This document shows positions 1-64,000 of a DNA stretch of 64,000 nucleotides, piece by piece. The notes below the pieces were generated by a model. That model did no database searches, had not been told where the DNA came from, and saw nothing but the letters and a program-made list of their open reading frames with translations. The DNA comes from Paraspadella gotoi. Taxonomy: Eukaryota > Animalia > Chaetognatha. The stretch is from positions 9,797,530-9,861,529 of the forward strand of contig CM119270.1 of assembly GCA_051294375.1 (NCBI GenBank). Direction: 5' to 3'. Numbering within the stretch: position 1 is the stretch's first letter; every line of letters starts with the position of its first letter. Position numbers and translations under genes: made by a program.

Positions 1-1139
1 CATTGTATTCATCGTCGTTGTCGTCTTTGTTCAAATCATTGAGCTCCCAAATGTTCGATGTTATTATTTAGAACAAAGTTTGAAGAGAGATTAACAACGA
101 TTTTTATTTCATAGTAGAAACAGACATGTTTTGACTCACATACGAGTCGTATGTGATCAAAACATGTCCGTTTCACTATGAATAAAAATCGTTGTTAAAT
201 CTCTCTTCAAACTTTGTTCCTAATCAAATCACAACGAAACAGAAAGGAAAAAACACGATGTTATATTTTAATTTAATATGTAATTAATTAAATAAGTTAT
301 TTTTTTAAAAATTATAATCATTAATTACAGCTAATGTATCGTGGCCAGATCCGGCATTGTTTGCTCAAACTTGTTTATTAATAATTTGATTTATTTATTT
401 TATATATTTTTTTTTGTTCAGTGCAAGAGGGGAAAAAAAGAAGAAGATAGAGAGAGAGTGTGTGTTAAAGATTTAAGTATGTATAAGCATAATATATGCA
501 ATATTGCCATAAAACAGATCAATCCTTTTGGTTTAAACTTGTTTGTAACATGAAAAACGTTATGATTTAAAAAAAAAGGAGACTTAAAATTAAAGAAATA
601 ATAAAAATATAAGAAATACAATTTTTAGTTTTTAAGAATTAAAAAAGTTTAATTTAAATTTTAATGTAACTTAATTACAGTTTTTTTCAGATAGAAAAAA
701 TCTTTTTTCAGCTCAGATTTTATTTGAATATATTAAAAAGAATAATCTAAATATAAAAATGTAATTTTTTTCATAGATTCTCGACCAAAGAGGAAAGAGA
801 ATAAAAGAAAACAAAAAAATAAAAGAGAATAAGAAAAAGTGAATAAAAAAATTAGGTGCAAACAATTTTAAATGTTGAAAATAAATATTGAAAACAAATT
901 TTTAAAAGAAAAATCAAGAAAGAGCAGGGGGTTGCAAAGATTTTAATACATTAAATACCTTTCATTTCTAACCAATAAAAACAGATGACCAGGAAGCGAA
1001 CACGCAGGGTTATTATAGCTTCCGGGTTCAATCCTTTATTCTCAATTTTTCTATCGCTCCCGGTTTCGGGTTCTTCAAAAATCGGCCGCTTCCACAGTGT
1101 TCGCTTACGCTTTCCGGATCGCGTCCACATCTCTGTACT

Positions 1140-1605
1140 AAACCAATAAATGTTAAAATTTCAAAACAGTTTTTTCTCACATTATTTTGCAGATTCGGAT
1201 TCGTCATAAAAAGTTGATAAAAAGAAATATAACTCTTTTTGAAAAATTCCTTTATTAAGTGGGTCAAAAATTAGAAAAAGCTATATTTTAAGATGAAAAT
1301 TAACTTTTTATATATTAAATATAGCTTTTTTAATTTTTAACCAACCTAATGAAAGAATTTTTAAAAATGATTTATATTTTCTTTTGTCAACTTTTGACGA
1401 GGAATTTAAATCTGCAATCAAAATTAAGAAAAGCCTATTTTGAAATTTTTCGATTTTATAAGGATAGTACTATATATAAATATAGCCTCCTGCGAAAATT
1501 AAAAAACATAAAATTTTTTTTTTTATAAATTAATGTTCACTGATAGTATGTTGTTCATAATTGACTTTTAGAATTTTCGTATGTAACTTTCACTACGCCT
1601 TATTG
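1140..1605. mobile_element. AT-rich foldback MITE family (copies near 5330-5830, 21615-21880, 29640-30095, 58320-58610)
   Basis: Long imperfect internal palindrome, repeated several times in the window. Confidence 0.6.
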
Positions 1606-1888
1606 TACATTGCCAAATGTAATTGTATATATTTCCTCTCTCTCTCTTTATCCCCCTTTCTATCTCTCTCTCTCTCTCACTCTCTCTCTCTCTCTCACCA
1701 AATTTTCATTTCTTTTTCACAACTTATTCAAACTGGCCTTGTTTAAAATCTGTCCTCACCACTGACCACTGTCCTTTCTCAATTATTTGTTGGAAGCTTT
1801 AACCTTGAACTTCTTCTTCACTCTCTCTCTCTCTCTCTCTCTCCCTTTCTTTAACTCACAAAATCTGTTCACTTTTACAACTGTAAAA

Positions 1889-1932
1889 AGCGCTGATGAA
1901 GGCTCGAATTTATGAGCCGAAACAGGTCTGCT
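1889..1932 (+). ncRNA. Minimal type I hammerhead ribozyme (Penelope-type)
   Basis: CTGATGA, stem II GGCTC/GAGCC, GAAAC-AG-GTC, stem I AGCG/TGCT. Confidence 0.75.
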
Positions 1933-2154
1933 AAGATACAAAATAAAATCGTTGTACAAATTAAATCAAAACTTTATTATTCTCTCAAAAACAACGAAAG
2001 AAAGGATTATACCATGAATACAATCAATACAGAAAAACAAATGAAAAGTGAGATCGAATTTACATTTTTTCCAAAATTATCGAAAAAACTTTTACCACCC
2101 TTGACCACGCCCACCCAAGGCAATGTCCACCCTCCATCGATCACGACCTCTCAC

Positions 2155-2270
2155 CTTGATCTCTTTCTCGAATGGACGAATAAAAGGTGATCCTCGCATC
2201 GTCTGAGTTTTCACAATTTGATCGTCAAGTGTCGTTTGGATGTCGTCGACAGAGGCGAGGATGGCGACGC
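2155..2270 (-). CDS. DNAH12: DNAH12-like exon ([12 protein letters not shown]...FEKEIK)
   Basis: ccaag|GC, AAG|gtgaga; follows a 63-nt intron. Confidence 0.93.
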
Positions 2271-5200
2271 CTTGGGGGTGGTAGGATAGAGTTTGAGAGA
2301 GACAGAGACAAAGAGAGAGACAGAGAGGCCTACCTGTGTCTCGATACATTGTCGTAACAAATGATATTCCGTCCCAATCCTCTATCATCTTTTGCATCGC
2401 TTTTTCCAGCGAAAATTCCTGTGAAAACAGATTTGTTTTTCTTCTTTTTAATTTGTAGAGAAACTTTATAGACATATAGAAAAATGCCATATTATTATTA
2501 TTTTCCAAAATTCTTTTAATGTCCAAGCTAACAACATAAAGTATTGAGAGATGGAATTGGGTTTGAGCCAAAACGCAATGTGAAGAGGTGAAGAAGTTGA
2601 CCTCCTCGGTCGAAAATTCATCGGAGACTTGAAACGCAAAGGGTCTTTCACTATCCCATTTACTTTCATGAGTTCCTCCTTTTCTTATATTTTGTTTAAA
2701 CCGAATAAAAAATTCAAAAGGATTTTTTTTTCTCTTTCTACCCACAAGTATTTCATGGAATTGGATTTGGCGTAGGTATTTCATCATAACCAAGTATGGC
2801 ATATTCAACGATGCGGAGACAAAAGCAATCACTAGAAAAAAAATCTTAAAAGTATAAGGATCTCGCCAAGGTATAGTATCAAAGAAAATTAATGAAAAAG
2901 TACTATAATCTAATTTGCATATTGCATAATGAAGTGGAAATTCAAACAAAAAATACTTGAATCGATATGAAACAAAGAAAATGGTTCTAGTTGGTTGGCG
3001 ACTTCGCCATGGCGATATCGCCAGGGCTTTGGCGATGTCGCCAGTACCCCCACTGGCGACCTTGACAGTGATAAAAATAGCGAATATAATGAAAAGCGCA
3101 GCTAACACGGGGATGAACATCACCTACGGGCTCCTCTCCCAACCCTAACACTAAGCCAGACCTCCCCTTCAACTCTTGTGCCTCTCCCCTAACCCGGGCC
3201 TCGGCCTCCCGTACATCTCCGTGCCTCAACCCTGACCCTAACCGCATTCGATGCATCAACCACGGGCCCCTCCCCCAACCCTAACCCTAAACCGACCCTC
3301 ACGTTCAACTCTGTTCCTCTCCCCTAACCCTAACCCGGGCTTGGGCCTCCCGTACATCTCTGTACCTCAACCCTAACCCTAATCGCCTAAGATATATAAC
3401 CCACGGGCCTCTCTCCCAACCCTAACCCTAAATCGGGCCCAGGCCTCCCTTACATCTTCGTGCCTCAACCCTAATGTCCCTCGCCAGTACCTTCACTAAG
3501 CCTAACCCTAACGCGGGCCTCCTGGTCATCAACAACACCCTCCCTACCCCTATCCCTAAAATTGACATTAATATTAGGCCTAAAATAAACTTAACTTAAC
3601 TTAACTCAACCCTAACCCTAACTAGTACCAACTCAACCAAAAAATTTAGGGGTGAACTTAGGCAAATATTTTTTCTTAACTAGGTAATAGACAAATTTTT
3701 GGTTTACTTAGTAGTTAACTGAATAAAAGTTGGCAATTTTTAATTGAAGAAAGGATCTTTAAAACTAAGATATAACTGATAACTTATGATCTAATTTGCT
3801 AAGATTTAAAAGGGAAATGTTATCTTTAATAATTTGAAGCCAAATGATATTAAATTAAATATTGTAGTCTAATTGTATTCTATTGTAGTCTAATCTTATA
3901 TTGTATAGATGCTCCCTCTATTTCCAGAAGACAACACTGACCTCCCCCTCCCAAAATGAGTTATTAGATATAATAAGCAAATAATATTTTTAAAAAGTAA
4001 TATATATATAATTAATAATATAGTTTAAATAGTAAAACATTCATAAAATATAAAAATATAAAATAGTGAAACAAGTAATTTTGCAAATTTTCAAATAAAA
4101 TTAAAAAAATAACAAAATAGAATATTTTTTGTATTAATTTAACAAAATCTTTATTCCAATATAAAACTTTAATTTGCTCAACATTGAAATTCAATTAGTT
4201 TTAGCCCAAATATTTTTAATGAACGATATAAATAATTTTATTAAAAAAAATTAATAGCTAAAAATATGTTTGGTATTTGGTGACAGGGGTTGGAGTCTAT
4301 TATATAGTTGTTTTTAATTAAGATAAACATTTTTCAGTATGTTCCAGAATATCATTTTTTATATTGAGTTAGAATCTTTGTTAAAGATAAAAAAATATAA
4401 GGATAATTTTTTAAAATTTTTTTTATTTGAAAATCATATCTATAGGATATTTAATTTCCATATATTTTTAATATAATCAGCTAGGGAGGTATTGAATAAT
4501 CCACATCATATTCTGCAAAGAAGAGCTTTGACATTCTAAATAAGATACAAAACATTTTTGGGCGACTTAAGTTTTGTGTACATTTTTACATCATCTTTGA
4601 TCGAGGTTTTAATCTTGTCAATCATATCAGGATACAACTGAATATGTTACTTTATGTTTCTTTATTATCTGTTAATTTTTTTATTTATCAATGAATTAAT
4701 CTTCTTTAATAATTTAATTGGTTCTGGGTCTGGTAGTAGCCAAGTAGTTTACATACTTATTAATTAATACTGATAGTCATATTTCATGCCATATGAGAAA
4801 AATATTTTTGGGCTTAAAATATAGTATTAACAAATTACAAATATAGTTGATAAATGATAACGAAATTAAAACAATAAAAGAAAATATAATGTTTTATTTA
4901 TCTTTAAAAATAAATATAAGCAAAATATTTTGATTCAGAAATTGCCTATCTTAATTAAGAAAAATCATTTCTTTACCAAGGCAATTTCAGTAACACTTTG
5001 CTCAGTTAATCAGGCAAAATATTACCTAAGTTCACCCCTTAACCCTAACCCTAAACCAACTCAACCTTAACCCTAAACCATCTCAACCCTAACCCTAACC
5101 CTAATCTGAGTTTAGTTTAGGTGAAATCGCCATAACTAGAACGCTAGATGTAGTTTAGTACAAAATCGCCAAATTGCGACTTAGCCATGACGCTCTCGCC

Positions 5201-6962
5201 ATTTGGCGATTTAGCTGTGAACTACATCTAGCGTTCTGGTTATGGCGATTTCGCCTAAACTAAACGCAGATTAGGGTTATGGTTAGGGTTGAGATGGTTT
5301 AGGGTTAGGGTTGAGTTGGTTTAGGGTAGTAAAAATTCTAAATTTAACTTTAATTAAAATTTAAAAGTGGAGGAACGAAAAAAATTATTTTACTAATGAA
5401 CATTTATGTAATAAAAAAATTTCTAATAATTTTACAAATTACGCAGTAGAGCCGATATTTATACTAGACTAAAATCCAATAATGTTAAAATTTAAAAACA
5501 TTTTTTCTAGATTTTTTGCAGATTTGGATTCGTCATATAAAGTTGGTAAAAGAATATAAACTCTTTAAAATCTTTATTAAGTGGGTCAAAAATTAGAATA
5601 AGCTATATTTTTAAGCTAAAATTAACTTATTATATATTATTAAATATAGGTTTTATATTTTAACCCAACTTATATGGTAAAGAATTTTTTAAAAATGATT
5701 TATATTTCTTTTCTATCAATTTTGACCGAGGAATTCAAATCTGCAATCAAAAATTAAGAAAAGCCTATTTTTGAAATTTTTCGGATTTTATATTATATAT
5801 TTTATATATTACTATATATAAAATGGCAGGTGATTCTATTCGGGTATTTTCAACAATAAAATTGAAACTATATATAACTATTATTTTTTTTATTCCACTG
5901 ATTAATATAAAACACGCTTTATTTAAAAAAACGGTTGGCTATAGTTATTTTCTCCTTATAACATCGAACTTCACTGGGTGAATTTCTATGCTTTCAAAAT
6001 ACGGTAAGACAGTAATTTCTTTTACCTTAAGATGAAACTAAAGCGATTTTTTAAGGTAAGGCAACTTTTAAAGATTAAATTGCTCGTCAGATCTATTGCG
6101 TTTTTTAGATATACTACAGCTTAGGCAAAAAAAACGAGCGCCGCGAGCTCCTCCCAACCCATAGGATTCGGGTCGTCCCCTGCTGATTCACAAGGAGAAC
6201 AAATGGTGAACTCCTCTCGGCATCGTCTTCTACATTGGTGAGCCCACAATATATATATATTTATTATATATATAAAATTAAAAAAAAAGAGAGAGAGAGA
6301 GAGACAAGAGAGAGAGAAAAAGAAGCAGGACAGACCGCTGCAGAGCCAGAACTCGTTTTTAGACAAATCAGAAGAGCAGTGACTGAGTAGATATCGCTCC
6401 CCGCTGAGAAAAAGAGAGAGAGGGAGAGAGCGACATATAATTAAAAGAAAGAGAGAGAGAAAGTGACGTATAATGAAAAGATTTTTGTTTTGTAAATAAA
6501 ACAAACAAATACGAATATTGATATGAAACATGACAATTTTAAAGATCTTGATGATTAGAAGCCATATATAAATTTTCAACTACCTATGATATCACACTTT
6601 CAGAAGCCATGATTGCAAAAAAGCGTGACGCCGACGACGACGACGTCACAAAGAAGGAACCCTGAATGGTAATGGTAATTCGATAAAAATATCGAATTCG
6701 TGGGCCAAAAGTTGTCATGTTGCAAGAAATGATTCCAATGAAACCAATTCGTCTTGACTCGAGGACAGCAGTCAAGGTTGGACGCAAGGATGTATTTCTT
6801 CGTCTCTTAAATCGAAAAGGAATTCTCCGCAGTGGGAGGGACGCAATGGCGGGCCGGGGGTTCATAGGCGGTACCGCCATCCTGACGGCAGTGAGCGCGA
6901 TACGGGGGAAATTCCTGTCGTTGGTTCCGTCGCTCGAGACCGTAGAACCGGAAAGGTCACGA

Positions 6963-7059
<97 letters not shown>

Positions 7060-8204
7060 GGTCAAAGGTTTCGGATAAATACGACTGGGAAAAAGATTCG
7101 GGGAGAAAAAGGAGGAATAGGGAAGTGGGTAAAGTGAAAGGAGAAGAGAAAGAAGAAGGAAAAGGAAGGAAATCGACAAAAAAAGGAAAGAAGCAACATA
7201 ATTTGAAAGAGACCGAGTCGCATCTGGAAGGCAGCCAAAGGTTTGGGGGTTGAACCGTCGGATCAGAGGAAATAAGTTAAATGCAATTTGATATCGAATT
7301 AAACAATCAAGATAGGTAGTAAGCAATGAAAAATAAACAATAAGTTAAGAATTTGATGGTAATTTGAAAGTAACTTGAAAACGAATCTCATTTCCTCTCT
7401 TCTTTCCCTGCCAACGCTTTCCAGAAGCCTCCTCTCATGACCTCTCTGATTGATCAATAAGATGAGAAGAAGTAAACTCCAAAAAAGGTAGGCTATTGGT
7501 CTTTCAGATTCATCTAAGATGATAAACAGACGCGTCCTCAAATAAAGTAATAAAAACAAACTCGAAATGCATTTTACATCCGCGTCCAGAAAATCGTGTC
7601 CTTCGCCAGAGGCCCCCTCAGTTTCTCACTTCAAACAGAAGAGCAACGGAAAAGGCTTAACCAGGACGTGGATGAGGGAAAAGGAAGGACGACGTCGGCA
7701 AATGCTCGATAAATATTGAGGGGATGGGGAAAGGGGGAAAGGAGAAAGAGGAAAGGGAAAAGGGAAATCGGAGAATAAAGAGGAACAGAACAGACGAAGA
7801 GACGGAATGAGAAAAAGCTATAAAATAAAATGATTGTCATGTGATTCGCAAGGGGGAGAAAGTAAGGCCAGGTTTTCCATTTTAAATCAAACAAGTCAGA
7901 AATAAGAGTACCCAACTCGTACCCAGCCTGAAGTAATAAATGAAAAAAATAAAATGTTCGTTATAAAGTTAAGGAAGAGTTAAAAAGGGGAAATTATGAT
8001 TCATAAGGGTAGACATTGTGTTAAATCCTTTCTTTTGTTGTGTTTTGATTAATAGAAAGAGTTTGAATTTTGAAATGTTTGTTTACAACAACGATTGTTT
8101 TTATTTCATTTAGAAATGTACATGTTTCGGCTCTTGATTTCGAGCCTTCATCAGCGTTAAAAGGTTTAAATTTTTATTCTACATTTTTGTGCAAAAGAAA
8201 GGAG

Positions 8205-8299
<95 letters not shown>

Positions 8300-10273
8300 A
8301 AAGAGAGTCCCTTACCAGAAGAGCAAAACTGATTCCGTCGACCCCCGAGCTTCAGGCCGCTGAGCCGTCAAAAGAGCCTTGGCGATCAATAGTTACTCAT
8401 TGTGGGCCTTCGAGAAGGCTAGGTATCGGCCGCGTCTGGCTGAGGGCAGTGGCCACCCAGGGGCTGCCAAGTAGCCGCTAACGCAGACTCCACCTCCGCC
8501 CCCCAGGAGGTAGGAAGGAAGCTTGCTGCTGAAGAGCTGACTGCACCCACCACAGCGCATCCAGATGAAAAGCAGAAGCAACCTAGGAACGTGGGTCACC
8601 TGTCCCTTCCCTACCACCAGGGGATCACTGAGTCATTGGTGCGGTTGGTAGCAAAGCAGGGGATCTCCACCTCAGTGACGGCCCGCGGCTCCCTATGTGA
8701 GCATCTGGTGAAACCGAAAGATAAAATCCCCAGACCAAAAACATCAGGAGACGTCTACTGGGCGGCCTGTGCAGGGGCGGGCAACCAATCCTGTGCAGCA
8801 GCATATATGGGCAAGAAAGGCAAGTCCCTCACAAACTGTTTCCAACAGCACACAATACCATATCCTGATGCCCATGGACACTACCTGTCCTCAGTCGCTG
8901 GCCACTTAATCAGAGAGTCAGACTGTCTCATGCTGTCCCATGACCCAAACTAGTTCTCAAGAGGTATTAGAGAGGCAATCTACATCAAAGCCCTCGAGCC
9001 CTATTTGAATCGTGATGGAGGACGATTCGACCTCCCTTCAAGCTATGATTCGCTTATTAAAAGCAATGGGCAGGCGATGCCCCTCCCTCAACTGTAGCAA
9101 CTCAATCCCTCTCTCTGGGTAATGAGCGTCGCCCAAAACAACGGCTACAGGAGAAGGGAGAGGAGTCCACCACTCCTGTCGCTAAAGCAGCAAGAATGGA
9201 CAACCGCCCACCTCGCCAGTAGGCGAGAAGAGGGCAGTCGGCAGGTGTAACAGGCCAGAGAGACATTCGAGTTGCACTAGGCCTCTTCCCTCAAGGAAGT
9301 CTCCCCAGTGCAGCATTGACCAGCTCATCCGAATTGTCATCTCAACCAATGACCCGGCCTCATCGCTCAAGCCTTTAATTTGCAAAAACCAAGGGGAGCC
9401 TGCTAATTTTGAGATCTATCTTAATACTTTTATGTCACTTATATCACTTAACTATCCCTCAGCAAATGTATCTTTTCACATTTAAAAACTTTATTTCTTT
9501 TCAAACTATTACTATTATTAGTCGGATCTGCTTATAAGCAGATCCCGACTCTTTAATTCACTTTGTCGGTCCGTCGATCCGCCCCTCAATCTGGTCGGAA
9601 ATTAACTTATTTCATGTCAGAACATCGAATTATGATAAAAAATAGAAAAAAAATGTTGTCTGTCCGTCCATCTGTCCGTCTGTCCGTCCGTCCGATTGGA
9701 ATGAAATTTTGTGTGTGGTTAGGGAAGTGTGTGATTGAGCTGGATATGAAGTTTCGATGGAATCATCCCAGTGGAAATGAGTTTAAATGGAAAAAACAAA
9801 AAAATATATTTCAATATTTGAACACCAATTACTTATGAGTGGATGGGACAATTGACCTGAAATTTTGTTTGCAGGTAGGAAAGTGTGTGATTAAGTTGGA
9901 AATCAAGTTTCGATGGAATCCTTTGAGTGGAAAAATGGAAAAATGGAAAAAAACAAAAAACCTGTTTCACTAATTGATTATGCTTCTTTTTCTTTTTATA
10001 TTAAATATAAATGCAAGATGTATAAATTAATCAAATAATTAATCAGTTAATTAATCAATTAGTCAATTAATTAATCAATTATTAATTAATCAGTCAATTA
10101 ATAAATCAATTATTAATTAATTAATTATTAATTATTTAATTACCGATAATGATCGTGGGCAGATCCGACATTGTTTGTTCAAACTTGTTTATTTATTTAT
10201 TAACTGTTAAATCACTATTATTTAGTCTAAAAAAAATTTCTTGTTGTACAATGCACAATGTATTACTTTGCCC

Positions 10274-10311
<38 letters not shown>

Positions 10312-10417
10312 TCTCTCCTCTCTCTTCCCTCTTTTTTCACCTTAAATCTGTCCTCAACTTTCAACCACTGTCTCTGTGTTGGAAAACTTTGGATTCTCTT
10401 TAATTCTCTCTCTTCTC

Positions 10418-10497
<80 letters not shown>

Positions 10498-12006
10498 TCC
10501 CTTAAACCTGTTTAAGCTGATGAAGGCTCGAAATCAAGAGCCGAAAAATGTACGTTTCTAAATGAAATAAAAACAATCGTTGTTGTAGACAAACATTTCA
10601 AAATTCAAACGCTTTCTATAATTCATAAGGGGAAGAAAGGAAAGTCGAAGGTTAGCTAAGGATAAAAGTAGAAGAAGATGGACAATGAAAAAGATGTTGG
10701 AAGAGCCAATGAGAAAGAGCAAACAACTCGCCATTATCTAATATCCATGCGTCCAGCCTTAATTATTTTTTATCGGGGTTCTCACTTTTTTCCCAACCTA
10801 TGACAGCGGTGCCTTTCTAATATCCACGCCTCTCTTCTCCCTAACCTTACCCCCGCCTCACCTTGGTGGCGGCGGCGGAGATGACGTCGAACTGATCCAT
10901 GTAGGGCGCGAGGCGAAGCTTGAGAAGTTTGCGCAGCGTCGTCCCGGAGTCTGGCGTGAGGTCGAAATTTGCGATGTCCGACATCTGCTTCCAATGGCGA
11001 GCGCGGATGCCGGGGTTGCACAAGCAGCCGATCACGGGGATGTGTTCCTTTTTTAAGAAGAGAAGGGATGGGAGGGGGGGTTAGAGGAAGGATGGTTGAT
11101 CGACAGAAAATTAGTAGGACATTACGGAAAAAAAAGCAAAAAAAAAAAATAGTAAGAGTTATTACAAAATTATAAAAAAAGGTACAAGAAAGCTTATTAT
11201 AATAAAGTAGAATAAAAGTAAATATAACAATGAGGTTTAAAACCCATTCAACCCCCCGAGCCAGTCGCCCCCTTCCAACCTTAAACTGCTTGATGGCCTC
11301 CTGGATGATGTTGCACACCCTCAGTTTTGGCGGGAGATCCTCGAAGGGGATCTCCTCGATGGGCACGAGCCGCTTCCCGGGCGGCAGCCGCGACGCCTCC
11401 TCCGCCCTATGCTTCTTCAGTTGATTCTGGAAGACTTTGGTGATCTTGTAGATTTCCCGCCAAAACTCGTCAACGTCCGTTTCGATTGATTCGGAGTTAA
11501 GTTCGAGGAAAGACCCGTCCATCCATCTGACAGGGCGCCGAGCGGTTTGGTTATTGGGAGAACCTTTTCTCTTTTCTTTGTTTAAACACACATTAAACCT
11601 CAATTTTTTTAAAACTTAATCTAATCCCTAACCCTAATCTTTAACCCTGACCTAATCCCTAATCCTAATCCCTAATTCCAATCTAAAATCCTTAACCCTA
11701 ATCTCTTAACAAATATTTAACATAATCTTTAACTTAATCTTTAACTCTAATTCCGAACCTAATTTTTAATCTTAAATTCAATTTTAATAATGAATTTAAG
11801 CTGAAATGGGCCGCTTTCGGAAAAGACGGCCGAACAGTCTTACTTTTTTTCCGCCCTCTGCCATCTCAGCACCAGCGTGAACATCTTGTGAAAGGGGTCC
11901 AATTGAGCCGTGATCTCGTCCATTTCGGGATAAACGGTGGGAGCCAGTCGGAACAGATTCTCCTCTTTGTTGATCCAGTTAATCGTGTCCTGTGTGGGAG
12001 GGAGGG

Positions 12007-12105
<99 letters not shown>

Positions 12106-15100
12106 GAGAAGCTATGCATGAATTACAACTTAGCAGCTCCAACGGAATTAACAACAAAAACAACGATTGATTTATGTAACAATGTCAAAAAAGTCACCAA
12201 AGAGAGAGAAGCGTAGGAAAATCACCGGAACGATTCGATATAACGCAAAAAGTTAATAACGCGGAATGCAGATTGGCGCGACGCCACGTTGTATCCTAGT
12301 CCGACTGCCACCAAACGAAGCACAAAAACAACATTAACACTTATAATGTAAAATAAAAGAAAAAAAATAAGAAGTGAAAAAAGTAAAAAAAAGTAAAAAC
12401 TCAATGTCAAAGAAAAAAAAAATTTCGGGGACCAAAATTTCAACGATTTCAATCAAGTCATTTCAATTCTCATCGTCGTCATTGCTTTTGTCGTGGTTTG
12501 TGACTAGAGTTTCGTTAACCGTTAATTTTTCAGGAAATTCGCTTAACCGTTAAAACTAACATTTTAATTTTATAATTCAACTTTATATTTAAAATACTAA
12601 TATTTAAAACAAACACATTATAGTTAGTAAAAGAAAAATTGGTTTGAGCAAACTATCTTGAAATTACCCATGATAATTAAGCTTATCAGCTAATCTTGCA
12701 TACAAGTTTTTTCTATTGCCTTAAGCATAATACAAATATAAAAAAGTACAACTTAATTCTAATTTTATATTAAGTTTTCTCGTTCTCTCTTTCTCTTTCT
12801 CTCTTTCGCTTTCTCGTTCTCTATTTATTTTTCTAGTTGTTAGTCTTTCATAAACCATGACCATAATTATAAATAAAAAATATGAATATTAGTTTATTGA
12901 TTGAATGGTTTATTGATTGAGCTATTGATCAAAAGATTTAATGATTAATAAATATTTTTTTCCGTTTTATTAAAAAGTATATCATCATTGAAGGATATTT
13001 TTAGTTAGCCTTAATGTCTTTTTAAAGATTCCCTCCTTCTATTGTTAATTCTTAAATTTTTATAATAATTTTTTTATTAATTTTTTTCATTCATTCGGTT
13101 TTATTTAATTTGCTTTGTTCGTTCTAAAGAGGGAAAGAAAAAGAGAGATAAAGAAGATTTATTTATTTTGTTAACAACAAAATAGAATAAAAAGTTTTTC
13201 ATGTAAGAATTTAATTTGTAAGAAAATGTATGTATTTGATGTATTTGATGTATTTTATTTACAAAAGGTAAATAAGATCGACGGATTACGACGAGAGTTT
13301 ATGTCCAACATATTTGCATATATATTCTGGGAAGATGGGTATCTAGCTAAAGGTAGGTTCTCACTAGTCTCTCATCAGGGACAAAGAGGTAAGAAGGGTA
13401 AGGAATATATTGGTAATAGGTAAGTAGCTATAACAAAGGAACAAGGGTACATAAAAGGGAGAAAAGGGAAAGGGAAGGTTTGCAGACCCCGAGACCGAGA
13501 GGAGAAGTTGAGAGAGTCTGTCCGATCTCCAAGACTCTATCCGTGACTCCGGGGATGAAGAGGAGGGGACGATAGGGGAGGAGGAGGCGTTGAGAGGGGG
13601 AAGAGAAGGCCCCGGGGAGAGAGAGGTTCTGGCGGTAGGGTGAGCCTCTATCTTGATATTATATTTCAAAATATTATTGATGTAAATGCATTGTGTTATG
13701 TAATCCTTTCTTTCGTTGTGATTAGAGATTAGAGAGAGTTTGAAATAATTGGCACAATTTATTTTCAAGATGAAAACGTACATGTTTCGGCTTTTTTACA
13801 AGCCTTCTTCAGCGTCAATTTAGTTTGTGAAATTATTAGAGAGATTTTGTGTAGAAGATGGGGAGAGAGAGAGAGACATACATACAATTAAAATAATCCG
13901 CGCAATTGCCGGACATATAGCAGGTATATGTGACATTGCTTGCATTATAAGTTATTCTTCCCTTTTTCTAAGATGAATCCACGAAAATCTCGGATGTAAA
14001 TTTGGATTTGTATTGAAAAGAAAAATAAATGGCGATAATAAAAGTTTTTAGAAGAAAAAAATAATAGAATTTTTCAAAAAACGAACGATCCGTACATAGA
14101 GAGAGAGACAGAAAGACAGAGAGAGAGACAGAGACAGAAAGACAGAGAGAGAGAGAAGAGAGAGAAAGAAAGAAGCTGAACAGACGCTGCAGAGCCGGAA
14201 CTCGTTTACTCGTTTACTCTCGCCTAGTGACGTGGTGAAAAAAAAAGTGACTAAAAATTATTTTTGTAAAAAAAAAAGAGATAGAGAGAGAGAGATAGAG
14301 AGAGAAAGATAGGAGAAGAGAGAGAAGAGAGAGAGAGAGCCGGAACTCGTTTAATCGTTTACTCGTCGCCTAGTGACGGTGGTGAAAAAAAAGTGACTAA
14401 AAAATTATTTTTGTAAAAAAAAAGAGATAGAAGAGAGAGAGAGAGGAGAGAGAGAGACAGATAGAGAGAAGGAGAGCGAGAGAGAGAGAGAGAGAGAGAC
14501 AGATAGAGAGAAGATAGAAAGAGAGAGAGAGAGCCGGAACTCGTTTACACATTTACTCGTCGCCTTGTGACGGTGGTGAAAAAAAAAAGTGAATAATTTT
14601 TTTTTGTAAAAAAAAATAGAGAGAGAGAGAGAGAGAAGAGAGAGAAAGTTTTCCCGCCAACGATAAGCAATATTAGGTCACTCTCGTTTATATCGGCGTG
14701 ATCTCGGTCAAGTTGAATTTTTTTATACACGTAACGTTTCGTAACGTTATTAGGTCATGTTCCTCGACATTGTTTACTCGTTGCCCTGCAACGGCCACGA
14801 AATCCAGGTCAAGTAAGATATTCTTCACATTTTCTAAAAAAAATCCACGAAAATCTCAGATGTAAATTTGGGATTTTGTATTGAGAAAGAAGCGCGGAAT
14901 AAATGGCGATAATAAAATTTTTAGAAGGAAAAAAATAATCAGAATTTTTCAAAAAACGAACGATCAGGCATGAGATCGTACAGAGAGAGAGAGAGAGACA
15001 GAGAGAGACACAGAGAGAAACAGAGAGAAACAGAGAGAGATAAAGCTGGACAGCTGCTGGAAGGCCGCTGTACAGTCACTGCAGATCCTGAACTCGTTGT

Positions 15101-18100
15101 TTCAGAAAAGAAAATTTTTTTTTTATTTGTTTAGATAAAAGAAAGAAATATATAGAGATATAATTTCAAGAAATAAAAGAAAGGGAAAAATATGTTACAA
15201 TTGTTTACAATTGGAAATTTTTCCAATTTTTTGCAATCATAGCTTGTAAAAGATTTTATTTTTATTTGTATTAAAATTAAGATATAGCTTCTCATTAAAA
15301 AGGTCCTTTGAGTTCCCATTTTTATTAGAGATTTAAAAAATTTTTTTTGAATTTCATCTTCAATATTATATACTGCAATATGTAAATTAGAATATAGCAT
15401 TTCTATATACTAATTTGGATATTATAATGAGTACTATAATCTCATTTGCATATTGCAGTAAATCATAATGAAGTGGAAATTCAAACCAAAAATACTTAAA
15501 TCCAAATGTAATAAGAAAATATCAAAGCTATTTCAAGATGAGAAGCCATATCTAAATTTTTAACTTACTATGATCGCACACATTTGTAAAACTTTATCAT
15601 AATTCATAATAATTTTTATTAAAAAAAAACGGTAAGTCACAGCCAAACCTATAAAAGCGTAGTAGTTTTTATATAAAAACAGCGTGACACCGACGACGAG
15701 GACGACTACGACGTCACAAAGAAGCCTGGCCTTAACATTATAGAGCCAGGACCAGGCTGGAAGGGCAGAAAAAAAGGAGAGAAAAGAAAGGTGGAAAGAA
15801 GGAGGGGAAAAGAGAGAAAGAAAAAGAAAGAAACAGAAGGGTATAAACTATAAAGTTAGGCGAATAAAGAATAAGAGAGATTAGGATAGAAAAAAGATTG
15901 GGGTTGATAATAAAAAAGGAAAAAAAAACATTGAAAAAATGGAGAAGAGAGAGAGGGGGGAAAATATGGTGAGAAAGGGAGAGGAGAATAAGAGAGGACG
16001 GAAAAAAAAACTTTTCTTTTAAAAAATTAAACATTTCCTAACAAATAATAACAAAATCGTATTTGAAAATTAACCGAATTTAACCGTTAAAATAAATATA
16101 TTAACGGTTAAGTTAAAATTATAATTAATTAACTGCCTAATTAATTAATTAATTAATTAATTAACTTGAATAATTTAATTAATAATTAATTACCGATAAT
16201 GGCAGATCCGACATTGTTTGCTCAAACCTGTTTCTGTAATACTTAGAAGAGAGATAGTAGGGGGTGTCTAATATAGAATATATCAAGTTCTCGTAAGGTT
16301 TAATTTGACTAATCCCTGGCCTTAAATGGAAAAAAAAATCTATTTCACTATTTGAACGGCAATTACTAATAAGTGAACGGGGCGAATTGACTAGAAATTT
16401 TGTATGTGGGTAGGAAAGTGTGTGATTAAGCTGGAAATCAAGTTTCGATGGAATCGTCTGAGTGGAAATGAGTTTAAATGGAAAAAACAAAAAACCTGTT
16501 TCACTAATTGACTATGCTTCTTTTTCTTTTTATATTAAATGTAAATGCAAGATGTATTAATTATTCAAATAATTAATCAGTTAACTATTCAATTAATCAA
16601 TTAATTAATAAATAATTAATTAAGAGTTCAAATAATCAATCAATTAATTATTCAATCAATCAATTTATTTAGTTATCTATTAATTAATTATTAAATCAAT
16701 ACATTTATTTATAAATTAATTAATTATAAATTAATCAATCAATCAAGTCAATCTTTATCGGCATTATTGTCGTCATCACCATCATCGTCGTCATTGCTTT
16801 TGTCGTGATCAGTGAGGAAAAGACCTAAAAATAAACATTTCGGATCAAATTAATGAATTTATTAATTAAATTATTATTTTAGTTTATATAGTTTGTATTA
16901 ATTAATTAATTAATTACCGCTAACCACTGACTTAGTCAATTACAATATACATTTCCCCGTCCTTACTTACTTAGATTCAGTCAGACCTACCCGACCTTAG
17001 TTAGAGCAGTGTACACCAATCACCAATGAATCCAACTGAACCCCACCTGCGCTTCCATGAGCTTCTTCTGCACGCCCCTCACGTCCTGGACGTACTGGCC
17101 CATCATGTCCATTTCGCAGTAATCGTTAAACTCTTCGATTCTGTTCCTCAGCTTCTCCAAGTCGCCGGTGACTCTGTCCCGTTTTTCCGCCAGCGCCTCT
17201 TCGAACCCCAAGCGCGCCTCCTCGCAGATGGAAGCGTTTTCTTCGAAGATGGGCTGGATCTGACAAAGGTTGGGTTGAAGGATTTAAATGCCTGGCAGAT
17301 TTAATAAATAAAATGATTGGATGATTAGATAAAAGCTTGATTGAATTATTTAATTTATATATTCATTCTTTTATTGTTTGATTGATTGACTGAATTTTTA
17401 GTCGGATCTGCTTATCAGCAGATCCCGACTCTATAAATCACTTTGTCGGTCCGTCGGTCCGCCCCCTCAATATTGTCGGGCACTAACTTATATCATGTCA
17501 GAACATCGAATTATGATAAATTATGCAAAAAAAAATGATGTCCGTCCGTCCGTCCGTCCGTCCGTCCCACCTTAGATTAAAAAACACCAATTACTCGTGA
17601 TTGGATGGATGGATTTGAATGAAATTTTGTGTGTGGGTAGGGAAGTGTGTGAATAAGCTGGATATGAAGTTTCGATGGAATCGTCCGAGTGGAAATGAGT
17701 TTAAATGGAAAAAACAAAAAAATATATTTGTGGATAAGGCGCTACGTGGGATGAAGATGACTGTCCGTAACTTCTATAACCCCCTCTCGCAGCCATGGAA
17801 CGGGTCCCTGGGCTTGGAACCAGGCTTGAGGGTTTGCCATGCCCCCAAGGGGGCTTACGGCCGTACTCACGCTTCCCGCAGGGTAGGTACCGGGTTGGGA
17901 TTGAACCCGGTACTTAGTGGTCATGAGCTGATGGCTTTACTCAATGAGCCACCGGGTCATAACTGAAAGTGTCATGATTCTAGGCAGGGTGAACCTAGGC
18001 AATGCCCGACTACATATTTTACTATTTGAACACCAATTGCTCATGAGTGGATGGGGCGATTGACCTGGAATTTTGTATGTGAGTAGGAAAGTGTGTGATT

Positions 18101-21100
18101 GAACAGGAAACCAAGTTTCGATGGAATCGTTTGAGTAGAAATGAGTTTAAATGGAAAAAAACAAATAACCTGTTTCACTAATTGATTATGATTTTTTTCC
18201 TTTTATATTAATTGTAATTGCAGGATGTATTAATAAATAAAATAATTAATCAGTTAATTAATCAATTAGTCAATTAATTAATCACTAATTAATTATTCAG
18301 TCAATCAATCCGTCCATCCGTCCCACCTTAGCAAAAAGCCCCAATAACTCGTGAATGGCTGGTTGGATCGGAATGAAATTTTGTGTATGGGTAGGAACAT
18401 GTGTGATGAAGCTGGATATAAAGTTTCGACGGAATCGTGTGAGTGGATTTGAGTTTAAATACTCTAATTAATCATAATTGGATGGATAGATTGAGTTCAA
18501 ATTTTGTGTGTGGGTAGGAAAATGTGTGACGAAGCTTGATATAAAGTTTCGGTACGAGTGGAAATGAGTTTAAATGAAAAAAATATGAGTCACATTTACT
18601 TGACTCTTTTTACTTATTTTAACGCATAATAGATTGAGATGAAATTTTGTGAGCGGGAAGGAAAGTTTGTGAAGAAGCTAGATATAAAATTTTGACGGAA
18701 TTGTGCCAGTGGAAATGAGTTTAAATGGAAAAAATATAAGTCACATTTACTTTATTTTAAGGAAATCGATGATGATAAACTGTATATAAATTTATAATTA
18801 ATTATTAAATATTAAAATTAATTAATTTATTAATTAATTAATCGATTAATTAATTAATTAATTAATTTTCGTAGGCAGATCCGACATTGTTTGCTCAAAC
18901 TTGTTTTGATTGGCGACTTGTTGTTTACTTGAATTTCCAGTCAAATCTTGATTCATGGATTTATTTCCTTCTGTCTTTCTTTCTTCATTCCTTCTTTCCT
19001 TTCTTCTTTTTTCATTCATTCCTTCCTTCCTTCCTTCCTTCCTTCCTTCCTTCCTTCCTTCCTTCCTTCCTTCCTTCCTTCCTTCCTTCCTTCCTTCCTT
19101 CCTACCTTTGATGGCCAAGTCAATACACGACTGTTGATGTCGATTTCTTCGGGCGAAAACATGTAGACGTCGACGAGATATCGCAATCTGTTTAAGTATA
19201 AAAACATTTATAAAATCGATCGAAATTAACTATTTGATTATTTAATTAATGAAAAAATAATATATTTTTTGTTTTCCGTTTCATCCTCAGCCAAGTGCCT
19301 GACCTGTTCTGCGCCTCCTGTATCCTCTGGTTGAGGAATTGCAATCCCTCCTCCTCCACCTGCTCTATGAACTCCATCATCTCCATCATATCTTCAGTGT
19401 CTTCTGGCGTCTTGAGCGCCTTGGCGCGGATGGTCTCAAACTCGCGGCAGATGCTGCAAGAAAAACGGCAATTTGGGGGCGGAGGGAGCAGATTATGTTG
19501 TGGCCTATTACAAATGAGATCTCATTTGCATATTGTCGTGTTTTGATGAAGTAATTATAAAAATTTATTCTGGTACAATAAATGTTAGTACAGTATAGTT
19601 TAAACTTATCAATTGCAAGGAAAAAGATTGAGAAATAATTTTAAAAAAATATCAATTTCATCAACAAAAATAATTGTTATTTTGTTGAAGAGTAGGTGCA
19701 AGTGAAGATCTAGTGGGTGCAGCTAAAATTTATCTTATATGTTCCTTTGTCTTACAAAAAGCTTTCTTCTTTGTAGAGCCCTTTAGTACAATATGGTGAA
19801 AATACAAAAAAAATTTTATGGGACTGTTCTTATAGGAGAGAAGATAAGTTAAGTAACCGGAAAAACCAGTAGCTCCACCAATACATATAAATCACTTTAA
19901 AGGGCTTAAACTGAACTGTTATTGTGGCACTAATATTATTTTGGTACTTGCAAAAATATTTTATAAATCAAAAAAAATTATTTTTGTTTCGAAGTATAAT
20001 TTATGATTAAAATACTTTTATAAAAACATAGAATAAAAAATAGAATAAAATAAAATAAAATGAGAAAAAAATTTTTGTTGAAAAATATCAAAAAAATAAT
20101 TTTTAAAAGATTTAAGATAATAACTAGTTTGAGCAAACAATGTCGGATCTGCCCACGATCATTATCGGTAATTAAATAATTAATATTTAATTAATAATAA
20201 ATTATTTCAAGTTAATTAATTAAAAAAATAAACAAAAAGATATAATTTTTAAAAATAAAATTAATTTTTTTTTAAATCTTAGAATCTTACAAAAAGAGAG
20301 ATGAGGAAGGTATAAAAACTTTACTTTAAAAATAAAAAATCGGTGATTATTTTTTTTAATTAATTAATTAATTAATTACCAATAATGATCGGTGGGCAAT
20401 CCGACATTGTTGCTCAACTTTGTTATTAATTATATGTGGATTTAAAATCCACCCAACCGTTCATCAGCGCCATTGGTGCCGGAGGCAAGTCATCACCTCC
20501 CAACCCAAAGGGTCGGGTTCTAGCCCAGTGGTGCGTCTGGCAGTTTAAGAGGGACGGGGCGCTTAACCCGCCTGTAACATGGTGTTACACGCCTGATCCG
20601 AAGCTCAGGGACTGCTTATATTGAATGGTTCTGTCATTAACACATATCAATAATTACTGTCTCTTCATTGGTGAGCCCGACTTCCGAACACAACAGCAAA
20701 CAACAACACTTTCAGGCGACATGCCTCAACCTGGCGATGCACTTTCCGCCCACAACACATCAGGCGACATGCTTCAACTTGGTGACAAACTTTCCAAACT
20801 AACAACAACAATTCACTGAAGGAGACGAGCAGCAGACTTCTCCCTATCGGAGGGGGGATGTATGGTGGACTAAAATCCACACAACCGTTCATCATGGCCA
20901 TGTGTGCCGCGAGGACAAGTCATTCGCCTCCCAACCCCAAAGGTCCGGGGTTCTAGCCTGGTGGTCGCCTAGCAGTTAAGAGAGGACGGGGCGCTTAACC
21001 CGCCTGTAACTCGGTGTTACAGCCTGATCCGAAGCTCAGGGACTGCTTATATTGAACGGTTCTGTCATTAACACTTATCAATAATTACTGCTCTTCTTCA

Positions 21101-24100
21101 ACTTCTATATTTAATTCTTCATTTGGACAAGTACATACTTGGAGTTGTATCACTAATAAGTCTAAAACAAACTACTCTACAACATTTTCAGATGGTTTTT
21201 TATGCTTTTATTGAGCTTAACAAATTTTTCGAATTTATTTCAATTTGACTTTTTACTTTATGAACCAATATAAAAAATTATCCAATTCATTTAATAAATA
21301 AAGCTATCTTGCCCCTGACTTGGACAGTAAGGCTAGTAAGAATTCCTAATTTCACTTTATTAAAATTCTATAAGATAATAGTAAGGAACGAACAACATTA
21401 TACTAATGAACCGTTCAATATACAGCAGTCCGCTGAGCTTCGGATCAGGCTGTAACACCATGTTACAGGCGGGTTAAGCGCCCCCCGTCCCTTCTTACCT
21501 CGCTCCAGACGACCACCAGGCTAGAACCCCGGACCTTTGGGTTGGGAGGCGAATGACTTGCCCTCCGGCACCAATGGCCGCTGATGAACGGTTGGTGGAT
21601 TTTAGTCCACCATACAATAAATGTTAAAATTTCAAACAGTTTTTTTAAAGAATTTTTTTGGCCAGATTTGGATTCGTCATAAAAAGTTGATAAAAAGAAA
21701 TATAACTCTTTTTGAAAAATTCTTTCATTAAGTGGGGTCAAAAAATTAGAAAAGCTATATTTTAAGCTAAAAGAAAACTTAACGTTTTTTACATATTAAA
21801 TATAGTTTTTTAAATTTTGATCCCACTTAATGAAAGAATTTTTAAAAGATGATTTATATTTTCTTTTATCAACTTTTAACATGCCCACTTAGTTCCCTTG
21901 TGGGCAGTGGGTTTCCGCTTTCATCTGTGGTCAATAAATAAGTGGAGCGGTGTGGGCTGTAAATTTGTTAGTCTGAGTCTAGTGGCCGCTGTGTCCGGAT
22001 GCTTAAAATATTGGGAAGTGATGATTGGAAGTGATGATTGGGGAGGTGATTACTGAGCTCCCTTCTGGTTATTTCTCCCGTTTATCCGTGTCTTTTGTTG
22101 TGTTCTTCGGCGTCGGTTAATAATTGTGAGGTATGTTTTAATTTCTTTGAATATTTTAATTTTTAAAATGGGATTTTTTTCGTCCCTTTTTTAACTAAAA
22201 TAAACAAAATGGAGACTAGTAACACTGATTGTCTCTGACCGGTCCAGGAGTGGTCCCCATCTGGGTCATAACCAATTTAAGGGGGAGAGAGGAAAAAATA
22301 ATTCCCTCTGCTTAAGGTTTTTGTCCAACCCTAAGCCTTCATCTTGTACCTCCTTATCTGTCCCCGCATTCTGTAGACCTCCCATCTTGTTTCTTTTGTT
22401 TTTTAGAAATTGTTCCTCCTTTTCCACCCCCCGTCCCCGCGGTCTCTGTCCGCTTTGCAAATCCTTTTGCCCAGTTCTTGATGCGGCCTTGAATCTTTGG
22501 GTGGAGAAAGAGGAGGAGGAGGAATGAAGAAGAAGAAAGGTAAGGAGGAGAAGAAAAGAAAAAGGAGGAGGAGGAGGAGAAGGAAGAAGAAAGGGAGGAG
22601 GAAAGAAGAAGAGAAGGAGGAAGGAGGAAAGAAGAAGAAAGAGAGGAGGAGGAGGAAGAAGGAGGCGAGAGGAGGAGGAGCAGAAAGAAGAAGAAGAGGA
22701 GGAGGAGAAAGAAGAAAGAGGAGGAGAAAAAGAGGAAAATCTGGAAAAAAGGAGAAAATTTTCTTTTTTTTTGGAAAAGATGGTCGACAAAAAAAAAGGG
22801 GGGAATGAAAAATTCCGGAAAACCGGCCCGAGTGGAAAGTGGGTCTCTCTCTCTCTCTCTTTCTCTATCTCTGCTCTCGTTCGCTCACTCTCTTTCTCTC
22901 TCGCGTCTTTCTCTCTCTCCTCATTCTCCTTTCGCTCTCGGGTGATGTGTCGAGGACTACCAAAAGTGATTTACCAGAAAAAAAAGAGCCGGACGTTCGA
23001 TTCTCCTGTGCGGAATAAAGATGGGAATGTATCTTCGTTTGGAGGCGTGGCCCTTTACCTGGGGGAGGTTCAGGTCAATGTGAAAAAAAAAAGAAAAAAA
23101 GAACAAGAAGAACGGTGATTTCTAATGTGTTGCTGGGGGGCGGGGCGCCGCAGTGACTTTATTATATTCATGTTGGGTAAAGTTTCCCTTAATCACAATA
23201 TGACATAACAAGACAAATGACTAAACGAAACCTTTCTTTGGCCGTGGTATTTATGCACCTGCACTCAAAAATTCGTCTTTTATTACCTTAATAGTTTTTT
23301 AGCGATTTCCTGAAGGCGGCGGCTAGTTAGTCCTTTAACATTCTTGAGTTTTAATTTACTGTCTTTAACAAAAGAGGCCCTCCAACTATAGGGAAATTAT
23401 ATGTATTTTTTTAAACGGTAACGTTGGGACCAGACCGATAGCAGAACAAGACATACCGAACAGACCGACGCCGGTGAAAAGTGACTTATAAATTTTGCTT
23501 TCCTGCGGAATGCTCTTCTCTTGGCGCAACTACAATAAGAAGGAAAGGAAATAAAGAATGGATCTTCTCTTGTCGAAAGTGGGCGGATTCCCCTGAACTT
23601 ACCTGCAGGGAATTTTAGGGGTTGAGTGAAGAATAAGAGAGATGGAAAAAAAGAGAAAAGTAAAAAAAAATGTTTGTCTGTAAAGGAAACTTNNNNNNNN
23701 NNNNNNNNNNNNNNNNNTGGGCAGATCCGACATTGTTTGCTCAAACTTGTTATTATTATAGTGGATTAAAATCCACCAACCGTTCATCAGCGGCCATTGA
23801 TAAATATATGGTCTTAATTAAGAGTGCATATGGGGATAATAAATCAACTGTAATTATTCAATTCAGATATCTTTCAATTATTTTAGGTTTTATCTATTAA
23901 TTAATTTAATTAATCAATTTACATTTTTTAATAAATTAAAATTAATTTAAAATTAATCAACCTTCAATCGGGGAAGGTCAATCTTTATCGGCATTAATTG
24001 TCGTCCATCACCATTCATCGGCGTCATTGCTTTTGGTCGGTGATCAGTGAGGGAAAAGACCTAAAAAATAAATCATCGGATCAAATTACATGAGAAATTT

Positions 24101-27100
24101 ATTAGAATTTAAAGTTATGTTATTTTTAGCCTTATATAGGTTTTGGTATTAATGGAGTTAATTAATTAATCCCGGCTAACGACCACTGGACTTAGGGTCA
24201 ATTACCATATACATTTCCCTCCTTACTTATAGATTCAGTCAAGACCACCCGGACCTTTAGTTAGAAGGCAGTGGTACACGCAATCACCCAATGGAATCGC
24301 CAACTGAACCCAAAGTGCTGCTTCTCCATGAGCTCTTCTGCAACGCCCCTCTAAGTACTGAATGCGTCCTGGACGTACTGGGCCCCATCATAGCAGTTCC
24401 ATTTTTCGCAGTAATCGTCTGTAGAACGCTTCGATTCTGGTTCCTTCAGCTTCTCCAAGTCGCCGGTGACTCTGTACCCGTTTTCCGCCAGCGCCGTCGA
24501 ACCCCTAAGCGCCCTCTCGGCGAGATGAGCGTTTTCTTCGAAGATGGCGAACTGGATCTGAAGCAAAGGTTGGGTGAAGGATTTAAATGGCCTTGGCAGA
24601 TTTAAATAAAATAAATGATTGGATGAATAGAATAAAAGCTTGACTGAATTATTTAATTAATAATTCATTATCTTTTTCATATGTTTATTGACTGACTGAT
24701 ATTTTTACGAGTCGATCTGCTTATCAGCAGATCCGACTCCTATATAATCACTGTGTTGTGCGGTGCGCGCGGCGGGTCCGCCCCCTCAATCACCTGGGCT
24801 CGAGAGAATCGGGATATCATGTTCAGGAAACATCGAATTAAGTGATATATAATTAATGCAAAAAAAAAAATGATGTCTCGTCCGTGTCCGTTCCGTCCGT
24901 CCGTCCCACTTAGATTAAATAACAGCCGGAAAATTACAAGGATGATGAGGATTTAGGAATGAAAATTTTGTGGTGTGGGTAGGAGGAGAGTGTGTGTAAT
25001 AAGCTGGAATAAGTTCGGATGATCGGTCGAAGTCACACGATAATGAGTTTAAAATGGAAAAAAACAAAAAAAATATAATTTGGATACACGGCTATCGTGG
25101 GTGAAGATGACTGTCCGTAACTTCTATAGATCCCCGGGCCGTCTCCAGCCATGAACGGGTCACGGTCTTTGGATCCAGGCATGAGGGAAGCATGACCCCA
25201 CACACACACGGGGCTTAACGCCGACTCACGCTTCCGTCAGGTAGGTACCCCAAAAAACAAAAAGGGAAGATAATAGAGGAAATTAAGAAAGAATATATAT
25301 ATATAGAGGTACAAAAGAATAGAAGAACAAAATAACATCACAAGAAACACCAGAAAACAAAAAACTAAAAGGTGTCCATGAAAACTAAGACAGAGAAGAG
25401 TGAAACCACATAGGAACAAAAAAAAATGCCCGACTACATATTTTACTATTTGGAAACAGCCAAATTGCTCATGAGTGGATGGGGCATTGACCTGGAATTT
25501 TGTAATGTGAGTAGGAAAAGTGTGTGATTGAACAGGAAACCAAAAGTTCGATGGAATCGTTTGACGTAGAAATGAGTTTTTAAATGGAAAAACAATAACG
25601 CTGTTTCACTAAATTGATTATGATTTTTCCCTTTTATATTAATGTAAATGCAGGATGTATTCATAAATAAAATAATTAATCAGTTTAATTAATCAATTAG
25701 TCAATTAATTAATCACTAATTAATTAAATTCAGTCAATCAATCCGTCCATAGCCGTCCCACCTTAGCAAAAAGCCCCAATAACTCGGTGAATGCTGGTTG
25801 ATCGAATGAAATTTTGTGTATGGGTAGGAACATGTGTGATGAAGCTGGATATAAAGTTTCGACGGAATCGTGTGAGTGGATTAGAGTTTAAATACTCTAA
25901 TTATCATAATTGGAATGGATAGATTGAGTTCAAATTTTTGTGTGTGGGTAGGAAAATGTGTGACGAGCTTGATATACAAGTTTCGGTACGAGTGGAAATG
26001 AGTTTAAATGAAAAATATGAGTCACATTTACTGACTCTTTTAACTTATTTTAACGCATAATAGTTGAGAATGAAAAATTTTGTGAGCGGGAAGGAAAAGT
26101 TTGTGAAGAAGCTAATATAAAATTTTGACGAATTGTGCCTAGTGGAAAGAGTTTAAATGGAAAAAATATAAGTCACATTTACTTTATTTTATAGGAAATC
26201 GATGAGTGATAAACTGTATATAAATTATAATTAATTATTAAATATTAAAATTAATTAATTTATAATTAAATTAAATCGATTTAATTAATTAATTATTAAA
26301 TTTTTCGTAGGCAGATCCGACATTTGTTTTGCTAACACCATTGTTTGATGGCGACTTGTGTTACTTGAATTCACAAATCTTGATTCATGGAATTTATTTC
26401 CTTCTGTCTTCTTTCTTCATCTCCTTCTTTCCTTTCTCTTTTTTCATTCATTTCCTTCTCCTTCATTCCTTCTTCTTCCTTCCTTCCTTCCTTCCCTTCC
26501 TTCCTTCCTTCCTTCCTTCCTTCCTTCCCTTTCCTTCCTTCCTTCCTCCTACCTTTGATGGGCAAGTCAATACACGACTGTTGATGTCGATTTCTTCGGG
26601 CGAAAACATGTAAGCGTCGACGAGATAATCGAATTCTTTAAGTATAAAAACATTTATAAAAGATCGATCGAAATTAACTATTTGATTATTTTAATTAATG
26701 AAAAAATAATATAAATTTTTGGTTTTCCGTTTCATCCCTCAGCCAAGTGCCTGACCTGTTCTGGCGCCTCCTTATCCTCTGGTTGAGGGAATTGCCAATC
26801 CTCCACCTCCACACTGCTCTATGACTCCATCATCTCCATTCATATCTTCAGTGTCTTCTGGCGTCTTGAGCGCCTTGGCGTGGATGGTCCTCAAACTCGC
26901 GGCAGATGCTTGCAAGAAAACGGCAATTTGGGGGCGGAGGGAGCAGATTATGTTGGTGGCTATTACAATAAGAATCTCATTTGCATAGTTGTGTGTTTTG
27001 ATGAAGTAATTATAAAAATTTATACTGGTACATATAAATGTTATACAGTATAGTTTAATTATCAATTGCAAGGAAAAAGAATTTGAGAAATAATTTTTAA

Positions 27101-30100
27101 AAAAAAATATCAATTTGCATCAACAAAAAAATTGTTATTTTTGTTGAAGAGTAGGTGCAAGGAAGATCTAGTGGTGAGTCAAAATTTAATCTTATATGTT
27201 CCCTTTGTCTTACAAAAAGCTTTCTTCTTTGTGAGCCCTTAGTACAATATGGTGAAAATACAAAAAAAATTTTATGGGACTGTTCATTAATAGGAGAGAA
27301 GATGAAGTTAAGTAAGCCGGAAATACCAGTAGTCCACCAATACATATAAATACTTTAAAAGGGCTTAAACTGAACCTGTTTATTGTGGCTAATATTATTT
27401 TGGTACTTGCAAAAATACTTTATAAATCAAAAAAAATTATTTGTTGTTTCGAAGTATACATTATGATTAAAATCTTTTATAAAAACATAGAATAAAAATA
27501 GAATAAATAAAATGAGAAAAATGAAAAAAATTTTGTGAAAAATATCAAAAAAAATAATTTTTAAAAGATTTAAGATAATAACCAGTTTGAGCCAAACAGA
27601 TGTCGGATCTGCCCATCGATCATTATCGGTACACTTAAATAATTAATATTTAATTAATTAATAAATTATTCAAGTTAAATTAATTAAAACAAATAAACAA
27701 AAAGATATTAATTTTAAAAATAAAATTAATTTTTTCTTTAAATCTTAGAAATCCCTACAAAAAGCAGAAGATGAGGAAGGTATAAAGGAAACTTACTTGT
27801 TAAACCAAATAAAAATCGGTGGATTCTTTTTTTAATTAATTAACTTAATTAATTACCACATAATGATCGTGGGCAAAGATCCGACCATTGTTTGCTCAAA
27901 CTTTGTTATGATTATATGTGGATTTTAGAATATCCACCCAACCGTTCATCAGCGTCCACTTGGGTGCCGGCAAGGCAACTAAAGGTCCATTCAGCTTCTC
28001 CAACCCAAACGGGTCGGGTTCTGCCCAGTGGTGCAGTCTTGGCCAGTAAGCAGTGGGACGGGGCCCGCTTAACTCCCGCCGCTAAGCCTATCGGTGTCTA
28101 CACGCCTCATCGAAGCTCAGGGACTTGCTTATATTGAATGGTTCGGTTCATTAACCACACATTATCAATCAATTACTGTCTTTTCATTCGTGAGCCCGAC
28201 TGTCCGAACACAACAGCAACAACAACATCTTCAGGCGACATGCCTCAACCTGGCGATGCATTTCNNNNNNNNNNNNNNNNNNNNNNNNNCGCCCACAACA
28301 CATCAGGCGACATGCTTCAACTTGGTGACAAACTTTCCACTAACAACAACAATTCACTGAAGAGACGCAGCAGACTTCTCCCTACGGGAGGGGGGGATGT
28401 ATGGTGGACTAAAATCCACCAACCGTTCATCAGTGGCCATTGGTGCCGGAGGCAAGTCATTCGCCTCCCAACCCAAAGGTCCGGGGTTCTAGCCTGGTGG
28501 TCGCCTAGCAGTTAAGAGGGACGGGGCGCTTAACCCGCCTGTAACTCGGTGTTACAGCCTGATCCGAAGCTCAGGGACTGCTTATATTGAACGGTTCTGT
28601 CATTAACACTTATCAATAATTACTGTCTCTTCAACTTCTTATATTTAATTCTTCATTTGGTACAAGTACATACTTGGAGTTGTATCACTAATAAGTCTAA
28701 AACAAACTACTCTACACATTTTTCAGATGGGTTTTTATGCTTTTATGAGTTAACAAATTTTTCGAATTTATTTCAATTTGACTTTTTACTTTATAAAACA
28801 ATAATAAAAATTAATCTATCAATTTAACTAAAATAAGCTATCTTGCCCACTGATATTTGGAACAAGTAAGATGGTAAGCTTAAAATTCCTAAATTCAACT
28901 TTACTTAAATTCTAAAGTAGGAAGAAAAATTTACCAATGAAGCCGTTCAATATAAGCAGTCCCTGAGCTTTTTTTTTTTCCCTTTATTGTTTTTTTTAAA
29001 TTTATTTTTGCGCTTTTTCATAAAAAGAAGCTTTTTCGCGTGGTGGGGGGGGGGGGGGGGGGTGGGAGATTTTAGACTAGACACTCCACTTCTTGTTTTT
29101 CAAATACCAAAAAAACCCCCCCGGAACCCAAATACAAGCGGCGGGGAAGGGACCACCCACCTCCCCCCTCCCTTTGGGGTGGGGGGGTTCCCTTTCCCGC
29201 GCGCGCTGGGGGGGCGGGCCCCCCTTTGTGGGGGGGTGGTTCCGCGCGGGTGTTGTTTTATGTGGGTTTTCGGGGTGTTTCGTGCTCCCCGGGACGGGGG
29301 GCTTTTTTTTTTTCTTTTTCACCTTTCCCTTTTTTTTCGAAAGACTTAACAAAACCTCCGACTCTTAGCAAACGTTGGGGGTTTTTTTTTTGTGTGGTGG
29401 GCATTCCGCTCCACTTCTCCTTTTTTTTGGGGGAGTGGTCCCTCCCGGTGGGTGGGGGGGGGTTGTTTCTTATGTTCTTCAATATTTTTCCAAGCCACGG
29501 GGAGGGGGACCCCGCCGTCCTCTTCCTGCCCGACGACCACCAGGCTAGAACCCCGGACCTTTGGGTTGGGAGGCGAATGACTTGCCTCCGGCACCAATGG
29601 CCGCTGATGAACGGTTGGTGGATTTTAGTCCACCATACAATAAAAGTTAAATTTCAAAACAGTTTTTTTAAAGATTTTTTGCAGATTTTGGATTCGTCAT
29701 AAAAAGTTGATAAAAAGAAATATAACTCTTTTTGAAAAATTCTTTCATTAAGTGGGTCAAAAATTAGAAAAAGCTATATTTAAGCTGAAAATTAACTTTT
29801 TACATATTAAAATATAGTTTTTTAAATTTTGATCCCACTTAATGAAAGAATTTTTTAAAAATGATTTATATTTTCTTTTTATCAACTTTTAACGAGGAAT
29901 TCAAATCTGCAATCAAAATTAGAAAAGCCATTTTGAAATTTTTCGATTTTATAAGGATAGTACTATATATATATAGCCTATTGCAAAATTAAAAAACATA
30001 AAATTAATTTTTTTTACAAATTAATGTTCACTGATGGTATGTTGTTCAAAATTGACTTCTAGAATTTTGAATGCAACTTCACTACGCCTTATTGGACAGG

Positions 30101-33100
30101 CTTGGTGGTTTAAGGCCTCCATCACTCTTACAAAATAATGAAATAGCAGGTCCCTGCAAGCTTTCAATCAAGACTTCTTCACAGTCTCGTTTATTCACTC
30201 CCAGAGTACTGGCTTCCTATAAATGAAGTGGTATTATTTCAAAGAATGTTTCAATTGTTATAAGACCACTCCTTAAGTATTAGATCGAGAATACTTATTG
30301 TACTTCACACTGTAGTCGGGCATTGCCTAGTTCACCCGCCTATAAGCATGACACATTCAGTCCTGACCCGGTGGCATCATTGAGTAAAGCCATCAGCTCA
30401 TGACCACTAGGTACCGGTTCAATCACAACCCGGTACTACCCTGCAGGAAGCGTGAGGACGGCCTAAGCCGCCTTGGGGCATGGCAAACCCTCAAGCCTGG
30501 TTCCAAGCCCAGGCGCCGTTCCATGGCTGCTAGAGGGGTTATAGAAGTTACGGACAGTCATCTTCAGCCCACGTAGCGCCTTATCCACACTGGTGAGCCC
30601 ATCCTGTCGAGCTATATCCAACCTTCTGATTCCAGGCCCATGGACGTGCTGAGATTGCTCCCCTCCCTCACTGGAAGCAGTGCAAGGGTGGGTTACAATC
30701 TCGGGGGCTTGTCTCGGCGCATTGCCTAGGTTCACCCGCCTATAAGCATGTACACCTTCAGTCCTGACCCGGTGGCTCATTGAGTAAAGCCATCAGCTCA
30801 TGACCACTTAGGTACCGGGTTCGATCCCAACCCAGTACCATTCACCCCCATTCCCGTCTGGGAAAGCGTGAGGACGGCCGTAAGCCGCCCTGTTGGCATG
30901 GCATACCCTCAAGCCTGGTTCCAAGCCCAGGGAGCCGTTCCATGGCTGCTAGAGGGGGTTATAGAAGTTACAGACAGTCATCTTCAGCCCACGTAGCGCC
31001 TTATCCACAGCACTAGCATCAAAATACAAGGAGCTGAATTTTATGAAATTGGTACAACCAATATAAAAATTATCCATTCATTTAATAAATAAGCTATCTT
31101 GCCCCTGACTTTGGACAGGCTTTGGTGGTTTAAGGCCTCCATCACTCTTACAAGATAATGACATAGCAGGTCCCTGTAAGCTTTCAATCAAGACTCTCTC
31201 ACAGTCTCGTTTATTCACTCCCAGAGTACCTGGCTGTAAATGTTTATATCATAAAATAGTTGCCCTATTTTCTAGGGAATCTCTGAAAAAAAATCAAATC
31301 TGAATTAAAAAAATTAAGATACGGTGTTGAACAAACTCCGTCATCACATCCCGTGCTTGTGTATGTTGTGGTGAATATTGCAAAAGTAATGAGTACAGAA
31401 TTTAACTTTCTTGACGAAGTGAAGTTAAAAACGAAGAGTTGCAGCTCAAACCACAGGATTCTTCTTGAAGAAAAAAATATCTTGGGCAAGAAAGAAAAGG
31501 TGGGGGAGATTCTATGAGCGCGATTTTGGAAAAATGTTTTTCGTTTCAAAGATATCAAGGAATTTTTTCATAGAATTGGAGTTCGTGACCTAAAAGTAAT
31601 CCATGCCAAATTTCATGAGAAACCGCTTTACCGTTTGGGCTGCAACTCTTCAAATAGGTTTCTTTTATTTTATATAGTACCAAAAAAAAACGAAAAAAAC
31701 GATAACGCCTTTGAAAAAATAGTAAAGTGAATACATTTTCGGAATCGCCAGGAGCTATCCTTTCGAAATCCGAGCTCGGTTTTAGCCTAATTATAATTTG
31801 AATTGAGTGATCCCGGACCTTAATCACAAACAAACAATAAAAAAGAAAGTCAAATACAATGGTAAAAACACCATACAATTTTAATGGGACTGTTCTTATA
31901 TTTCAGAAAAAAATATCAAAACCTTTGGTGGATACACTTAAATTAAATTTTATTGCTATTTCGTTTTTAAAAATGGTAAGGTTACGGTTGGTGTTGTAGA
32001 AGACGAGTGTTTATACAGCTATCTGGTTTATTAAGACTAAAACATGTAAAAATTTGCAAGTAAAGATCTAGTGGGTGCAGACAGAAGAGCAAATTTCTAT
32101 AGAAAGTAAAGGGAAAATGCTCATAGTAGAGAAAGTAAGAGACAAATCCTTGTAGGAGAGAAGAAAAGTTTAGTAATTTCACTAAAGTTATTTACAAATA
32201 CTATATATAGAAAAAATGTACAATTTCGGGGGGTAAGTAAATCACTAAAGTTATATACAACAATTGTTTTAAGTAACCGGAACAAAAAAAAATTGAAAAC
32301 AAAAAAAGAAAAAGGAGAAAAATGTACAATTTCGGCGGTAATTCTTTTTTACCTGAGATTTTCTTCCTTGTGGTCGTTGGACACCTTCTTCAAGAGGACG
32401 TCGGCCAAGCCACGGGCCGCATCCGCCAAACCGCGCTTAAGATCATCGCAGTCGAGACGAATCAGGTCGAAGTGCTCGATGGAGGAAAGACCAGAGATCT
32501 CTCTCCCGATGGCGCTGAATCGCTCGATAAACTGGAAAGGGAGGAAGTGATGGAATGGAAATGAAATGAATGGAGAAATGAAGGAATGAAAGAATGAATA
32601 AAACGAATGAATGAATAAATAAATTATTAAATGAACGAATGAATTAATAATGGAATGAATGAATGAATGAATGAATGAATGAATGACGATAAAACTAAAG
32701 TTTAAATGAAGGAACATATGAATGAATTAAGAAATGGACAAATGATTAAATTTCTAAACGATTGAATAAGATATGAATGATTGATCAAGTTGAAAAGCTT
32801 CTCACTTGGCAATACTCTTGAAAAGAGTGCTCTTCTTCCATAAACTGATCGATTTGCGATCTCGCCTCTCCGTTCACGATGTAATCGTATCTGAAATTAA
32901 AACATCATTGGTCACCCTTGTTGCCATTACTGTCATCCTCATTCTACTTTTTATTTTTTCACTATTTCAAATGTAATGTTATTTTATTACTTTTTTTAAT
33001 CAATTGAGTTCTAAAAATGATTTAATGATAAAATAACGTTGAGTCGTTTCTGCAGTTACGTGATCACCTCTCCTTGAACGTCTGCAGATGTTCCGAGGGC

Positions 33101-36100
33101 GCGACGAAGTAGTATTTACAGGCGGACTTCAAATTCTCGATCGATTCCGTGATGATGTGAGAGGCTACAGTGGCGTCCGTGTAGACCGGATTACCGCCAC
33201 TCAGCCATGACTGTACAGTGGGCACCGCCTGCATCGTTTTAGTCACCTGAAGAGGGGGGAAAATCAAGAGGGAAAGCTTTCGGAAATTGAAAAAACGACT
33301 CTCGCTCTCTCTCTGAATAATTACTGTCTCTTCAGGTTAAAGCTGCGAAAAATGATCAAAACGTTTTATCATATAATAGTTTCTATTTCAAAGGGTAATA
33401 AGTGGAGAATTTGACAATTTTTTTCCATTTTTGACGCTGAAGACATTGAAATTTTTAATAACATATTTTATATTTTTGATCTAAATTTTTATGAAAAATC
33501 AGAATCTTTAATAAAAATAAAAAAAAAAAAAAATTTAAAATTTATGATTTTATAAGAATATTATTATAAATATATCGTAATTAATGATACTATTCCCCAA
33601 ACAATATAAGCAAAATATTTTTTGTACTCCTTAATAATACTATCTCACGTCTAAATATTCTTGTTTGTTCACTCAAATAAAATTTATGTTCCCCAGTGCT
33701 CCGCTCTCAGTAAGAACGAATTAAACACCTTGTGGATTCAGCGTTAAGATAATTGAAAATGATGAATTCGACGGCGATAAAAATGATCGAGAAAATTATT
33801 GCAAAATTCTAACTTCCCAAATCTACATCAACAAACTTAAGAGAGGATGTTGTTGACTACGGAGTAAATCGTTCTCCGCTCACCGCGTCTTCTTCAAATC
33901 GTAAATCGCCATGAAGGCGAAAAGCCCTGTTGACGATGCCATTTTCAATGTCAGTGCAAACCCTGCCTTCTGCGCCGTTGCCAACGGGTCGCGGCCTAAT
34001 AATCAAGCGTAAAAACTTATCTTGTGCTCCGGCTGCAAAGAAGATCATTTCATTGCCTCCTGCCCTTCTTTCCGAAACTTAAATTCCGATTCAAGAAAGA
34101 ACTGCGCCGTGCATCTACGACTTTGCTTCCGTTGTTTAAATGGTGGGCACATTGCTAAAAACTGTTGGTCCGAGCGCCATTGTGGTGCTTGTGATAGGTT
34201 GCATCACACTTCGCTTCACGACTCTTTTGGTGGAACAACGCTACTGCCTTCAAAAGGAACATTTTCCACAGAATCAAATAAACTCGTCGTGGAGAAAACC
34301 ACCGACCCATTGAATCTCTCGACGCCAGCTCAAGAAGCACCAAGACCCGCGGACCCTACCGCAGAGTTTGAAAAGCCAAATCTAAAAGGAAAATCTCCTT
34401 CCTTGTCATCGGAGCCTTCAGTGACACCAACATTGTCGAGTTCAAAATCTGTATCAGCGTCACCTTGGTCGACATCGTCATCCCTATCAATTAAGATAAT
34501 TCGACCGGCTGAGGCAAAGCCGCGACCAAAGATAACAAGAAAATATTTTTGTATTACCTGTTTAGCAACAGATCACAACCAAAAACACTGTAATATTGTT
34601 AAAAAGGTTCGTTCTAATTACAATAGTTAGTACTTTTATGTTTAAGTATTATGCGGTTTGTAACTAACCCATTTGTCACTTTTCCATATTTTAAATGTCA
34701 ACATCTTTATAGATTGTCAATATCTTTATGTTTATTGTTTAACCTATATTGACAAGAGGGGGAGTAAAATATGTTAGGCTTGCCTCTGTTCACACTAAGG
34801 ACGTTTTTGATAAATAGTATCTGGTCTCTTTCTTACGCCTCAATTTCCGAGAGTTTCGCGAGGCGCGTTTTAGATTTCTATTGAACTCTCACCAAAATTG
34901 TTCGCCCGGAGAAACTTCGTTCTTACGAGTATCAAATATTCGATATCTACTTTTACTTTGTCTTGTGCGACTCAAGTTAGTACATTTCGTTACGGGCGAA
35001 TCAACGACATTGGTCTCCGCGGGCGCAAAGTCTCAAATAACTTTACACCATCCCAGGCGTAGTGTTCCATCCACACTGTTCCATCCACATACCTAACGAC
35101 TTCCCTCTGCGTTGGCAAAGCGAGACCGCCCTAGGGTAACCGTTCCAGTGACTTGATGCATCACTGAGGGTTGGAAGCCCCCAAAGCCAACAGTGAGTTA
35201 CCCCATCCCAATGGGCATCACAGGCAACTCGGCTGTTGCCATAAGTGGTGAGCCCTACTATCGAACACGCAACCTTCTCAGGGTATGCTACGACAAACGC
35301 CTATGCCCTGCCGACTTTGGGTACGCTACGACAAACGCCTATGCCCCTGGGGTACGCTACGACAAACGCCTATGCCTTCACAACTCGCGCTTTCTCTCTC
35401 TCCCACTATGGTAACAGTGAGATGGGCATCACAGGCAATCCGGTTGTTGCCATACCCCGTCATTTGATCGGATGATGATGACTCGCGGAGAGGAAAGTGG
35501 ACAAACGACAGAGCTAATTAGTTTGTGGGGATCGGGACAAGTAGTCATCATTGCTAATGGTGATCGGGACTCTTTAGAGTGAGTATTGACCTTTTAAACC
35601 GTCGCTATACTTCAAAAAGTCGAATTGTTTTAGCCGTGATGCGTTTAATCTCCGGCTATCCCGGTTTTTTTGGCTTAAAGAGAGGGCTCATCACTGAAGT
35701 CTTCAGTGAAGGGAACGATTTGAGCGGGCCAGTGAAAGGAGGTCCTCTAGTGAGATGCCCCCTCGACACTGACATTTACAACTCAAAGCCATCACTAACT
35801 TGTGTGATTAGTAGAGTGATCAATTCTTGCAAGTCCTGGTAGGGTGGGTAGAACTGCATTTTTTCGTCATCAAAGGTAAGTTCCATCTTCAGGGTAGGGA
35901 GCTTTTTGTTGTCGTCGCTGACTTCGAAGGCTTCTACCCAGGAGCGAATCGTGCGCACCAGCAAGTCTTTCAACTGTAGTAAAAACAAAGGTTGATCAAA
36001 TAATAATTTATTATAAAGTAATTTGATTAATTTGATTTGATTAATTAATTATTTAATTTGATTAATTCTAATCAAAACAAGATGTCTCATCCACACTAAC

Positions 36101-39100
36101 TCGATATCATCGTTTTCTGCCTGTCAAAAGTCGACTCGTGAATCTGCTTCACCATAACAATGCGTAATCATTAGGGCGGATCATATGCACATATAATTTT
36201 TCAGAATATGTTGCCTATCGGTGATTCCACTATCTAATGTAGTTTTATTCGATTTCGCAATAATAATTTCCAAAAAAATATTCAGGATCTACTGCAGATT
36301 TTATAATTTAAAAAAATCTTCAATTGCGATATGTGATTGGTGGAAATTGATCACGTGACCATCGAATTTTAGTTTGTTTTATTCTTAATAAAAAGTTATT
36401 TTTACGTATTTAAAGCAATACATTAAGATTTATGAACAATATCAAAGAGTTAATAAGCAAGTGAAAGAAATAAATAAAGCTCCTGACCGTATCAAAGATT
36501 GTACGGACATACAATCGACTTATCTCTCACTCTTTCTTACTCCCTCTCTCTCTTTCTCTCTCTCTCTGAAGAAAAATTCTATCTTCTCGCACGCGGAAAC
36601 TAACGTTCAAGTGTCCCCCGTCCAAAAATGAGTCGACAAGAGTTTCAAAACGTATGTTTAATGAGAGAAAACAGTAAAAAAAAACATGGTTTAGTAACTC
36701 GTAGAAACAAGTTTCAGACGGACGATCGTGATTCGGTCTTAAAAACGAATAAAAACGTAGTCAATGGGAAGTCCAGCTCCAGAGATGAATCAAAGCCCAA
36801 GTTCTAGGATATTTTTTTTTTCATTTTTAATTTTTAAAATTTTGAAACTTAAGAGATTGTATGTACATTGTACAATACTTAGATTTTAAAGCAAGAAATA
36901 TTTTCGAAATTTGCTGTTATTCGCTTAGGCAATAATTTGTAGTCAGAATTCATTCAGCCAAGTGAAATAAGAACTCGAAAAAGATATGTGATGAAGGCCC
37001 GTCCGTAGCGCATAACGGTGCTCAGAGCGGCGTCCTTGGATTCGTGTCCTGGACAAAAGCATCGTAAACAATTCATTACTAAATTACGATAGTGGGAGCA
37101 GGAAGATGAAGTATGTTTTCTTCATATAAGATACACTCGCGATCTTTTGGTGCTTGAGTTTTTTTGTTGATTCAGCGACGTCCTTGGCAACGAAATCGGT
37201 CGTGGAGCCGAAGATGAAGGATCCGGCGAAGGAAACGGCGCTGAAGTTGATGCAGGAGGTCACGGTGCTGTCGGCGCAGAAGACGACGAAAGGAGTCGTT
37301 ATCAGCGGCTACATAAAGGCAACCTTTTTTCTCCTGAAAGATTTTCTATTATTTTTTGGAGAAAGTCACGAAAGAACGTTGAAACTTTGTCGATCCAAAT
37401 CGAAGAAAGAATAGGTGAGGATTGAAGGTTTTATTCGAGGAGATTTTCCTCCAGTGTCGAAATTCGACCATGGAGTGGAGAGATCGCAAAACCGACGGCC
37501 GCTTCAATGAGCGGCCGCTAATTGCATTGATCGAGATAACCCCAAACTCGGGAATAAGTAAAAGAAATATAAAATATATTTTTTGAAAGAAAAACAAAAT
37601 GAATTTGTGATGATACGGCGAGTCCACGATACGGGTTACGTCGTTTTTACTGTAGAAAGAATGCTCGATTCGTTCGGCCGTGGTTAACTGGCTTTCAACA
37701 TGGAGCAAGGTTTTTCTAAATCTTGAATGACGTAAATGTCGAATAAATGACGAATAAATCGTGAATAAGTTTATTTATTGTAGAGAATAATTTAATGGCG
37801 AAATTAATGAAAGTATGGTGGACTAAAATCCACCAACCGTTCATCAGGAGGCAAGTCATTCGCTCTCCAACCCAAAGGTCCGGGGTTCTGCCTGGTGGTC
37901 GCCTTGCAGTTAAAGGGACGGCGGGCTTAACCCGGCCGTAACCGGTGTTACAGCCTGATTCGAAGCTCAGGACTGCCTATATTGAACGGTTCTGTCATCT
38001 AACTCATAACAATTATTACTGTCTCTTCAGAAGTACAATAAAATGGTTAAGAAAATCTTGATTCCGTAAAAACTACGGTTCCATACGGCCGATTTTTTCC
38101 AGAGAAACAATTATGACGAGGTTTTCGGCTAAAAAAAGCGACAGAACTGTGAAAAGACTGGTCTGAAAAGCGTCAAACTAAATAACCAGGGAAAAGATGG
38201 ACGCGAGCTCACAAAATCTCTTTATTGTATTATTTATATCCTTTCCAAAAAATATAGTTACTAACTATATATTACTGTGAGATAAGACAGTGCAGATTTT
38301 AATTTATTTGCCAATATTTCGATTTATATTAAGAAATTTTTTGAACTCAAAAAGGACCGGTAAAAAAAATATGGAGACGGGGCAGCAAGTAAAAAAGAAA
38401 AAATTAGACGGGAAACAATGTTTAGAGGGGAATTGTTGTGGGGCGATGCGCGGAGGGCGCCGGACTGGCTTTGGGAAGCCACCGCAGACCTCTTAACGCG
38501 TAGACCTACAATGTCAGTTAGCGCACCGACGGGACGGCACGTCGACCGCAAATGAAGCCGACTGTGTAGGATCTGTGAATATGAATACACAAGAGAACGG
38601 GGGACGCCATCTAAATTAGACTCACACTCGAACACATACTTTTCTAATGAATGTCACAGATGCTCACTATAAGGCTGAAAGGGAACAAGTAATGAATCGC
38701 ACCACTTATGAATACACAATGAAATCAATAACTGATGAATGTTCACATCGCGTAAGGTGTCAAGAGTCTTTGAAGGATCCCCTTCCACTAATACCGTCTT
38801 CCAACAATGATCGCCACGCCTTTCTGCAGGTTAAAGGATGAAGAGGTAAGATTAAGTTAGCTTAAGGGATTAAGAGTAAGGATTAAGTTACTTAAGGTGG
38901 ATTAGAGGTTAGATTAAGTAAGCTTAAGGGATTAGGGTTAATGATTGCGGTTTATGGATTTGTTAATCTGATTTTGCTGAATGGAAAGAGGAGCCGCAAG
39001 AATAAAAGCAAAAAAGGAAAAAATAATTAGGAGACTCGAGACTCATTGGAAAATATTTTTGATAAAAGAGTCTACGGACGGATTAAAAGACTGACATAAA

Positions 39101-39943
39101 ACGGATTTGAAGATTCTGCCTGAAAATCGCAATAACCCATTACCTTTCGTTTCAATCAGAAACCGGAAGACGTTTGTCGTTTCAATCAAAGAACGACTAG
39201 GCTCTTTGTTTGCAACCAATCAGAAACTGAGATTCTTCGCCGCCTCAGAACGTAGGAGACGGAAAGTCTTAAGATTCGTTCGTTTCATTCGACTCCTTCG
39301 TTGTCGTCGTCGTCGTCGTTCGCTCTGATCTTTCTTTCTTTCTTTCTTTCCTTTCTGTTCTTTTCTTTTCTTGTCTTGTCTTTCTTTCTTTCGTTTTTTG
39401 TGCTTTTTCTGTTTTCCGTTTTTCTTGTAAACTTTTTCTTTTCAATTTTTGTATCTTTATCTTTTCGTTCTTTCTTTTTTTTTCTTTCCATTTCACGTCA
39501 TGTCGCTTATCGTGTCTTTCTTTCTTGTCTTTCTTTCTTTTTCTTCCTTTCTTTCTTTCTTTCTTCTTTTTTCTTTCTTTCTTTCTTTCTGTTTGCTTTC
39601 TCTTTCTTTCTTTTTCACTCTCTATTTTCTTTCTTTCCACTTCTCTTTCTATCCTTTCCTTCTGCTATTTATTCGCTCCTTTCATTCCTTCCTCTGCTCT
39701 TCCATCGTTTGCGCTTTTCCTTTCTTATTTCTTTCCATCCTTCATTCATTTTTCTTCTTTGCTCTGCATCATTCGAGTCTTCTTTTTTTTTTTCAGACGA
39801 AAAAATTCTTCTAATCAAAGTCGTTGAATTTACCCCGTCCGCCGTCGTCGTCGTCGTCGCCGTCGCGCGTGCGTCGTCGTCGTCATCGTTTTCGTCCCTG
39901 ACTCATCGCAAGCATCTCACGAACGTTACCTACTCTTCTCTCT

Positions 39944-39992
<49 letters not shown>

Positions 39993-40229
39993 GTGTCTCT
40001 CTACGTCTCTCATTGCTCTCTAATCTCTCTCTCTCGTCTCTCTCTCTTTCATGTTCTTGTCGTGTAAATTTTGCGAAGTCAATTTTTTAAATATGCGTCA
40101 TTGTTTTATACTATTAATGGCTAATGCATTAATAAATTTTTTCTCAGTAATACAAAATTGAAAGTTTTGAAAGTTTATTTCTGTGCCTGGGTAATGGCCT
40201 ACCCAACTAAACGTCTTACGCATTATGAG

Positions 40230-40324
<95 letters not shown>

Positions 40325-40379
40325 ACGCCTTTGTCCGAGGGTCATGCCGGCAAATTGATCCCTCCCCTTCTAAAAAGAG

Positions 40380-40426
<47 letters not shown>

Positions 40427-41511
40427 GAGCAGGGAGGGAGGAAGGAGGAAATATGTTTTCAATGGATTCGCGGTCTTTTAACGATTTTTTGAACGATGGG
40501 AACTTTGGGCTTAAATTGAGGTGAGCCTCTCATCCATGGAGTGTGTTGTTGTTGTTGTCGGATGTTGTATTTGTGTTGTCGTTGTTGTTAAAACTCGAAA
40601 ATAATGTTCACGCTCTTCGTATTTCTTTATATATTCCTCGATTAATAACTTCGAACTCTCTCCTTTCTTTTAATCCACGTAATTTCTCAAAACTAGTAAA
40701 TAGTCGTTTTTTCAAAAACGCGAACGAGCCTTTTTACAGAGATTATTTTCCGGTAGTATTGTAAGAAGAATTTATATCTGCGTTTAACAATTTTACTGTT
40801 ATTGTGTCGTTAAACTTTCTACGTATTGAGGCATAAAAAAAAGTCAAAATGAAAATAAAAAAGGATATTAGCATTAAATATTGCCGCCTATAATCAAAAT
40901 ACGGTTCATTTACGTAAAAAGTTTCTCATAGACATTGTGTTACAGTTAAGTTTTAGTTTTTAAAGAAAAACCAAGTTTAGTTACAAACAAGGGGTTCGTT
41001 TTTGTTTTAAAATAAAAAACCCGTTGTCTGTTAGACGCAAACTTTGTTTTCTCTTTAAAATTTATTTTTCATATTTTGTATGAGACGCAATCTTTTACTT
41101 ACAACCCTGATGGAATGATGACTTTACTCAATGAGCCAAACCGGGCCGGGGTAACAAGATAAAGTGTCATTGCTTGCTAGGCGGCGTGAACGCATAGGAA
41201 ATGCCGAGCTACATTTATAATTTTTAAGTTTTTCTTCGCAGATTTTAAGTTTAAAAAATTCGATTTAAAAAAAGAATTTTAGAAAAAGATCGACATACGG
41301 GCGATAAGAGCCGACAGAATCCGATAACCGCGACAAGGAGCTACTGAGTGAAGAAAGAAGGTGAAAAGTGCCGACAATGCCGATTAGTGAATTCACTGAA
41401 AAAAGAAGTCACCATTTCTTTCGCCCATTTAATCTCAATCAGTAGTCTTAGATTTTCTCCCAGACAAGTCTCTCTCTCTCATCTCTCTCTCTTTACATCT
41501 CTCTCGCCCTC

Positions 41512-41544
<33 letters not shown>

Positions 41545-42442
41545 NNNNNNNNNNNNNNNNNNNNNNNNNGGCACTGGACTTCAGAGCAGCGAGGCTGGAG
41601 GGGAGTGCTTCTTTAAGCATGTCATCTTCAGCATGCTTAGCGAGCCGCTGTGTCTTTCCATCGCCATAATCTCTTTGAGTGGGATTACTAGATTTGTGTA
41701 TGAATGATGATTGTCCTGTTTGACCGTTGGACTGGATGACGGCATCGTGCGATCTGTCGGGATCGCCCCGAGCGTGTGCCGCCTTTCTTACGCGGGATCG
41801 ACAACGCAACCTCGAGGCGTTATCAATTGCGTCGATCCATTCGTTCGATGTTGTCTGGGTCGAAACTCGGAAGTTTCGGCGTTCTTGGTCTGTTTGTAAT
41901 GGCGTTTCCTCTGGGACGGCGTCTAGTCGTCGCTTCCGGTCGCAAGGGCGGGATCTCGGACGACTCGTCGTTTGAATTCACCTTATTTTTGTTGACCTTC
42001 TCCGTGAGGGCGGTCAATTGTTTTTGCATGTCGTCATGTAATTGCATCACGATTTGCGCGAGGGGTCGATGGTCCATGGCGGCGACGTTGGCGGCAACGA
42101 TGCCGACGTCGCGGCGTCGTGGAATGCGTCACTCGGCTGCCTCGGACGAGAGACGTTGCGGTTTGACGGGCATCTTGGGAACTCTTCTTAGTTGACTGGC
42201 GTGGTGGACGAGCGAAAGTCGTTATTCTTTTGGAGCAAAAGCGAGGTAAAGTTTCAGTTTTTGTTTTTTATTTTGTTTTTGATTTTTTTTCGTTTCAAGG
42301 GAGGGAGAAAAATCACGTCGGGCTCACCAGGTGTGGCAGGAGATGATTACGACACAAAGTTTTGATCGAGAATGATTTATTCTCCAACAGTAAAGAATAA
42401 ATAACATTAACAATTTGAGACGCTAAGTCTAAACAATGAGAC

Positions 42443-42521
<79 letters not shown>

Positions 42522-45500
42522 TCGCTTGGTTACAGAAGGTCACGTGTGGTTGATGCCACAATATACAAATTTACAATACTAAGATTTTAAAGCAAGAGAT
42601 ATTTTCGCAAGTGCACTATTTTGTTGAGAGATAGGCGAAATTTGTTTTGCGCTAAGGTAATAATTTTGTTAGTCAGAATTCATTCCGCCAAGTGAAATAA
42701 GAACTCGAAAAGAGATATGTGATGAAGGCCGTCGCAAGCGACGTCCTTGGCGACGAAATCGGTCGTGGAGCCGAAGATGAAGGATCCGGCGAAGGAAACG
42801 GCGCTGAAGATGACGGAGGAGGCGCTGAATTTGATGCAGGAGACGTCGAAGACGGTGCTGTCGGCGCAGAAGACGACGAAGGAGTCGTTATCAGCGGCGT
42901 CGTAAAAGATTTTCTATTTTTTGGAGAAGTCGCGAAAGGCGTTGAAACTTCGTGGATCCGAGTCGAAGAAAGAATAGTTGTCGAATTCGACCGTGGAGTT
43001 GAGAGATCGCAAAAACGACGGCCGCATCAATGAGGGGCGCTAATTGTATGATCGAGATAACCCCATACTCGGAATTCGCGATTAAAAAAATTATGAGAAA
43101 ATTATTAGATTCGTTTCTTGATAAGACATCTATTTTTTGGGGTTCCGCGTACAAACGTTGCATTTAGGAAAAAAACGACTCTTTCCAATATTGTTCAGTT
43201 GTTACTTACAATGTTGATTAACTTTGTACCACAACACAAATTTGGCCTAACGAAGGATTGGTTAGAAACATCTCCATCCGTTTCTAATGATAAAAGAGTA
43301 CCATTTTGGCAACTTTTAGGAAAAAAAATTATATATGTGTTTTATTCGTTTACAACAATTAGTTGAAACAGTACATTCAAAAGGACATACAGTATTTGTC
43401 CATTTTTACTTACGACTTCTGATTTGAATGCCAAGGAAAGTTGAGAAAAATTTTTTACTTTGGAAATCCGTTCTTTCTTATCTTCTTTACCTCTGGGTAA
43501 ATTTATTTGCTTAAATTATTTATAGTTTGCCTATGAATTAATTTTAAAGTTAACAAGTCCAAAAGTTGCAGTTTCAGTCTTTATCATAATTTGTTAAACA
43601 AAAATAAATCAAATTGGTTGAAATTAACAGAAAATATAGCCTATTGAATAAGCTTTTAACACCTACAAAATTTTCAAAAAAACTTTTTTTGTTTAGCCAC
43701 AAATAATTTTTAAAGACAACTTTTAATTTGTGACTTTTTGTGACTTGCATTTATTTTTGATAAAGAGAAAATTTTCAACACATTTATTAATTTTAAAATA
43801 TGAGGTACATACTGACATTGATAAAACAAAAAAAAAACGCATCATTTTATTCCAATGGATACAGCGCTCAGAGACTGTTTTTTCTCAGAATCGACAGATT
43901 TTGCAGAAAAAAATTTCTGCAAAATCTGTCGATTACTAAATTTGCTAGGCAACACATAATTGAAATAAAAACCTCCGTTACCATAATTTCCTTTCTTATA
44001 TTGCATATTTAAAGCTTTTTCTTTGATTTGCTCAAAGTAAACGTAGTGAGAAGGAAGACGAAATGGGAAAAACAAGAAAAAGAGAAGGGGAGAGAATAAA
44101 AGAGAGGGCGAAAGGCAAAAAAAAGAAGGCAAATGGGGAAAAATAGTAAAAACAATAGTAAAGTGAGATAAGAGGGATAAATGGAAAGAAAAAGAGGGGA
44201 AAAGAAAGGAAAGAATGAAGAAGAGAAAAAAGGTGAGAAAAGTGCATGAGTGGCGGAAAAAGGTAGGGGCCGAAAAAATGGTAAGTGACAGGCTGACAGC
44301 GTGAGAAGTAAGGGAGGAAAGAGGAAGAGGAAAATATAAGGTAAGAGAAGAAAAGAGGTGAAGAAAAATAATCTGGAAAAGCGTAGAAAGGAAAAAAAAT
44401 TGTATCAGATAATGTGGCGTCTTGCCTAAAATCTAATGTTTAAGTAAAAGACATGAAGATTCTTATAAGGAATTCGATCTTTAAAAATGATCTGTACCAT
44501 AAAAATTCAAACATACTTATTTCTAAAATTAAGAAGTTAATGAGATTAGATTGACAATCGTTGAAGAAATCATGTCTTACCGTATTTTTAACTCATAGAA
44601 ATTTACATGGGAAGTTCTAAGTGATAAGAAGGAGATGACTTGAGTCTACCGTTTTTTTAAATGAAGAAAGCTTCGTACTAACCAATGAGATCAAGAAATA
44701 TGGTAATTATTGAAGTTCAGATTTCGTTGTCTAAACGACTCTGATTGTACTCGGAGCCTTGGGTAAATTTGAAAGAGAAAAAAAATATTAATTTGATTTG
44801 AATGGAGATTCCACGAGGTGGGTTTCGTAGTTTTTTTCTGTAGAAAATGTTTATTATTTTCTATGCCTCGAGGGTCGCGCATTCGATTCGTTGGCCGTTG
44901 GTTGAACTGGCTTTAACATGGAACAAGGATTTATAGATCTCAAATGACGTAAATGTCGAATAAATGACGAATAAATCGTGAATAAGTTTATTTATTGTAG
45001 AGAATAATTTAATGGCGAAATTAATGAAGTATGGTGGACTAAAATCCACCAACCGTTCATCAGGAGGCAAGTCATTCGCTTCCCAACCCAAAGGTCCGGG
45101 GTTCTAGCCTGGTGGTCGCCTTGCAGTTAAGAGGGACGGCGCGCTTAGCCCGGCTGCAACGCGGTGTTTCAGCCTGATTCGAAGCTCAAGGACTGCCTAT
45201 ATTGAACGGTTCTGTCATTAACTCATAACAATTATTACTGTCTCTTCAGAATTACAATAAATTGGTGTAGAAAATCCTTGAATTCCGTAAAAACTACGGT
45301 TCCATACGGCCGATTTTTTCCAGAGAAACAATTATGACGAGGTTTTCGGCTAAAAGAAAGCGACAAGAACTGTGAAAAGACTGGTCTGAAAAGGTCAACT
45401 AAATAACCAGGGAAAAAGGACTGGACGCGAGGCCACAAAATCTTTTATTTGTATATTTATATCCTTTCCAAAAAAATAGTTACTAAATATTACTGTTGAG

Positions 45501-48500
45501 ATAAGACAGTGCAGATTTTAATTTATTTGCCAATATTTCAATTTATATTGAGAATTTATTTGTCCTTTAATCTCATTTGCATATTAGAGTGCGGTAAAAT
45601 TATTAGTCGGATCTGCTTTCAACAGATCCCAACTCTATAATTTACTTTGTCGGTCCGTCGGTCCGCCCCTCAATATTGTCGGGCACTCACTTATATCATG
45701 TCAGAACATCGAATTATGATAAATTATGTAAAAAAAACGATGTCCCTCCGTCCGTCCGTCCGTCCGTCCGTCCGTCCATCCGTCCGTCCCACCTTAGCAA
45801 AAAACAGCAATTACTCGTGATTGGATGGATGGATTAGAATAAAATTGTGTGTGGGTAGGAAAGGGTGTGATTGAGCTGGATATGAAGTTTCAATGGAATT
45901 GTCCGAGTGGAAATGAGTTTAAATGGAAAAAACAAAAAAATATATTTCACTATTTGAACTCCAATTACTCATAAATGAATGGGGCGATTGACTTGAAATT
46001 TTTTATTTGGGTAGAAAAGTGTGTGATTAAACTGGAAATCAAGTTTCGATAGAATCGTTTGAGTGGAAATGAGTTTAAATGGAAAAAACAAAGAACCTGT
46101 TTCACTAATTGATTATGCTTCTTTTTCTTTTTATTTTAAATGTAAATGCAAGATGTATAAATTAATCAAATAATAATAATAATCAGTTAATTAATCAATT
46201 AGTCAATTAATTAATAAATAATTAATTAATCCGTCAATTAATCAATCAAAACAAACATTTCGGATCAAATTGCCTAATTAATTAAATAATTAACTTGAAT
46301 TAATTAATTATTAATTAATTAAATAATTAATAATTAATTACCGATAATGATCGTGGGCAGATCCGACATTGTTTGTTAAAACTTGTTAAACGTAAATATT
46401 CAATAATGCGCTTTAATTTAAAGAAAAATTTACTTCATATACTTATTTAAGTACATGGAAAGTACAGGAATCACAGACAGGCAAGGCCAACTCTGAACTC
46501 GATCCGGCCTAGTAATCATTGATGTATTAGAGCGTATGTATTAGATGTATGTATTAGATGTATACATCGAGAAATACATTATAGTCATCAGTAATCACAA
46601 AATAAATAAGTTTTTATTTATATAATATATAAACATTCTGTTTTTAATATTTTTTTTTAAATCGGTAAATAACAAAATTGTCAAGTTAAATGGGTAAGCA
46701 CATTTTTTAAAGATTTGTTTCTCAATCTGGTTGTTAAAAAATTCTAGGTAAGAAGTTAAAACACGGTAAGAGATAATTTAGAAGGGGAGAATTAAACAAT
46801 TATTTTTGTTACTCTGTTGGTTTTCCAGTCATGAACAAAATCTTCACTTCAGTTAAATAGATGGTAAAGAAATTGAATACACTGAATTTGAAGAGTTGCA
46901 GTCTAAACATTGCAATAATATTGATTTAAAAATTTGATTAGCAATTCTTAAAAAACATTTGTAAAAATGTAATAGAGAGACATTTTGATAAACGCGTTCC
47001 AGTTAGGGATTCGGGGTTAAAGTTTAAAAATGTTTCATTTTCAAAGATACAAATTGAAATTTAATAAGGTCTCTCTATTACATTTTTCTAATTCAGTAAT
47101 TAAAAATTCATAAAAAATATCAGATGGATTGGCTTTTTCGTTTGACCTGCAACTCTTCAGATAGGTTTCTTTTATTGTATAATGCATCAAATGTTTTAAG
47201 TGAATACATTTTCGGAATCGCCAGGAGCTCAGCTTTCTGAATTTGTACTTTTGAAGTTGATTTGAATGACCCTTTTTCTTAAGGAACCCTACGATTAAAC
47301 TGAAAACATGATCTGTCAATGCACCACATATAAAAATTTTATATCATATTGTGCGAACAATCTTAACTCCTCCTCCTCCTCCTCCTCCTACACCTGATTG
47401 GAGATGAGCGTCGTGACGGCGTTGAAGAACGAGTCCATCTTCTCTGATTTGATGGACTTGAACTTTGTCTTGTCGGCGAAGACGTTGATGATCTTCGGAT
47501 ACCAAGAGTGCATGAGACGCTCCTCCGTTTTCTCCAGGTCGCCGATGATGCGCTCGTGGAGAATGTCGAACTCCATGGGGCCTTGGACGGCGTAGGTCTG
47601 GATGTCGAAGAGGACCATCGTGCCTGGGAGGCGGTAAACAGGGAGCGCGGGTTTCTTTTTATTGAGTGTGATCTTTGAGGTGAAAGCAACCTCGTGCAGA
47701 GGGACAATAAAGATTAAAGAGTTTAGGAAAAATTGTTGGTAATTTTGAAAAAAAAGAACTTTGTGGTTCTTGTTTTTTGATTAAATTGACATTTACCGGA
47801 CGACATGGTTTTTCCTTATCCCATAACCCTAAAGGCAATTTGCAAATTTTGTGGGTTCATGGAAAAACTGTGGACTATCCTGTCACTTCTTCTCTCCTTG
47901 CCCACTTCCCCTTCTCTCCTAAAACACCCTTCCTCACCGAGCGTGTTCTGACACATGTTGAGCACCAGCGGCATCGACGGGTGGAGGATGTGAAGGTTCC
48001 TCTTGATCTCCTCCCGCGCGGCCAGGAACTTGTCGTGCCAGGGCGAGCTGAAGTCGAGACCCTTGGGCTCCACCGGCGGAGGCTCGAAGTCGTCGTCCTC
48101 CAGGACCCTTGACGTCGGGTTTGATAAGTGCCAGTTGAATCATCGACTTCTTCATGCTCTGCTCGTAATCAACTTTGACCTTTTGGGGGCGGGGGGTTTT
48201 GGGTGTGGGGGCACTCGATGAATAAAAAGTAAACGCTACTTTGACGTTAATTTTGATTGATATGCTTGTAATAACTTTGACCTAACGATTAAAACGAAAT
48301 CACTGAACAATTGCGAACCAATCTAAAAAATCTTAAAAGCAATGTTTTTGATGATAACCAAATATTGATGCGATGATAACCAAATATTGATGAGATGATA
48401 ACCAAATATTGATGCGATGATAACCAAATATTGATGCGATGATAACCAAAGGATTGATGCGATGATAACCAAATGATGGATGCGATGATAATCATTCATT

Positions 48501-48681
48501 GATGCGATGATAATCATTCATTGATGTGATGATAGTACTTCATTGATCGGATGATAATCATTCATTGATGTGATGATAATCATTCATTGATGTGATGATA
48601 GTACCTCATTGATCGGATGATAATCATTCATTGATGCGATGCTAGTCATTCATTGACGCGATGAGTTAATTAGAGAGAGAG

Positions 48682-48737
<56 letters not shown>

Positions 48738-50580
48738 AGAGAGAATAATAAAATAATAATAAAAGTTTTTAGAAGGAAAAAAATAAAAATCCACGAAAAT
48801 ATCGAAAATAAATTTGGGATTTTGTATTAAGAAAAAAGTGTCGTGATAAAAATAAAATTATTTTATTAGAGTGTGATTAGCATCAATTAACTTTTTTTTT
48901 TCAATTGAAATAAGACTGAAGTCTTTTGTTCATCTAGTTCAAAATGAGGTTGAAAACCTTATTTTTTTTGCATATTATTGAAAATGAATGAGATTGATAT
49001 TGATTGTATGAAATGAAAACTCGTTGCTATAAATCTAAACTATTTTCAATAAGAATGGTCAAACAATTTTAATCTCTATTAACAAAATATATAGTTGATA
49101 ATAATCAGTTAACGACTTTGATATTTTTGACTTCCAAATATTTTTTTTACTTATTCAAATAAATTTTATTTCCTCATCTTAAAAATTTTAATCTTGAATG
49201 AAATTTTAGATTGTTATATTTTTATATTATATGAAATTGGTACAACCATTATAAAAATTATCCATCCATTTAATAAATAAGCTATCTTGTCCCTGACTTT
49301 GACAGGCTTTGGTGGTTAAAGGCCTCCATCACACTTGCAAGATAATAACATAACAGGTTTCTGCAAGCTTTTAATCAAGCCTCTCTCACAGACTTGTTTA
49401 TTCACTCCCAGTGAACCCGGCTTCCCTATCAATGAAGTGGTATAATATTTCAAAGATGTTTTCAATTGTATGAAAAGACCGCGCAATTGCCGGATATATA
49501 GCAGGTATCGCCTACTGTCACACAAGTTGATGTACATGTGACATAGCCTGCTTTATAAGTTATTCTTCTCTTTTTCTAAAATGAATCCACAAAAATCTGC
49601 GATGTAAATTGGATTTTGTATGAGAAAAAAAATAAATGGCGATAATAAAAGTTTTTAGAAGGAAAAAAAATATAAGAATTTTTCAAAAAACGAACGATCA
49701 CGCAAGAGATCGACAGAGAAGAGACAGACGCACACAGAGAGAGACTGAGAGAGACTGAGAGAGACTGAGAAACTGAACTCGTTTTTTAACGATCAGAAAA
49801 GGCAGCGCCTAAAAAAAAATATATATATTAAAAAATAAATAAAAGAAAGCAAAAATGTTACAATGTTTACAATTGGAAATTTTTCCAATTTTTTCAATCG
49901 CAGCTTGTAAAAGATTTATTTTATTTGTATTAAAATTAAGATATAGCTTCTCATTAAAAAGTATTGTGAGTTCCCATTTTTATTATGATTTAAAAAATTT
50001 TTGAATTTCATCTTCAATATTAAATACTGCAATATGTAATTAGTAAAGCATTTTTTTATACTAATTTGGATATTATAATGAGTACTATAATCTCATTTGC
50101 ATATTGCAGTAAATCATAATGAAGTGGAAATTCAAACAAAAAATCTTAAAAGCATAAGGATCGAGCCTGCTTTCGATGTGTACTTTTTAGCGATGAATAA
50201 CCAAATATTGAAGCGATGATAACCAATAATTCGATGCGATGATAACAAAATAACTGATGTGATGATAACAAATGATTGATGCGATGATAGTCATTCATTG
50301 ATGGTGATGATAATCATTCATTGATTTGATAATAATCATTCATTGATGCGATAATAATCATTCATTGACGCAATGAATCATTCATCGTAATAAAACAAAC
50401 AAATGCGTGTATGAATGAGAAGAGAGAGAGAGAGAGAGAGAGGCTGGTCAGTTTTCACTCTCGTTTTATAATAAAGAATAATCAGAATTTTTTAAGAAAT
50501 AAATAAATCATTGGCGGATGTAAATTTGGGATTTTGTATTGAGAAAAGAGCGCGGAATAAATGGCGGAATAAATAGAAAG

Positions 50581-50619
<39 letters not shown>

Positions 50620-51648
50620 TAGAGAGAAGCTGGACCGCCGCTGAACTTGTTTTTCGATGAATCTGAGTAGGGACGAACTCTTTTCCTTTCTATAAAATGT
50701 TTTAATCTTGAATGAAATTTTAGATTGTTCTTTTTTTTAAGAAGAAACCAGACCGAGGTCAAATTTCATATTTGCATATTTAACTAATTTATAAATATTT
50801 ATCCCAACTCAAATAATTATTATTTTAAAAAAAAATAAAAATGATTAAATATATACACTAAAAAAAATTTACAAATTTAAAATTGTAAAAATTATCAGAA
50901 TAAAAAAAAGTAATGTTTAATTTGACTATATCTCTCTTCTCAACTCCTATTTTGGATATAATTTGCCAATAGTGGGCCGACCGGTCCAAAGTTACAATAA
51001 TAAACAAAAACAAAAAAAATTATTTTTTTTTAGAAAATTATATATGCAATTAAATTAATCCGCGCAATTGCCGGACATATAGCAGGTATTTGTACAGCAG
51101 CAAGCTGATGTACATGTGACATTGCCTGCATTATAAGTTATTCTTCCCTTTTTCTAAAATGAATCCACGAAAATCTTGGATGTAAATTTGGGATTTTGTA
51201 TTGAAAAAAAAAATGGCGATAATAAGTTTTTAGAAGGAAAGAAATAATAAGAATTTTTCAAAAAACGAACGATTGTACAGAGAGAGAAAGACAGAGAGAG
51301 AGAGAGAAAGAGAAACAGAGAGAGACAAAGCTGGACAGCTGCTGGAAGGCCGCTGTACCGTCACTGCAGAGCATGAACTCGTTGCAGAAAAAGAATTTTT
51401 TATTTATTTTTTTTATTAATACCAAAAACAGTATTGACATAATCGTAAACAGTAATAGTGTAAAAGACTGGAAAACTAAACTATGTATTGAAATTCAATA
51501 AAAACAAAAGACCCTAACATTTAAAAGACTTGAAAACAAGGAAAAACTAAACTACATATTGAAATTCAATAAAAACAAAAAGACACTAACGTTTAAATCA
51601 TTAATAAAAAAATAAAATAAAATAAAATCATTAATAAAAAAGAAAAAG

Positions 51649-51681
<33 letters not shown>

Positions 51682-54600
51682 TAATACCAAAAACAGTATT
51701 GACAAAATCATAAACAGTAATAGTGTAAAAGACTGGAAAACTAAACTATGTATTGAAATTCAATAAAAAACAAAAGACCCTAACATTTAAAAGACTGGAA
51801 AACAAGTAAAACTAAACTACATATTGAAATTCAATAAAAACAAAAGACACTACGTTTTAAAATCATATAAATATGTTATGAAACTAATTCATAAGAAACT
51901 ATAAAAAATAACGTTCAAGAACATTCAAGAAAAGAAAAAGAAAAAAAATCAATATATATATAATTTAAATAAATAAAAGAAAGGCAAAAATATGCTACAA
52001 TTGTTTACAATTGGAAATTTTTCCAATTTTTTCCAATCGCAGCTTGTAAAAGATTTTATTTTTATTTGTATTAAAATTAAGATATAGCTTCTCATTAAAA
52101 AGTTCTTTGAGTTCCCATTTTTATTATAGATTTTAAAAAAAATTTTTGAATTTCATCTTCGATATTATATACTGCAATATGTAAATTAGATTAAAGTATT
52201 TCTATATACTAATTTGGATACTATAATGAGTACTATAATCTCATTTGCATATTGTAGTAAATCAAAGTGAAGTGGAAATTCAAACAAAAAATACTTAAAT
52301 CCAAATGTAATATGAAAATATCACAGCTATTTCAAGATGAGAAGCCATATCTAAATTTTTAACTTACTATGATGGCACACTTTTATAATACTTCATTGTA
52401 ATTCATAATAATTTTTATTTAAAAAAAAACGGTAAGTCCCGGCCAAAACTATAAAAGCGCAGTAGTTTTTATATAAAAACAGCGTGACGCCGACGACGAC
52501 GACGACGACGACTACGTCACAAAGGAGCAAACCTAAAACATTATAGAGCCTGAACCGGCTTTGCCGGTCATGGCTCGATAAAAATTAGTCAGTCAGACAT
52601 CCATAAATCAATCAAGTAGTAAATTGATCAGTCAAACGATAAAACAATCAATCAAAATATCTTCCCATCGATCAATCGATTATCTCTAACGAAGATCTCT
52701 TCTTCCCTCACCTCTTCGAATATCTCGTTAATGTAGTCCCTCATGGCTTTGCTTTTCTTGAGGCGCGCGGGAACCATCTTCAGGATGTTTTCGAACCATT
52801 GGGGTTGGATGGGAGTGATGGGGGCGCTCTGCACGCATTTCTTCATGAACTGATAGTTGACCTGTGAAAAAATAAATCCAGTTTAATATTGTTTTTTTAC
52901 GATTGTCAATCAGGGATCTTTTTAGACTTCTCGCGTTAGATCCTTTATGATCCGTCTCGACAGATTTGATAATTAAATCAATCAATTAACTAAATTATCA
53001 AATTAAAAGCGATTTTAATATAAAAAAAAATTGCCAGAAACTCCAAAATTTGGGCGGTTATCTCCGAGGAGTATCGTAGAAGCGGAGGGATTATTTTCAA
53101 TAAAGTGGAGTTCTGATAGTTAAAGGCGCAAAAAAAAGACACTTCTTTCACACCGAAAAAACTATATTAGATGGATGAATTTTACTGAGATATAGAAAAA
53201 TAAAACAAAGCTTATTAAAAGATAAAGCGATTGGTCCAGGTCCCATTAAAATCGATCAAAGCGTCCAAAAGTTATAGGACGTCAAAGTTGATTGGTACCA
53301 AACATCTGACGAGAATAAATTAATTTTAATCAAGATGAGTCTCAAACTTTTCCTTATTATAATATATTTATAATATGAAATTAGCTGAACAAATTCAGCT
53401 GAACAAATTCAGCATCAAAATATCTGTAAGGATAAGTGTCAACCATTTTCAACCTAAATCAAATTAAAATAAGTAGGGAAACTATATAGAAAAACAATCT
53501 TTTAAAATAAAGAAAAAGCGGTTAAGTGATAACTTATCAAAGGTTAATTTCAAAGCTTTCAAAAGCTTTCAAAGTTTTTTCCTTATGGCATCTCATGTTA
53601 AAGCAGACTAATATAAACTGGTACAATTATATTAAAATTTATTTTTTTATTTTTATCATATATTATATTATAATAGATTGTTTTCAATATTTATTATTAA
53701 ATTGCCACATTTGGCAGCAATTAAAAAATATTTTTATAAAAAAGTAATACAAATTTATTGCCAACCCTTTTATATGTTTAATTCCATTATGATTTTAAAT
53801 AGATTGTAAATATCAGTCAGAAAAAGAAGTGTCATCAATACTAACCTTTGAAAATAACTTTTTCCCAATTCTATTTTGAGACTCCGACTTTAAAGTCTTG
53901 CTTTATTCTACTGATTGAACCGATTCAAATTTTTCTTGCACCAATCGACAGCTCTTAAAAAGAGCTATACTTTTCATATATATTTTCTCAAAATTAAAAA
54001 AGAACTAGTGGTGTATTTCAAGCTACCTAGTATTTTCTTTTTTTTTGCGCCGCATTGTAATAATAAATTTATAGAAAATTTATTTATTCTGCCTCTCAAA
54101 AGCTCCGCTTTATCGTCGTTATACATATTGCATTAGTGAATAGTCCTAAATTCTTGAAAGCCGGAAACGGGATTAAGACGCACCGGATGGGTTTTTGAAA
54201 TCAATTCCCGATATTTCTTTTTAAACAATAACAAAATTGCAAAGACGTCACTAATTACCTTGGCTTGATATTCTTTACTCATCGTATCAGACATACGCAT
54301 TTGCTAAGAACGCGTAAACGAAACCAAAAAAATAAAAGTTTTAATAATGAACGAAATATAAACTAATTAACTTAAAGATATTAACTAAATTACTTAACGC
54401 AAGCAAACAAAATATACGTGAAAAAGCATGTATAAAGAAAATAGAACACAAAATTTTCACTGAGAATGTGGTTGCACTTGCGATTTCACTTTCCAACGAT
54501 AAAAAAAAAAAAAGAAATGGATACCAACTTACTCGCACAGGGTATTTGATTTGGGGCCCCTTTTCGGGGCTCCTGTAATTTTCTTGCATTTCGTTGTATT

Positions 54601-55174
54601 CTCTCAGTGCGCGTTCGTGCCTGAGTCAAAAGTGAAATGAGGTAGTCATTGATTCGTTCACTTCCTATTAAACAATACAAACGCATGATCACTGATTCAA
54701 GTCAATTAGTCTAGCCCAAAATCAATCAATCAAGCTGTCTTATCAATTAAATAAATTAATCTTTTAAACAATCAATCAATTATTATTATACAACAATTTA
54801 CATGATTTCAAGCAGTCTGTTCTGTTTCTCTTTGGCGAGTCTATACGTCATCAGTTTGCTGTTGGCGAATCGATCCTCTCGGAATTTGGCCCCGAGCTGG
54901 GGAATAGGAGGCAGGTTGGGAATCTAAAATGAAAACAGTTAAATAAACTCATAAGAATATATATTTAATTATTTATTATCAACTAATGCGACCCGTGCGT
55001 CTATAAATTCAAAAGGACCAATTCTTAACAATAAAAAAATAGTAAATATAAAAAAAATGAAAAGAAATTTAGAAACGCTCCCAGTCGCGGCAGCAACCCA
55101 AGCGAAACCAAAGAAAACGGGTACGTCTGACTAAGTGATAAATGGAGGAAAAGAAAGCGAACTAAAAGGGAAAG

Positions 55175-55253
<79 letters not shown>

Positions 55254-55753
55254 AAAGAGAGGCAATAGGGGGGGGGTGAGAAAGAGAGAGCAAGAAAAGA
55301 GAGAGAGAGGGAAAAAAAGGGAGAGAGGGACATATAAAAAGAGAAAAGGAGAAAGAGAGAGAAAGAATCTAGGTGGGGAGGTTTCCAAATAAAGATAGCA
55401 ACGGTCAGTCGAGTATCAAATGAGACAGACAAGACAAAACAGACAGACGAACAAAGAATTTGAACGTCACTAGCGCCATGAAAGCGTTTGACCTGTGAAT
55501 TGGATCCGTTGGAAAGGTTAGACTCATTGAACTTGCGCTTGGCGCATCGCGCCAGCGACGGAGGAGTTGGGTGAGCGCCAAACTTGCTTTGGTGAGAGCC
55601 GTTTGACACCGGGTGGGTTCCGTTTGACGCCGGGTGGGTTCCGTTCGACGCCGCATGAACGCCGTTTGTCCTTGGCAAGGCGCCGTTGGAATTGATGCTG
55701 GCGCCTTCTTTCGGCGAGGATCTTTTTCGTCGGACCCCCGACCAATCCGCCAT
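2155..55753 (-). CDS. DNAH12: Axonemal dynein heavy chain, DNAH12-like: 5' part (tail/DHC_N2 region), 19 coding exons, 3'-truncated by the window edge
   Basis: Spliced translation matches my recollection of vertebrate DNAH12 colinearly (LPPIPQ..SKLMTYR; [14 protein letters not shown]; WYPKIINVF; [14 protein letters not shown]; [17 protein letters not shown]; [12 protein letters not shown]; [11 protein letters not shown]; EFSLEKAM; [15 protein letters not shown]). All junctions are GT-AG with matching phases; one +1 frameshift near 48103. Orthology is from memory, not a search. Confidence 0.9.
2334..2418 (-). CDS. DNAH12: DNAH12-like exon (EFSLEKAM...YRDT)
   Basis: cacag|GAA, G|gtaggc. Confidence 0.93.
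3125..3625 (+). repeat. Degenerate CCCTAA-containing tandem repeat
   Basis: ~130-bp units interspersed with CCCTAACCCTAA. Confidence 0.7.
3649..5038. mobile_element. PIF/Harbinger-type non-autonomous TIR element
   Basis: TIR GGGGTGAACTTAGG at both ends; TTA target duplication. Confidence 0.65.
6144..6245 (+). mobile_element. Family-B LTR remnant lacking the twister core, followed by PBS TGGTGAGCCC
   Basis: Matches the B LTR on both sides of the ribozyme; ends ...CTTCTACA then the PBS. Confidence 0.65.
8115..8158 (-). ncRNA. Minimal type I hammerhead ribozyme
   Basis: CTGATGA-AGGCTC..GAGCC-GAAACATGTA with palindromic stem III ACATGT; one stem I mismatch. Confidence 0.75.
8400..9065 (+). mobile_element. 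Penelope-like element C-terminus (GIY-YIG endonuclease), degraded
   Basis: LPYHQGITE...KPKD...GDVYWAAC...YMG...QH, then after a stop RGIREAIYI...LNRDGG. Confidence 0.8.
9518..10189 (+). mobile_element. DINE-1/HINE-like non-autonomous Helentron, family D (also 17398-18905 and 45603-46387; ends at ~343, 16200, 20125, 20395, 23718)
   Basis: Subterminal IRs GTCGGATCTGC/GCAGATCCGAC, short 5' inverted repeat, (GTCC)n tract, 3' GTTT-GCTC-AAAC hairpin, T-rich flanks. Confidence 0.75.
10513..10556 (+). ncRNA. Minimal hammerhead, degenerate copy of the 8115 family
   Basis: Same core; stem III mutated (GAAAAATGTA). Confidence 0.55.
10862..11047 (-). CDS. DNAH12: DNAH12-like exon ([19 protein letters not shown]...AATK)
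   Basis: aaaag|GAA, AAG|gtgagg; DHC_N2 motif. Confidence 0.93.
11280..11526 (-). CDS. DNAH12: DNAH12-like exon ([10 protein letters not shown]...IKQFK)
   Basis: gtcag|A, AAG|gttgga. Confidence 0.92.
11844..11989 (-). CDS. DNAH12: DNAH12-like exon ([10 protein letters not shown]...WQRAEK)
   Basis: cacag|GAC, AA|gtaaga. Confidence 0.92.
13775..13816 (-). ncRNA. Minimal type I hammerhead ribozyme
   Basis: GACG-CTGAAGA-AGGCTT..AAGCC-GAAACATGTA-CGTT. Confidence 0.75.
17047..17259 (-). CDS. DNAH12: DNAH12-like exon (IQPIFEEN...LMEAQ)
   Basis: gtcag|ATC, CAG|gtgggg; 71 codons. Confidence 0.9.
17729..18014 (-). mobile_element. Family-C solo LTR nested in a HINE
   Basis: 286 bp with a perfect 4-bp TSD TATT, confirmed against the empty HINE site near 45935. 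Confidence 0.85.
19106..19187 (-). CDS. DNAH12: DNAH12-like exon (RLRYLVDVY...TWPSK)
   Basis: aacag|A, AAG|gtagga. Confidence 0.9.
19304..19453 (-). CDS. DNAH12: DNAH12-like exon ([17 protein letters not shown]...EAQN)
   Basis: tgcag|C, AG|gtcagg. Confidence 0.9.
20433..21100 (+). mobile_element. Complete miniature LTR element (TRIM), family A
   Basis: LTR ~20433-20667, PBS TGGTGAGCCCGAC 20669-20681, ~190 bp non-coding interior, PPT GGAGGGGGGA 20849-20858, LTR 20861-21100. Confidence 0.85.
21409..21614 (-). mobile_element. Family-A LTR, inverted and 3'-truncated (other partial copies at 29512-29637 -, 56085-56249 +, 58613-58668 +)
   Basis: Reverse-complement homology to family A. Confidence 0.75.
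27912..28633 (+). mobile_element. Second copy of the family-A TRIM (inside the duplicated block; N-gap inside)
   Basis: Same layout; clean 3' LTR 28400-28633 preceded by a PPT. Confidence 0.75.
28508..28581 (+). ncRNA. Type-P5 twister ribozyme fold in the family-A LTR
   Basis: P5 GCAGTT/GACTGC; GA-CGG (T1) pairing with L4 TCCGAAGC; TAA at 28531; P2 CCC/G(A)GG; T2 GC/GC; P3 CTGTAAC/GTTACAG; P4 CCTGA/TCAGG. Confidence 0.8.
30311..31009 (+). mobile_element. Complete TRIM, family C
   Basis: LTR 30311-30589 (TGTAG...CCACA), PBS TGGTGAGCCC 30591-30600, ~120 bp interior, short G-run, LTR 30710-31009; flanks ACAC/GCAC. Confidence 0.8.
30860..30938 (+). ncRNA. Type-P5 twister ribozyme fold in the family-C LTR (also ~30443-30518 +, ~17800-17879 -)
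   Basis: GA-GGA (T1) pairing with L4 TTCCAAGC; P1 palindrome CGGCCG; TAA; GCC; T2 GC; P4 CCTGG/CCAGG; P3 is best preserved in the other two copies. Confidence 0.72.
32353..32531 (-). CDS. DNAH12: DNAH12-like exon (FIERF...IRLDCDDLK...EENL)
   Basis: tccag|TTT, AG|gtaaaa. Confidence 0.9.
32806..32890 (-). CDS. DNAH12: DNAH12-like exon (RYDYIVNG...QEYCQ)
   Basis: ttcag|A, CAA|gtgaga. Confidence 0.9.
33068..33246 (-). CDS. DNAH12: DNAH12-like exon ([17 protein letters not shown]...FKE)
   Basis: ttcag|GTG, AG|gtgatc. Confidence 0.9.
34022..34630 (+). mobile_element. BEL/Pao-type gag fragment with a triple zinc knuckle
   Basis: [13 protein letters not shown]...[14 protein letters not shown]...[13 protein letters not shown] is the BEL/Pao gag signature; no pol follows. 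Confidence 0.8.
34772..35774 (+). mobile_element. Possible 3' LTR or composite region of the BEL-like element
   Basis: Purine tract at 34754-34764; TGTTAG...CTGACA termini; contains the twister-like fold and a PBS. Confidence 0.4.
35111..35191 (+). ncRNA. Fourth type-P5 twister-like fold (partly degenerate)
   Basis: P5 GTTGGC/GCCAAC, GA-CCG pairing with L4 TTGGAAGC, P1 palindrome CCCTAGGG, TAA, P3 CAGTGA/TCACTG, P4 GGG/CCC; the 5' side of T2 is TC instead of GC. Confidence 0.65.
35800..35973 (-). CDS. DNAH12: DNAH12-like exon (LKDLLVRT...LLITQ)
   Basis: tacag|TTG, CAA|gttagt; 58 codons. Confidence 0.9.
37814..38029 (+). mobile_element. Family-A solo LTR (A-box deleted)
   Basis: Homology to 28400-28633; TSD AAAG/GAAG. 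Confidence 0.8.
41570..42190 (-). pseudogene. Frameshifted Gypsy-like gag
   Basis: Directly downstream of the PBS; [12 protein letters not shown] resembles the gag KLPxFW motif; ends at an N-gap. Confidence 0.55.
42332..42560 (-). mobile_element. Ty3/Gypsy-like 5' LTR with an 18-nt tRNA-Trp-type PBS
   Basis: TGTGGCA...TGCCACA termini; PBS TGGTGAGCCCGACGTGAT at 42312-42329 (-). Confidence 0.8.
45030..45248 (+). mobile_element. Family-A solo LTR (duplicate of the 37814 insertion)
   Basis: Same flanks and same deletion as 37814; TSD GAAG/GAAT. Confidence 0.8.
47394..47623 (-). CDS. DNAH12: DNAH12-like exon (GTMVLFD...LISNQ)
   Basis: cccag|GC, CAG|gtgtag; contains WYPKIINVF. Confidence 0.9.
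47938..48179 (-). CDS. DNAH12: DNAH12-like exon ([11 protein letters not shown]...CQNTL), one extra base near 48103
   Basis: aaaag|GTC, G|gtgagg; removing one C restores [26 protein letters not shown]. Confidence 0.85.
48348..48662. repeat. 22-bp minisatellite (GATGCGATGATAACCAAATATT / ...ATCATTCATT)
   Basis: Visible tandem units; related arrays at ~50195-50385 and 59280-59535. Confidence 0.85.
52712..52861 (-). CDS. DNAH12: DNAH12-like exon ([10 protein letters not shown]...EIFEE)
   Basis: cacag|GTC, GAG|gtgagg; 50 codons. Confidence 0.9.
54259..54303 (-). CDS. DNAH12: DNAH12-like 45-nt exon ([15 protein letters not shown])
   Basis: cttag|CAA acceptor and AAG|gtaatt donor, in frame. Confidence 0.7.
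54533..54620 (-). CDS. DNAH12: DNAH12-like exon (MHERALREY...KYPVR)
   Basis: ctcag|G acceptor (phase 2), CGA|gtaagt donor. Confidence 0.75.
54802..54923 (-). CDS. DNAH12: DNAH12-like exon (IPNLPPIPQ...LLEI)
   Basis: tttag|ATT acceptor, AT|gtaaat donor; resembles the DNAH12 N-terminus. Confidence 0.8.
55493..55753 (-). CDS. DNAH12: DNAH12-like coding exon 1 (MADWSG...SNSQ, 87 aa)
   Basis: aag|ATG acceptor, weak cag|gtcaaa donor, phase 0 into the next exon; sequence is not conserved so it is less certain. Confidence 0.55.
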
Positions 55754-55788
55754 CTTTCAACGAAGGTTGTCATTAAACTTGATACAAT

Positions 55789-56022
55789 TATGGTGGACTA
55801 AAATCCACCAACCATTCATCAGCGGCCATTGGTACCGGAGGCAAGTCATTCGCCTCCCAACCCAAAGGTTCGGGGTTCTAGCCCGGTGGCCGCCTCGCAG
55901 TTAAGAAAGACGGGGCGCTTAACCCCCCTGTAACATGGTGTTACAGCCTGATCCGAAGCTCAGGGACTGCTTATATTGAACGCTTCTGTCACTAAGACAT
56001 AACAATTATCACTGTTTCTTCA
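55789..56022 (+). mobile_element. Family-A solo LTR
   Basis: TATGG...CTTCA, 234 bp, perfect 4-bp TSD CAAT. Confidence 0.85.
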
Positions 56023-57783
56023 CAATTAACAATTTATTCATTTTCATAGCTAATACATTTTAACATTTATCGAAATTTCTCTGGTATGGTGGACTAAAAT
56101 CCACAAACCATTCATCAGCGGCCATTGATTCGGCAGGCAAGTCATTCACCTCCAAAGGTCTCCTCCCGGTGGCCGCCGAGCAACTAAGAGGGACGCGCCG
56201 CTTAACCCTCCTCTAACACAGCCTACTCCGAAGCTCTGGGACTGCTTATTAAAGTGTAGCAAAAATATTAAAATCAAGTAGAATCAAAATTCGAATAGTA
56301 GATCACAAACAGGCTTGTCTTGGGAACTAGAGATGCGGTAGCGGTTGATTTTTCCACTGCTGCTTATCCTCGCTTCCCGAGACCCTTCCCGCTCCTGATT
56401 TTGAGTGCAATCCCAACTTTTTTTAGCCCGGATCGCTTTCGCTTTCGAGTGCATATCGCTTCCTACCTTTAGATATTCTATGAAAATTTGCAAATTACTT
56501 GTTTCACTATTTTCTATTTTTCTATATAATATTTTAATATTTTTATGAAGGATTTAGTATTTAATCTATATTATTTAATCAAACATATATTGCTTTCTTT
56601 TTTAAAAATGTTTTATTTATTAAAAATAATTCAATTTGGGAAGGGGAAGTCAGTGTTGTCTTCTGGAAATAGAGGGAGCATCTATACAACACAAGGTTTT
56701 CTAATAGATATCACACATCATTTCTGTTAGAAAGTCATTAATGAAAAATCATAATATCTAAGAGGCTGAACAGAAAGGGGTGAGAATGGATAATTTTTTG
56801 AGGGGGGACCAACGTTATATATGATTTTTTTTACCAATAGGGATAAGACTACCATGTAGAATTGTATGTTCTGATAGGGATACATACTGGGGAAAGGTCT
56901 ATAGGGGCACCTTTATGTCATGAATATAATTTTAAAATACTTTAATGAAAATTTTATTTTTTCTTTATCCTATTTTTTAATTATTTCTTTTTTGAATATT
57001 TTTTATCTTTTATGTTTTACAATGGGAAGGTCATCAGTTGGGAACCTATACCCTTCATGGATTTCGGCTCTTTAATCCCAATATCCAGGTATAGGCGAGC
57101 CATCACCAAAATGGTGATCCTCCGTTGTTGCTTATCTTATATTTTAAAGGTATATTTTGAATGTTTATCTTAAACAGACCAAAACCCTGGCATCACAGCA
57201 TTATTAATTTTAGAGAAATTTATTAAGGTTTTGTAATAATTTGTAAATTGTAAATAATTTAAATAAGTTAAATAATTAGTTAAATAATAAGTTAGATAAT
57301 TAATGGTATGTTAATGTAAAGTTATATTTGTAATTTCTGTAAACTTATAATAATTATTCACTAATAGACAAACAAAAAAATTCAAGCAGAATCTTTTTGT
57401 TTACAAAAAATTTGTTCCAGCTTTGATCTTATTTCTACAGTAATCAAACGCCATCTCAAAACCACACTTTTTTAAACAAAAGAGAAAAGAGAAAGAGAGA
57501 CGTAAGGAACAAAAAAAAGGAAAAGGAAAATAAAGGGAGCAAAAAAGAGATAAAAAAATGAAATTAAAAGAACTGAATGAAAATAAGTGAATATAAAAAA
57601 TTAAAAAAATTGGAACAAAAAAAAATAGTCGCAAAAGAAGTGTTTAAAAAAAAAAGAAAAAAATGAAATAAAAAGAGAGAGGAAAAAAATTGAGGGCAGA
57701 AAAAAGTGATAAAAATAAGCCTTTCCTTTAAAAAAATCAAAATTTTTTCTAAAAAAAACTATCATGAATAGAAATTAACTAAT

Positions 57784-58020
57784 TGTGGAAGACGATGCCG
57801 CGAGCAGTTTACCGTCCGTTGCACACAAGGTCCCGAACTTCGGATCGGGCTGTAGTCCGACACTACAGGTGGGTTAGACGCCCCGTCCCGCTTTTACTTG
57901 TGTGAATCAGCAGGACGCGAACCCGAGTCCTTTGGGTTGGGAGGAGCTCGTGCTACCTCGGGCGCCATAAGTGCTGCTGATTCTCAGACGAGTAACGGGG
58001 TATGAAATACTACCGCTACA
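57784..58020 (-). mobile_element. Family-B LTR (divergent relative of A), preceded by a PPT
   Basis: TGTAG...CCACA termini; AGGGGGGGA PPT plus a 2-nt spacer (plus strand 58021-58032). Confidence 0.75.
57822..57904 (-). ncRNA. Type-P5 twister ribozyme fold in the family-B LTR
   Basis: P5 CACACAAG/CTTGTGTG, P3 CTGTAGT/ACTACAG, P4 CCCGA/TCGGG, L4 TCCGAAGT, T2 AC/GT (compensatory relative to family A). Confidence 0.8.
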
Positions 58021-58675
58021 CATCCCCCCCTAGGCATCACACAAAAATAATGAAAATAAATATAAATTACTCCATATTTTTTATATATGTTCTTTTGATA
58101 GATTATCTTATAATTTTTACTTTATATAGTATACCCCATAAAAACTTAAACTGTTTATAATATTATAGGAGAGAGAATATATAAAAAAAAAGATTGTATT
58201 CGATCTTTCTTTATGTTGTTTGTGTGTTTAAGGAGTGTAACGAAAAATTCGTTTCTGAACAACAATTTATTTAACAGTTTCTAACTTTCTAAGGACATGT
58301 TTCGACTCTATGTTTTGAGTATAAAAAATATAGTTTTTATAATTTTTGGCCAACTTAATGAAATAATTTTTGATTAAGATTTATATTTTCTTTTATCAAC
58401 TTTTTATGAGGAATTCAAATATGCTTTCAAAACTTAGAAAACATTATTTTAAAATTTTTACATTTTTTATGGAAAGTACTATGTATAAATATGGGCGTAT
58501 GCGAAAATTGAGAAATTTAAAAACAATCTTTTTTATATATCAATGTTCTTTAGTCCAAGACTGTTCATGATTAACTATTCGAATTTCAATCAGAAACTTT
58601 CACTACGACTTACTGCTTATATTGAACGGTTCTGTCACTAACTCTTAAAAAGTATTTCTGTCTCTTAAGTGGCAT

Positions 58676-59570
58676 AATTATCGAGCTTACCGGCGAAGCC
58701 GGTTCAGGCTCGATATTGTTATCGATAGAAATTCCTAAACAAATCCTTGAATCAATAAAAAATATCTGAAATCAAAAGACCTTTTTAATGAGAAACTATG
58801 TCTTAATTTTAATACAAATAAAAATAAAATCTTTTACAAGCTATGATTGGAAAAAATTGTAAAAATTTCCAATTGTAAACAATTGTAACATTTTTTTTCT
58901 TTCTTTCATTTCTTTAAATTATATATATATTTTTCTTCCTATTTTTGTCAGTTGCTGCCTTTTCTGAACCCTTTAAAAACGAGTTCAGCTGCCTTCCAGC
59001 GGCTGTCCAGCCTTCTCTCTCTTTTTCTCTCTCTGTTTCTGTCTGTATCTCTCTTTCTCTCTCTCTCTCTCTGTACGATTTTTTGTGTGATCGTTTTTTG
59101 AAAATTTTGATTATTTTTTTCCTTTTAAAAATTTTATTATCACCATTTATTCCGCGATTTTTTCTCAATGCAAAATCCCAAATTTACATCCGAGATTTTT
59201 GTGGATTTATTCTCTTTCTCTCTCTCTTTCACTCATACACGCATTTGTTTGTTTTATTTATAATGAATAATTCATTGCGTCAATGAATGACTATCATCGC
59301 ATCAATAAATGACTATCATCGTATCAATGAATGATTATCATCACATCAATGAATAACTATCATCGCATCAATCAATCACATCAATCATTTGGTTATCATC
59401 ACATCGATCATTTGGTTATCATCGTATCAATTATTGGTTATCATCGCATCAATATTTGGTTATCATTGCATCAATCATTTGGTTAACATCGCATCAATCC
59501 TTTGGTTATCATCGCATCAATATTTGGTTATCATTGAAGGTAGGCTCGATCCTATTCTTTTAAGATTTTT
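58676..59570 (+). mobile_element. Second HINE-like family (many rearranged copies on the minus strand at ~13.9-15.7 kb and 48.3-52.6 kb)
   Basis: 5' hairpin ATCGAGC..CCGGCGAAGCCGG..GCTCGAT, 3' GCTCGAT subterminal IR followed by a T-run; internal 22-bp minisatellite. Confidence 0.55.
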
Positions 59571-59644
59571 TTTTTTATCTTTACTAAAGCTCACAAAAGT
59601 AAAACCGCACAGTGAAATTTCATTATATTCCAAATGGACTCACC

Positions 59645-59900
59645 TTGAATTTTTTTAAGTGTTTGGGATTAATTTAGTCGGTAAGCTGTCAGTAAGCGAT
59701 TAATAATATAGGTGACGGGTTAGAAAAATGAAATCGCGATGTCGTTGATTTTTAAAAAGAATTCACGATCGACGATTCGACGTCTTCATCATTGAAACTT
59801 CTTTCCTTCTTTTTTATTTTCGAATTCGGACGACGAAATTCTTTTTTTTAAATCAACTTCGACTAAAAAAATATACTGCGTCGGCCATTTTTGTTTTTCG
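59645..59900 (-). other. Probable non-coding first exon of the dynein gene (5' boundary approximate)
   Basis: Strong AAG|gtgagt donor at 59644 in non-repetitive, CpG-containing sequence just downstream of an X-box. Confidence 0.4.
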
Positions 59901-60028
59901 GTCGACTGACGGGGATCGTCGTCATCGTCGTCGTTAGGAGGATGGAAATGACGGAAAATATCACGTGATCACCCGGTGTCATGACTCTACTATGGTGGGA
60001 CATGTCATGATTCGTTTTACAGGTTTTC

Positions 60029-60065
<37 letters not shown>

Positions 60066-60258
60066 TATTGGATTTTCCTGTTGCGTTAAACTTTTGTTTT
60101 CGTTGCGCTAATTGTGTAAATCTAATTCATTTTTGCCAGACTTTTGATTAATTTTTCGACATTAATCACAAAAATTCTTAAATATTCTAATTCCTAAATC
60201 ATTAAAATTTTGCTGTTAAAATCTTAACTTTTTCAGTTTTCGTTTTCTCTTTAATGAC

Positions 60259-60272
60259 GTCGTCATGACAAC
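60259..60272. promoter_or_regulatory. RFX X-box
   Basis: GTCGTCATGACAAC fits the RTHNYYWTRRNRAC consensus; upstream of a ciliary gene, with several CCAAT boxes nearby. Confidence 0.6.
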
Positions 60273-60699
60273 CAGGAAACTTTATAAAAGGCGGTTCTCT
60301 GATTGGCTTCGGTTGATTAGAAGATCGACCAATCGGAATACGTGGATAGAATACGGTTTGACGTCCAGGTTTTTCTTGAGCGAGGGAAATCAGGTTTCCG
60401 CTCTTTGGAAGGAATCTGGGGCCAGATTTGGTAGGATTTAGGATATAGAAAAACCTGAGAATTTTCGGAAAATATAACAGCAGGACTGGCAGGATCACTC
60501 TGATTGGTAATCACGGAATTTTCCCAGCAGGATTGATAAATTTGACAGGAACGATTTTTTTTGGATTGGTCTTCAGGGACTTTTTTACAGTAGGATTACC
60601 ACTCCTGGCAGGATTAAAACAAAAAGGAAATTGAAATATTATTAGCAATATTACTTACTGGCAGGAATCAAAAAGACAGGATCAAGACTTTTTCAAGTA

Positions 60700-62076
60700 T
60701 TTACTCCGGAAATATTTTTAGCATGATTTTTTTCTCACAGCGGGATTTAGCTTCTGGCAGAAATATTTTATAAAAATATTAAAGGGGAATTTTCGTGGCT
60801 GGAATGATTTTTCGCTGGCAGGAAGTTTTTTTTTTTAACAAAAGCTTAAGAAATCTTATTAGAAGGATTTTTTTCTTACAGCTGGATTAAGTTCTGTTGC
60901 CAAGAAAAATTTACAAAAAATATTAAAGAGGATTTTTTCGTGGCAGGAATGATTTTTTGCTAGCAGGAACAGTCATTTTTCGAACAAAAGCTTAGGAAAT
61001 CTTATTAGCACGATTTTTTCTCACAGCAAGATTAATCTCTAAAAATATCTAAGGGGATTTTTCGTGGCAGGAATGATTTTTTCCTGTAGGAAATCTTATT
61101 TGCAAGATTTATTTCTCACAGCAAGATTAATCTTTCCAGGCAGGACTATTTTACTAAAAATAAAGGGGATTTTTCAGGGTAGGAATGATTTTATGCTGGC
61201 AGGACCAGTCATTTTTCGAACAAAAGCTTAGGAAATCTTATTAGCAGGATTTTTTTCTTACAGCAGGATTAATTTCTGTTTCCAGGAATAATTTTGTTAG
61301 AGATTGCACATTTCCTTACGGACTTGGGAACACGATTGAGCATCCTTCATATTAATTTCTCTATTGTTGACTCATCAATAACCGTAACGCCATTAGTAGT
61401 ATTAATTGAAGTTAGTTGTAATTCAGTTGACAGTTATAAGGACAATCGAAATAGCAATCAGTAGAGCCATTGGAAGAGCTGTGGAAGAGCTATGGAAGAG
61501 CTATGGAAGCTCAAAAGCTACAAAAAAAACCCATTTATTAATACTAATTCCACCATTTAATAATTTCAGTAAATCAATCAATTACCTTATGGTCCCAGGG
61601 CAATCTCTTCAAAAAATAAAAGTTGCCCTTTATTTTATACAAAGACTAAATTTAATGGACCAATGAAAAGAAAGATCTTCTTTAAAATTATTGAGAATTC
61701 AATCATTAACTACTATTGGTAGAATTCGACCAATGAGAGTAAAGATAATATAAAATCATTAAAGTTGAGACTAAAACCAATTGACGTGATTCAGATATTC
61801 ACGAAGAGAATTTGTTTGATTTAAAATCATTTCTAACAAATTTACTAAAAATATTAAAGAGGATTTTTCATGGCAGGAATGATTTTTAGCTGAGAGGATC
61901 AGTCAATCTTTGAACAAAGGCTTAGGAAATCTTATGAGCAGGATTTATTTCTCACAGCAAGATTAATCTTTCAGGCAGGACTATTATACTAAAAATATTA
62001 AAGGGGATTTTTCAGGGCAGGAATGATTTTTTGCTGGCAGGACCAGTCATTTTTCGAACAAAAGCTTAGGAAATCT
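60700..62076. repeat. ~100-140 bp tandem satellite-like repeat, interrupted at ~61300-61840
   Basis: Recurring TGGCAGGAATGATTTTT...AACAAAAGCTTAGGAAATCTTATT. Confidence 0.7.
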
Positions 62077-64000
62077 GGGAAGTATGTAATGGTGATAGGA
62101 AAACAGGTATAACAAAGGTTATCAAGGGTACATAAAATGGGGAGAAGGGAGAGGGAAGGTTTGTAGACCCCGAGACCGAGAGGAGAAGATGTGATGCCGA
62201 TCTCCAAGACCCTGATCATTGACTCGAGGATGAAGAGGAGGGGATGACGAAAAGAGGAGGAGGAGACGTTGAAAGGGGGGAGAGAAGACCCGGAGGGGAG
62301 AAAGTCCCTGTCGATAAGGTGAGCCTCTATCCTGAGCCCCTCTCTTGGTCGGAGAATGTCTTGAATGTCTCAGGTGCGCGTCGCCATCATCTTGGTGTGG
62401 GCGTGGAGTTTGTGGAGAGTCAGGGGCAGAGGCAGACGCCGGTCGGGTCAGGCGGATTGGTGGACGCGATGTTTGGGGTGGGGGGATGTCGTCTTAAGCT
62501 CCTCTAGAGTCGACCCCTTGAATGGGTTGGCTGGTTTTGTTGGAAGAGGCGCTGGGCGAAGGTTGGAAGGCGGAAGGAATTGGTTTTTCGTCTTGAGTCT
62601 TGTACGGGGTCAGTTTTTTTTTTGGGGGGGGACGGGAAGTACAATTGCTCAAGAGGAGGGAAAGGCACGCTACTTTTTATAATCAAAATGATTTTTTTTG
62701 TTTTTCGGTATTTTTTTTTCAAAGAATTTCAAAATATATTTGGGTCTCAAAGAAATGGTAATTGGTAAAAATAATTGGTAATAATTGGTAATAATTGGTA
62801 ATAATAATTGGTAATAATTAGTAATAATAATTGGTAATAATTGGTAATTGGTAAATGGTAATTGTGTTATAAAAAATGAAAATCAATCCAGTTTCTTTAG
62901 AATATTTAACAAGAAAAAATGAGAGAAAAAGATGGTGAAACTATCAAGAGACTATACTGTAAAACTAAAAATTAAACACACTACGAGATGATGAAACACA
63001 CAATCTAAATAAGAAACTGGAAACGTTCCAATGATAATTAAAATTTGTTTTAGAAATTTTAAAATTAGAAATTTTACGGGAAAAGAAATTTAAGAAATAA
63101 AATGTAGTCAGTAGCCATAAATCATACAGTGAAACTAGAAATAAAATGCGCTAAGAATTGATAAAACTCGCAAGGAAATATTCAACGAGAAGCAACTTTT
63201 GTTCAGAGGAAAATTTCAAAATGTTTAGAATATTTTTAGTTCAAAAGTAAAAATTTAAAATCCAGAAACTAAAATTCTACTTTTCTGGAATTTCAAAGGA
63301 AAAAAGACAAGTGCAATAATGGTGAGGGAGTTTTACGGAAAGACCATTGATGTTGGTTTCATGAAGGTCGTAGTCGGTCACCAACGTAGGAAAGATGACG
63401 ATGTAGCGGAACATCGTCAGAAAGACTGGGATTTCGCCGGAGAGTCTCCGAGAGGGAGAGGTAATTTTTATTTTATTTTAATGATTTGGGAGTCCGTGAA
63501 AAGGGGAGATGCGCAGGAGAGAGATAGAAGGGGGGGAGTGGGTTGGGGTGGGGAAGTAGGAAGAAGTAGAGAAATGAGAGGAAGTGGAAGGGTTTTTAGC
63601 GATCTTAGAATCCCCATCGTCATCGTCGCCGTCGCCTTCGTCATCGTCTTGACTTGACTTGACTTGAAAGGCATTCGTCCAACGAGGGACAACCTCACTC
63701 TCAAAGCTGTCTAAGATGGTAGACTTGAGACTTGCCTTGAGAGGCTGCAGCCAGAATGTTGTTTAATTAGGGTGGGGAAAGATAGAGGAAGAGAGGGAGA
63801 GAGGAGGAGGGAGGGAGGGGATTGGGAAGGTGAGGAAGAGGGGGGAGGTGACCAGGTCGGCTGGGCCTGACCCACTCCGTTACTCAAGAAAACAGATCGG
63901 GATTCCGCCTTTCGGCTTTTCCTTCTCCTTGATCGCTTGAGCCTCCCGTCTCTTTTGCCATCCGAAAGGATGTTCCCGCTAGCACCGCGTGGAGGTAGAG

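Follow-up and report, generated by a model that had tools for sequence, protein, structure and literature searches.

Short retroelements in the genome of the chaetognath Paraspadella gotoi raise the question of whether an animal can host long terminal repeat (LTR) elements with a self-cleaving twister ribozyme in each LTR, and of what two such ribozymes in one transcript would do. Within the window, a stretch of 64,000 nucleotides, an earlier note had described a non-coding element of about 670 bp with an LTR, a primer-binding site (PBS), an interior, a polypurine tract (PPT) and a second LTR. This description was borne out for 20433-21100 (668 bp). The element belongs to a high-copy family, family A, to which 10,397 Logan contigs of a single run were assigned. 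Its parts, and a further assembly of it, are the following.

20433..20667 (+), 5' LTR of family A (TA...CA), its ends taken from target-site duplications (TSDs) and Logan loose ends
20436..20452 (+), small U3-like hairpin with which the LTR opens
20467..20534 (+), tRNA-like segment predicted to serve as Pol III promoter, with GGTTC as its B box at 20516
20540..20615 (+), twister fold of type P5 in the 5' LTR, cut predicted at U20564/A20565
20558..20563 (+), P1, self-complementary hexamer GGCGCU with zero loop
20668..20860 (+), non-coding interior, 193 nt long, in which 25 nt are directly repeated (20713-20737 and 20761-20785)
20669..20681 (+), PBS TGGTGAGCCCGAC, of the tRNA-Trp type known from CsRn1-clade Gypsy
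20849..20858 (+), PPT, followed by a 2-nt spacer
20861..21100 (+), 3' LTR, a noisy copy
20972..21046 (+), twister fold of the 3' LTR, P1 at 20990-20995, predicted cut U20996/A20997
27915..28633 (+), second assembly of the 20433 locus, with its 3' LTR at 28400-28633, the cleanest twister at 28508-28581 and P1 at 28525-28530

The elements at 20433 and 27915 have both flanks in common and thus represent a single locus assembled twice, so that one independent full copy of family A is present in the window. The LTRs of the 20433 copy are about 89-92% identical and differ at subfamily-type sites. LTRs of this family begin with TA rather than TG, as indicated by the TSDs and by the Logan loose ends (133, 34 and 14 at 28400, 28399 and 28398, respectively). 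The predicted cuts in the two LTRs are 432 nt apart, in agreement with the spacing of about 430 nt given previously. Further copies of family A were found as follows.

55789..56022 (+), solo LTR, TSD CAAT/CAAT, twister substituted in P2 and T2
45030..45248 (+), solo LTR with a decayed twister, GAAG-type TSD, locus also assembled at 37814-38029
21408..21616 (-), 3'-truncated LTR, same locus also at 29515-29639

The claim that solo LTRs carry 4-bp TSDs was upheld by CAAT/CAAT here, by AATA/AATA in a second family (see below) and by GAAG at the locus assembled twice, where the flanks are AAAG/GAAG in one assembly and GAAG/GAAT in the other; the full copy at 20433 has no TSD (flanks ATTA vs ACTT).

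In both LTRs of family A the elements of the fold follow the order P5-P2'-GA-T1-[6 nt]-UAA-P2-T2-P3-P4-L4(UCCGAAGC)-P5, and the conserved GA, (U)AA and L4 U..AAG residues are present. A scored descriptor gave seven matches of 13 or more in the window, compared with none at 12 or more and three at 11 in ten dinucleotide shuffles, which argues that the twister matches are not due to chance. The same fold occurs in three further repeat families of the window (X, I and Y), with a fourth (Z) regarded as tentative.

30311..31009 (+), family X, the second complete element of the order LTR-PBS-interior-PPT-LTR (699 bp), with a tRNA-like head; three of the four TSD letters agree
30858..30937 (+), twister of family X, P1 CGGCCG, with the PBS at 30591-30600 and a cut-to-cut distance of 417 nt
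17729..18014 (-), solo LTR of family X, TSD AATA/AATA
57784..58020 (-), diverged LTR of family I with a tRNA-like head and a PPT remnant before the LTR, twister at 57826-57899, P1 GGCGUC
31098..31155 (-), twister of family Y, P1 AGGCCU, the repeat lacking a PBS and having copies at 30083-30135 and 49286-49342
35110..35192 (+), tentative family Z, degenerate twister with the 8-nt palindromic P1 CCCUAGGG, PBS downstream at 35246

As to divergence, families A and I compare at about 75% over 118 nt, and family X gave no BLAST match to family A. The family Z twister was identified by eye and reached only 7.4 bits with R1, a model built from window copies, whose scores on these copies are not evidence because it was trained on them. 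The R1 scan yielded no additional twister family, and a candidate from it at 8987-9044 was rejected.

Covariation was assessed in the four window families, where 60 of 60 pair cells were paired and P1, P2, P4 and both pseudoknots had changed in a compensatory manner, and in six representatives comprising these families and two contigs from outside the window, the two outside examples of the fully paired variant. In the latter set 89 of 90 cells were paired and both-sided changes occurred in T1, T2, P2, P4 and P1, the pairs being not fully independent because the families share ancestry. P4 was paired in 24/24 cells, P2 in 17/18 (as 2+1 pairs flanking a bulge), and the pseudoknots T1 and T2 together in 30/30, with double changes in T1.1, T1.3 and T2.1. 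MAFFT alignments misplaced P4/P5 in family Y and contigs L012 and L068, as well as all of family Z, and these helices were therefore counted from the descriptor parse. In Logan contigs of family A a change at 28566 that breaks T1 accounts for 2-7% of the depth, and no change that would compensate for it is listed. Judged from such covariation, a twister fold within an LTR-retrozyme-like layout is strongly supported in the four window families and the two outside contigs. The type-P5 twister claimed for each LTR thus holds as a fold, with self-cleavage at U/A as a prediction, and the cleanest copy was confirmed at 28508-28581 with its predicted cut at U28531/A28532.

A check against Rfam covariance models, by contrast, did not favour the claim. 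Family A gave no twister match at E<=10, an outcome that the earlier note had named among its grounds for refutation, and family X (16.9 bits), family Y (25.8) and contig L012 (24.2) remained below the gathering score of 37.6 for the type-P5 model RF02684. The variant shares with that model P2, P4, T1, T2, GA, UAA and an L4 of the form U-NNN-AA-GY in P5 order, but its P1 consists of a loopless 6-nt palindrome and its P2 has three pairs and a bulge instead of four pairs. The sense strand of these LTRs contains no hammerhead core. Pattern scans of viral contigs (at least 5+2+120 matches) and prokaryote genomes (at least 57) gave no fully paired variant among the matches listed. Contigs L145, L072/L037/L183 and L026/L039/L079 were rejected as members, failing P2, P4 or T1.

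P1, on which the earlier note is silent, is a loopless palindrome and so cannot close inside one copy: as a hairpin it would consist of three pairs around 0 nt. Of the P1 cells, 30 of 30 were paired in 10 aligned rows, all three pairs were changed on both sides, and the covariation score was 0.748 compared with 0.190 after shuffling, slid controls being 28-57% paired. The central dinucleotides are CG, GC and AU (UA in the tentative family Z); each is self-complementary, a property that a loop does not require. In blind collection scans P1 was left free and the filter demanded that P2, P4, T1 and T2 all be paired. Two of the 278 pattern matches listed passed, and both had a perfect palindromic P1, compared with 7 of the other 276. 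This enrichment suggests a dimeric double twister formed from two LTRs, resembling a double hammerhead. Rfam's own alignment likewise has three P1 pairs with a 0-nt loop; the phage P5 twisters sampled (seven loci) have long P1 hairpins instead. Sequence evidence of this kind makes it likely that the two LTR twisters work only as a pair. No natural dimeric twister was found in the published literature.

Folding energies give a mixed picture. The swapped dimer lies 7-16 kcal/mol below two twister-shaped monomers in all six cases but beats two freely folded monomers in only one of six. With pseudoknots unscored, free dimers are 9-21 kcal/mol lower than the swapped form, and the cross-LTR P1 pairs have a probability of 0.0 in the unconstrained fold of the native transcript.

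A tRNA-like segment with a GGTTC B box, which the earlier note does not mention, lies just before the twister; its A and B boxes are spaced by 44-45 nt in A, I and X. An acceptor-like stem is present in A and I, and the A box agrees with the Helenus consensus TRGCY in X, partly in I and not in A; ARAGORN and Rfam did not recognise the segment as a tRNA. Families A, X, Z and I and three solo LTRs are free of any run of four T (T4), and only 25 of 1268 stretches of 670 nt lack T4. With the predicted tRNA-like promoter before the twister, the elements are probably Helenus-type TRIMs. Like Helenus/TRIMp3 (Kojima, 2024; PMC10886601), which are shorter than 1 kb and have a tRNA-like segment with a GGTTC B box in each LTR, they have LTRs, PBS and PPT within less than about 1 kb (668 and 699 bp), and they share the 4-bp TSD and Gypsy-type PBS of animal Helenus families, which in wasps includes the tRNA-Trp type (PMC10886601). 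Pol III transcription is a prediction here, as it is for Helenus itself. However, most published animal Helenus LTRs end soon past the tRNA-like part, mostly behind a T-run, whereas about 130 nt with the twister and no T4 follow it here. The tRNA-Trp-primed wasp elements Helenus-2_SyJa and -2_SyUm have the same layout but, as read by eye, a hammerhead. The text of the Helenus paper (PMC10886601) does not contain the word twister and names no ribozyme in Helenus. Inspection by eye of known zebrafish and Nasonia Helenus LTRs gave no support for twisters there.

The PBS equals the tRNA-Trp-type consensus TGGTGA(G/C)CCCG(T/A) of the CsRn1 clade of Gypsy, which also has 4-bp TSDs (PMC2582038). One longer element of the window has the same PBS.

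42332..42560 (-), LTR without twister, of a longer element with the PBS at 42329 and ORF fragments behind it

This element is cut short by an N gap. No Pfam match was obtained for its ORFs, and the one ORF searched for homologues had none. It is a candidate for the autonomous partner.

Non-coding elements of the order LTR-PBS-interior-PPT-LTR with 4-bp TSDs, a Gypsy-type PBS and PPT, one self-cleaving motif per LTR and many solo LTRs are known as plant LTR retrozymes (Cervera, Urbina and de la Pena, 2016; PMC4918200). The present elements have the two LTRs, PBS, PPT and non-coding interior, and their solo LTRs the 4-bp TSD, in an animal-type host. They carry a twister where the plant elements have a type III hammerhead, a tRNA-Trp instead of a tRNA-Met PBS, and an internal tRNA-like promoter; their ribozyme is predicted to need two copies, their circles are predicted only, and their unit is of about 430 nt and not highly structured, compared with 600-1000 nt in plants. 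The 432-nt unit has z -0.04 against shuffles and z -0.9 as a circle, and the family X unit z -2.2 against mononucleotide shuffles; both the MFE and the centroid structure of the 432-nt unit pair its two ends. The analogy drawn earlier with plant retrozymes stands for the layout and for a self-cleaving motif fold in each LTR, and is weakened by the ordinary structure of the unit and by the differing LTRs of the 20433 copy. We infer that a unit of about 430 nt would be released and circularised. One "goes back" joint in the DNA runs was not counted as evidence of a circle.

With moderate confidence, it is proposed that these elements give a Pol III transcript which forms a double twister and yields a circle of about 430 nt, copied by a CsRn1-type Gypsy element. 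The starting point is the layout, the fold, the palindrome, the lack of T4 on the sense strand and the many copies with 4-bp TSDs. Pol III would start some 30 nt inside the 5' LTR, without meeting a terminator. P1 of the 5' copy would then pair with P1 of the 3' copy in a 6-bp helix, as the covariation suggests, and the short 5' strands (P5-P2'-GA-T1) would be swapped to give two cores, as in double hammerheads. By established twister chemistry the U/A cuts should leave 5'-OH as well as 2',3'-cyclic phosphate termini, and P5/P2 pairing may keep the ends of the unit together for an RtcB-type ligase. The circle, like solo-LTR transcripts, would carry a single twister copy, cut poorly and thus persist; tRNA-Trp-primed reverse transcription could run round it without first strand transfer, and the integrase of the partner would insert the resulting copy.

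The twister might instead merely replace a Pol III terminator, with the 3' copy cutting and a slow or misfolded 5' copy leaving a terminal repeat of about 100 nt for ordinary strand transfer, and no circle. The twister does sit, by eye, where most published Helenus LTRs have their T-run, the unit is unstructured, the 5' copy is misfolded in the MFE of the native transcript, and ordinary LTR replication with recombination would account for solo LTRs and unlike LTR pairs. We regard this as rather unlikely, given that the twister copies are near-identical and the swapped dimer has two equal cores, so that both should cut, and that plant retrozymes, which are laid out alike, are cut at both ends and form circles (PMC4918200).

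In the mechanism of the earlier note each LTR would cut alone, the six bases of P1 forming one pair and a tetraloop, and the unit would be circularised. Its twister in each LTR was retained, while the palindromic, loopless P1 makes one dimer likelier than two independent ribozymes. An always-active monomer would reopen the circle, a one-pair tetraloop costs +4.1 to +5.6 kcal/mol compared with -6.3 to -10.7 for the duplex, and the self-complementarity of the inner four bases through double changes, in six of six families and contigs, would be left unexplained. P1 is, however, dispensable in other twisters (PMC5408937; PMC8501958) and can be deleted at a near wild-type rate (PMC5408937), so that monomers may cut anyway; one closing pair with a 4-nt loop could perhaps span the distance, and the 5' copy is made first and can fold alone. 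Cutting by independent monomers is accordingly judged unlikely. Very improbable is a functionless passenger, in which a ribozyme and a tRNA head of SINE or Penelope origin were captured once into an LTR and have been carried along, since, although Kojima proposed SINE insertion as the origin of Helenus, the same variant occurs in non-LTR settings (family Y and the outside contig L068, whose upstream ORFs had no Pfam match) and several twister copies of the window are decayed, families A, I and X are strongly diverged with every helix kept by compensatory changes, and frequent variants in Logan contigs avoid GA, UAA, P1, P2, T2 and P4.

The double twister may also have a wider meaning, possible though rather less than probable: an obligate class acting as a copy-counting switch in Pol III-driven animal LTR minielements, in which two-LTR transcripts alone would cut and the RtcB-sealed circle would template Gypsy reverse transcriptase, like a natural Tornado cassette. 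The same dimer would then occur in further retroelements and in small units of circular or tandem kind, overlooked because Rfam models do not detect it, with a ribozyme module that is swappable, as the hammerhead-bearing wasp Helenus elements suggest. No twister LTR retrozyme was found in the published literature, where such a layout was found described only for plants, with another ribozyme. If true, the proposal would assign twisters a definite biological role, add animals to plants as hosts of LTR retrozymes and link Pol III-driven TRIMs with retrozymes, so far described as separate classes. A blind spot is apparent as well, in that Rfam gives no score to a family that numbers thousands of contigs in a single run.

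Partial precedents exist. Dimeric hammerheads of type I, known from Penelope-like elements and from non-LTR retrozymes (PMC6765202; PMC7761336), also have a minimal palindromic stem completed by two tandem copies, but differ in ribozyme class, and true LTRs with PBS and PPT are found here. Twister variants of the Schistosoma Perere-3 LINE (PMC8501958) share a weak or missing P1 and an animal retroelement as carrier; they occur as a single copy with which a non-LTR element begins at its 5' end, and P1 is completed by flanking sequence, with no palindrome. A twister dependent on two copies would, if true, be a new ribozyme architecture with on/off logic (an active precursor and a quiet circle) and useful for circular-RNA engineering. 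The Tornado expression system (PMC13622603) has the same order of twister, insert and twister with ends joined by RtcB, but is engineered, and its ribozymes stay outside the circle.

The element at 20433-21100 is a real feature, and the LTR-PBS-interior-PPT-LTR layout claimed for it in the earlier note was borne out, all parts being mapped as follows for this family A copy.

20433-20667 (+), 5' LTR
20669-20681 (+), PBS
between the PBS-side LTR and the PPT-side LTR (+), interior of 193 nt
20849-20858 (+), PPT
20861-21100 (+), 3' LTR

The element at 27915-28633 is the same locus, both flanks being common to the two. Several window stretches are assembled in duplicate, about 7.3-7.5 kb apart (~16400-23000 and 25600-29700, 37800 and 45000, with indel noise); this is probably assembly duplication, and because these stretches were assembled twice, repeat counts for the window are probably inflated. 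The window sequence, rich in AT and microsatellites, is noisy; it contains dynein heavy chain exons (weak PF08393 match; ORFs). Three features point to an animal host: the intron-bearing dynein gene, minimal hammerheads of the Penelope kind and the CsRn1-type PBS.

Family A is abundant, with contigs in all four Logan runs (10,397; 2,366; 2,693; 1,064); summed depth, which is no copy number, is about one-fifth as high in the interior as in the LTR. Its LTRs end in TA...CA, the only start compatible with the observed TSDs. Loose ends in run X1 numbered 133, 34 and 14 at 28400, 28399 and 28398, and 102 and 72 at 28633 and 28634, a spread that matches expectation for chance one-base extension. The TA...CA ends of this high-copy family, with the LTR start at 28400, are non-canonical; its sister families begin with TG. 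No TSD flanks the full copy, and its two LTRs are 88.7% alike, which marks it as old or recombinant; LTR comparison with the clean 28400 copy gave 91.7% identity.

The twister was parsed with the usual twister numbering and a review (PMC5408937). In the clean copy (28508-28581), P5 (GCAGU), P2' (GAGG), GA, T1 (CGG), six bases (GGCGCU) and U/AA are followed by P2 (CCC), T2 (GC), P3, P4 (CCUGA), L4 (UCCGAAGC), P4' and P5'. The type-P5 order proposed earlier for this LTR held in the parse, in a scored descriptor and in covariation. The descriptor gave seven window matches at ≥13, including one in a decayed copy that was parsed wrongly, and none at ≥12 in 10 shuffles. Other repeat families carry the same fold, family Z tentatively.

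57826-57899 (-), family I twister, scored descriptor
30858-30937 (+), family X twister, scored descriptor
31098-31155 (-), family Y twister, scored descriptor
35110-35192 (+), family Z twister, degenerate, by eye

Across families A, I, X and Y, all 60 cells of 15 pair positions are paired, with both-sided changes in T1, T2, P2, P4 and P1. In Logan contigs, 3 sites varying at ≥4% fall within the 74-nt twister versus 12 in the remaining 160 nt of the LTR; of the three, one disrupts a T1 pair, at 2-7%, and the other two are located within the P3 loop or next to it. The Rfam covariance models, to which the earlier note had looked for support, matched families X and Y below threshold and did not match family A. 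The ribozyme of these LTRs is a twister variant falling outside the Rfam model; its fold is almost certainly real and selected, and it is probably catalytically active.

T1 is separated from the cut site by GGCGCU in family A, GGCGUC in I, CGGCCG in X, AGGCCU in Y and CCCUAGGG in Z. This P1 is self-complementary right to its centre in all five families, and its helix therefore has no loop; Rfam alignments agree (three pairs, 0-nt loop). In a 10-row alignment, where related rows inflate the count, 30/30 P1 cells are paired and all three pairs changed on both sides. In a blind test, collections were scanned with P1 free as N6-8, giving at least 278 matches (101 viral and metagenome, 57 prokaryote, at least 120 viral). 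Two of the 278 matches listed passed P2, P4, T1 and T2 together, and in both P1 is a perfect palindrome (CAAUUG in L012, AUGCAU in L068), P1 being the sole independent evidence for these contigs; among the other 276 listed, seven have a palindromic P1 (7/154 at even length).

L012:388-445 (-), twister, palindromic P1 and bulged P2 variant, single copy
L068:58-115 (-), twister, palindromic-P1 variant, downstream of a reading-frame end at L068:706-1004 (-)

The L068 reading-frame end has no Pfam match and presumably resembles Penelope-like elements. L012 is a 1097-nt metagenome contig whose 123-nt terminal repeat yields a 974-nt circular or tandem unit. As a control, P1 was read in canonical P5 twisters of phages: it is a long hairpin at all seven loci where the twister is clear, out of 39 matches; the other 32 were set aside as type-P1 twisters or chance. 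Phage contigs L123 and L133 hold a tandem pair of type-P1 twisters merely 50 nt apart, and L112 and L130 have type-P5 pairs spaced 280-360 nt, each twister directly 5' of a start codon.

On the simplest reading, the palindromic P1 would be a 6-bp helix joining two copies with their 5' strands swapped, the same two-copy pairing as in hammerheads whose stem III is palindromic (PMC6765202, PMC7761336). Predicted energies for such a dimer are mixed: with pseudoknots unscored throughout, it lies 7-16 kcal/mol below a pair of twister-shaped monomers in 6/6 cases, it beats two freely folded monomers in only 1/6, and cross-LTR pairs are absent from the predicted ensemble of the native transcript. Dimer artefacts were noted for one twister crystal (PMC5408937), and P1 is dispensable in other twisters (PMC5408937, PMC8501958), which counts against an obligate dimer. 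On balance we favour, with some reserve, a twister working mainly as a dimer. If the dimer were required, circles and solo-LTR transcripts would be kept from cutting.

Families A, I and X share a tRNA-like segment immediately 5' of the twister. It holds an A-box-like motif followed 44-45 nt later by a GGTTC box, and in A and I an acceptor-like stem; ARAGORN and Rfam made no tRNA call for it. The sense strand has no T4 run in A, X, Z, I and three solo LTRs, partly because GC content is about 50%; the noisy 27915 duplicate has two such runs. Of 1268 windows 670 nt long, by contrast, only 25 are T4-free. Transcription by Pol III would start within the 5' LTR and read through, after which the two LTR copies may assemble as a double twister. 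The cut-to-cut size of about 430 nt expected earlier agrees with the predicted spacing of 432 nt in family A (417 nt in X), the distance at which a double cut would occur. Cross-LTR P5/P2 pairs would keep the cut ends together, an RtcB-type ligase could join them, as in Tornado (PMC13622603), and reverse transcription could run all round the circle with no strand transfer, a route put forward for plant retrozymes (PMC4918200). The 432-nt unit is unstructured (z -0.04), which counts against the circle; we lean only slightly towards the circle as replication template.

The element resembles an LTR retrozyme in its predicted working, yet is not a member as defined, because it has no hammerhead. 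In a July 2026 preprint (10.64898/2026.07.22.740005) the hammerhead is still the defining feature of retrozymes, and those with LTRs are assigned primarily to plants. Helenus/TRIMp3 is the class to which the element probably belongs, short LTR elements with a tRNA-like segment in the LTR (PMC10886601), which fits the tRNA-like segment and T4-free sense strand. The text of that paper does not contain the word 'twister', and no twister was seen by eye in the animal Helenus LTRs inspected in its supplement, most of which extend only a little beyond the tRNA-like part and have a T-run before their end. In two tRNA-Trp-primed wasp LTRs, Helenus-2_SyJa-LTR and Helenus-2_SyUm-LTR (DataS1, PMC10886601), a type III hammerhead (CTGATGAG...GAAAC, loops complementary; by eye), unmentioned in the text, stands right behind the tRNA-like part; judged from sequence, both are likely animal hammerhead LTR retrozymes. 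The PBS matches the consensus TGGTGA(G/C)CCCG(T/A) of CsRn1-clade Gypsy elements, for which 4-bp TSDs are characteristic (PMC2582038), and is a single base away from the complement of bee tRNA-Trp given in Kojima's Fig. S2 (PMC10886601). A longer version of this PBS occurs at 42329 behind a twister-free LTR, alongside ORF fragments with no Pfam match.

In the literature as accessible, no twister LTR retrozyme, animal LTR retrozyme or natural dimeric twister was found; short-P1 examples could exist in subscription journals, Repbase or the original 2014 twister alignments. Twisters are known from Perere-3 LINEs (PMC8501958), viroid-like circles and RNA viruses, and are mentioned for RTE elements.

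Family I also left a damaged LTR in the window, and family Y has a twister with neither PBS nor tRNA-like head.

6144-6250 (+), family I 5' LTR fragment, PBS kept, twister region deleted
31020-31235, 30092-30214 and 49226-49422 (-), family Y repeat; fragments at 21263-21327 and 28796-28861

The letters upstream of the family Y twister are, we assume, like the end of a Penelope-type ORF, and family Y is for that reason possibly a pseudo-LTR twister. An ORF fragment at 8444-8953 (+), with no Pfam match, presumably resembles the Penelope GIY-YIG endonuclease region. Other ribozymes in the window are as follows.

1893 and 10517 (+), 8154 and 13812 (-), minimal type I hammerhead cores of the Penelope kind (CTGA.GA...GAAAC)
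63945-64000 (-), HDV-like ribozyme, drz-agam-1 model, 28.4 bits, the match interrupted by the window end

What the first reader, a model, noticed from the sequence alone, without database searches (positions are those of the whole stretch)
28525..28533. Twister P1 is replaced by a short palindrome in all four families, suggesting dimer-dependent cleavage
Between the T1 strand and the scissile TAA, each family has a self-complementary segment too short for a stable hairpin: GGCGCT (A), GGCGTC (B), CGGCCG (C), CCCTAGGG (35128-35135). The sequences differ, but palindromy is kept (with G-U pairs in A and B). This parallels the palindromic stem III of minimal hammerheads that act as dimers. Inference: P1 forms between the two LTR copies of one transcript, so full-length LTR-to-LTR RNAs would be cut efficiently while solo LTRs stay quiet. 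Caveat: P1 is known to be partly dispensable in some twisters.
Basis: partly seen in the sequence, partly recalled or inferred. Interest (0 to 1): 0.82.

Follow-up and report, generated by a model that had tools for sequence, protein, structure and literature searches.

The report
Palindrome-paired twister ribozymes in mini-retrotransposons
Five families of repeats in this probably animal DNA, most with the hallmarks of tiny jumping genes, carry a twister-type self-cutting RNA fold whose first helix is shrunk to a 6-8-base self-complementary stretch, which likely lets two copies pair and cut together, a trick so far described for hammerhead ribozymes; cutting itself is untested.

Summary
GGCGCT (28525-28530) lies between the T1 strand and the scissile TAA of a type-P5 twister fold in the LTR of a non-coding mini-retrotransposon (PBS, PPT, 4-bp target duplications). 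I found a fifth family, E, with AGGCCT. The central pair, which cannot form inside one strand, is C-G, G-C or U-A in different families. In contrast, 35 distinct phage/metagenome type-P5 P1 segments are 14-30-nt, none palindromic. On a real two-LTR element the strand-swapped double twister is predicted 5.8 kcal/mol more stable than two separate folds, and only with the palindrome duplex. Against: P1 is dispensable in type-P1 twisters, a 6-nt tether need not block monomer folding, the first copy could fold before the second is made, and there is no RNA or cleavage evidence. Dimer-dependent cleavage is my best reading at about 0.5; 'solo LTRs stay quiet' is untested. Ten literature searches found neither palindromic dimer twisters nor twister-bearing LTR retrozymes.

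The parts
28525..28530 (+). Family A palindromic P1 replacement GGCGCT (G-U, G-C, C-G as an RNA self-duplex)
   Evidence: self-duplex -8.3, own hairpin +5.6 kcal/mol; no variant above 2.0% in 4 runs
28531..28533 (+). Conserved UAA; predicted cut between 28531 and 28532
   Evidence: sequence; cut position by analogy to known twisters (PMC8501958 passage); not tested
28507..28582 (+). Family A type-P5-like twister fold: P5 28507-28513/28576-28582, P2 28518-28519/28534-28535, GA 28520-28521, T1 28522-28524/28564-28566, T2 28537-28538/28569-28570, P3 28539-28545/28551-28557, P4 28558-28562/28571-28575
   Evidence: no Rfam twister match for this copy
28400..28633 (+). Family A LTR (3' LTR of an element), starts TA, ends CA
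   Evidence: solo copy 55789-56022 has a 4-bp target duplication CAAT
28386..28397 (+). Polypurine tract before the 3' LTR
   Evidence: sequence
28188..28200 (+). Primer-binding-site-like motif (1 mismatch to TGGTGAGCCCGAC) behind a noisy 5' LTR (about 27929-28186)
   Evidence: 5 matches in the window, 0.45 expected; tRNA-Trp identity is from recall plus PMC2582038
20433..21100 (+). Two-LTR family A element: 5' LTR 20433-20667, PBS 20669-20681, non-coding middle, PPT, 3' LTR about 20861-21100; both linkers GGCGCT (20558, 20990); cut-to-cut unit 432 nt
   Evidence: LTRs 214 of 240 identical
30311..31009 (+). Two-LTR family C element: LTR 30311-30589, PBS 30591-30603, 3' LTR about 30710-31009; linkers CGGCC (30459) and CGGCCG (30875); cut-to-cut unit 417 nt
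   Evidence: Rfam Twister-P5 16.9 bits at 30867-30930
17729..18014 (-). Family C solo LTR, TG...CA, 4-bp target duplication AATA; twister 17879-17800 with linker CGGCCG, T1 and T2 each with a mismatch
57784..58020 (-). Family B LTR behind a PPT remnant; twister 57904-57822, linker GGCGTC 57882-57877, T2 changed on both sides (AC/GU), 8-bp P5
   Evidence: 161 of 237 identical to the A LTR
35111..35191 (+). Family D twister fold, linker CCCTAGGG 35129-35136; single copy with a mismatch in P2 and in T2; PBS-like motif at 35246-35258
   Evidence: (relaxed descriptor only)
31094..31158 (-).
   Evidence: Rfam Twister-P5 25.8 bits, E 0.0017 on a 341-base search, below gathering 37.6; Infernal aligns P1 as 3 bp with a 0-nt loop

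Best explanation
GGCGCT at 28525-28530 is the shrunken P1 segment of a type-P5 twister fold in the LTR of a non-coding mini-retrotransposon, and it likely pairs with the same segment of a second copy to build a strand-swapped double twister that would cut efficiently only as a pair. Shown: the fold's helices and two pseudoknots are complementary and covary across five families; the linker is self-complementary in each; at least A, C and D (and a B derivative) sit next to a PBS, and A and C occur as two-LTR elements. Inferred steps: (1) an LTR-to-LTR transcript carries two motifs 417-432 nt apart; (2) the 5' half of each motif (P5 strand, P2 strand, GA, T1 strand, linker) pairs with the 3' half of the other, and the two linkers form one shared 6-8-bp P1; (3) both UA sites are cut, releasing a unit-length RNA; (4) a host ligase would close it into a circle that keeps a single motif, slow as a monomer and therefore stable; (5) the circle would be copied from its PBS and integrated by the enzymes of an autonomous Ty3/gypsy element, as proposed for plant retrozymes.
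For: Central linker pair is C-G (A, B), G-C (C, E) or U-A (D): no loop is left, so it cannot form in one strand. On 7 aligned copies of A, B, C, E (D left out because MAFFT misaligned it) the 3 linker pairs are 100% paired, 2 of 3 with changes on both sides; the whole 10-pair set scores 92.9% paired, covariation 0.695 against 0.240 in shuffles and at most 0.095 when slid (structure was derived from these sequences, which favours it). Linker self-duplex -6.3 to -14.6, own hairpin +0.4 to +5.6 kcal/mol. Real element 20433-21098: swapped with P1 duplex -194.3, two separate folds -188.5, swapped without the duplex -185.7 kcal/mol ensemble. Unconstrained co-folding of two copies gives the swapped form with the linker duplex in 5 of 9 copies (A28525, B, D, both E). 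Monomer MFE of A and B traps the T1 strand in an off-register hairpin. Control: 51 of 164 fetched phage, metagenome and prokaryote loci parse as type-P5; their 35 distinct P1 segments are 14-30 nt and none is palindromic; the shortest seen elsewhere is 3 bp plus a GAAA loop (L075, L076). Closed-P1 twisters respond to what is attached at P1 (about 10- to 35-fold switches, PMC5052635). Hammerhead precedent (PMC7229834, PMC6765202). These cores have a 2-bp P2 (3 bp in D), so P1 may matter more than in model twisters (inference).
Against: P1 can be deleted with almost wild-type rate (PMC5408937); P1 flaws had no effect among natural type-P1 twisters (PMC11662667 section 32), though no type-P5 was tested there. 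A 6-nt tether can be read as 1 bp plus a tetraloop and need not block the monomer (inference). A 5-9-bp P5 closes each monomer locally and the first copy could fold about 420 nt before the second is made, a kinetic barrier to swapping (inference). Any hairpin-containing RNA gains energy on swapping, and the energy model leaves out both pseudoknots; the free ensemble of the A element (-214.0) is far below all constrained states. 4 of 9 co-folds did not give the linker duplex. Only 4 roughly independent lineages; B and D are single copies; 6 of 17 copies in the window break the palindrome. The whole A core, not just the linker, is invariant in the runs, so that test does not single out the linker. 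Rfam scores are below gathering (E 25.8, C 16.9; A none, D only a 12.8-bit type-P1 fragment). The control patterns fixed T1 and parts of P4, so the phage sample is biased.
Confidence: 0.5

Rival explanations
1. Monomer-active minimal twister: the linker is just a shrunken P1 cap (one or two base pairs plus a short loop) or a neutral tether. Each LTR cuts on its own, and palindromy is what is left when a hairpin loses its loop, kept by descent.
For: P1 dispensable in open-ended twisters. All other helices can form within one motif. D can form 2 bp plus a tetraloop at +0.4 kcal/mol. Few independent lineages.
Against: A cap constrains only the outer pairs; all 8 inner pairs are complementary (1.5e-5 to 1e-3 by chance) and the central pair occurs in three forms. 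Natural short closed P1 elsewhere uses GNRA or UUCG loops, not palindromes.
Confidence: 0.22
2. The palindrome is selected for pairing between two RNAs but not for catalysis: it is a kissing-loop dimerisation signal for packaging two genomes into the helper element's particle, placed on the exposed P1 loop, while monomers cleave normally.
For: LTR-retrotransposon RNA is packaged as a dimer, started by kissing loops (Ty1, PMC5454406 passages); 6-nt GC-rich palindromes in loops are the retroviral dimer-initiation design (recalled). It explains the covarying central pair equally well.
Against: In all five families the palindrome fills exactly the P1 position, from the T1 strand to the scissile U, with no spare bases. 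An earlier AI note describes a similar P1 in a non-LTR Penelope-like element, which has no capsid (lead only, not tested).
Confidence: 0.15
3. Dimer-dependent cleavage happens mainly in trans, between separate transcripts or circles of these very abundant repeats, so solo LTRs are not quiet and circles are opened when two meet.
For: Predicted swapped homodimers are 9.7-15.9 kcal/mol below two monomers. Summed depth over the A motif is orders of magnitude above that of single flanking contigs (not a copy number).
Against: Pre-folded monomers must melt P5, P2 and both pseudoknots; a tandem copy gives a much higher local concentration (inference).
Confidence: 0.08
4. The motifs no longer cut (or never did); the fold serves another LTR role.
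For: Below Rfam gathering scores; weak P2; several copies damaged in T1, T2 or UAA.
Against: Invariant GA, UAA and U-NNN-AAGY with both pseudoknots covarying in five families; a phage type-P5 above Rfam's threshold has the same 2-bp P2 (L072, 44 bits).
Confidence: 0.05

Closest known systems
Type-P5 twister ribozyme (Rfam RF02684, clan CL00120; Roth et al. 2014, not read, known through PMC5408937 passages)
   Same: Order P2 strand-GA-T1 strand-P1-UAA-P2-T2-(P3)-P4/L4 with ends in a P5 stem; two pseudoknots; U-NNN-AAGY loop.
   Different: P1 is a 6-8-nt palindrome with no loop instead of a 10-30-nt hairpin; T1 differs from GGG/CCC; scores below Rfam gathering; found in eukaryotic LTRs.
Dimer-dependent minimal type I hammerheads of newt/axolotl repeats and Penelope-like elements (PMC7229834, PMC6765202 passages; Lunse et al. 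2017 not held)
   Same: A closed helix shrunk to one pair plus a palindromic tetraloop; tandem copies; dimers predicted to rebuild the helix.
   Different: Different ribozyme class; helix III is needed for hammerhead activity whereas twister P1 can be dispensable; those elements lack LTR, PBS and PPT.
Plant LTR retrozymes (Cervera et al. 2016, PMC4918200 passages)
   Same: Non-coding element, ribozyme in each LTR, PBS, PPT, 4-bp target duplication, solo LTRs, unit-length RNA predicted between the two cut sites.
   Different: Twister instead of type III hammerhead; smaller (LTR 234-290 bp, unit 417-432 nt against about 330-350 bp and 700 nt); tRNA-Trp-like rather than tRNA-Met PBS; host probably an animal; predicted circles less structured (56-63% paired, z -0.2 and -2.0).
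Twister T-variants of Perere-3 in Schistosoma mansoni (PMC8501958 passages)
   Same: Twister with a reduced P1 serving a retrotransposon; P1 state affects activity.
   Different: Type-P1, single, at the 5' end of a non-LTR element; P1 is completed by flanking target DNA, not by a second copy.
CsRn1 clade of Ty3/gypsy elements (PMC2582038, PMC3601003 passages)
   Same: tRNA-Trp PBS and 4-bp target duplication; found in invertebrates; candidate helper.
   Different: These elements code for no protein; the link rests on the PBS and duplication size only.

Membership tests
Twister ribozyme, type P5 | Conserved GA and UAA of L1, U-NNN-AAGY loop L4 | tested here: met
Twister ribozyme, type P5 | Pseudoknots T1 and T2 complementary and covarying | tested here: met
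   T1 CGG/CCG, GGA/UCC, CCG/UGG, UGG/CCA; T2 GC/GC or AC/GU; D and some copies have a T2 mismatch
Twister ribozyme, type P5 | Stems P2 and P4, ends in a P5 stem | tested here: met
   P5 5-9 bp, P4 3-5 bp, P2 2-3 bp; 2-bp P2 also in L072
Twister ribozyme, type P5 | P1 closed as a hairpin within one motif | tested here: not met
   no loop; own-hairpin energies positive
Twister ribozyme, type P5 | Rfam RF02684 gathering score 37.6 | tested here: not met
   E 25.8, C 16.9, A and D no P5 match; B not run on its own, no match in the whole-window scan
Twister ribozyme, type P5 | Self-cleavage at U/A | not testable with these tools
   needs a bench assay
LTR retrozyme / TRIM | Two LTRs around a short non-coding middle | tested here: met
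   A 20433-21100, C 30311-31009; D has only a truncated second repeat; B and E no two-LTR copy in the window
LTR retrozyme / TRIM | PBS and PPT | tested here: met
   PBS behind A, C, D and a B derivative; PPT before A, B, C LTRs; none seen for E
LTR retrozyme / TRIM | 4-bp target-site duplication | tested here: inconclusive
   exact for 2 solo LTRs (CAAT, AATA), 3 of 4 bases for two A solos and the C element, absent at the two-LTR A element
LTR retrozyme (as defined in plants) | Hammerhead ribozyme in each LTR | tested here: not met
   no hammerhead match in the window; a twister fold takes its place
LTR retrozyme (as defined in plants) | Accumulating circular RNA | not testable with these tools
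   only contigs were available; no stranded RNA reads
Dimer-dependent minimal ribozyme | Palindromic remnant of a closed helix, tandem copies | tested here: met
Dimer-dependent minimal ribozyme | Dimers cleave faster than monomers | not testable with these tools
   only secondary-structure energies

The most novel reading that the evidence does not exclude
These are animal LTR retrozymes built on twister ribozymes that work as obligate strand-swapped pairs: the shared palindromic P1 acts as a copy counter, so two-LTR transcripts are cut into unit-length circles that stay intact as monomers, and pairing of two circles (for example when a helper element packages a dimer) would reopen them. Twisters would then have converged on the double-hammerhead solution in at least four lineages.
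Probability: 0.35. Interest if true: 0.85.

Novelty: new variant of a known kind. Interest (0 to 1): 0.72.

Why it matters
It would be a natural double twister, showing that dimer gating is a general design for circle-forming retroelements and not a hammerhead quirk, and it would extend LTR-type retrozymes (described in plants; animal ones were reported to lack LTR, PBS and PPT, PMC7229834) to a probable animal host with a different ribozyme class. It also explains why such motifs are missed: they fall below Rfam thresholds. The claim can be settled with a few short transcripts, and a twister that cuts only when two P1 halves meet would be a ready-made RNA logic part.

Tried and rejected
No whole genome is held for this window, so families could be sampled only in the window and through laid contigs. 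No RNA holder listed; run X9 is only guessed to be RNA, so expression is open. One search showed 40 of 285 variant rows, so minor variants in the C and E linkers were not seen. The constrained cis-versus-swapped run on the C element picked wrong P5 pairs and used decayed copies; discarded. The 'swapped without duplex' value for D failed (impossible constraint); discarded. A metagenome scan for relatives of A and C gave 6 loci, none similar to the window; a viral scan with a short-linker pattern gave 23 loci, of which 2 were long-P1 twisters and the rest did not fit. Two prokaryote hits with apparent 3- and 7-nt linkers (L147, L118) proved to be type-P1 twisters; five loci were set aside as type-P1 (these two, and L085, L087, L089, which one search had parsed as 14-nt GAAA hairpins), and L075/L076 were missed by the strict T2 rule. 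A DNA-level palindrome role was rejected: A and B are self-complementary only with G-U pairs. The gag-like frame behind the PBS at 42317-42329 gave no Pfam match and no homologue, so a helper element is not identified. No tRNA gene in the window, so the PBS could not be matched to a host tRNA. The CHiTA supplement could not be read and may hold twisters with very short P1; Lunse et al. 2017 is not held. Look-ups of earlier findings by place and by sequence were empty.

Full report
Setting. The window is repeat-rich eukaryotic DNA with a noisy assembly. Exons match axonemal dynein heavy chains: 91% identity to a metagenome protein named dynein heavy chain, and best solved-structure matches to dynein axonemal heavy chain 12 (E 3e-14 and 7e-13). 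An invertebrate animal is my inference from this and from the PBS type; it is not established. No whole genome is held.

The observation. At 28516-28582 the sequence reads GAGG-GA-CGG-GGCGCT-TAA-CCC-GC-[P3]-CCTGA-TCCGAAGC-TCAGG: P2 strand, GA, T1 strand, six-base linker, scissile UAA, P2, T2, P3, P4 and loop L4. The flanks pair as a 7-bp P5, so the ends lie in P5 as a type-P5 twister requires. A strict descriptor finds 8 motifs in the window, 7 in these families, against 37 in 60 random windows, none of them palindromic. T1 and T2 change on both sides between families. Rfam recognises only E (25.8 bits) and C (16.9 bits), below the gathering score of 37.6, and aligns P1 with a zero-length loop; A gives no twister match and D only a 12.8-bit fragment. 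A phage type-P5 that passes Rfam (L072, 44 bits) has the same 2-bp P2.

The elements. A and C occur as two LTRs around a short non-coding middle: A 20433-21100 (LTRs 214 of 240 identical) and C 30311-31009 (266 of 300). A motif TGGTGAGCCC follows the 5' LTR in A, C, D and a twister-less B derivative at 6144-6234 (5 matches, 0.45 expected); a polypurine tract precedes A, B and C LTRs; two solo LTRs have exact 4-bp target duplications, three other cases match in 3 of 4 bases and the two-LTR A element has none. That this PBS fits tRNA-Trp is recalled; a tRNA-Trp PBS and 4-bp duplication mark the CsRn1 clade (PMC2582038 passages). E ends in CA but has no PBS-bearing copy here. Cut-to-cut units would be 432 nt (A) and 417 nt (C).

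Is the palindrome kept? In the window 11 of 17 copies are perfect; the others are noisy or decayed, and some copies are duplicates. Laid contigs from 4 runs show the A linker with no variant above 2.0% of depth, while the P3 loop differs in 86-98% and 40-66% at two places; but the rest of the core is just as constant. For C, the sixth base missing at 30459 is present in 40-84% of depth in 3 of 4 runs. B and D are single copies. Across families, all three linker pairs stay complementary in 7 aligned copies, two with changes on both sides (D left out after misalignment), and D adds U-A as a third kind of central pair. A hairpin remnant would constrain only outer pairs: chance for the 8 inner pairs is 1.5e-5 to 1e-3 and for the 4 central pairs 0.004-0.03, treating A/B, C, D, E as independent. 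G-U pairs in A and B point to RNA, not DNA.

Control. Five pattern scans of public collections gave 164 loci; 51 parse as type-P5, with 35 distinct P1 segments of 14-30 nt, none palindromic (five loci set aside as type-P1, three of them probably wrongly, all 14-nt GAAA hairpins). The shortest closed P1 seen was 3 bp plus GAAA (L075, L076). The patterns allowed linkers from 2 or 4 nt upward but fixed T1 or P4, so the sample is biased. Within it, shrinking P1 gives ordinary tetraloops, not palindromes.

Energetics. Linker self-duplexes are -6.3 to -14.6 kcal/mol and their own hairpins +0.4 to +5.6. On the real A element, the swapped double twister with the shared P1 has ensemble energy -194.3, two separate folds -188.5, and the swap without the duplex -185.7; the unconstrained ensemble is -214.0 because pseudoknots are not scored. 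Swapped homodimers are 9.7-15.9 kcal/mol below two monomers. Free co-folding gives the swapped form with the linker duplex for 5 of 9 copies. These numbers show feasibility, not need.

What the literature says. Against dependence: a twister lacking P1 cleaves at almost wild-type rate (PMC5408937 passages) and P1 flaws did not lower cleavage among natural twisters, all type-P1 (PMC11662667 abstract, passages and first part of section 32; supplement unreadable). For it: cleavage without P1 is called inefficient and P1 composition affects Perere-3 variants (PMC8501958 passages); aptamers on a closed P1 switch a type-P3 twister about 10- to 35-fold (PMC5052635 passages and section 6); an axolotl hammerhead with one pair plus a palindromic tetraloop cleaves much better as a dimer (PMC7229834 passages; also PMC6765202, PMC7761336 passages). 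Plant retrozymes supply the life-cycle model (PMC4918200 passages), and animal ones were reported to lack LTR, PBS and PPT. Ty1 kissing loops support the packaging rival (PMC5454406 passages). Ten searches and passages of PMC10085705, bioRxiv 2022.07.19.500677, PMC13725137 and PMC3601003 showed no palindromic-P1 dimer twister and no twister-bearing LTR retrozyme; the library lacks most subscription papers, and Roth 2014, Kosutic 2015 and Lunse 2017 were not read. Earlier AI notes describe a similar P1 in twisters of clam Naiad elements in another genome; I did not test them.

Verdict. The fold, the LTR context and the palindrome are real, and the palindrome looks selected for pairing between two copies (about 0.75 summed over the pairing readings). 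That this pairing gates cleavage between the two LTRs of one transcript is the best single reading at 0.5; a monomer-active minimal twister (0.22), a packaging signal (0.15), trans dimers (0.08) and no cleavage (0.05) remain. It works like a plant LTR retrozyme fitted with a double-hammerhead-style gate, but it fails the hammerhead and closed-P1 membership tests: a new variant of known kinds. Interest 0.72.

Noticed in passing
window 63945-64000 (-): HDV-like ribozyme match (drz-agam-1, 28.4 bits, E 0.00034 on a 151-base search, below gathering 37), cut off by the window end; may head a non-LTR retroelement.
   Followed up: partly
window 42317-42329 (-) and 41528-42128 (-): Longer PBS (TGGTGAGCCCGACGTGAT) behind an LTR-like stretch, followed by short broken frames that look gag-like; possible remnant of a helper element. 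No Pfam or homologue hit.
   Followed up: partly
window 6144-6245 (+): Family B LTR piece with the twister region missing, still followed by the PBS.
   Followed up: partly
window 20640-21330 and 28157-28861; 37813-38091 and 45026-45312: Local duplications that include flanks (first pair 524 of 564 identical over the compared part); duplicated segments or uncollapsed haplotypes in a noisy assembly.
   Followed up: partly
window 10782-11615, 47388-48281 (-): Exons of an axonemal dynein heavy chain gene, closest to DNAH12 among solved structures; many of the repeats lie between them.
   Followed up: partly
window 35281-35376: Short tandem repeat (about 28-nt unit) in the middle part of the D element, then a truncated second copy of the LTR end at 35422-35454.
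   Followed up: no
L072 253-310 and 599-656: Metagenome contig with two type-P5 twisters 346 bases apart bracketing a short gene; the second has lost its UAA.
   Followed up: no
window 34013-34630 (+): Frame with Cys/His-rich motifs resembling a BEL/Pao-type gag zinc-knuckle region (recalled resemblance; no Pfam match).
   Followed up: no
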